The position numbers were made by a program, and so were the translations under genes. From Synechococcus sp. A15-24 (GTDB lineage: Bacteria > Cyanobacteriota > Cyanobacteriia > PCC-6307 > Cyanobiaceae), in assembly GCF_014280195.1 (NCBI RefSeq), contig NZ_CP047960.1:90001-122000 (forward strand): a DNA stretch of 32,000 bases. The letters run 5' to 3'. Below, piece after piece: positions 1-32,000 of the stretch. The first letter of the stretch is position 1; every line of letters starts with the position of its first letter. The notes beneath the pieces are model-generated. The model saw only the letters and a list, made by a program, of their open reading frames with translations. It had not been told where the DNA came from and did not search any database.

Positions 1-1493
1 TTATCGATGAGAGTATCCAATATATTCTTTATTGCGTTGAGAGTTTCCTGTTGATTATTACAGCGAATTCCTAATTTACCCTCTTCAACTAGCTTATGCC
101 ACGACTCTGATAAAAAAACTTTGCCATCCCTCCTTGTTGTCAGTTTTATGTATTCGATTACTTTCGGTATATTAATACTTACGCTGCTCCCAAGGTTCCC
201 TATGAAGCTTGACATTATTGTATTTAAATATATTGATGGTTTTTCTGAAAAAGTAGATGCAATATGACTCGATCCTCCTGATCCACCTATGCAAAATTCT
301 GCAACTCTAGATAGTGATGTTTGAATTTTATCGTAGATAAGGTCATTACTTCCAAACTTACTTATATCTTCATCAATGAAATTGTTTGCTGTATTCATGT
401 ATCTTTTTCCAAATCTTACTAAATAACAATTTTTACTTTTCAAGTATTCAAGCATCAGACTCAGATTATCTTCATTTCCATTTCTTAGGCTATTAATATT
501 ATTGTGCATATCTTCCTTATATCCACTGTCTCGATATGAGATTGCCACAATTATCATGTCTTTTTCGATTGCCTTTAGCGTATTTGGAATATACTCTTTA
601 AGAATATTATTTGCTTCATTATCAAGCGAGTAGTTAATTGATTTATTCCCAAACTCGATCGGTTTGGAGAGATCTATCTTTTTTTTAAAGAGTAATGTTG
701 AGTTTTTATTTCTCAGCTCTTTTTGATATTGCAAGTAATAAGAATGTATGTTAAAGGGTATATATTCTGCCAAATCTTTAGCGAATGTCCAATCGTCATC
801 TTTGTCTAAAGTTTTATATTGTAGATTATAGGCATCATACATTTTTTGAAGCATATATGGGAACGGTTTGAACTTACTGAATCCATATAATACAGGTTTA
901 GCATATTCTTTGCTCTTTGGCATTTCACTCCGCAAATGAAGAATCTCCAAAAACTGTGTCATATTTGCAGGATTTAATATCATGTCTGGAGCATATATTC
1001 CTTTTGAAATAGCCCTTGTGATTTTTTCTTCGTAGTCTAGTAAATGTCTGTATCTCTTTTCATGATGTTGTGGCCATGTAAAATCACTCTTTTTAATCCA
1101 TGTGGTGTGTAGGAAGTATTTTATCTGTAAACTGTCATTTTTGCGAAAGAATATCGATTCCGTTTTTTCCTTCACTTGATCCAATTCCCAGTGCAATAGG
1201 CAAGCTGACACCGATGGGTATTCTTCAGTTAATTTTTCAATTGCATCTTTTGATATTTGGGCTCGATTAAGTGAGTAGTGTTTTTCGAATCCATGAACTA
1301 GCATCTTTATTAATTTTACGATCCACTCATGTTGTCGTTTTAGTTTGTCATCTTTTTCACTGAATTGATGTTTTCCCCAATAATATATTGAATCTTCAAC
1401 CAAGTCTCTCTTTATATCATTACACAGTGTGCACACTAACTCAAAATGAAAATACTGTGTATTTCTTTTATGTGCAGACAACATGTAGCTCAT
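1..1493 (-). CDS. hypothetical protein, possible glycosyltransferase (partial; 3' end lies beyond the left window edge)
   Basis: I hand-translated the minus-strand frame. It starts at ATG 1493-1491 (MSYMLSAHKRNTQYFHFELVC...) and has no in-frame stop down to position 3, so it is open-ended and absent from the supplied track. It is K/E/N-rich. The C-terminal segment ...AEFCIGGSGGSSHIASTFSEKPSIYLN... resembles the C-terminal part of O-antigen-cluster glycosyltransferases (TIGR04372-like; recalled from memory, unverified). Confidence 0.6.
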   Translation of the reverse strand, partial: MSYMLSAHKRNTQYFHFELVCTLCNDIKRDLVEDSIYYWGKHQFSEKDDKLKRQHEWIVKLIKMLVHGFEKHYSLNRAQISKDAIEKLTEEYPSVSACLLHWELDQVKEKTESIFFRKNDSLQIKYFLHTTWIKKSDFTWPQHHEKRYRHLLDYEEKITRAISKGIYAPDMILNPANMTQFLEILHLRSEMPKSKEYAKPVLYGFSKFKPFPYMLQKMYDAYNLQYKTLDKDDDWTFAKDLAEYIPFNIHSYYLQYQKELRNKNSTLLFKKKIDLSKPIEFGNKSINYSLDNEANNILKEYIPNTLKAIEKDMIIVAISYRDSGYKEDMHNNINSLRNGNEDNLSLMLEYLKSKNCYLVRFGKRYMNTANNFIDEDISKFGSNDLIYDKIQTSLSRVAEFCIGGSGGSSHIASTFSEKPSIYLNTIMSSFIGNLGSSVSINIPKVIEYIKLTTRRDGKVFLSESWHKLVEEGKLGIRCNNQQETLNAIKNILDTLID

Positions 1494-1544
1494 GGCTTTC
1501 TTCTTCTATGATAGAATTATATTAACATAAATCTCATCTGCGTT

Positions 1545-2282
1545 ATGCTTGGTGACTGCAGCTCCTATCAAAATAAAGGTTTTTTGGTTGAATTGAATGC
1601 GCTCTCTAGCCATGAGTTAGATATTATACAACGATTTATTGTACTTAATATTCAATCATTATTTAAAGAGTGTGCTGTACCGTATGAATCTCCACTTGAA
1701 TGGCCAAGTCTTATCAATCCCTCTAACCGAAAGTATTGGTTCCACAACCACATTTCTTCTAAGAGTGTACGACGATTCACGGCTGAGCAGGTTTCCAAAA
1801 TTCTTAAATTTACCATTTTTTCTAGACTTCGTGAGCTTCTCGGTGAATTTGTTGTCTCAGATGAGGAGTTAATTGGTTATCCCGATGTCTATTGGAGATT
1901 TGTACGACCTTACGAAGAAGGTGATATTGGCCCACTTCACTGCGATTCGTGGTTTTGGGATTTAAATCCTTCATGGAATCATAACTCAGACTTTAAAAAG
2001 CGTACAAAAGTATGGATAGCTATCCTTGCTGAAGTAAACCAAAATGGTTTAGTAGTTTTCCCTGGTTCTCATAATGGTCACACATTTTCATATAAAGTTA
2101 TTTCTTCTGAAAATAAGCTAAAGCCGACAATAGTTAGTCCGCCTTCAATGTCTTCTTCGTTTTTGGTTCCCACTAATTCTACTGATGCCATCATATTCCA
2201 TGATAAATTATTACATGGTGGTTCCCTAAATAAAGGCTCTTCCCCGCGTCTCAGCTTTGAATTTACTTGTCTTCATAATTAA
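1545..2282 (+). CDS. Fe(II)/2-oxoglutarate dioxygenase, PhyH (phytanoyl-CoA dioxygenase)-like
   Basis: 245-aa ORF with an ATG start. It has an HxD motif (GPLHCDSWFW), FPGSHNG, and a distal His (LLHGGSLN), as in PhyH-family facial triads. It is the first gene of the plus-strand operon, 51 nt from the divergent gene. Confidence 0.6.
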   Translation: MLGDCSSYQNKGFLVELNALSSHELDIIQRFIVLNIQSLFKECAVPYESPLEWPSLINPSNRKYWFHNHISSKSVRRFTAEQVSKILKFTIFSRLRELLGEFVVSDEELIGYPDVYWRFVRPYEEGDIGPLHCDSWFWDLNPSWNHNSDFKKRTKVWIAILAEVNQNGLVVFPGSHNGHTFSYKVISSENKLKPTIVSPPSMSSSFLVPTNSTDAIIFHDKLLHGGSLNKGSSPRLSFEFTCLHN

Positions 2283-2284
2283 TT

Positions 2285-3010
2285 ATGATCTTTATTAAAC
2301 CTCTTGCCTCATCTAAAATTCTAAATGTCTTAGATACCGCACTCTGCGATGTTATTTCTGACCACTTGTCTTTAGACTTTTACCCTCATGACCTTAGTGT
2401 TCTTCATCAATATGTCGATAAGTATGAATTAAATGCTTTACGCCTTAAGTGTTTTGAGGCGACTAATAATATCAATTGGGATAGTTTGCTGCGTGATGCA
2501 TGTTTCAGTGTTTTATCTTCTGCATTAGGTCCAGACCTTCTTATTCAGAAAAAGCTGAACTTATCGATCCATATGCCTGGGGATGATCTATCCACCTTGG
2601 CAGCCCATACAGACTGTTCTAGTGGCGATAGCCCCTTCGAGCTTGTCCTTTGGCTGCCTCTGACGAATGCCTTCGATACAAACAGTATGTTTATATGTAA
2701 CAGAGTAGAATCGTCTCGCTTTTATGAAGCCGTTTTGAATGGGCTTAGGCACAATGTCGACCTCTCTAATTCGACGTATATATCTATCAATAGAGGTTAT
2801 TTTCTTGTTTTTCCACCTACTTTGATTCACGGTAATTCTATTAACAGTACAGATTCAACTCGTATTTCAGTTAATATTAGAGTCAAATCTGTTTATTCGC
2901 CTTATTCAAAATCCTTGGTCGGTGACAGGATGTTTGGTTCTTATTATAAAGAGTGGAATATTACTGAACATCACTCTTGGAATTATCATGTCTATAATAT
3001 ATTCAAATGA
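2285..3010 (+). CDS. Fe(II)/2OG oxygenase of the 'sporadic carbohydrate cluster' type; paralog of 20260..21078
   Basis: Motifs AAHTDCSSGDSPFELVLWLPLTN...TNSM and FPPTLIHGNSIN...RISVNIRVK align with LPIHADTWNGVSPFELNIWIPLVN..TNSM and FDQSLPHGYSLN...HWSINCRFK in the 20260..21078 ORF. This gives an HxD...H triad plus an Arg. Confidence 0.6.
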   Translation: MIFIKPLASSKILNVLDTALCDVISDHLSLDFYPHDLSVLHQYVDKYELNALRLKCFEATNNINWDSLLRDACFSVLSSALGPDLLIQKKLNLSIHMPGDDLSTLAAHTDCSSGDSPFELVLWLPLTNAFDTNSMFICNRVESSRFYEAVLNGLRHNVDLSNSTYISINRGYFLVFPPTLIHGNSINSTDSTRISVNIRVKSVYSPYSKSLVGDRMFGSYYKEWNITEHHSWNYHVYNIFK

Positions 3011-3414
3011 CTTTTACTTATACACATTCTCGTCCCTTTGGACGCTACTGTATACCTATCTCTATTCAAAGCCTCTATTTACGTAATTATTGTGTATCCT
3101 GCTCTTTGCCATTTACACTACCACAAACCGAAAATCCTGTGTTTGGATCATATTCAGTTCTATTAAACACCATTTCATCCGCTAACTTGTCTAATAGATC
3201 CTCTATTAACCTAGTTTCTTCTTCTATTTACATTTTTGACCAACTAATAGATAATGCTACTACTATACCGGAGCTTAATTTATATGATATTGTTTACCAT
3301 TGCCCTCTTGAGCGCTTTGTCGGCACTCTAGATCAACTAATCGAACTGTTGCACTCCTGTCGAGCGTACGATCGCTTGGCTCTTGATTCACCTTTAAATG
3401 ATGACCAATTGTAA
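3007..3414 (+). CDS. small uncharacterized carbohydrate-cluster protein (LIC12192/TIGR04323-like from memory); paralog of 19802..20248
   Basis: ATGA start/stop overlap with the upstream gene. The N-terminus YTHSRPFGRYCIPISIQSLYLRNYCVSCSLPFTLPQTE aligns with GYIASGEFNGHRVPQHIQNQIVKTYCDANNLKFVLSRAEY. It holds the same position immediately after the oxygenase in both clusters. It has zero Lys in 135 aa. Confidence 0.5.
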   Translation: MTFTYTHSRPFGRYCIPISIQSLYLRNYCVSCSLPFTLPQTENPVFGSYSVLLNTISSANLSNRSSINLVSSSIYIFDQLIDNATTIPELNLYDIVYHCPLERFVGTLDQLIELLHSCRAYDRLALDSPLNDDQL

Positions 3415-4519
3415 CTTTTGTGGAGCTCCAGTATTCTTGGAGCTCTCTAATCCTTCTTATTATACTACTGCTTTTTCTAAGCAATCATCTTCATCATTTA
3501 TAAGTCAATCTGTTCAATGCAATGGTTGTGGCGTTAATATACTTGCTAATGATAGCCCTTATTCCTTGCTTGGCAATTTATGCCGTGATTTAAAATATAA
3601 TGAACCAACTTCTCATTATTTTCAGCTAATAACTGATCTTAATGTATCCCTTACTCCTGAAAATCGAATTACAATATATAGATGTTCGCCTAAAGATGAT
3701 TATCTAGCACAATCTCTGTTCAACCATCATCCTTCCAAGTATGTTATCTTTCCCGAATATTTAAATTTGCATGAGTTAAACAATATTGCCGTAGATGCTA
3801 ATTCTCTTTTTCTATGTATTCGCTATATTGAGCACGTTAATTCTTATGACTACCTCCAGAAACTATTTACTGCTATACATGATTCCGATTCCTTTATATA
3901 TTTCGAAATTCTTGACTTTCAATCGCTTATTAATGCAGGTGACTACTCTTTCATTTGGAATGAACGTGTTTCTTACCCTACTCAACCCCAAATTAAAAGC
4001 CTCTTGTCGACGAATGGTTTCGCCTGTTCTACTTTTCAATTTTCATCCTCACAAGCTGTAGAACCCTTCCTTTCTTTCTTTGCTCGCCCTCTAGATACGA
4101 GATCGTGGGAAATCAATAGTGCTCTTCCACCATCACCAATTGCTTCTACATTTTCTCTCTCTAATTGTGAAAGCATTATTATTCAAAGACTCAAGTACTC
4201 ACTTTCTCAAGTTCAAAGCATTAGTTTTTACGGTGTTGGAAATAAGTCAATGCAATTATCTCTTTATATAAATCAGTATTTACCTTCTATACGTCTTGAA
4301 TTTTTCGATGGTACTGCTTTGAAAGTTGGTTCGAAATGGCTTACTAGCACTGTTAAGCACTTTGATAGTGATTTTTGTCAATCTGATCTTTATATTTTTT
4401 CTTTTGATAATAGTTATTCGAAGCAGCTTCAAAGCACTATTCTTTTTGAGCATCCGTCTGCTAGTATTAAGTTCATAAGTAAATTCTTTTCAATACCAGA
4501 ATATGAAAAAAATTGCTGA
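3398..4519 (+). CDS. Zn-ribbon / C-methyltransferase-like protein with a degenerate SAM-binding motif
   Basis: It has an N-terminal CxxC...CxxC (CNFCGAP...CNGCG) like 5005..6246. The central and C-terminal segments parallel that paralog (LFLCIRYIEHV.. vs NVFAHNDNL..; ISFYGVGNKS vs FVGYGAARS). No clear DxGxxxG SAM loop is present. Confidence 0.45.
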   Translation: MMTNCNFCGAPVFLELSNPSYYTTAFSKQSSSSFISQSVQCNGCGVNILANDSPYSLLGNLCRDLKYNEPTSHYFQLITDLNVSLTPENRITIYRCSPKDDYLAQSLFNHHPSKYVIFPEYLNLHELNNIAVDANSLFLCIRYIEHVNSYDYLQKLFTAIHDSDSFIYFEILDFQSLINAGDYSFIWNERVSYPTQPQIKSLLSTNGFACSTFQFSSSQAVEPFLSFFARPLDTRSWEINSALPPSPIASTFSLSNCESIIIQRLKYSLSQVQSISFYGVGNKSMQLSLYINQYLPSIRLEFFDGTALKVGSKWLTSTVKHFDSDFCQSDLYIFSFDNSYSKQLQSTILFEHPSASIKFISKFFSIPEYEKNC

Positions 4520-5030
4520 GGGTGTTTTCCATGTCACAGGACCTATTTTGTGTTTAACGGACGAAATGATTGATGCCCTGCTTGTCGAATGCTCCTCAGC
4601 CTCTAAAAAGCGCGCGAGGATAAATTTCCACCCTTCTAATAAATCTAATGTACAAGAAATGATTGTTGCACTTCATAAGTCTACTCAGATTGATCCACAT
4701 AGGCATCTCAACAAATCCGAAAGTTTTCACGTTATTCAAGGGGATGTATCCGTCGCAATCTTAAAAGAGGAGACCTTCGAGCCTGTTCAGCTAATTCATT
4801 TATCCGCTGGATCTTCACATTGTTATTATCGACTAAATGAACCTCTTTACCATTTAGTTGTTCCTATGACTGAATTTGTTGTTATGCATGAAACCACAGA
4901 GGGGCCTTTTATTCCTTCTAGTCATGATGATATTCATGGATTTGACTCCGACGCTCGTTTGCCTGTAGAATCAATAAAGATTCTTATTTGCCAAGATTAC
5001 AACAATGATTGCAAAGCGCACTCAATGTAG
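4503..5030 (+). CDS. WbuC-like cupin-fold protein
   Basis: The pattern SASKKRARINFHPSNKSNVQEMIVALHKSTQIDPHRH...FHVIQGDVSV matches what I recall for WbuC-family cupins of O-antigen clusters. It overlaps the upstream gene by 17 nt. Confidence 0.5.
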   Translation: MKKIAEGVFHVTGPILCLTDEMIDALLVECSSASKKRARINFHPSNKSNVQEMIVALHKSTQIDPHRHLNKSESFHVIQGDVSVAILKEETFEPVQLIHLSAGSSHCYYRLNEPLYHLVVPMTEFVVMHETTEGPFIPSSHDDIHGFDSDARLPVESIKILICQDYNNDCKAHSM

Positions 5031-6246
5031 ACTCTGTAATTCATCTGATCTTGTTGCCGAGGTTATTTTTCCACATACTCTCATTGCTGATAAATATTCA
5101 CCTGAAGCAAAAGCATCATCTCATCGTTATCCCCTTGATTTGTATAGATGTTCATCTTGTGGTCACATTCAAGTCCTAGATATTGTTGATTTGAGTGTCC
5201 TCTTTGATTCTGACTATACATATAAACCAAGTCGTAATCAAGGCCTAATACAGCACTTCAATAAGTACTCTGCATACGCCCTTGACCTTTTAGGCTATAA
5301 AACGTCTCAATGTCTTGATATAGGCTCAAATGATGGTTTATTTTTGTCCTGCATTAAGGAGCAATCAGCTGCAACTGTTCTCGGTATTGACCCAGCTTAT
5401 GCCGCAGTTTCATATGCACAGTCAAATGGTATACCGACTCTCCACGATTTTTTTAATGCTGAAAAATCTTTAGTTATTGGTGATAAGTATGGTCTATTTG
5501 ACATTGTCTCTGCTAATAATGTATTTGCGCATAATGATAATTTATCATCCTTCGCTCAAGGTGTTTCTAATCTCTTGCGAGAAAATGGCCTCTTCTGTTT
5601 CGAAGTCAGTTACCTTTATGACATTATTCATAAGACCCTCATTGGAACTCAATTCCATGAACATCTCTCCCATCACTCTCTTTCCTCTTTAATTCCTTTT
5701 CTCTTGCGGTTTAACCTTCACTTATTTGATGTACAGCGTGTCGATACTCAAGGTGGTGCAGTCATTTGTTACGCAAGAAAACTTTCATCAAGTTCACCTT
5801 CACCTTCTTTATCTCGTAACCTTACTGATCTGCTGCTTTTGGAAGATGAACTTGATATTACAGGTCCACGTGCAATGCAATTATTTCGTTCTAATATTAT
5901 TGCATACAAGAATAAATTTCATCAACTATTCAATGACGTTAAACAAAATAATTGCCGCTTTGTAGGTTATGGTGCCGCTCGTAGCCTCAATCTTTTCACT
6001 TCCTTCTTGCAAATAGAGAATCATCTTGATCTAATTTTTGAAGACAATCCTGAGAAGCAAGATAAATATCTTTTTGATACTGCTTGTAGAATTATGCCTT
6101 ATGATCCTTCGCTTATTACTGAATCTACTGTAATCATCCCCTTTGCCTGGGTGCATACTGATTCTATTGTCGAAAAGCTACGTTCTTCGTCTGTCAATTG
6201 TAAGGTTCTTACTTTATATCCATCGGTTCAACTCATTACACTCTGA
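5005..6246 (+). CDS. NDP-hexose C-methyltransferase family protein (Zn-ribbon + class I SAM MTase + C-terminal domain)
   Basis: CRLCNS...YPLDLYRCSSCGHIQ is a Zn-binding N-terminus. CLDIGSNDGLFL is a SAM loop. VGYGAARSLN is the C-terminal Rossmann-like domain. This architecture is typical of TylC3-type sugar C-methyltransferases. Confidence 0.65.
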   Translation: MIAKRTQCRLCNSSDLVAEVIFPHTLIADKYSPEAKASSHRYPLDLYRCSSCGHIQVLDIVDLSVLFDSDYTYKPSRNQGLIQHFNKYSAYALDLLGYKTSQCLDIGSNDGLFLSCIKEQSAATVLGIDPAYAAVSYAQSNGIPTLHDFFNAEKSLVIGDKYGLFDIVSANNVFAHNDNLSSFAQGVSNLLRENGLFCFEVSYLYDIIHKTLIGTQFHEHLSHHSLSSLIPFLLRFNLHLFDVQRVDTQGGAVICYARKLSSSSPSPSLSRNLTDLLLLEDELDITGPRAMQLFRSNIIAYKNKFHQLFNDVKQNNCRFVGYGAARSLNLFTSFLQIENHLDLIFEDNPEKQDKYLFDTACRIMPYDPSLITESTVIIPFAWVHTDSIVEKLRSSSVNCKVLTLYPSVQLITL

Positions 6247-6248
6247 CT

Positions 6249-7133
6249 ATGCACATCTTTATCACATCTGTTGGCTCTTACATCGGCTTATATCTTACCT
6301 CCCAGTTCTTGTCACAGGGACATTTGGTTACCGGAACATATCGTACTCTAAGTCCTACTCTCTCTGCTTTATCTCTTAATTCACGTCTTACACTTATACC
6401 ACTTGAGCATAGCTATGATTCTGCTTATCCAAACATAGAGGGTTCCTTCAACTTACTTATTAACTGTACAGGTGCTTATCCTGATGTGAATGTTTCTGCT
6501 GATGATGTCGTATATGCAAATATTAAATCTGCTTCTTTAATCCTATCTCTTTCAAAAACTTTAGTCGGAATTTCAATCATAAATCTTTCCTCTTTGTCTA
6601 TTTATGGAGATTTAAAAATTCCTCTAATTGACTCTCATACTAATCCTTCACCTTCAACTCCTTATGGATCTACAAAGCTTCTCTCTGAACAAATCCTCAA
6701 TCAATCTCATAATTTTTCCTCACTTGTTCATATCCGCCTTCCAGTTGTTTTAGGTGATGGCGCCCATCGCGCATGGCTGCCTTCTTTATTAAGTAAATTA
6801 TCTACTGGAGCTAGTGTTTCTGTCTATAACCCAGATTCTATTTATAATACATGTACAACTCTGCATGCTCTTAGCAAATTTATTTTAAAACTCTCTAGTC
6901 TTACAAGTCTTACTAATATACATCATGTCAATTTGTCTTCCATTGGTGACCTTTCTATTCGTGAGATAGTTCTATTATTAACCTCACGTCTGAATTCATC
7001 TTCTGATGTTTCTTTTTCTTCCTCTAGTACACCATGCTGTTATGTCAAACATGACGCCGCAGTTGAGCTTGGATTTATGCCTACATCTACTTCTCAAGCT
7101 ATTTCCTATTGGTTAGATGAATCACAACTTTAA
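6249..7133 (+). CDS. NAD-dependent epimerase/dehydratase (extended SDR), divergent
   Basis: It has a degenerate N-terminal Rossmann motif (IFITSVGSYIGLYL) and a YxxxK (PYGSTKLLSE). By hand count about 54 of 294 residues are Ser. Confidence 0.5.
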   Translation: MHIFITSVGSYIGLYLTSQFLSQGHLVTGTYRTLSPTLSALSLNSRLTLIPLEHSYDSAYPNIEGSFNLLINCTGAYPDVNVSADDVVYANIKSASLILSLSKTLVGISIINLSSLSIYGDLKIPLIDSHTNPSPSTPYGSTKLLSEQILNQSHNFSSLVHIRLPVVLGDGAHRAWLPSLLSKLSTGASVSVYNPDSIYNTCTTLHALSKFILKLSSLTSLTNIHHVNLSSIGDLSIREIVLLLTSRLNSSSDVSFSSSSTPCCYVKHDAAVELGFMPTSTSQAISYWLDESQL

Positions 7134-7533
7134 GTTTACACAAGAGTCTTTTCACCTCAAGCAAAAGTTTTCTTCTATTAATCAAGAAGTTGACTCTTTG
7201 TCTCGTAAATTTTTAGCACATAGAGCTTCTTCGATTTATTCTTCATCGACACTATTTCTTACTTCATGTATATGGTTTGATCAATGTCGCATTGGGTTAT
7301 TTTGTGTACACTCACTTCCCATAGGTGAATATCATGTTTTTGTCCTCCCACGTCTTGAATTTAGCTCCACTTACACATTTGAGACTCTTCTTTGGGCTAT
7401 CATCGACAATTTAACTGAAAACTATATTGTAGATTCTTCATGCAACATTATATTCCCCTTGGTCAATCCGTCCCAAGGTGATACTAATCTTTCTTTTTCT
7501 CTTAAGCTAAAGGACTTTATTCGTTATGTCTAG
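7117..7533 (+). CDS. hypothetical protein
   Basis: 138-aa ORF embedded in the operon, with a 17-nt overlap upstream and an 8-nt overlap downstream. I recognised no motif. Confidence 0.4.
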   Translation: MNHNFKFTQESFHLKQKFSSINQEVDSLSRKFLAHRASSIYSSSTLFLTSCIWFDQCRIGLFCVHSLPIGEYHVFVLPRLEFSSTYTFETLLWAIIDNLTENYIVDSSCNIIFPLVNPSQGDTNLSFSLKLKDFIRYV

Positions 7534-8152
7534 ATTTACTATTGTTGGTCCAACTTGGCGTACCTCTTATATCCAAGACAATTTTCCTTCACATCATACC
7601 CTTTTTTGTTCAACCGAAATTCCTGATATAAAGACCCTCGAGAACTCAGATTTTTTTATAACCTGTGGTTTCGATAGACGAATTAAGGAAGATGTGCTTT
7701 CTTTGTTTAATCCGTTGAATCGTCTTAATATTCATGCCACTTATTTGCCTTTCGGAAAGGGCATTGGCACTGCTTTATTTTCCCTACTCTATCCCACTCC
7801 ATTAGGTTCCTCAATTCATGTTCTTAGACCCAAGATCGATACTGGTGAAGTAATTTGCCAAGCTATTCTTAATCCACCTCCTAGCATTACTACTCAGCGT
7901 GAGTTATATCATTGCTGGGTAATACATGCATCACGCCTCTTTTTAGATAATATTGACGCGATTGCTGAACTACACCTTCCATTGCTTTCTCAATCTAACC
8001 AATTCAATACACCTTATATTTCACGTGATGAGTCTGAGCTGATCCTTTCACTTTTGCCCAAGCGCTGGGATTCTTCACTACGCGAAGTCAACAACTTATC
8101 GCATGTGCTAGCATTTAGATCTTCGTATTTTCTCCTTAATGATATCGACTGA
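7526..8152 (+). CDS. formyltransferase-family protein (sugar N-formyltransferase-like)
   Basis: DFFITCGFDRRIKEDVL...LNIHATYLPFGKG...GSSIHVLRPKIDTGEVICQ matches the Formyl_trans_N signature (N-x-H, LPxxRG-like, IDxGxII). It sits directly upstream of a DegT-type aminotransferase. Confidence 0.55.
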   Translation: MSRFTIVGPTWRTSYIQDNFPSHHTLFCSTEIPDIKTLENSDFFITCGFDRRIKEDVLSLFNPLNRLNIHATYLPFGKGIGTALFSLLYPTPLGSSIHVLRPKIDTGEVICQAILNPPPSITTQRELYHCWVIHASRLFLDNIDAIAELHLPLLSQSNQFNTPYISRDESELILSLLPKRWDSSLREVNNLSHVLAFRSSYFLLNDID

Positions 8153-9335
8153 TTTTAAATTAAAGTTGCCACCTAGGAATGCTTTAAGCAGGCATGAATT
8201 GTTATCCTTGTTCAATTGTTTCTTATATTATAGAAGAATAGGTCTTGATCCCGGATATGATGATTTCTTTGAAAATCAGTATACCTCGGCTTTTGCATCT
8301 TATATGGGTGGAGGTTATAGTGATGCAGTATCTTCAGGTTGTTCTTCTATCTATATTGCCCTTAAATCCTTATCTTTACCCTCTGGTTCACTAGTTGCTA
8401 CATCACCAGTAACCGACGCTAGCGTTATTGGGTGTCTTGTTTCGTTGGGCTTAGTCCCTTATCTTCTAGATTCAGATTATCAATCTTACAACACTGGTAT
8501 TCGACAATTAAAGGATCGATATATTCCAGCAATTAAGGCTCTTGTTTTAACCCACGCAGGTGGTGTTCCCTGCAAGGATACAGTGCAAATCTCAGAATTC
8601 TGTAAATCAAAAAATATTGTTCTGATTGAAGACTGTAGTCAAGCCATCGGAGCTATCCCTCAGGAATCTAACTTACGTGTAGGTAAATTCGGCCGCTTCG
8701 GTTGTTTTTCGACTATGTATAGAAAGAATCTTGCTGCTGGGGGTAGTAGCGGATTACTTTATTGTACTGACTATAAGGATTATCAGATAGCTAAGCAACA
8801 TGCCGATCGAGGAAAGCGTTGGTGGGACAAAACTTCGGTTGATTTACGTGATCCTGGTTTTGCTGACTTCCCTGGTCTTAATTTTAATTCGGATGAAATT
8901 AGGTGTAGTATTGGTCTTGCCAATCTTTCCCGTCTTCCATCAACTATTTCTAAAAGGAAGAAATTTTTATCGGATTTGATTTTCTTCCTTGACAAATACT
9001 CTGTCAAGCTTTTTTTTCCTAGCGAATTTCATTCCGGAATATCTCCCTTTTACTTTCCAATCTTTATAGATACTAGCCTCACTTCCACCCCCGTTCTGTC
9101 TATTTCACATGCTTTGAAGGATGATGGATTAGGAATTGGAGTAAAATATGGTTGCCTTGTTTCAACTTGGAAATGGGCTTCACAGTACATGTATGATAAA
9201 TTTCATGCTCCTAATGCATTAGCTGCACGGGACCAATGCTTCCATCTGTACCTTAATGAAAACTACACGCGTAGACACGCTAGACTCATAGCTAAGCGTT
9301 TATCCTTGTGGGAGCAATGCTATATTAGAAAATAA
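8139..9335 (+). CDS. DegT/DnrJ/EryC1/StrS-family PLP-dependent sugar aminotransferase/dehydratase
   Basis: EDCSQAIGA and FSTMYRKNLAAGGSSG (putative PLP-Lys) fit the family signature. Confidence 0.65.
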   Translation: MISTDFKLKLPPRNALSRHELLSLFNCFLYYRRIGLDPGYDDFFENQYTSAFASYMGGGYSDAVSSGCSSIYIALKSLSLPSGSLVATSPVTDASVIGCLVSLGLVPYLLDSDYQSYNTGIRQLKDRYIPAIKALVLTHAGGVPCKDTVQISEFCKSKNIVLIEDCSQAIGAIPQESNLRVGKFGRFGCFSTMYRKNLAAGGSSGLLYCTDYKDYQIAKQHADRGKRWWDKTSVDLRDPGFADFPGLNFNSDEIRCSIGLANLSRLPSTISKRKKFLSDLIFFLDKYSVKLFFPSEFHSGISPFYFPIFIDTSLTSTPVLSISHALKDDGLGIGVKYGCLVSTWKWASQYMYDKFHAPNALAARDQCFHLYLNENYTRRHARLIAKRLSLWEQCYIRK

Positions 9336-9346
9336 TTTTCAATGCT

Positions 9347-10531
9347 TTGAAAGTCCTTATAATTGGTGGTGGTTTCGCTGGATGCTCTGCAGCTCATATT
9401 CTTTCAGACTTACCTAATGTAGAAATCGACCTTATTGAAAAGAATTCTTTTCTTGGGGCTGGCAATAAAACTCGTTGGTATGGCGGCCACCCGTATACCT
9501 TTGGCCCTCGACACTTCTTGACTCCATATCAAGACGTGTTTGATTACCTAAATAATATTTTACCAATTAATCTTTGTCCTGAACATGAATTTCTTTCTTA
9601 TGTTGAGCCAGATAATAACTTTTATGCTTATCCCATTAATATGCAGGATGTGCGTTCCATGCCTGACTCAAACCGTATTTTGAATGAGTTAAATACATGT
9701 CAGGAGCAAATAAAAGCACAAGGTGGCATTCAGGCTTCAAACCTCGAAGATTATTGGCTGCAATCAGTTGGTAAAACTCTTTACGATAAATTAATCCAGC
9801 CTTACAATTCAAAAATGTGGCTTGTAGATGATGTCTCTTCTATCGATACTTTTAAGTGGTCTCCTAAGGGAGTAGCTATTAAGGACGGGCCTCGTGCGGC
9901 TTGGGATGAGGTTTATTCAGGTTATCCACATTCCCCAAGAGGCTACGACGATTACTTCCCATTTGCAACCCAAAATGCAAATGTACTTTTATCTACGACT
10001 GTTGATTCTATTAATCTTAATTCTAAGCTCGTTACCATAGATGGAAACACTAAATCTTATGATTGTATTGTTAATACTATTGGCCTGGATACTCTTATGC
10101 CTGATACTGGTCTTCCCAAGTTGCCTTACCTTGGAAGGAAATTAGAGTTAATTGTCTTTCCATCTGAGCATGTCTTTCCAGAAAATGTATATTTCCTTTA
10201 TTATCCTGGTTCAGGATCATTTACTCGCCTAGTTGAGTATAAAAAATTCACCAAGCATAAAAGTCACACTAGCCTTATTGGTATGGAAATACCCGTTAAT
10301 AACGGCGGTCAAGACTACCCTATGCCTTTTAAATGGGCACAGAGACTAGCTTCTGAATATCATAATTGTTTTGCATCTTCTACTTTTTCGATGGGCCGAG
10401 CTGGTTCCTATCTCTATGGTATTGATATAGATGATTGCATTAAGCAATCTTTTATTTTAAGGGAAATGATTGTCAGTGGCTCCTGGGATCATCCTGTTCC
10501 CGGCGAGCAATATCGTTTCCCCGAGCTTTAG
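9347..10531 (+). CDS. UDP-galactopyranose mutase-like FAD-binding protein
   Basis: TTG start. N-terminal dinucleotide fold VLIIGGGFAGCSAAHIL..IEK..LGAGN, followed by GPRHF, resembles Glf-type flavoenzymes. Confidence 0.55.
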   Translation: MKVLIIGGGFAGCSAAHILSDLPNVEIDLIEKNSFLGAGNKTRWYGGHPYTFGPRHFLTPYQDVFDYLNNILPINLCPEHEFLSYVEPDNNFYAYPINMQDVRSMPDSNRILNELNTCQEQIKAQGGIQASNLEDYWLQSVGKTLYDKLIQPYNSKMWLVDDVSSIDTFKWSPKGVAIKDGPRAAWDEVYSGYPHSPRGYDDYFPFATQNANVLLSTTVDSINLNSKLVTIDGNTKSYDCIVNTIGLDTLMPDTGLPKLPYLGRKLELIVFPSEHVFPENVYFLYYPGSGSFTRLVEYKKFTKHKSHTSLIGMEIPVNNGGQDYPMPFKWAQRLASEYHNCFASSTFSMGRAGSYLYGIDIDDCIKQSFILREMIVSGSWDHPVPGEQYRFPEL

Positions 10532-10552
10532 CTCTCCTTTCTATTATTTTTC

Positions 10553-10561
10553 TGCTATAAT
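10553..10561 (+). promoter_or_regulatory. possible internal extended -10 promoter element (TGcTATAAT)
   Basis: tgctataat lies in the only sizeable gap (51 nt) of the plus-strand operon, about 22 nt upstream of the ATG at 10583. There is no convincing -35. Confidence 0.25.
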
Positions 10562-10582
10562 ATATTAAAATACTTCCTTCTT

Positions 10583-11938
10583 ATGCCTTCCGTTTTAAAG
10601 AAGTTCCCCAACGATCCGCTTCCCGTAAGCATTGTTGGCGGAAAAGGTATTTATCTATTTCTTCAAGATGGAACCGAGCTTCTTGATTTCACCGGTGGTT
10701 GGACGGCTCACTCGGTCTTTGGTATGGGAGATCAGGGGCTTAAAGATGCTATTAATAGGCAGTTGGATATTTATGCTCACTTGGATGGCAACGTATGGAC
10801 TAATCCACTTTTAGACGAGCTCGCACAACTTACAGTTTCACAAGCCCCGGAAGGACTTAACAAAGTATTTTTCGGCGGCTGTAATGGCTCTGATGCTATG
10901 GAGCAAGCCATGAAGCTCAGTTATCATGTTCACCATGATTCTGGCAACCCAACGAAGCAAAAATATATCTATAGAGCTCAGTCTTTCTCTGGGGCTACAC
11001 TCCAAACGATGAGTGTGTCTGATTTGCCTATCCTTAACTTTTACAACCCTATCAAGCCTGGCGGTTATATTCAGATTCCTGAGCACAATTATTTGCGACT
11101 TGCTCACCCCAACGAAACTCAGCAAGAATACCTTGATCGTTGTGCAAACGACCTAGAGACTGCAATTATCCAAAATGGACCTGAAAATATTGCGGCTTTT
11201 TGCGGTGAAACTATGATGGGTGCTTTGAGGGGTGAAGTTGTACCTCTTCCAGGTTACTGGAAGCGTATGCGCGAAATTTGTGATAACTATAATATTCATA
11301 TCATTCTAGATGAAATTTATTGTGGCATGTCAAGGCCAGGAGAAGTCTATTGCTGTACATATGACGACTTTACTCCTGACTTCATCGCAATTGGTAAGGG
11401 TTGTGCCGGTGGTTATGCACCTATTTCTGCTGTTGTTACCAAGGGAATTTTTGAGGACGTTATTGCCAATGGTACTGGGCGTATTCAGTTAGGTCATACT
11501 TTTGCAGGTTATGCGCTGGGAGCGGCGGCCATGCTTGAGACCCAGAAGCGTGTTCAAACCCCTGAAATGCTATTGCATGTCCGCAAGATGGGGCAGAAAA
11601 TTCGATCCATTATTGATTCTGAGCTGTCTGACCATCCCTTTTATGTCGAAACACGTGGTCGTGGTTTAAATTCAGCTTTTGAGTATCATTGCGACAACGT
11701 TCACGGTTTTAGTCTTTCTCTTGCCCAATCAATGAAGTCTAAACATAAAATACTAATTAATGCAAAATGGCATAGAACAACTTTTACCCCAGCATTTATC
11801 ATTGACGATTCAATTGTTGAGCGTGTTTTGTCGGCTTATGTAAATGAGTTTAAGTCTATTTCACGTAGTTGGTCAGGTGTTATCGACTCGAGTGTGAATG
11901 TTTCTCGAGCTCTTGGTGGTGTAAAGCCTGGTGCTTAA
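10583..11938 (+). CDS. class III (acetylornithine/GSA-type) PLP-dependent aminotransferase
   Basis: LDEIYCGMSRPGEVY (DEI..G..R.G) and FIAIGKGCAGGYAPISAV (PLP-Lys) are class III hallmarks. The ORF is 451 aa. Confidence 0.7.
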   Translation: MPSVLKKFPNDPLPVSIVGGKGIYLFLQDGTELLDFTGGWTAHSVFGMGDQGLKDAINRQLDIYAHLDGNVWTNPLLDELAQLTVSQAPEGLNKVFFGGCNGSDAMEQAMKLSYHVHHDSGNPTKQKYIYRAQSFSGATLQTMSVSDLPILNFYNPIKPGGYIQIPEHNYLRLAHPNETQQEYLDRCANDLETAIIQNGPENIAAFCGETMMGALRGEVVPLPGYWKRMREICDNYNIHIILDEIYCGMSRPGEVYCCTYDDFTPDFIAIGKGCAGGYAPISAVVTKGIFEDVIANGTGRIQLGHTFAGYALGAAAMLETQKRVQTPEMLLHVRKMGQKIRSIIDSELSDHPFYVETRGRGLNSAFEYHCDNVHGFSLSLAQSMKSKHKILINAKWHRTTFTPAFIIDDSIVERVLSAYVNEFKSISRSWSGVIDSSVNVSRALGGVKPGA

Positions 11939-12824
11939 TGTGACAATTTCCTTTGCCGTTATAGGTTGCCATGGTTATATTGGCTCCCTTCTACTCAAAC
12001 ATCTTAGAAAGGCTTATCCAGAATCGACGCTTCTCGGCGTTGATATCTCTTCCTTCCCGGATAAAGAAATAAATTCCACATTGGTCCATTATTTTTCTAC
12101 AGATTCGCTTTCCTCCATTCAGTGGGATTTACTTTCCTCTAGGGTTCATATTATTTATTGCGCTGTTACTTCCTCTCATCTTCTTGATCCGCATCAATTA
12201 AATTCCGGTTTATTGCCTGATATTTCTTCTCTTGCATTGTTATTAGAGTGTCTTCCTCACTCTATTGATTTTAGTTTTACTTATCTCTCCTCTTCGGCTG
12301 TCTATGGGTCTAAGACTGGTATCCTTCGCGAATCCGATGAGTTGGTGCCTCTAAATCCTTATTCATTGATGAAAATCCAATCCGAATCCATAGTCCAATA
12401 TATGTCTAGAGTCCGTAATATTCCTTCTTTGATTTTTCGTCTATTCCAGTCCTATTCACCTCATCAAAACCCTGTTAACCTTATTGGTAAGCTTATGTAT
12501 ACTTTAAGCCACGCTTCTTCTCCTGTGACTTTGTTTAAGCAGGGGTCACAGATACGATCCTTTCTCTATGTTGATGACTTGATTGAGTGTCTCTCTGTAT
12601 TGCCAAATCATACTTCTGCTAAGATTTACAATATCGGTTCACCAGAGGCAGTATCCATATATAATTTTGCATCCGCAATAGGAGCTAATTTTGTTTTAGC
12701 AGGTGATCCTGATTCTTCTGATATTGTTTTGCCTGATATTAGTTCCTTTTCTAGTGATTTTGATTGGTTACCTAGTGTGTCTCTTACAACCGGCTCTGCA
12801 ATGGTTCGCAACTTTTTTAGTTAA
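11931..12824 (+). CDS. NAD-dependent epimerase/dehydratase (extended SDR)
   Basis: GTG start; an in-frame GTG at 11940 is also possible. Motifs VIGCHGYIGSLL (Rossmann), SSSAVYG and YSLMKIQSE (YxxxK). It is the last gene of the plus operon. Confidence 0.55.
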   Translation: MLNVTISFAVIGCHGYIGSLLLKHLRKAYPESTLLGVDISSFPDKEINSTLVHYFSTDSLSSIQWDLLSSRVHIIYCAVTSSHLLDPHQLNSGLLPDISSLALLLECLPHSIDFSFTYLSSSAVYGSKTGILRESDELVPLNPYSLMKIQSESIVQYMSRVRNIPSLIFRLFQSYSPHQNPVNLIGKLMYTLSHASSPVTLFKQGSQIRSFLYVDDLIECLSVLPNHTSAKIYNIGSPEAVSIYNFASAIGANFVLAGDPDSSDIVLPDISSFSSDFDWLPSVSLTTGSAMVRNFFS

Positions 12825-13779
12825 GATAACTTCTTAGTTTTATCGCTATATCTTTCGTTCTCTTGTTGTATTCCTCTAAATATTTTGTTGACTTTACGTG
12901 TTTTGCCATAATTAATATCCATCTTACTTGATACACATTAAGCAATTTGTGTATTACCTTGCTACTTACTTTTGTCCCTATTGTTCTTCTCTTTCTTATT
13001 TCATCAACAATCTTTCTTAATTTGTTTTCGTCTAGCAAATGATTTGGTTGTAGCATCATATCACATATGGTTTTGTGTATATCATCTAAGCCTCCATACT
13101 CAAAATCGAAGAACATGAATTCGTTATTCATGCGTAACGAATTTTGTATACCAACGTCTGATGGAGATAGTATTAATCTGTCTCTGTTTGTTTGATCGCA
13201 ATTATCTTGCCCCAACGTCTCTATCTTTTTTTTGGTTTCACTTTGTACCCATAATCTGATTTCCTCGCTTATTTCTGAATCAAATAATATATCGTTATAC
13301 CTTTTCTGATTTTCATTTATTGTATTTTTGATACTTACATAACTGTCTTTTGCTTTATGCTTATACTTATTTGCTGTTGCTGGCTTCTCCTCGTTTAATT
13401 TCTCCAGAAAATCAACAAAGCTATTTATGTACTCATCATCAATTCGCTTGACTCTCTCACCATTTAGCCAGCTCATTATTATCCATTTTCCTTCTTTATC
13501 ACTTACTAACAGTCTTGGTGTATTCTTTATATTGTACTCTTCGCAGTATCTAAGAAAAGTTTCTTCCCTTTTGTTCCTCATGCTTTGCTCATAACTACCA
13601 TTTTTTCCTGGATATATCTTTACTATATATTTATTCTTGTCATTTGTCTTCGCTATGTATGTATCACTGTTTTTACCTCCACTTAGACGATCTAGTTCTT
13701 TTATATTTATTAACTTGTTTGCTATGATTTCATTTAGAAGAGCTTCTTTCACTTCAAAAGTTCCTTTAATTCTTTCCAT
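12817..13779 (-). CDS. APH/choline-kinase-family phosphotransferase (putative sugar kinase)
   Basis: LSGGKNSDTYIA near the N-terminus, plus SPSDVGIQNSL....FFDFEYGGLDD (Brenner/DFE-type motifs of the aminoglycoside phosphotransferase fold). K/E/N-rich. Confidence 0.55.
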   Translation of the reverse strand: MERIKGTFEVKEALLNEIIANKLINIKELDRLSGGKNSDTYIAKTNDKNKYIVKIYPGKNGSYEQSMRNKREETFLRYCEEYNIKNTPRLLVSDKEGKWIIMSWLNGERVKRIDDEYINSFVDFLEKLNEEKPATANKYKHKAKDSYVSIKNTINENQKRYNDILFDSEISEEIRLWVQSETKKKIETLGQDNCDQTNRDRLILSPSDVGIQNSLRMNNEFMFFDFEYGGLDDIHKTICDMMLQPNHLLDENKLRKIVDEIRKRRTIGTKVSSKVIHKLLNVYQVRWILIMAKHVKSTKYLEEYNKRTKDIAIKLRSYLN

Positions 13780-14354
13780 GAATGCATTATCATGATATCA
13801 TCAAAACGTGAAAGTCCACTTTCTTCCTTGGGTTCGTAAAGTATTTTTTTTACATCTTTGTTTATCATAGTTAAAATTTCCACTAAATCGTCAATGTAGT
13901 AATTGCATCCAAGGTTGTGTATTCGTGCTGCTTTTTTTTCTTTTGTATCCTCAAAATACACGTCTTTAATACTCATTCCTATCCCATCCTTGTCAAAAAA
14001 TCTATTCTTTTCCAGCCATTTCATTGCGCTTGTCCTTAGATTTAATCTTGGCCCTTTGTAGGGGTACTCTGTTTTATGACTTATGATTACGAGTTTTCTT
14101 GAATCTTTTTTGAGATGAATTAGTGCATCAATCATGTCTTTGGATGGTTCTGCGTCTCTTATTTTATTGCCATATACTTCCGCTTGCAGTATCGTGAATT
14201 CGTAGTCCTTTTCTTGACTTCTTAGGTAATCGCGTATCGTTGTTTTACAGCATTTCATAGACTGAGTTATTAATCCCTTTTCCACTGCTAATTGATGAAA
14301 GAGTTTATCGTACCTTACCAATGTGTTGTCGAAGTCCAACCCAATCAGTTCCAT
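13749..14354 (-). CDS. HAD-superfamily hydrolase/phosphatase
   Basis: N-terminal DxDxT motif (IGLDFDNTLV), a later ISHKT segment and a YYIDD segment. Confidence 0.55.
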   Translation of the reverse strand: MELIGLDFDNTLVRYDKLFHQLAVEKGLITQSMKCCKTTIRDYLRSQEKDYEFTILQAEVYGNKIRDAEPSKDMIDALIHLKKDSRKLVIISHKTEYPYKGPRLNLRTSAMKWLEKNRFFDKDGIGMSIKDVYFEDTKEKKAARIHNLGCNYYIDDLVEILTMINKDVKKILYEPKEESGLSRFDDIMIMHSWKELKELLK

Positions 14355-15268
14355 TTTTGTTCGGCATTTAGCTTTATTCCTTTCCAGTTTAGGCCTTCTG
14401 CTTCTCTTGCGTACTCTTGATTCCCGAGTTGATGTATAAAGTGATCATCAATTCCAACTTGTTTTAATTTCACCTTATCTATTTCTTTATGCGATAGCCA
14501 TTCGATTAGGGATGAGCCTAAACCGCCAATTTTATTGTGTTCTTCTAATGTGATCCACTTTGTGTAACCCTCGCTAATGCATCTTTTCAGAAATTCAACA
14601 TCCAGCGGCTTGATACTCCCCATGCTGGCTACACCCATGATCACCCCTTCATGTTTAAGTTTTTCTCTTGCGATTAATGCTTCATTGACAATTGGACCAA
14701 TCCCAAGAAGTAAAAATTCTTTTCCTGGTTTTAGAAGATGTGCTTTTCCAATCCCCAATTTCATTGTGTTGTCAAGTAAATTTGGTTCACCTTTTTTGCC
14801 TATTCTTATGTAAGTTGGTTTTCTTTCATAAATTGCTTGACGTAATTGTGCTGTTAATTCCAGTGAGTCTGTTGGTGCACATATGCGAATGTTTGGAATG
14901 CTTCGTAGAATTGCTATGTCTTCCAGTGAATGGTGAGTCACTCCTAGTTCTGCATATGAAAGCCCTGAACCCGTTCCCACGATCACCACAGGCGCCTCGT
15001 GATAAGCAACACCAGTGCGAATTTGTTCAAGGCAACGAGTTGTCGTGAATGGGGTGATTGTGTATACCACTGGGCGTAGTCCGCTTAACCCCATACCTGC
15101 TGCCATGCTCATCATATTTGCTTCGGCGATACCGCAATTTATGAATCTCTTTGGCGCTACTTCTTTATAGCGATCAAACATTCTGTTGCCGATATCCCCG
15201 GAGAGAAGGCACACATCGTCCATTTCCTGGGCGAGTTCGGTCATTGCTTTCGCAAATGCATTTCTCAT
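14345..15268 (-). CDS. transketolase, C-terminal (pyrimidine-binding) subunit
   Basis: RFINCGIAEANMMSMAAGMGLSGLRPVVYTITPF and GTGSGLSYAELGVTHHSLEDIA are typical. ATGA overlap with the N-terminal subunit gene. Confidence 0.8.
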   Translation of the reverse strand: MRNAFAKAMTELAQEMDDVCLLSGDIGNRMFDRYKEVAPKRFINCGIAEANMMSMAAGMGLSGLRPVVYTITPFTTTRCLEQIRTGVAYHEAPVVIVGTGSGLSYAELGVTHHSLEDIAILRSIPNIRICAPTDSLELTAQLRQAIYERKPTYIRIGKKGEPNLLDNTMKLGIGKAHLLKPGKEFLLLGIGPIVNEALIAREKLKHEGVIMGVASMGSIKPLDVEFLKRCISEGYTKWITLEEHNKIGGLGSSLIEWLSHKEIDKVKLKQVGIDDHFIHQLGNQEYAREAEGLNWKGIKLNAEQKWN

Positions 15269-16110
15269 AACTGCTTCCTCTCCAGCTCTGCGAGGGCCGC
15301 TTTGAGTTCTTCAGCGTTCGGCGTACGGTAGTGCCAATTGTTGTCGTCTTCCATGAATGACACCCCTTTGCCTTTGATTGTGTCAGCCACAATCACGCTG
15401 GGTCTTTCTGTTTCTGACCGTGCAGCATCAAGTGCTTTGTTGATCTCTTCAAAATTATGCCCGTTAATCTGTTGAGTGTGCCAACCGAAAGCTTCCCACT
15501 TTTTTCCGAGTGGTTCTAGTGCCATGACGTCTTTGCTGCGACCTGTGGCTTGCCATTTGTTGTAATCGATGATTGCTGTGAGATTGTGTATTTTTTGTCC
15601 ACCAGCAAACATGGCAGCTTCCCAGATGCTGCCTTCGTTGCACTCACCATCACTCAGGAGTGCGTAGCAGCGGTTTTTTCTTGCTTGGATGCGCTGCGCG
15701 ATCGCCATGCCTAGGGCCATTGGCAATCCATGACCCAGGGAACCGGTTGCTGCTTCCACGCCCGGGATGTATCCCGGTTTAGGTGGGTGCTCATGAAACA
15801 TACTTCCGGGTTGACCGAATTCGGACAATCGCTCAACCGGGAAAAATCCGCGTTCTGCCAGCACCTGGAACAGCACCGGCGCCCCATGGCCCTTGCTCAG
15901 GATGAAGCGATCACGATCTGGAGAGTCTGGTGCTTTTGGATTGATGTTCAGTTCCTGCCAATAGAGCGCAGTCAGCAGTTCAACGCACGACAGGCACGAT
16001 CCGAGGTGAGGGATTTTCGCTCGTGCCGAGGTTTCGATCGTGCGTTTTCGTATGATGTGCGCCACGCGGATGAGATCATTTGTTAAGGGATGATTCATTA
16101 CGCTCATCAC
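15265..16110 (-). CDS. transketolase, N-terminal (TPP-binding) subunit
   Basis: HLGSCLS, SKGHGAP, GSLGHGLPMALGMA and LLSDGECNEGSIWEAAMFAG match split-transketolase N-terminal subunits. Confidence 0.8.
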   Translation of the reverse strand: MMSVMNHPLTNDLIRVAHIIRKRTIETSARAKIPHLGSCLSCVELLTALYWQELNINPKAPDSPDRDRFILSKGHGAPVLFQVLAERGFFPVERLSEFGQPGSMFHEHPPKPGYIPGVEAATGSLGHGLPMALGMAIAQRIQARKNRCYALLSDGECNEGSIWEAAMFAGGQKIHNLTAIIDYNKWQATGRSKDVMALEPLGKKWEAFGWHTQQINGHNFEEINKALDAARSETERPSVIVADTIKGKGVSFMEDDNNWHYRTPNAEELKAALAELERKQL

Positions 16111-16111
16111 C

Positions 16112-17062
16112 TCAACTAATTGCCTGCAGCTGAAGATGTCTCATCCATTTCACCGTGTAGCAGTTTTCACCGTCAGGCAACGCGTCATTTCGGTATGCCT
16201 CTGTGATCTGTTTGATCGCATCTTGCACGCTGAACTTTGGTTTAAACCCCGTTGCCAATAGTTTGCTGGAATCTTGTCGGTAGGAGCGAGGGTCGTTGGA
16301 TTCGGTGATCACTATCTCAGCACCTGTTTGTTGTTGTACGCGTTCGGCGATTTCGCGAATTTTGATGTTTTCAAATCCAGCATTGTAGCAACCTGATGTG
16401 ATTTCTGGATGACCCAGGAAGTGGCGATACACATTCGCCAGATCTTGGATGTGAATGTTGGGTCTAGTTTGCTCACCCCCGAACACGGTGATCTTCCCAT
16501 TTTTGAGACCTTGATACGTGAGCATGTTGACGCTCACATCCAACCGCATGCGTGGCGATAACCCGCACACAGTTGCTGGACGGATGCAGTGCACTTGCAT
16601 CTGATCGGCATAGGAAAGGAACACCCGTTCCCCCACCATCTTGGTTTTGTTGTATACCGAGATCGGCACCAATGTGAGGTCTTCTGTCACTTTGGGTTCG
16701 TCTTTCACGCCGTATACGCTGCCTGAGCTTGCGAATAGGAACTGTTTCACTCCAGCCCGTACTGCACGATCAGCAAGCTGCTGACCCGCCAGCACATTCA
16801 CCTCCCAGCTAAGTGTTGGGTTCAATTCCACCGCGGGATCATTAGCAATGTTGGCCAGATGAATCACAGCGTCCACTCCATTTAGAGGGATCTGATCGGT
16901 CTCCCGTACATCCAGCTTCAGATTGGTGAGTTGAGGATGTTCCTGCAGCGCATTGCCAAACCATTGGGTGTCAATGCTGGTCACGCTGTGACCATCGCCA
17001 AGCAACAGGGGGATTAGCACCGTGCCCTTGTATCCGCAGCCACCAGTAACGAGCAGGTTCAT
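16112..17062 (-). CDS. NAD-dependent epimerase/dehydratase (extended SDR)
   Basis: I chose the start at the internal ATG (MNLLVTGGCGYKG), which forms an ATGA overlap with the upstream stop at 17059-17061; the track ORF extends to 17122. YNKTKMVGE is the YxxxK motif. Confidence 0.7.
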   Translation of the reverse strand: MNLLVTGGCGYKGTVLIPLLLGDGHSVTSIDTQWFGNALQEHPQLTNLKLDVRETDQIPLNGVDAVIHLANIANDPAVELNPTLSWEVNVLAGQQLADRAVRAGVKQFLFASSGSVYGVKDEPKVTEDLTLVPISVYNKTKMVGERVFLSYADQMQVHCIRPATVCGLSPRMRLDVSVNMLTYQGLKNGKITVFGGEQTRPNIHIQDLANVYRHFLGHPEITSGCYNAGFENIKIREIAERVQQQTGAEIVITESNDPRSYRQDSSKLLATGFKPKFSVQDAIKQITEAYRNDALPDGENCYTVKWMRHLQLQAIS

Positions 17063-18081
17063 GTCTTGTGCTGGTAGTTCCAGGGAAGGGTGTTGAGGGT
17101 GTCCAGGTTGGCATTCACCCACCCCAGTGTCTCCTGAAGCCCCTGCTTTAGTGAGACTCGATCAGTCCAGCCGTGTACCTGGCGCATCGCAGCACTGTCC
17201 AGCAGGTAGCTCTGGTCCTTTCCAAGCCGTTCGTCGCTGTCCTGCACCAGAGTGTTGAAGTCAGCACGGCACAGGGAGCAGATTTGCTCTACCAGCGCCC
17301 GGATGCTGCAGCATTCCCGGGTGGATAGGTGCCATGCGCTGCCAGGCTCCCCGTCGTTGGCCAACTGCAGGGTTGCGCGCACCACATCCTGGATGTGAAT
17401 GAAGGACCGCACGGAGTGTCCTCCTCCATGAAGATGCATCGGCTTGCCGGTTCGGGCACTCAACAAGGTGCGCGGAATAATGCGATAGAGCTGCTGCCCT
17501 GGGCCATACACGTTGGCGGCTCGGGTGAACACCACGGGGAAGCCATAAGCCTCATGGAAGCTGTACAAATGCAGGTCGCAAGCAGCCCTGCTCACGGCAT
17601 AGGGGGTGCTGGGCTTGAAGTGGTTGTGCTCTTTGATCCAACCGCCATCGGTGCTGCCGTACACCTCCGGGGTGGTGACGTGAACATATTTCTGGAGAAA
17701 CGGTTTTTGGCGCAATGCATCGTGCAAAGCCACCTGGGCGACCACATTGGTGCGGTACCAATGGGTGGGGTTGAGCCAGCTTTCGGCAACCATGCCTTGG
17801 GCGGCGAAATTCACCACCAACTCCGGTTGAACGCGATCGATCAGCTCCAGCAGATCATCCAGCTGGCTGTTGAGATCAATCGCTCGAAACTGGAAGTTCT
17901 CCGCTGTGGCGAGAGCCGGGCCATCTCCGTTGAGGCGCCAGCGGTAAGGCAGGAACACGGGGTGCGGTTCCGTTGAGCGACTGACACCCCAAACCGCATG
18001 GTCATGGCGCAGGGCTTCAGCCACAAAGTGGCTGCCACTGAAGCTGTTAGAGCCGATGACGAGGACTTTGGGCTTGCTCAT
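17059..18081 (-). CDS. NDP-sugar 4,6-dehydratase-like extended SDR (YxxxR variant)
   Basis: VLVIGSNSFSGSHF (Rossmann), NFAAQGMV and TPYAVSRAACD...TRAANVYGPGQ resemble dTDP-glucose or GDP-heptose 4,6-dehydratases. Arg occupies the usual Lys position. Confidence 0.65.
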   Translation of the reverse strand: MSKPKVLVIGSNSFSGSHFVAEALRHDHAVWGVSRSTEPHPVFLPYRWRLNGDGPALATAENFQFRAIDLNSQLDDLLELIDRVQPELVVNFAAQGMVAESWLNPTHWYRTNVVAQVALHDALRQKPFLQKYVHVTTPEVYGSTDGGWIKEHNHFKPSTPYAVSRAACDLHLYSFHEAYGFPVVFTRAANVYGPGQQLYRIIPRTLLSARTGKPMHLHGGGHSVRSFIHIQDVVRATLQLANDGEPGSAWHLSTRECCSIRALVEQICSLCRADFNTLVQDSDERLGKDQSYLLDSAAMRQVHGWTDRVSLKQGLQETLGWVNANLDTLNTLPWNYQHKT

Positions 18082-19562
18082 GGCAGCAGCATCTCTATCA
18101 CGTAGCTCCGCAGCGCAGTGGCGCTGATGGGAGTGTTGCCCATGGTTTCAACGGCGAGGGCAGCCATACAGCAGGCCAAAGCAGCAGTTGGCATCATTGC
18201 CTGCCCACTGGCGAGTCCGGTGGCGAACAGTGCCAACAGCGAATCTCCAGCGCCTGCTACATCCAAGGGATTTACAGACAGGGCTGGGAAGGCTTGGCTT
18301 CTAAGTAGACCATCGGGCTCACGGTCGTAGGCAATGAACCCTTCAGACCCAAGCTTCATCACGAGCCGCTCACTCTCCGTGATCTGCAACAGGCGCTGAT
18401 TTAGTTTCTCGAGGCCGCTGTCTTTGTCTTGCAGGGCGAGTCGTGCCTCCCTTTCATTGGGGCAGAGCAGTGAGAAGTTTTTGAAGCGGGTGACGTTGCC
18501 TACCTGGCTGCTGCACTGGAGATCCCCGAACAGCAGCAAGTTGTGCTCTTTTGCAAGCTGATGCACAACTTCCAAAATCCGAGGTGTGACCACGCCATAG
18601 ACGAAGTCCGAAACGACGATCCCCTGAGCAAGTGGCGCCAGCGATTGCAGCTGAGCAATCACTTGATCTTCCACTTCGGCATCCAGGTTGTGCTCTTCAA
18701 GACGGCTGACGCGGAACAATTTTTGGTTTTCCACCACGTACCGCTTTTTGAATGTGGTCGGACGTGTGGGGTCACTGCTCAGACTATCACCAATGCCTTG
18801 AACGGCCAGTTCCTGACGCACAAGTTCAGCCGTGCTGTCGACCCCCACTACGGAGATGAAATCGCATCGTGCGCCCAGGGCGGTGATGTGGGCCGCCACC
18901 ACGGCCGCGCCACCGATGAAATTTTTGTGCTCCAGTTCCCGCACCACCACCACTGGTGCTTCGGCGCTCATGCCGATGGCTTCACAGGCGGCGTATTGAT
19001 CTACGATCGTGTCCCCCAGCACGATTAACCGCGTAGATCTCCAGCTTTTGATGGCGTTCAGCAGTTGATCTCGTTCAATTCCCTGCCGCCTGCAGGCGGC
19101 TTGAAAGAGTGAACGGCGTTGTTGGCGTAGATCGCGCTCAGACCCGCTAAGCAAATCTGCTGTGGCGTAATGAATTTCACCTGCGTGAAATTGAACAGCA
19201 CCGCCTTGTTGGCGTTGTTGATCCAGGGTGGCCTGAATCTGAGTGTTGTTTTTGAACTCATTGCCCAGCACCACAACCTCTGGTTTCAATGCATTGATGG
19301 CTTCGTCCAGTTCATCGGCTTTCAGCAACAGCAGAGCATCAGCGATGCCAAGCATGTTTAGGGCTTCTGCTCGTTCCTGTTGTTGAAACGTAAAGCTGGT
19401 ATTGGTATCTCCGATTAGGGCGACCACCATCTGCTCGCCCAAGCCACGGGCATGTCGCAGGTAGCGGATATGGCCAGGATGAATGGTGTTGAAGTGGCCG
19501 TAGGCAAGTACACAGCCCTGCCAGGCAGCAACATCCTCTAATCGTAGAAATTGTGTTGGCAT
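18078..19562 (-). CDS. bifunctional cytidylyl/adenylyltransferase-like (N-terminal) + PfkB sugar kinase (C-terminal); HldE/RfaE-like with inverted domain order
   Basis: N-terminal YGHFNTIHPGHIRYLRHA is the (H/T)xGH nucleotidyltransferase motif. C-terminal DVAGAGDSLLA is the PfkB signature. I prefer the ATG at 19562 (MPTQFLRL...) over the TTG at 19604 used by the track. Confidence 0.7.
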   Translation of the reverse strand: MPTQFLRLEDVAAWQGCVLAYGHFNTIHPGHIRYLRHARGLGEQMVVALIGDTNTSFTFQQQERAEALNMLGIADALLLLKADELDEAINALKPEVVVLGNEFKNNTQIQATLDQQRQQGGAVQFHAGEIHYATADLLSGSERDLRQQRRSLFQAACRRQGIERDQLLNAIKSWRSTRLIVLGDTIVDQYAACEAIGMSAEAPVVVVRELEHKNFIGGAAVVAAHITALGARCDFISVVGVDSTAELVRQELAVQGIGDSLSSDPTRPTTFKKRYVVENQKLFRVSRLEEHNLDAEVEDQVIAQLQSLAPLAQGIVVSDFVYGVVTPRILEVVHQLAKEHNLLLFGDLQCSSQVGNVTRFKNFSLLCPNEREARLALQDKDSGLEKLNQRLLQITESERLVMKLGSEGFIAYDREPDGLLRSQAFPALSVNPLDVAGAGDSLLALFATGLASGQAMMPTAALACCMAALAVETMGNTPISATALRSYVIEMLLP

Positions 19563-19801
19563 GTCTGAAGCGAATCTTAGTACGACTGGTGGTGGCTCTA
19601 TCAAGTAGTTCGCTCAAGCGAATCAAATGACTGTTAGGGGGTGGGAGGCGTCTGCTTGGCAAGCATCCAGCTGCGCTGAGAAAGAAAGAGTTCGATCGAT
19701 AATACCTGAAGCGTCTCGTGGCTGTAAGTAAGCATTGAAAACTTATTTTCTTGATTGATTGTGACTACATAATTACTGAGCTCGAAACACTAAAAGGAAC
19801 G

Positions 19802-20248
19802 CTAAATGTTATCACCGCTTTGTTGTAGAAGTTTTGTGAGGCAGTTGAGATGTACCTCATAATCAATCTCATTCAAAATTAATAAATTTGATTTAATAAG
19901 TGTTTCAAATTGGGTGAAAGTATCGTTTGTCTCGCCTGAACGTATCTGTTCAACTGCAAAATGTAGTATGATCTTATTTTTGATACAGTATTTATATACT
20001 TTTTCTCTGACGGCCTCTTTTTCTGGAAGCTGCCAGATGCTATAAAAAACTATATGTTGAAAGCCTTCTTTAAGTGCGGCCCATAGCTGGCAGTCGGTGC
20101 TACCGTTAATCCAGTATTCGGCACGTGAGAGCACAAATTTTAAGTTGTTTGCATCGCAATATGTCTTGACGATTTGATTTTGAATGTGCTGTGGAACTCT
20201 ATGTCCGTTGAATTCGCCGCTGGCGATGTAGCCTCTTGCAGGATTCAT
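19802..20248 (-). CDS. small uncharacterized carbohydrate-cluster protein (LIC12192/TIGR04323-like); paralog of 3007..3414
   Basis: See the alignment under 3007..3414. It lies immediately downstream (11-nt gap) of the oxygenase paralog. It is low GC and K-rich (10 Lys in 148 aa). Confidence 0.55.
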   Translation of the reverse strand: MNPARGYIASGEFNGHRVPQHIQNQIVKTYCDANNLKFVLSRAEYWINGSTDCQLWAALKEGFQHIVFYSIWQLPEKEAVREKVYKYCIKNKIILHFAVEQIRSGETNDTFTQFETLIKSNLLILNEIDYEVHLNCLTKLLQQSGDNI

Positions 20249-20259
20249 GTCAGTGAGAA

Positions 20260-21078
20260 TTATATCCAGTTGTCTGGGTGGCTATAATTCATACCTAATC
20301 TTGTGCAATTTTTGACAGTGATTGGCATAAAATACTCACCTAGTTTTTTATCCCAGTACGGAGTATGTAATCCTTTGAATCGGCAATTAATTGACCAGTG
20401 TGTATCTCGCTCTTCATTCAAGGAATATCCATGAGGGAGGGATTGGTCGAAAGCCAGGATTTCTCCATACTCAATCGGGATCCAAGTTAAGTCGTCGCGA
20501 AGTTCATTAAACAGTTCATCCGATGTGAGTCTTAATAGTTCCTTGGAGTCATTAAGCCTGCGTTTGTAATTATCTCTCTTTAATATGTACAAGCACATTG
20601 AATTTGTGCAGTTTACAAGTGGAATCCAAATATTGAGTTCAAATGGGGATACTCCATTCCATGTGTCTGCATGTATTGGAAGGACATCGTTCCGATTCTG
20701 AGGTAAATTAATTGAGAGTCCTGGCCTTTTCTGCATGGCCAACTCATTTCCGCAGAGCGAATGAATAATATTTTTGGCAGTATTGTAATAATTTCTATGA
20801 AAGCTTGTATTCCGATATAACTTTTTCATGATATGAAGCCGTAGATTGTTGCTTTGATCGTGAGATATTGAATAATGAGCGTTTTCAAGCTTTTGGACAT
20901 CCTTTCTAGTAATACTGGGAAATTCGTAAAATGCTCTCTCTATATCATGCTTGATTAATTCCAAGTACTGGAAGTCTGCTTTTTCTATTATGTAGCCTTC
21001 TTTGTTGTATGCATGACTTGCAGTCAATTCTTGGTTGTCTCTAAAGTCCCATGAGCTTTCGGCGTTCATTGCTGGCAT
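20260..21078 (-). CDS. Fe(II)/2OG oxygenase of the 'sporadic carbohydrate cluster' type; paralog of 2285..3010
   Basis: LPIHADTWNGVSPFELNIWIPLVN, LPHGYSLN and WSINCRFK give HxD...H...R. Confidence 0.6.
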   Translation of the reverse strand: MPAMNAESSWDFRDNQELTASHAYNKEGYIIEKADFQYLELIKHDIERAFYEFPSITRKDVQKLENAHYSISHDQSNNLRLHIMKKLYRNTSFHRNYYNTAKNIIHSLCGNELAMQKRPGLSINLPQNRNDVLPIHADTWNGVSPFELNIWIPLVNCTNSMCLYILKRDNYKRRLNDSKELLRLTSDELFNELRDDLTWIPIEYGEILAFDQSLPHGYSLNEERDTHWSINCRFKGLHTPYWDKKLGEYFMPITVKNCTRLGMNYSHPDNWI

Positions 21079-21117
21079 GGATATCGACCATGGTTATCAT
21101 AGGTGATTGAGAGGGCT

Positions 21118-21789
21118 CTATTCAAAATAGATATAAGAGTAATCACCGTTGTAGTTTGTATGCTTGAACCACCACTGCCACTCTTCAGGGGTGTTGAACG
21201 CTTCGCATGTCACCTGCCAGTACAGAAGATTTGCTTTTTCTTGTTCATTTCGATAGCTTTCAAGGCATAGATATTTGTGTTGTTTTCCAACACGCTCCAT
21301 TTCTCTAAGGGCGAGATCAAGGTCGTAGGCATGTAGATTATGCAATGTTGTAATGGAAATGACTAGGTCGAAAGTGTTGTCTCTCCACGGAAGGCTGATG
21401 GCATTGCCAATTTGTAGTCGGTCGCGAATTTCTGGTTTGGAATTTGCGATCGCATAATCTGAAATATCGATGCCATAGATTTCTGCATCAGGTATCACTT
21501 TTAGAAAGTCATAGAGAAGAAAGCCTTTGCCACATCCAATATCCAGGATTTTAGGTTTCGTAGGCAGGGGATAGTGCTCAGCCATGGCGCGAGCAACTTT
21601 TTCCCAACGCCCTTTGAGGTAGTGATAACCCCCATAGCAAATTCGTCGGTCGCCATCCCAATAATCTTCGGAAAACTTCTTGGCTTGCTCAGCAGCCTTT
21701 GCTTTGGGGTATTCAGGGTCATTGACGCGTGCCAAGTAATCGCGTGGTGTGCTTTTATGAAGCACACTCATGAAGTCGACTTCAGCCAT
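21118..21789 (-). CDS. class I SAM-dependent methyltransferase
   Basis: ILDIGCGKGFLLYDF (motif I), IYGIDISDYA (motif II) and DLVISITTLHNL. Confidence 0.7.
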   Translation of the reverse strand: MAEVDFMSVLHKSTPRDYLARVNDPEYPKAKAAEQAKKFSEDYWDGDRRICYGGYHYLKGRWEKVARAMAEHYPLPTKPKILDIGCGKGFLLYDFLKVIPDAEIYGIDISDYAIANSKPEIRDRLQIGNAISLPWRDNTFDLVISITTLHNLHAYDLDLALREMERVGKQHKYLCLESYRNEQEKANLLYWQVTCEAFNTPEEWQWWFKHTNYNGDYSYIYFE

Positions 21790-22414
21790 TGCTTAAGGGT
21801 TGGATCTGATCGGGTTTGTGAGAGTTGAGCCACTGCATGCATAAGTGGCCGACCATAAGTTGTGTATCTTCGGCGATTTGCATATCGTTAATTTCGAAAT
21901 GAATTGTAGTTTTGGCTAGTTCCTTGCACTTGCCCCCTGTGAAGGCTAGAACTGCAAATGTTTGCATGCCAATTCTATTGGCGGCATCAAGTGCTCTGAT
22001 TATGTTTGGCGAGTTGCCACTGCCGGAGAGAGCAATCAATAGATCTTCTTTTTTGCCCTTTACTTCAAGCTGGTGGGAATAGATGTTTTCATAGCCGGTG
22101 TCATTGGCAAGGCAAGTAATTACACCTGCATTGGCAGGTAATGCTTCTATTCGTAGTCCAGGTAGTGTTTTGCCTGGTCCGCAGGCTCCAATGCCGTAAT
22201 GAAGATCATTGGCAATATGAATTGCGTTTGCCGCGCTGCCGCCATTGCCGCAGATATAGACGTTTCGACCGTCAATCCAGGCTTGACGTAACTCGTCGGC
22301 GAGATGTTCTGCGGCTTCTAAATTTATTTTGTTGAAGCAACCCTGTAAGCGATCTATATAGGTAAATGCACTGTTTATGAAAGTGCTGGTTGTCAGTGAA
22401 GAGGCTGTCATCAC
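21782..22414 (-). CDS. gmhA: phosphoheptose (sedoheptulose-7-phosphate) isomerase, SIS domain
   Basis: YICGNGGSAANAIHIANDL, ANDTGYENIYSHQL and LIALSGSGNSPNIIRALDAANRIGM parallel E. coli GmhA. The track start is GTG at 22414; an ATG at 22411 is equally possible. Confidence 0.75.
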   Translation of the reverse strand: MMTASSLTTSTFINSAFTYIDRLQGCFNKINLEAAEHLADELRQAWIDGRNVYICGNGGSAANAIHIANDLHYGIGACGPGKTLPGLRIEALPANAGVITCLANDTGYENIYSHQLEVKGKKEDLLIALSGSGNSPNIIRALDAANRIGMQTFAVLAFTGGKCKELAKTTIHFEINDMQIAEDTQLMVGHLCMQWLNSHKPDQIQPLSNG

Positions 22415-23127
22415 TTATGCCTCATTAGTTTTTGTGCTGAAGTTAGTGCCTCTGGAGTTCCGATGTCCAGATATGCATCGTGGGTATGCCACGTCTGGAT
22501 TCGCCCAAGTAACTTGGGTATCACCTCAGTGCTGAAGTCGCTTGGTCTTTGATTCATCAAACTGAGGTGGTCAAGGAAGTCTTGCTCGAATGCGTAAAGA
22601 GCTCCGTTAGCTCTGTTTCCAGGTGGGTTGGCAATTTTCTCATGAAAGGCCTGTACAACCTGCTGATCGTCAATCTCAACGATTCCACAGCTTTCTGGAG
22701 TATCGGTATGAAAAGTCAGCATCGTCAGTTGGCAGCAAGGCTGGCGCTCCCTGTGGGCAGTCAAGAAACCGTCCAGCCCTCCTGCCATGGCGTTGTCAGC
22801 ATGAATAAGCAACCCTGTTGCACCTCTGAAAAAGTCCTGGTTGGAGATCAGGGTGCCGGCGGTACCCAACAATTCAGGCTCGTGAGCGGCCTTAACGCTC
22901 ATTGTGGAACTCTTCCAGCTTTGTAGGAAAGCCTCCACTTGGTCAGCTAGGTAATGGGTGTTGATCAGCACCGCCTCACAACCTGCCAGCTCAAGCTGTC
23001 TGAGCCAACGGCCCAGCAATGCTTCCCCTCCAATATTCACCAAGCATTTTGGTGTGTGCAAGGTGATCGGCCGCAGCCGCGTCCCAAGGCCTGCGGCTAG
23101 GAGTAGGGCGCGGAAAGTTTGTGTCAT
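22411..23127 (-). CDS. sugar-1-phosphate nucleotidyltransferase (NTP_transferase fold; HddC/heptose-1-P guanylyltransferase-like)
   Basis: LLLAAGLGTRLRPITLHTPKCLV is the canonical G-x-G-T-R-L motif. The gene sits inside the heptose cluster. Confidence 0.7.
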   Translation of the reverse strand: MTQTFRALLLAAGLGTRLRPITLHTPKCLVNIGGEALLGRWLRQLELAGCEAVLINTHYLADQVEAFLQSWKSSTMSVKAAHEPELLGTAGTLISNQDFFRGATGLLIHADNAMAGGLDGFLTAHRERQPCCQLTMLTFHTDTPESCGIVEIDDQQVVQAFHEKIANPPGNRANGALYAFEQDFLDHLSLMNQRPSDFSTEVIPKLLGRIQTWHTHDAYLDIGTPEALTSAQKLMRHK

Positions 23128-24356
23128 TACAGGTTCAATTGAGGTAGAGCTTGATCAACGATCAAATCTGCCAAGGCAAAGCTTGCGGTAAAGGCAGGTG
23201 AGATCGCGTTGAGTACGTGAGTGCTGCATGGTCCGTTTAGACAAAGAAAGTCGTCTTCTAATCGTTCAGTTGTTCGATTGAACAGTTGAGATCGAATTCC
23301 TACTTTTTGGCTGAGTTCGATGTGTTCAGGCTTTACGGCGGGGATTAACTCTTGGGCAGCTCGAACCAGCAAGGGTGGCAGAGCCAAAACGGCCTGTTCG
23401 TGTACGTAGCGACGGAATCCGCCACGGTTGGTCAGATATTGGCGAGCAAGAACTGCAATATTTGCTGCTGCCATGCCCGGTTCGATGGCTTTAAGGCCTC
23501 GGTAATTCTCCCTGCCAAAAGCCAGCGTGGCTGTAGGACCAATACTCACCACTGGTGTTTCATCGGCACTGGGGGTGAAATGAACTCCCAGGAAGGGAAC
23601 GCTTAGATCGGGCACCGGATAGAGATTAGTTCGTGGCTGGAATGGACAATTGTCTTTGAGTTGCCAGTAAAGCCCTTTGAAGGGTAACAAGTTGTACTGA
23701 TTCCCCATTCCAAACGATCTGGCCACTCGATCTGCCTGCAGCCCTGTGCAGTTGAACAAATAGCCATAGCTCAGTGCTGATCCATCGGAGAGAATCAACT
23801 GCTGCTGCGTGGGCCTTGCTTTGAAGTCGTGTTGGCTTTGGTACATCTTTACCCCTTGATCGGCGAGATCTTGACGGAGACGACGCACCACGCTGAGGGG
23901 TTTTACAACAGCTGTGTTTGGGCTCCACAGAGCCCGACCGCTGGCAGTTCGGGCTTCTGGTATCTTCTCTCGCAGTTGATTGGCGTCCCACAACTCCACT
24001 TCGGCACCATTCTCCCTGCCGCGTTCGGCGAGCACATCGAGCTGGGCGTCCAGCTCAGCTCGCGGTGGCACGATTACTTTCCCGCAGGGGTTGAGGGGTA
24101 AGCCACGCTCTTCGACCCAAGAGCGGAGCCGCCGAGCACCTTCAACGCAGACTTTGGCTTTGAGTGAACCTGGCTTGTAATACAGCCCTGCATGCAGAAC
24201 GCCGCTGTTGCGACCAGAGCTGTGAAGGCCCAGCTCCGGCTCTTTATCCAGAATGGTGATATCAGTTGTGATGTCTCTCTCGAGAAGCTGATGGGCGACT
24301 GATAGTCCCACCATCCCCCCTCCAAGGATCAAAACATCGCAGCTGTGTTCGCTCAT
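23127..24356 (-). CDS. FAD-dependent oxidoreductase, L-2-hydroxyglutarate oxidase (LhgO)-like
   Basis: I chose the start at the internal ATG (MSEHSCDVLILGGGMVGLS), which forms an ATGA overlap with the gmhB stop. GRNSGVLHAGLYYKPGSLKAKVC, PFKGLYW, YPVPDLSVPFLGVHFT, GPTATLAFGRENY and VLNAISPAFTAS closely parallel E. coli LhgO as I recall it. Confidence 0.7.
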   Translation of the reverse strand: MSEHSCDVLILGGGMVGLSVAHQLLERDITTDITILDKEPELGLHSSGRNSGVLHAGLYYKPGSLKAKVCVEGARRLRSWVEERGLPLNPCGKVIVPPRAELDAQLDVLAERGRENGAEVELWDANQLREKIPEARTASGRALWSPNTAVVKPLSVVRRLRQDLADQGVKMYQSQHDFKARPTQQQLILSDGSALSYGYLFNCTGLQADRVARSFGMGNQYNLLPFKGLYWQLKDNCPFQPRTNLYPVPDLSVPFLGVHFTPSADETPVVSIGPTATLAFGRENYRGLKAIEPGMAAANIAVLARQYLTNRGGFRRYVHEQAVLALPPLLVRAAQELIPAVKPEHIELSQKVGIRSQLFNRTTERLEDDFLCLNGPCSTHVLNAISPAFTASFALADLIVDQALPQLNL

Positions 24357-24988
24357 GTGTCCTGGCTCAGTAGCGAGGTGGGAAAGGCAAGCAAGGAGTC
24401 CAAGAACCAAACTTCAGTTTTGAGATTCTGACTGAAGCCTGTTTGCTGCCGTTTTGCCCACGCCTTGATCGGACCCCGCTCGTTCTGCCCATGCCCAGTC
24501 AGCACATGGATCAGACCCCGTATGTCTGCGCGAGCCCCAGCTTCCATATCTGACAAACGGTCTCCGACAAGAAGCGATTTTTTGAGATTTAGGTTGAGGT
24601 CTCGACTGGCGTCCAGCAGCATAGCTGGGCTGGGTTTGCGCCAGCTTCCTGCTAATGCTTCAGGTCCGTGTCCGTTGGCATAGATCCCCGCCAGGGGGGC
24701 CGATTTTCCTAAGAGAGATAGAAGCTGATCGGTTACTCGTTCGTAGTCAGACCAATCAAAGTAACCTCTGGCGATTCCAGACTGGTTGGTGATCAGCACG
24801 ACAGCCCAGTTCTTTTGGTTTGCGGCTTTGACGAGTTCTTTGCTGCCAGGGCACAGGGTCACCTCAGTTGGATCACAGAGGTAATGCCTATCTTCGATGA
24901 GCACCCCATCCCGATCGAGAAACAAAGCTGGTGTTGAGATTGGGTACGGAGCTCGAAGCAACCTCCGTCGTTCATTGGTATCCGACAT
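24353..24988 (-). CDS. gmhB: D-glycero-D-manno-heptose 1,7-bisphosphate phosphatase (HAD-IIIA)
   Basis: ALFLDRDGVLIED, LITNQSGIARGYF, WRKPSPAML and LVGDRLSDMEAG parallel GmhB. I prefer the ATG at 24988 (MSDTNERRR) to the TTG at 24994. Confidence 0.75.
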   Translation of the reverse strand: MSDTNERRRLLRAPYPISTPALFLDRDGVLIEDRHYLCDPTEVTLCPGSKELVKAANQKNWAVVLITNQSGIARGYFDWSDYERVTDQLLSLLGKSAPLAGIYANGHGPEALAGSWRKPSPAMLLDASRDLNLNLKKSLLVGDRLSDMEAGARADIRGLIHVLTGHGQNERGPIKAWAKRQQTGFSQNLKTEVWFLDSLLAFPTSLLSQDT

Positions 24989-25114
24989 GGTCAACGTCCC
25001 ATCTTCTAAGGATCATGTCTGTTTCTGAAGCCCCAGCCGCGTCCAGCTTGCGGTTTTGCTGCCTTTCCTGAAGTACTTCATCTTTTGCTCTTGACCTAGG
25101 GTCCCTCTGTGCTC

Positions 25115-25229
25115 CATGCTCTACAAGTCGTAAGGGATACATCCCGCCGACCGACCTGCGGATGTAGCTCAGTGGTAGAGCATCTCCTTGCCAAGGAGAG
25201 GGTCGAGAGTTCGAATCTCTTCATCCGCT
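25115..25229 (+). repeat. direct repeat copy 1: 43-nt leader/promoter region + tRNA-Gly
   Basis: Hand alignment with 26320..26434 gives 8 mismatches over 115 nt (7 in the 43-nt leader, 1 in the tRNA at 25203 vs 26408). Confidence 0.85.
25158..25229 (+). tRNA. tRNA-Gly (anticodon GCC)
   Basis: Cloverleaf parsed by hand. Acceptor GCGGATG/CATCCGC, D arm GCTC-AGTGGTA-GAGC, anticodon arm TCTCC-TTGCCAA-GGAGA (GCC), variable loop GGGTC, T arm GAGAG-TTCGAAT-CTCTT, discriminator T. CCA is not encoded. Confidence 0.9.
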
Positions 25230-25699
25230 TCACCTGAATTGTTGATGTAACGCCGTTTGATTTGACATTATCTCGTTGAACCAAAGTGGCTAGTGGGCCT
25301 GGAGCTGCGCCCGTCTTGGCTACGCCCGTTACGCCTGGCAAGTAGTGCTGGATCTAGGCAGCGCTTCAACAACACGCCGGCCCGGGAATGGGCCCAAGAG
25401 GGTTGCCGGCACCCACTGCATACCCACGGACCTGTGGATACCGTCGCTGGTGGTCCGCCCGAAGGCCCACCTGGCACTTGTTGCAACAGAGGCTCAGTAC
25501 CTGGTTTCTGCCACTGAGCTTGCGCATTTGCAGGCAGCGGGCGGGCCGCAGGTCTGGTTTCTCGTTCAACCAGCGCAGCCCCATGGGCTCTGGGACTTAG
25601 CCACTCTGCCGTGCCTGCTGCTTGAACGGCTTGTCACCCACACGGTAGATGGTGATGCCTGGTGTGCTCTAAGCCCAGTTCGTGGCTGACGCTGCGGTT

Positions 25700-26047
25700 T
25701 CAGTGCAGATACTTTTCAGCTGCGCCGGAGTTGGCTGTAGCGTCAAGGGTTCTGGCTGTGCGCCCATGCAGGCGCAGGCAATCGGGTCCACTATTGCTCT
25801 CGCTGTTAGCCAAGGCACCCAGGCCATCGAGGATTAATCGTTCATCCAGGCTGAAGAGCTTGAAACACACCAAGCATTGCTTGAGCAAGCCCGTCCCTTC
25901 CATCTCGTGAATCACCCAATCCAGGGGCCAGGTGGAGTTCATGGCGCTGTCACCACCAAGGGCAAGGCTTTTCTTCTGAGTGCTGCGATCGGTGAATGGA
26001 AACGGAACCCGAACCAGTGAAAGCGTTGGGTAAAACTCAGGTTTCAC
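25700..26047 (-). CDS. possible PemK/MazF-family type II toxin (may be degenerate)
   Basis: GTG start. VRVPFPFTDRSTQKK and GLLKQCLVCFKLFSLDERLILDGLGALA resemble the FPFSD..K.RP and GL...SVV.C..L.TLD...I...LG.LS blocks of cyanobacterial PemK-like toxins. The RPALV and ITS blocks are poorly conserved. Confidence 0.4.
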   Translation of the reverse strand: MKPEFYPTLSLVRVPFPFTDRSTQKKSLALGGDSAMNSTWPLDWVIHEMEGTGLLKQCLVCFKLFSLDERLILDGLGALANSESNSGPDCLRLHGRTARTLDATANSGAAEKYLH

Positions 26048-26257
26048 AGCTCAGCGAAGGTTTCATCGTTGGCTGCGCTGGCCCAGTCCTGAAGGCTGGC
26101 CTCAAGCCCATGCAGGTTTTTGAGATCAAGCGGAGAAACACCCTTCACCAGTGCTATGCCGTTATCTACTCCCCAGGACAGGCGATCGTCCTGTCGCTAT
26201 GCCCGTGCGATGTCGATTGCCATGAAGACTGCTCAAAGTCGTTACCTGCTTATGCAT
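26044..26257 (-). pseudogene. possible frameshifted MazE/AbrB-type antitoxin remnant
   Basis: A frame ending in TGA at 26046-26044 forms a GTGA overlap with the toxin start. It reads ...DDRLSWGVDNGIALVKGVSPLDLKNLHGLEASLQDWASAANDETFAEL but has no start codon after the stop at 26197-26199. A different frame supplies MHKQVTTLSSLHGNRHRTGIATG from the ATG at 26257. Joining the two needs a frameshift near 26162-26196. Confidence 0.3.
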
Positions 26258-26319
26258 GCAGAGGATCAGCCGCACCTTTTGCTGGCCTGATCGGATTGAC
26301 CAAAGGCCCCCTAGTGATG

Positions 26320-26434
26320 CATGCTCATCTAGTCGTGCGGGATACATCCCTCCGACCGACCCGCGGATGTAGCTCAGTGGTAGAGCATCTCCTTGCCAAG
26401 GAGAGGGCCGAGAGTTCGAATCTCTTCATCCGCT
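26320..26434 (+). repeat. direct repeat copy 2: 43-nt leader/promoter region + tRNA-Gly
   Basis: See copy 1. The repeats bracket 1133 nt (25230..26362). Confidence 0.85.
26363..26434 (+). tRNA. tRNA-Gly (anticodon GCC), second copy
   Basis: Identical to 25158..25229 except for one variable-loop base (GGGCC vs GGGTC). Confidence 0.9.
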
Positions 26435-26583
26435 TAAATACCACAAGCATTCTTTGAGTTATGTTTGTCTGAATTAATCAGAAGGATGAATTTTGTTGTC
26501 ATTCATAAATATTTAGTCGTGCAATTTATTTACTCTGCTTATTTACTCTGCTGCTTTTGATTGACTTAGTGTGCTTAATGTTT

Positions 26584-26640
26584 CTGACAAATTAATTGCA
26601 TAAGATGGTGAATGCTGATTAATTCTGTCAGCTTTTTGTG
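26584..26640 (+). terminator. possible intrinsic terminator hairpin
   Basis: ctgacaaattaatt (26584-26597) pairs with gattaattctgtcag (26617-26631), giving about 13-14 bp with one bulged C and a 19-nt loop. It is followed by cTTTTTgtg. The stem is AT-rich, so stability is uncertain. Confidence 0.25.
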
Positions 26641-26812
26641 AATTTGTCTACCAGTCCTTAGTGCGCAAGTCTTTGTAGAGTGCTTTAAATGGCTGCAAAT
26701 TCGATTTTGGAAATAGATATCAAGTAGCTAGCTTATTTGGATAATATAGAACTGCAAATCTCAATAAATTATAATTATAGGTTCTTTCCATCTTGGCAAG
26801 AAATGTATATTG

Positions 26813-27865
26813 TTATTGGTTTAAATGCGTAAATTGATTAATTTTGATTGACGGATACCAGTGAGGATGAGAACCTTTCCAGCGCCAATCATAGACATCG
26901 CCAAGGTGTAACTGTACTGGTATTCCACTACCAGCCGCTAAATGTGCGACAGCAGTATCGACACTATGGACAATTTTGCATGTGCTTATTCTATAAAGAG
27001 TGTCGATCCAATTTAATGTAGGCGGATTTAAATTGTATTTTTTGTGTTCCGCCTGTTCATTTGCTTGTAGGCTTAAATATTTTTCTCTCTCATTCCCTTC
27101 GGAAATTTTTGCGTCGTTGATTAGATTATTAAGAGATTTGCTTTTATATTTAAACATTGTCTTATCATTGGAATTGCTTTCCCAGCATAGTCCAATTTTT
27201 TTTTGCATAAGTGAAGGCAGATTCCAGGTCAATTCAGCAAATTCTTTCCCCCAAGTTGTTTCCGGATCGACGACCCCAATTAAACTCATAAGAGGAATAT
27301 GTTGACTTTGTTTATGCAGAGGCATTATTGAATCCCGATCCACTATCCCATCAATTTCCCAGCAAAGGTGCTCTCTAAAAATATTAAGTTGGCTTTTATC
27401 AACAGCAAAGATTACTTTTTCTCCCCTTTGCTTTAATAACTTTGTGTAGCGTACAAACTGGAAAGCATCGCCTATACCCACGTCATTCCAAATGATTAAA
27501 GGTTTTCCATTGAGTGCATCACCTCGCCATTGATTTTTTTCAAAATCTTCCCCTTTAAACCTTTTTCCATGGTGACGCCACCCTAGTTCCCATTCCCCTC
27601 TCCATAAATGGACAAAACCAAGGTTTTTATACGCAGCTCTTTTTGTTTTAATGTCGCTAGACTTTAATGCGCGCCTATAACAGCGTTCTGCCTTATAATC
27701 TAATCCTGATTGCATAAAAGCTAGGCCTAGATTCACTAATATTCCAACCTCGTCAGCCCAGTTCAAATAACTGTCTTTAAGTAAACTTATTGCATTAGTG
27801 AGATCGCCGTCTTCGAATGACTTTAATCCTGCTGAGTTTAGCTTTGCAGCTAGTTCGTGGTTCAT
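26813..27865 (-). CDS. TPR-repeat protein with glycosyltransferase family 9 (heptosyltransferase)-like C-terminal region
   Basis: The N-terminus has TPR-like helices (AISLLKDSY..., AERCYRRALK). WRGDALNGKPLIIWNDVGIGDAFQFVRYTKLLKQRG and SVDTAVAHLAAGSGIPV match the G-x-GD / DT..aHLA blocks seen in TPR-GT9-like proteins. Confidence 0.55.
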   Translation of the reverse strand: MNHELAAKLNSAGLKSFEDGDLTNAISLLKDSYLNWADEVGILVNLGLAFMQSGLDYKAERCYRRALKSSDIKTKRAAYKNLGFVHLWRGEWELGWRHHGKRFKGEDFEKNQWRGDALNGKPLIIWNDVGIGDAFQFVRYTKLLKQRGEKVIFAVDKSQLNIFREHLCWEIDGIVDRDSIMPLHKQSQHIPLMSLIGVVDPETTWGKEFAELTWNLPSLMQKKIGLCWESNSNDKTMFKYKSKSLNNLINDAKISEGNEREKYLSLQANEQAEHKKYNLNPPTLNWIDTLYRISTCKIVHSVDTAVAHLAAGSGIPVQLHLGDVYDWRWKGSHPHWYPSIKINQFTHLNQ

Positions 27866-27867
27866 GA

Positions 27868-29115
27868 CTAGTTGATTTCAAGTGATTCACCTGTAATTTC
27901 GTTGATAACATTCAACTGCTTGGATAAACATGTCTTTAAATCGTATTTAGATTCAATTATTTTTTGCCTTGCAGCTTTCTTCAAAAAGTGTCGATGTTCA
28001 CTATTTCTGATTAATTCATCGACTCTCGCCGCCATTCCATCTATATCAAAGAAATCTACTAAGATACCATTTGATCCAGATGCAATAGCTTCTTTTACAG
28101 GATCGGTGTTGCTAGCTACGACACAACATCCTGTACTTAAGGATTCAAATAGGCTCCAGCTTGCTATAAATGGAATGGTCCAATAAATATGAACCCAGCT
28201 AAACTGCAAAACACTTAGGTAATCTTCATAGCTTAGAGGAGGTAAAAAGTGAAGACGCTTTTCGTCATAATTAAATGTCTCGAAGGCCCATTGCCTCCAT
28301 GTTTTTCCATCCGCTCGCTTACTGCCATAGGCGACTTCGTCCGAGCCAACTAAAAGAACATTAACTTGAGGATTGCGCTGCATTAACAAACTGATTCCCT
28401 CAGCAACCTTTGGCCAACCTCTGTATGGCTCAAAACCTCTGGTTGTATAAGTCACTAAAGGTATATCCGCGTCTATTTTCACCCCGTTTATGGTTATTCC
28501 CATGCCTAAGTCATCGGTTTTCAACGGTTTAAATAGATCAACGTCGACACCATCAAAGATTACGTCAAAAAATTGATGATGTTTTTTTGGAAATTGCTTT
28601 TGTTGCCAGTATGTGGGTACAATAGCCCTGTCACACATTGCAAGATCCATCAAGATTGGTGCATTGTATGTGTGGATTCGGCATGCCATATCTGGGCTTG
28701 TTTTCTCTAATTTGCCAAAACCCACGTCTGATCCCTGGCTTTTGTAAAACCACTCAAAGTAACCTAAGAACTTTGCGTTTGGCCACAACTCCTTTAGATA
28801 CAGCGTTGATCCAAAGCCAGAATGTCCAATGATTAAATCTGGTATGAAACCATCTTCATTTAACCGCATGGCAGCTCTTAAGCATCCTTGGCCTGTAAGA
28901 ACCGCTTTTTCGAATCTTTTGAGATTAGGGTGACATAATTTTTCATTACTATCTCGAGAGATAGTAAATTTGACAAGGTTGCTTGCCTTAATATCTAAAT
29001 TCCATTCGCCGCCTAGGGCCAGAAACTTTATGTTGAAATCAGTATTCGCCGATAACCATTTGTACAGATGCCTGAATTGTGCAGGAAAATTATTATGTGC
29101 AAAGAGAATGTTCAC
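27868..29115 (-). CDS. glycosyltransferase, GT-B fold (GT4/group 1-like)
   Basis: MNILFAHNNFPAQFRHL N-terminus, HSGFGSTLYLK, and the C-terminal FESLSTGCCVVASNTDPVKEAI (E..s...EA...G..VV.s-like). Confidence 0.65.
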   Translation of the reverse strand: MNILFAHNNFPAQFRHLYKWLSANTDFNIKFLALGGEWNLDIKASNLVKFTISRDSNEKLCHPNLKRFEKAVLTGQGCLRAAMRLNEDGFIPDLIIGHSGFGSTLYLKELWPNAKFLGYFEWFYKSQGSDVGFGKLEKTSPDMACRIHTYNAPILMDLAMCDRAIVPTYWQQKQFPKKHHQFFDVIFDGVDVDLFKPLKTDDLGMGITINGVKIDADIPLVTYTTRGFEPYRGWPKVAEGISLLMQRNPQVNVLLVGSDEVAYGSKRADGKTWRQWAFETFNYDEKRLHFLPPLSYEDYLSVLQFSWVHIYWTIPFIASWSLFESLSTGCCVVASNTDPVKEAIASGSNGILVDFFDIDGMAARVDELIRNSEHRHFLKKAARQKIIESKYDLKTCLSKQLNVINEITGESLEIN

Positions 29116-29117
29116 GC

Positions 29118-29360
29118 TTAATGTGCGGCAATACTTTCGTAACGTTTGTATCCATCAATGAACCACGCTGGAAGATTTTGTTCTGGGTTGGCAATTTTAA
29201 CGCTGCCTGGCTTATTGAATAAAAGCGCTGCAGCAAATCTCTGAATACCTCCCTCCTGTTTCAAGCTATTTGGCGTCGTAGTAAGCCAACTCTGTATAGT
29301 ATCTCTTAAAACGACTTCATCAGAATTCAGGTTCTCATTTTGGATGCCACTCTGGGCCAT
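29118..29360 (-). CDS. hypothetical protein (possibly the C-terminal part of a frameshifted longer gene)
   Basis: 80-aa ORF 2 nt upstream of the GT gene. Its frame stays open a further 26 codons upstream, to 29438, overlapping the end of 29402..29995. It shares the motif LL..(K)PGS.K.......LP.W....Y with the upstream ORF. Confidence 0.4.
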   Translation of the reverse strand: MAQSGIQNENLNSDEVVLRDTIQSWLTTTPNSLKQEGGIQRFAAALLFNKPGSVKIANPEQNLPAWFIDGYKRYESIAAH

Positions 29361-29401
29361 AGCCCAGAATCTGTCTCCAAAATCGGCTTGAAAATGCCTC
29401 G

Positions 29402-29995
29402 CTAGGATTTCAGATGACGTCTCAACCCAACCATTAATCTAACGCATTCAGATCTAACTTGTTTAAGCTCGTCCGAGATTTCTTTGTCCTCTGGATCAAT
29501 GTAATACAAATTTGATAATCCTAATATTCGATTTAGAAAAATACGATTATCAAAATCTATTTTTTCGTCATCAATGCTTGATACGGCATACTGTTGTGAT
29601 TTTATCACCGAATCGTTTCGCTTCGAGTAAATTTCGTACAACCATTGAGGAAGTTTTGAGGCAGCATCCTCTACTTTCATTGAACCGGGAGCATATAATA
29701 GCATTAAACACAGTAAAAGTTGCTGACCTTCAGAGGATTCAACCCCAGCAACACGCAATTTTGTACTTAATTCATCTCTCAATGTCGAAAGTTTTGCATC
29801 GAGTTTACAAGTGATAGACTTATCCAGAACTATTTTATACACTCTGCCTAAAGGACTATTGATCAACGCTTCCACAAAATCCACCGGCGCTGCTTCAAGG
29901 AATTTTATAAGGTTATATTTTGATTCAAATGCTGATTCTTCGTTAAAACTGACCTGGCCACAAAGTTGCTCTAAATGATTTAGACTCCAGAACAT
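29402..29995 (-). CDS. hypothetical protein; first gene of the low-GC glycosyltransferase operon
   Basis: 197-aa ORF with an ATG start. I recognised no catalytic motif. It contains LMLLYAPGSMKVEDAASKLPQWLYEIYSK, which parallels ALLFNKPGSVKIANPEQNLPAWFIDGYKR in the next ORF. Confidence 0.45.
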   Translation of the reverse strand: MFWSLNHLEQLCGQVSFNEESAFESKYNLIKFLEAAPVDFVEALINSPLGRVYKIVLDKSITCKLDAKLSTLRDELSTKLRVAGVESSEGQQLLLCLMLLYAPGSMKVEDAASKLPQWLYEIYSKRNDSVIKSQQYAVSSIDDEKIDFDNRIFLNRILGLSNLYYIDPEDKEISDELKQVRSECVRLMVGLRRHLKS

Positions 29996-30169
29996 TTGAA
30001 TTGGTTGCGAATAACCCGATAGTACAACAACGCGTTAATGGTTCGTTTGTACTGCTCTATGGCATGTGGGGTTGGGCGACTTTTGAAATAGTTTTCTTTA
30101 ATAAAGTCGGGGCAATGACTACAGCGGTAAATTGCTAATTTCAACGATAACTTATAAAGTTAAGGTTTC

Positions 30170-30199
30170 TTGACTATATGTTTTGCTTTGGGTTATACT
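30170..30199 (+). promoter_or_regulatory. sigma70-type promoter (TTGACT - 18 nt - TATACT) for the repeat-protein gene
   Basis: TTGACT at 30170-30175 and TATACT at 30194-30199, with an 18-nt spacer. The predicted TSS is near 30206, about 240 nt upstream of the ATG at 30445. Confidence 0.5.
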
Positions 30200-30444
30200 G
30201 AAGAGTTAATGTCAGGCAATTCAAAGGCTGTGGCTGACGAGATTTTCGCGCTCCTGACGTGCCTGGACAATCGAGTCTGCTGCCCCCCGTTGGTCAGCTC
30301 CCTGGACTGGCCCTCAGTTGATTGACGAACCGGACTCTTGCCTATATCTTCCTGATGTGACCTTGTGTCCGTGTCTCCAAGCCGTAGAGGCTTGAGACTT
30401 GTTCACCAAGCCTCTTCCGGCCCCACGGCTCAACTCTCTCTTCC

Positions 30445-32000
30445 ATGGCCTTTAACAGCACCATCACAGGATCGAGCACTGGGGATACCCTGCTCGGAAC
30501 CGATTCAGACCAGTACATCGCTGGCGGATCTTCCGCCGATAGTATTTCTGTATCAATTGGATACACAGGCGTTTCAGTTCAAGCTGCTGCCGGAGACGAC
30601 ACCATCCGTGCTCTCGGAGCTACCTCCACACTCAAAGGTGGCAGCGGTGCTGACAGCATCTACCTGACATCAGCGCTCGACAGTTCCAATATTGCGTCTA
30701 ACACTGGTAACGACTCGATTCAGCTATTCGCTACCGCTTCCAGTTCCAAAATTTGGCTGGGCTCTGGTGCTGACTCCCTCCGCGTCGCAGCCAAAGGAAC
30801 TGATCTCACGATCAAGGCAGGTACTGAGGCAGATACCATTTCATTTGCCCTAGATCAAACTTCCATCTATCTGGACGGAGAAGCAGGGGACGACATTGTT
30901 CACTTCGCTGAAGGCCTGACTACTGGAACCCTTTTGGGCGGCAGTGGAGCCGACAGTCTTTATCTGGATGATCCGTCCACAAACGTCAGCTTGGGCGGTG
31001 GTGATGACGATGAAGCCGATACTTTCCATCTTGCTGACACAGCCACTTCTGTCAGCATTTCTGCGGGCAGTGGCGCCGATAGCATTTTGCTTGCAGGTGG
31101 CGTCGCAGGATCTGGTCAGGTTTTAACCGGCGCTGGCAACGATACGGTTCAGGTCACAGGCACCCTGATCTCTACTTCGCTCACTGGAAATGATGGCGAT
31201 GATTTCGTCAGCATCAGCGGAAAGGCGAATTCCAGCACCCTGAAAGGTAATTCAGGTGCTGACACCATCATTATCAGCAGTGGTGGTACCGCCACGAACA
31301 TTGCCACCAACATTGGCGATGACTCGATCTCTATTGGCTCCAAGCTGACCGGGTCCAAGATCTGGGGCGGAAGCGGCTCCGACACCATCACCATTGCAAC
31401 ACTGAGTTCTGGTGTTGTTGGTGGTCAGCAAGGCGCCGACCTTGTTGTTGCTTCAAAAATTGTTTCTTCAAATGTTCAGCTCGCTGTTTCGGATGAAGGC
31501 AGTTCACTCAAAGACACTCTTTCCGTTTCTGGATTAGTTAGTAATTCCACCATTCTTTCCAGCGATGGTGACGATTCTATTAGTCTTGGAACCCTTGCCG
31601 GTGGTACCACCACCCTTCTCGATGGAGGAGATACTCTGATTGTTGGCAGCAGCCTTGGTGGCGTTATCAACATGGGTGACGGTGCTGATTTGGTTAGTGC
31701 GGCAGGTTCCGTCAGTGCTGGCACATTGATGGGCGGTAGCGGAGCTGACAGTTTCACCTTGGGTGGCGCAGCCGCAACTTCAAGTGTTGTTGGTGGTTTT
31801 GGTGCTGACACCATCCAAATTGATGGTTCTGTTAAGTCAGCGACTATCCGTGGCGGTGATGCTGCAACACCAGGTAGTGAGCTTGATGGAAACGACACAA
31901 TCACTATTAGTGGTTCCGTTTCTGCTTCCAAGATCATCACTAACGTTGGTGCCGATTCTCTGGTAATCAACTCAGCGGCTATTAATTCCACAATGTTTGG
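30445..32000 (+). CDS. large repetitive cell-surface/secreted protein with degenerate GGxGxD-type (RTX/beta-roll-like) ~19-21-aa repeats (partial; continues beyond the right edge)
   Basis: Hand-translated from ATG 30445 (MAFNSTITGSSTGDTLLGTDSDQYIAGGSSADSI...). An in-frame stop lies upstream at 30385-30387 and there is no stop to position 32000 (518 codons). The motif G-x-(S/A)-G-x-D-(S/T)-(I/L) recurs, e.g. GGSGADSIYL, LGSGADSLRV, GGSGADSLYL, AGSGADSILL, GNSGADTIII, GGSGSDTITI, GGSGADSFTL. It is absent from the track because it is open-ended. Confidence 0.75.
   Translation, partial: MAFNSTITGSSTGDTLLGTDSDQYIAGGSSADSISVSIGYTGVSVQAAAGDDTIRALGATSTLKGGSGADSIYLTSALDSSNIASNTGNDSIQLFATASSSKIWLGSGADSLRVAAKGTDLTIKAGTEADTISFALDQTSIYLDGEAGDDIVHFAEGLTTGTLLGGSGADSLYLDDPSTNVSLGGGDDDEADTFHLADTATSVSISAGSGADSILLAGGVAGSGQVLTGAGNDTVQVTGTLISTSLTGNDGDDFVSISGKANSSTLKGNSGADTIIISSGGTATNIATNIGDDSISIGSKLTGSKIWGGSGSDTITIATLSSGVVGGQQGADLVVASKIVSSNVQLAVSDEGSSLKDTLSVSGLVSNSTILSSDGDDSISLGTLAGGTTTLLDGGDTLIVGSSLGGVINMGDGADLVSAAGSVSAGTLMGGSGADSFTLGGAAATSSVVGGFGADTIQIDGSVKSATIRGGDAATPGSELDGNDTITISGSVSASKIITNVGADSLVINSAAINSTMF

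Follow-up and report, generated by a model that had tools for sequence, protein, structure and literature searches.

The pyrimidine-rich sense strand of a 13-gene operon in Synechococcus sp. A15-24 is a property of the DNA strand on which the operon lies, not of its genes or their products. The operon belongs to a low-GC segment of 15-16 kb in which one strand is purine-rich and its complement pyrimidine-rich, and the skew is purely one of purine versus pyrimidine, making it a transversion-type bias. A substitution bias acting at the level of the DNA strand, rather than selection on gene products or the simple legacy of a donor, is the probable explanation.

The locus and its genes

The window, by which we mean the whole 32,000-nucleotide stretch analyzed, contains a hypervariable low-GC island for cell-surface glycans of marine Synechococcus, embedded in a background of 50-59% GC, and the 13-gene operon lies within this island. 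The polarity of the asymmetry is set by a core "sporadic carbohydrate cluster" operon of the heptose type (15265..24994, minus strand), which encodes a split transketolase N-subunit, an SDR, a 4,6-dehydratase, an HldE-like kinase/nucleotidyltransferase, a TIGR04323 and TIGR04324 pair, a methyltransferase, a GmhA-like protein, an NDP-sugar pyrophosphorylase, an FAD oxidase and a GmhB-like protein. At its distal end are three low-GC minus-strand genes (12817..15268) for kinase-like and HAD-like proteins and the transketolase C-terminal subunit. The plus-strand 13-gene operon converges with these genes, the 3' end of g13 overlapping the adjacent minus-strand gene by 8 nt, and no convincing terminator was found between the two convergent operons. 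Upstream of, and divergent from, the 13-gene operon is a minus-strand glycosyltransferase gene with a TIGR04372 domain (1..1493).

An earlier, sequence-only reading of this DNA described 13 unbroken, tightly packed plus-strand ORFs, and all 13 are indeed intact between positions 1545 and 12824. Taking the most upstream start codon of each ORF, 8 of the 12 junctions overlap, not the nine first counted, and these include one ATGA and three 17-nt overlaps as described. No long antisense ORFs cross the operon. Pfam and NCBIfam matches assign 11 of the 13 ORFs to enzyme families and agree with the sugar-tailoring content originally proposed: a PhyH-type dioxygenase (g1, 1545..2282), a sporadic-carbohydrate-cluster 2OG-Fe(II) oxygenase (g2, 2285..3010; TIGR04324, 199 bits against a cut-off of 150), a LIC12192-like protein (g3, 3007..3414; TIGR04323, 41.9 bits, under the cut-off of 55), a WbuC-family cupin (g5, 4503..5030; TIGR04366, 112 bits), a protein of the sugar C-methyltransferase type (g6, 5005..6246; Methyltransf_13, _14 and SAM methyltransferase domains), an extended SDR (g7, 6249..7133), a formyltransferase-like protein with weak matches (g9, 7526..8152; Pfam E = 4e-4, NF005755 32 bits), a DegT/DnrJ/EryC1 sugar aminotransferase (g10, 8139..9335), a GLF-like flavoprotein of the UDP-galactopyranose mutase fold (g11, 9347..10531), a class III aminotransferase (g12, 10583..11938) and a second extended SDR (g13, 11931..12824), the last two forming a conserved two-gene module. 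Neither g4 (3398..4519, 373 aa) nor g8 (7117..7533, 138 aa) has a family or PDB match; syntenic homologues of g4 are present in related loci L003, L069 and L070. The g2 sequence is identical to that of a protein from Synechococcus sp. A15-24.

The claim that catalytic motifs are intact applies to H108, D110 and H182 of g2 and to YxxxK of g7, but g7 lacks the canonical GxxGxxG. It carries instead an N-terminal TSxxSxxG that is family-wide and also found in homologues of normal composition, and so does not reflect decay. Judged by these features, the 13 ORFs form a functional sugar-nucleotide tailoring operon. That this operon maps to no named pathway is partly outdated, as the locus falls within the uncharacterized "sporadic carbohydrate cluster" of NCBIfam (TIGR04323, the LIC12192 family, and TIGR04324), a name under which no paper was found. 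The window carries both the canonical pair in the core operon (w19802, TIGR04323, 85 bits; w20260, TIGR04324, 247 bits) and, in g3 and g2, another pair that has diverged. Unlike the canonical pair, these copies are lower-scoring, in step with their compositional drift.

Composition of the operon

Base counts across 1545-12824 (T4066 A2934 C2366 G1914) give 57.0% pyrimidine and 37.9% GC, extending to the whole operon the pyrimidine-rich coding strand first counted by hand, and exactly, in positions 6301-6600 (A76 T115 C68 G41). By gene, the sense-strand purine fraction is 0.382-0.485 (0.31-0.39 at third positions), with values of 0.453 in g1, 0.387 in g3, 0.382 in g7 and 0.384 in g13. The pyrimidine fraction at four-fold degenerate sites (Y4; R4 being the purine fraction at such sites) is uniform at 0.65-0.75, including 0.67 in g1 and 0.72 in g11, and is 0.70 in the pooled operon (T869 A379 C310 G124). 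A background of 141 low-GC ORFs, drawn from 65 other genomes, has a purine fraction of 0.531 +/- 0.027 and a Y4 of 0.521 +/- 0.054; against it, the operon genes have z scores of -1.7 to -5.6 in the former measure and +2.4 to +4.2 in the latter. The purine deviation is greatest at codon position 3, followed by 1 and then 2, and the well-conserved enzymes g10-g12 display the smallest shift in total purine yet the full shift at four-fold sites. Both observations are expected from mutation filtered through selection, as is the correlation of the operon/flank amino-acid log-ratio with codon purine content (Spearman -0.68, p = 9e-4).

The proteins had been called Ser- and Leu-rich and Lys-poor. Ser is indeed nearly doubled (11.8% vs 6.1% elsewhere in the window) and Phe is also raised, but Leu is unenriched overall (11.5% in both) and Lys, at 4.3%, is low mainly against equally AT-rich neighbors (10.6%). 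Single-gene observations were accurate: Ser makes up 54 of the 294 residues of g7 (18.4%), with 17% in g13, and g3 has no Lys while its paralog at 19802-20248 has 10 in 148 (6.8%).

An asymmetry of the strand

The minus-strand flanks (1-1493 and 12817-15268), initially regarded as ordinary, are outliers from the background ORFs in the direction opposite to that of the operon, being abnormally rich in purine and lysine. Their sense purine fraction is 0.58-0.655 and their Y4 0.28-0.37, with z to -4.5; the 12817..15268 genes alone span 0.59-0.655 and 0.28-0.37, respectively, while gene 1..1493, with a Y4 of 0.30, has a purine-rich sense strand at silent sites. Pooled four-fold sense counts of the flanks (A202 T83 G73 C46) correspond to 0.68 pyrimidine on the plus strand, where four-fold pyrimidine is 63-72% in the minus flanks and 65-75% in the 13 plus genes. 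The suggestion that T enrichment of the plus strand spans some 15 kb whatever the gene orientation is supported.

The compositional domain (1..16000) contains genes of both orientations, has a plus strand of approximately 70% four-fold pyrimidine and a GC content of 31-43% as far as about 15 kb, and extends on the left beyond the window. On the right the asymmetry fades over 15-17 kb, a gradual decay reaching about 3 kb past the operon 3' end, and is absent from the remaining window. High-GC core genes 2-5 kb off lack it, and other low-GC blocks, at 19.8-21.8 kb and 26.8-30 kb, show little (R4 0.41-0.55). A simple process acting across the replichore could account for this only if it were masked in those stretches or had yet to come to equilibrium in them. 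Within the domain the asymmetry is present at all codon positions and greatest at four-fold sites, where transitions are balanced (T/(T+C) = 0.74, A/(A+G) = 0.75). T is the commonest plus-strand base and G the rarest, and T>A together with C>G differs from the classical leading/lagging pattern. GC skew in marine Synechococcus genomes is weak (PMC2684130).

Polarity in related loci

Among 79 related loci anchored on the core SDR, genes of 0.36-0.42 GC on the core strand (n = 68) have a purine fraction of 0.549 and a Y4 of 0.45, versus 0.445 and 0.634 for those opposite the core operon (n = 24); many of these loci come from few samples, inflating p-values, and their ORFs were called mechanically. 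The same polarity, in which low-GC genes opposite the core operon are pyrimidine-rich and core-strand ones purine-rich, is seen in 13 of 15 independent loci (10 of 12 locus clusters, to which the window, L001 and L003 are added). The rule is statistical rather than absolute: two single-gene loci are reversed, and core-strand cassettes of freshwater loci L089, L094, L098, L099, L102 and L105 have purine fractions of 0.43-0.49 and Y4 of 0.55-0.67. Pfam matches in 6 of 10 opposite-strand ORFs of other loci indicate that such ORFs are real genes.

Composition follows strand within gene families as well. Homologues of g1, g2, g3, g7, g10 and g11 are pyrimidine-rich where they lie opposite the core operon (the window, L003, L125) and purine-rich on the core strand (L001, L129/L130); g11 homologues on the other strand, though 64-69% identical, have Y4 of 0.36-0.53. 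Syntenic orthologues of w16112, w15265, w14345 and w13749, whose identity ranking agrees with descent within picocyanobacteria, have R4 of 0.57-0.82 in marine loci; for these orthologues the values are 0.40-0.46 in the majority of freshwater loci of high GC, and 0.43-0.51 in the Prochlorococcus-type locus L126. Since most related Synechococcus loci have the same polarity with respect to the core operon, and the bias follows strand rather than family, it appears to be maintained in situ.

Competing explanations

An unlikely alternative is import of the segment, still unameliorated, from a genome whose replication strands differ strongly in purine content (that of a PolC-type Firmicute, Fusobacterium or Tenericute, for example) and in which the operon was on the lagging strand. 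The segment stands out by its low GC from a high-GC background, the bias is missing from the window's other low-GC blocks, and lagging-strand genes in purine-asymmetry Firmicutes likewise rank their third-position bases T>A>C>G, although the skew exceeds that reported for such genomes, where lagging-strand total A>=T (PMC4070872). The earlier proposal of a donor already so biased is borne out insofar as diverged same-orientation relatives (L003, L069, L070) share the bias, with identities to L003 and L070 of only 27-52% marking it as old. It fails in that other-strand members of the same families (L001, L130) have the opposite composition, syntenic native flank orthologues gained the mirror bias within picocyanobacteria, and polarity is kept across cassettes of unrelated gene content. 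Nor was a source found: there are no close relatives outside Synechococcus-type islands, of 66 genome loci that carry the marker gene, L003 alone, a mis-binned Synechococcus contig, shows the bias, and the search for g2 homologues in phage found none, IMG/VR relatives being just 33-39% identical.

Quite unlikely, too, is dominance of one-directional transcription over the whole segment, whether the core operon is read through or transcripts of the 13-gene operon run on into its convergent neighbors; together with transcription-coupled repair, this would yield strand-specific mutation. The overlapping convergent operons without a convincing terminator, the decay beyond the operon 3' end, and a purine-rich strand that is the sense strand for most genes of the locus are consistent with such a process. 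However, the asymmetry does not flip with gene orientation over the 11.3-kb, 13-gene block or in L001, which keeps a single polarity over 17 kb and six orientation switches, and the divergent upstream gene (1-1493) has the same skew. Moreover, the mutational signatures known to accompany transcription consist of transitions (C->T on the non-template strand), but transitions here are balanced, and a T-rich, damaged non-template strand would require plus-strand transcription to dominate everywhere, minus genes included.

Adaptive minimization of nitrogen cost in operon mRNA and proteins of an oligotrophic host is very improbable. The operon costs less nitrogen than any other set in the window, at 0.317 N per side chain and 3.51 per mRNA nucleotide (0.389 and 3.82 in the remainder), but the adjacent low-GC minus genes are the dearest (0.402 and 3.96); with the flanks paying the reverse cost, the saving is a by-product. 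Furthermore, the bias peaks at four-fold synonymous sites and is even across genes, other-strand homologues in sister islands are Lys- and purine-rich, and no such asymmetry is seen in Prochlorococcus-type loci, whose source waters are equally poor in nutrients. Strand-specific C->T deamination of a non-transcribed or single-stranded strand fits the plus-strand T>A but is scarcely credible, as it predicts sense G>C, a transition-type skew and an orientation flip, all contradicted by four-fold sites at which G, not C, is depleted (C 2.5-fold over G) and transition asymmetry is absent.

Comparison with known systems

In Firmicutes, Fusobacteria and Tenericutes that carry PolC, the two replication strands differ in purine content (Saha et al., 2014; PMC4070872). 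As there, one strand of the A15-24 segment is purine-rich independent of gene orientation, and the operon has the identical base order to other-strand genes of such genomes (T3>=A3>C3>G3). The A15-24 host, however, is a cyanobacterium, a group that to our knowledge lacks PolC, and its asymmetry, instead of spanning an entire replichore, is limited to some 16 kb of low-GC island DNA; it is also stronger, with total sense T>A and four-fold pyrimidine of 0.70 versus 0.32. In Borrelia burgdorferi, Chlamydia and Buchnera, replication-strand bias reportedly shapes codon and amino-acid usage; likewise, the encoding strand here governs protein composition, and synonymous sites are hit most. Those skews are keto/amino (a G+T-rich leading strand), genome-wide and attributed largely to deamination, while that of A15-24 is purine/pyrimidine, local and transition-symmetric. 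Szybalski's transcription-direction rule (purine loading of mRNA-synonymous strands) is obeyed in exaggerated form by the neighboring minus genes and broken by the 13 operon genes and, at related loci, by 31 of the 34 low-GC ORFs on the opposite strand, whose mRNA-synonymous strands are pyrimidine-loaded.

In the hypervariable cell-surface glycan islands of marine picocyanobacteria and in O-antigen-type loci, low-GC cassettes adjoin conserved sugar-nucleotide genes. The A15-24 locus shares this arrangement, as well as deeply divergent alleles from strain to strain and flanking core genes with graded composition and divergence. A search of the literature on these islands yielded no mention of strand-level purine/pyrimidine asymmetry as a feature, and we know of no such description.

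Strand-biased transversion pressure acting in situ is thus our best reading. The pressure may be replication-linked or otherwise locus-level; candidate routes are purine loss to T via 8-oxoG or depurination, and asymmetric mispairing by a polymerase, an explanation put forward for the purine asymmetry linked to PolC, with confidence in any single physical cause being low. The operon simply happens to occupy the pyrimidine-rich strand, its proteins drifting passively toward Ser, Phe, Cys, Pro and Tyr, which have pyrimidine-rich codons, and away from Lys and Glu, while those of oppositely oriented neighbors drift in reverse. With the plus strand about 70% pyrimidine whichever way its genes point, the Ser-rich, Lys-poor proteins of this operon would reflect strand bias and not adaptation.

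Compositional asymmetry of the operon and its flanks

The operon formed by the 13 plus-strand sugar-tailoring genes g1 to g13 (1545-12824) contains T4066 A2934 C2366 G1914, corresponding to 57.0% pyrimidine and 37.9% GC, and the base counts that the sequence-only reading gave for 6301-6600 (A76 T115 C68 G41) proved exact. The purine fraction of the sense strand varies between 0.382 and 0.485 per gene, and between 0.31 and 0.39 at third codon positions. When set against a background of 141 low-GC ORFs from 65 unrelated genomes carrying the marker oxygenase, for which the purine fraction is 0.531 ± 0.027 and the pyrimidine fraction at four-fold degenerate sites (Y4) is 0.521 ± 0.054, the 13 genes fall 1.7-5.6 sd below the mean in purine fraction and 2.4-4.2 sd above it in Y4. 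At the protein level, the SDR encoded by g7 (6249-7133), earlier described as Ser-rich, consists of 18.4% Ser and that encoded by g13 (11931-12824) of 17.2%, and the product of g3 (3007-3414) is, as reported, devoid of Lys (0, compared with 10 in its paralog at 19802-20248). The description of the encoded proteins as rich in Ser and Leu holds for Ser, which is enriched together with Phe, Tyr, and Cys, and fails for Leu, for which there is no overall enrichment.

Four-fold sense counts in the 13 plus-strand genes are T869 A379 C310 G124 (Y4 0.65-0.75 per gene, 0.70 pooled), and the plus-strand pyrimidine fraction is 0.70; in the low-GC minus-strand genes on either side of the operon (1-1493 and 12817-15268) the counts are A202 T83 G73 C46 (Y4 0.28-0.37), and the pooled plus-strand pyrimidine fraction is 0.68. 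The plus strand is therefore approximately 70% pyrimidine at silent sites in both gene orientations, and the compositional bias belongs to the DNA strand and not to the genes. The flanking genes, initially taken to be ordinary, are outliers of the opposite sense and are abnormal to the same degree as the operon, with purine fractions up to 0.655, Lys contents of 12-13%, and Y4 z-scores down to -4.5. The asymmetry fades over 15.3-17.1 kb, where plus-strand four-fold pyrimidine is approximately 0.57-0.58, and elsewhere in the window four-fold sites show none, not even in the low-GC blocks at 19.8-21.8 kb and 26.8-30 kb, such that within the window it is restricted to about 1-16 kb.

The deviation is largest at the third codon position, intermediate at the first, and smallest at the second. 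In g10-g12, which encode the best-conserved enzymes, total purine content is shifted least and four-fold sites are shifted fully. The operon-to-flank log-ratio of amino acid usage is negatively correlated with purine content at codon positions 1-2 (Spearman -0.68, p = 9e-4). These three patterns fit a mutation pressure filtered by selection. The composition of membrane proteins is ruled out as the source of the low purine content, as four-fold sites are the most affected and soluble enzymes are included.

Identity and integrity of the operon genes

An ORF scan of 1545-12824 returned 13 consecutive plus-strand ORFs, all unbroken, and Pfam/NCBIfam profiles assign 11 of the 13 to enzyme families; catalytic motifs are kept, and the earlier view of the ORFs as functional genes is upheld. 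The families represented are PhyH, a TIGR04324 2OG-Fe(II) oxygenase, a LIC12192-like protein (sub-threshold), a WbuC cupin, a Methyltransf_13/14 C-methyltransferase, two extended SDRs, a weakly matching formyltransferase, DegT, a GLF-like flavoprotein, and a class III aminotransferase, while searches of g4 and g8 against Pfam/NCBIfam families and PDB sequences gave no usable match. The HxD...H residues of g2 (2285-3010), H108, D110, and H182, are invariant in 19 homologues, and YxxxK is kept in both SDRs; together with the intact ORFs, these residues rule out a cluster of decayed pseudogenes. Stop codons are scarce on a pyrimidine-rich strand, and the ORFs might have been antisense shadows of genes on the opposite strand; this is ruled out by the family matches and because the opposite strand across the operon holds only two ORFs of at least 80 aa and no long ones. 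With start codons placed as far upstream as possible, eight junctions overlap, rather than the nine previously given. The unusual TSxxSxxG N-terminus of g7 is family-wide, occurring also in homologues of normal composition. Additionally, g12-g13 (10583-12824, class III aminotransferase and SDR) constitute a conserved two-gene module that recurs in glycan clusters of otherwise different make-up (on L153/L154 and on contigs of P0046 and P0047), where it is sometimes preceded by a formyltransferase.

Genomic neighborhood

One long operon, hereafter the core operon, runs along the minus strand between 24994 and 12817. It encodes a GmhB-like phosphatase, an FAD oxidase, a sugar-1-phosphate nucleotidyltransferase, a GmhA-like isomerase, a methyltransferase, a canonical TIGR04324/TIGR04323 pair (247 and 85 bits), an HldE-like kinase/nucleotidyltransferase, a 4,6-dehydratase, an SDR, a split transketolase, a HAD-like protein, and a kinase-like protein. 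This is the NCBIfam "sporadic carbohydrate cluster," whose product is uncharacterized and on which no paper was found; because a GmhA-, HldE-, and GmhB-like set is present, the cluster looks heptose-based here. In the HldE-like protein (18078-19604), a cytidylyltransferase-like domain is N-terminal and a PfkB kinase domain C-terminal, the reverse of the order in E. coli HldE. Upstream of the 13 genes, 1-1493 on the minus strand encodes a TIGR04372 glycosyltransferase.

The TIGR04324/TIGR04323 pair occurs twice in the window, at 19802-21078 and, in diverged form, at 2285-3414. Both TIGR04324 members pass the 150-bit cut-off (g2 with 199 bits, the gene at 20260-21078 with 246.9 bits). For TIGR04323, the LIC12192 family, the core copy at 19802-20248 scores 85.3 bits, above the 55-bit cut-off, and g3, which is adjacent to g2 and syntenic, scores 41.9 bits and falls under it. 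The lower scores of the pair on the pyrimidine-rich strand show that compositional drift erodes profile scores.

The 13-gene operon and the core operon converge at their 3' ends and overlap by 8 nt at the stop codons (12817-12824), and no terminator-like structure was seen between them; transcripts of each are thus likely to run on in antisense into the other.

GC content is 31-43% over 1-15 kb versus 50-59% in host-like parts, and cassette content varies from locus to locus at a core-gene identity of 78-93%, as in a horizontally exchanged low-GC genomic island. GC content and strand asymmetry shift gradually over approximately 3 kb (14345-17500), with no sharp island boundary, in a zone spanning the split transketolase genes (halves of GC 0.42 and 0.52) and the SDR, and gradual shifts are also seen in the related loci L083, L112, and L076. 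A second low-GC block, at 26813-29995 and entirely on the minus strand, encodes a TPR protein, a GT4 glycosyltransferase, and small ORFs; unlike the 1-15 kb block, it has almost no four-fold strand asymmetry (purine fraction at four-fold sites, R4, 0.43-0.51). Between the start of the core operon and this block lie two plus-strand tRNA-Gly(GCC) genes (25158-25229 and 26363-26434) within a 140-nt direct repeat (25091-25230 and 26296-26435, 89% identity, spacing 1205 bp), which could be a scar of island integration or duplication.

Recurrence at related loci

In a collection of 5.8 billion proteins, g2 has no match above approximately 51% identity apart from itself, a protein of Synechococcus sp. 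A15-24 (100% identity), and the nearest relatives are 27-72% identical in protein, so that synonymous sites are saturated. Syntenic relatives were found on four contigs. The first, L003 (NZVD01000043.1, 12.4 kb), is labelled "MAG: Rhodopirellula sp. NAT69" and has the same island architecture as the window; because its core proteins are 78-89% identical to those of the window, it is a Synechococcus-type island, and its label almost certainly reflects the wrong binning of a picocyanobacterial contig into a planctomycete MAG. Its homologues of g1-g6 lie opposite to the core operon, with purine fractions of 0.41-0.46 (g1-g5) and Y4 of 0.65-0.71 (g2-g5) or 0.48 (g1), and adjacent minus-strand genes have Y4 of 0.32-0.40. 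The closest syntenic relative, L069, keeps the gene order of the window from the glycosyltransferase through g10 and displays the same bias; it derives from error-ridden long reads and was used for composition alone, not for substitution analysis. On L070, which has no core anchor, homologues of g1-g7 have purine fractions of 0.40-0.47, and homologues of g11 (69% identity) and g10 (61% identity) on the other strand have 0.54. Lastly, L001, with core genes 93% identical, carries homologues of g1, g2, g3, g7, and g11 on the core-operon strand, where they are purine-rich (0.54-0.59), and its other strand carries genes with purine fractions of 0.41-0.50 and Y4 of 0.60-0.74; polarity stays the same across 17 kb in which gene orientation changes six times.

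With the core SDR as anchor, a scan of metagenomes recovered 79 loci. In Synechococcus-type loci, genes of GC 0.36-0.42 on the same strand as the core operon (n = 68) have a purine fraction of 0.549 and Y4 of 0.45, versus 0.445 and 0.634 for those on the opposite strand (n = 24); opposite-strand genes of GC 0.42-0.48 (n = 8) have 0.446 and 0.626. As GC at four-fold sites (GC4) falls, pooled R4 rises from 0.45-0.47 to 0.56-0.62 in same-strand genes and declines from 0.43-0.46 to 0.31-0.39 in opposite-strand genes. No asymmetry is seen in high-GC genes at related loci, nor any strand effect in Prochlorococcus-type loci (R4 0.46 in either orientation). After near-identical loci were collapsed into 12 clusters, the polarity was seen in 10 (Y4 difference +0.08 to +0.32), the two exceptions each being based on a single gene, and in 13 of 15 once the window, L001, and L003 were added. 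Cassette gene content at these other loci is mostly unrelated to that of the window, and six of ten opposite-strand ORFs have a Pfam match (PfkB, GSCFA, GT10, formyltransferase, DegT, HMGL-like). Exceptions occur on six freshwater metagenome contigs (L089, L094, L098, L099, L102, and L105), whose low-GC same-strand cassettes are mildly pyrimidine-rich (purine fraction 0.43-0.49, Y4 0.55-0.67); inversion of the cassettes, the presence of membrane proteins, or another regime may account for them.

Nature and origin of the asymmetry

The locus thus carries a purine/pyrimidine asymmetry at the level of the DNA strand that is strongest at silent sites, independent of gene orientation, and recurrent. 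At plus-strand four-fold sites, T/(T+C) is 0.74 and A/(A+G) is 0.75, and the AT-versus-GC balance is thus equal in pyrimidines and purines; the sole asymmetric quantity is the purine:pyrimidine ratio, 30:70. The skew is of the transversion type, with T the commonest and G the rarest base on the plus strand. Strand-biased transversions would be its source, candidate routes being the loss of purines to T, via either 8-oxoG or depurination followed by the A-rule, or an asymmetry in polymerase mispairing, and the asymmetry itself might be supplied by replication or by another locus-level process.

The location of both tRNA-Gly genes on the plus strand would be a weak hint, on which we do not rely, that this strand is the leading one. 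Several observations speak against a simple replication model: high-GC core DNA 2-5 kb away and the other low-GC blocks of the window lack the asymmetry; classical replication skew places G>C with T>A on one strand, whereas the plus strand here has T>A but C>G; and genome skew is weak in marine Synechococcus (GC skew index of CC9605 0.065; PMC2684130).

The earlier suggestion that the genes came from a donor already biased in this manner is weakened by genes native to the locus. Syntenic orthologues of the genes starting at 16112, 15265, 14345, and 13749 have 52-86% identity when the window is compared with other marine loci, and their identity ranking is consistent with descent inside the picocyanobacteria. 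In marine loci (the window, L073, L076, and L083) they have GC4 of 0.14-0.56 and R4 of 0.57-0.82, versus GC4 of 0.8-0.9 and R4 of 0.40-0.46 in most high-GC freshwater loci and GC4 of 0.15-0.20 and R4 of 0.43-0.51 in the Prochlorococcus-type locus L126. AT-richness by itself thus does not produce the asymmetry, which arose in locus-native genes. Inversion by itself cannot convert a purine-rich sense strand into a pyrimidine-rich one. Since the same families carry both compositions, each matching the local strand, and inversion is insufficient, these data argue that the bias is kept up at the locus and not simply inherited from a donor, for which no candidate was found among 66 marker-gene genomes. 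A phage origin was rejected: g2 has no tblastn match in 50,697 phage records, and its only IMG/VR relatives are on three contigs at 33-39% identity.

Were transcription the source, polarity would follow the genes; the plus strand is pyrimidine-rich in either orientation, the skew does not flip where orientation changes, and the divergent upstream gene (1-1493) is also skewed, all of which speak against it. A promoter/terminator scan produced matches at chance level only. Deamination of C to T, also proposed from the sequence, would predict a shortage of C and hence G>C, opposite to the counts observed (C310 versus G124). Nitrogen saving fares no better, for although the operon is nitrogen-cheap, synonymous sites are the most biased and the low-GC flanks are nitrogen-expensive. 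A motif, homopolymer, or dinucleotide cause is ruled out, with no strand-specific k-mer enrichment found and a TT odds ratio of 1.00.

Among known systems, purine asymmetry has been described in subsets of PolC-bearing Firmicutes, Fusobacteria, and Tenericutes, where the effect spans the genome, lagging-strand genes display T3≥A3>C3>G3, and A≥T still holds for their total composition (PMC4070872). This is the nearest analogue: the third-position base order is that of the operon, and locally the strands are likewise purine- or pyrimidine-rich whatever the gene orientation, visibly so at third positions. It differs in extent and lineage, as the host here is a Synechococcus and the rest of the window is without asymmetry. 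In Borrelia and others, proteome composition is strand-dependent, with keto/amino skews, whereas the skew at the operon locus is of purine/pyrimidine. The operon also violates Szybalski's purine-loading rule. No account of such asymmetry in Synechococcus or cyanobacterial islands was found in the literature, and the case is best regarded as a new form, local in extent, of compositional strand asymmetry.

Implications

The anomaly first noticed in the sequence is real and more general than was stated, and it is not an adaptation of the 13 genes; of its proposed causes, nitrogen saving and deamination fall away and the donor reading loses ground. Tentatively, and with considerable doubt, we propose that marine Synechococcus glycan islands undergo locus-restricted, strand-specific transversions by which the strand antisense to the core operon loses purines on balance, mostly to T. 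If so, one process would lower GC content, segregate purines and pyrimidines by strand, and speed protein divergence; protein composition would be set by gene orientation within the island, and some of the "foreign low-GC island DNA" of picocyanobacteria would have been made in place. With the same enzyme families in both orientations at one locus, the islands offer a natural experiment: strand bias can push codon and amino acid usage far (Ser 18% and Lys 0-3%, versus Lys 12-13% on the other strand) and the genes survive. Odd protein composition or nitrogen thrift need not, then, mean adaptation, and because HMM scores are degraded, to below the family cut-off for g3, such genes easily miss annotation. 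If the bias arises in situ, purine/pyrimidine strand asymmetry would be present beyond PolC lineages, where its mechanism could be studied, and low GC alone would be no proof of foreign origin for picocyanobacterial islands.
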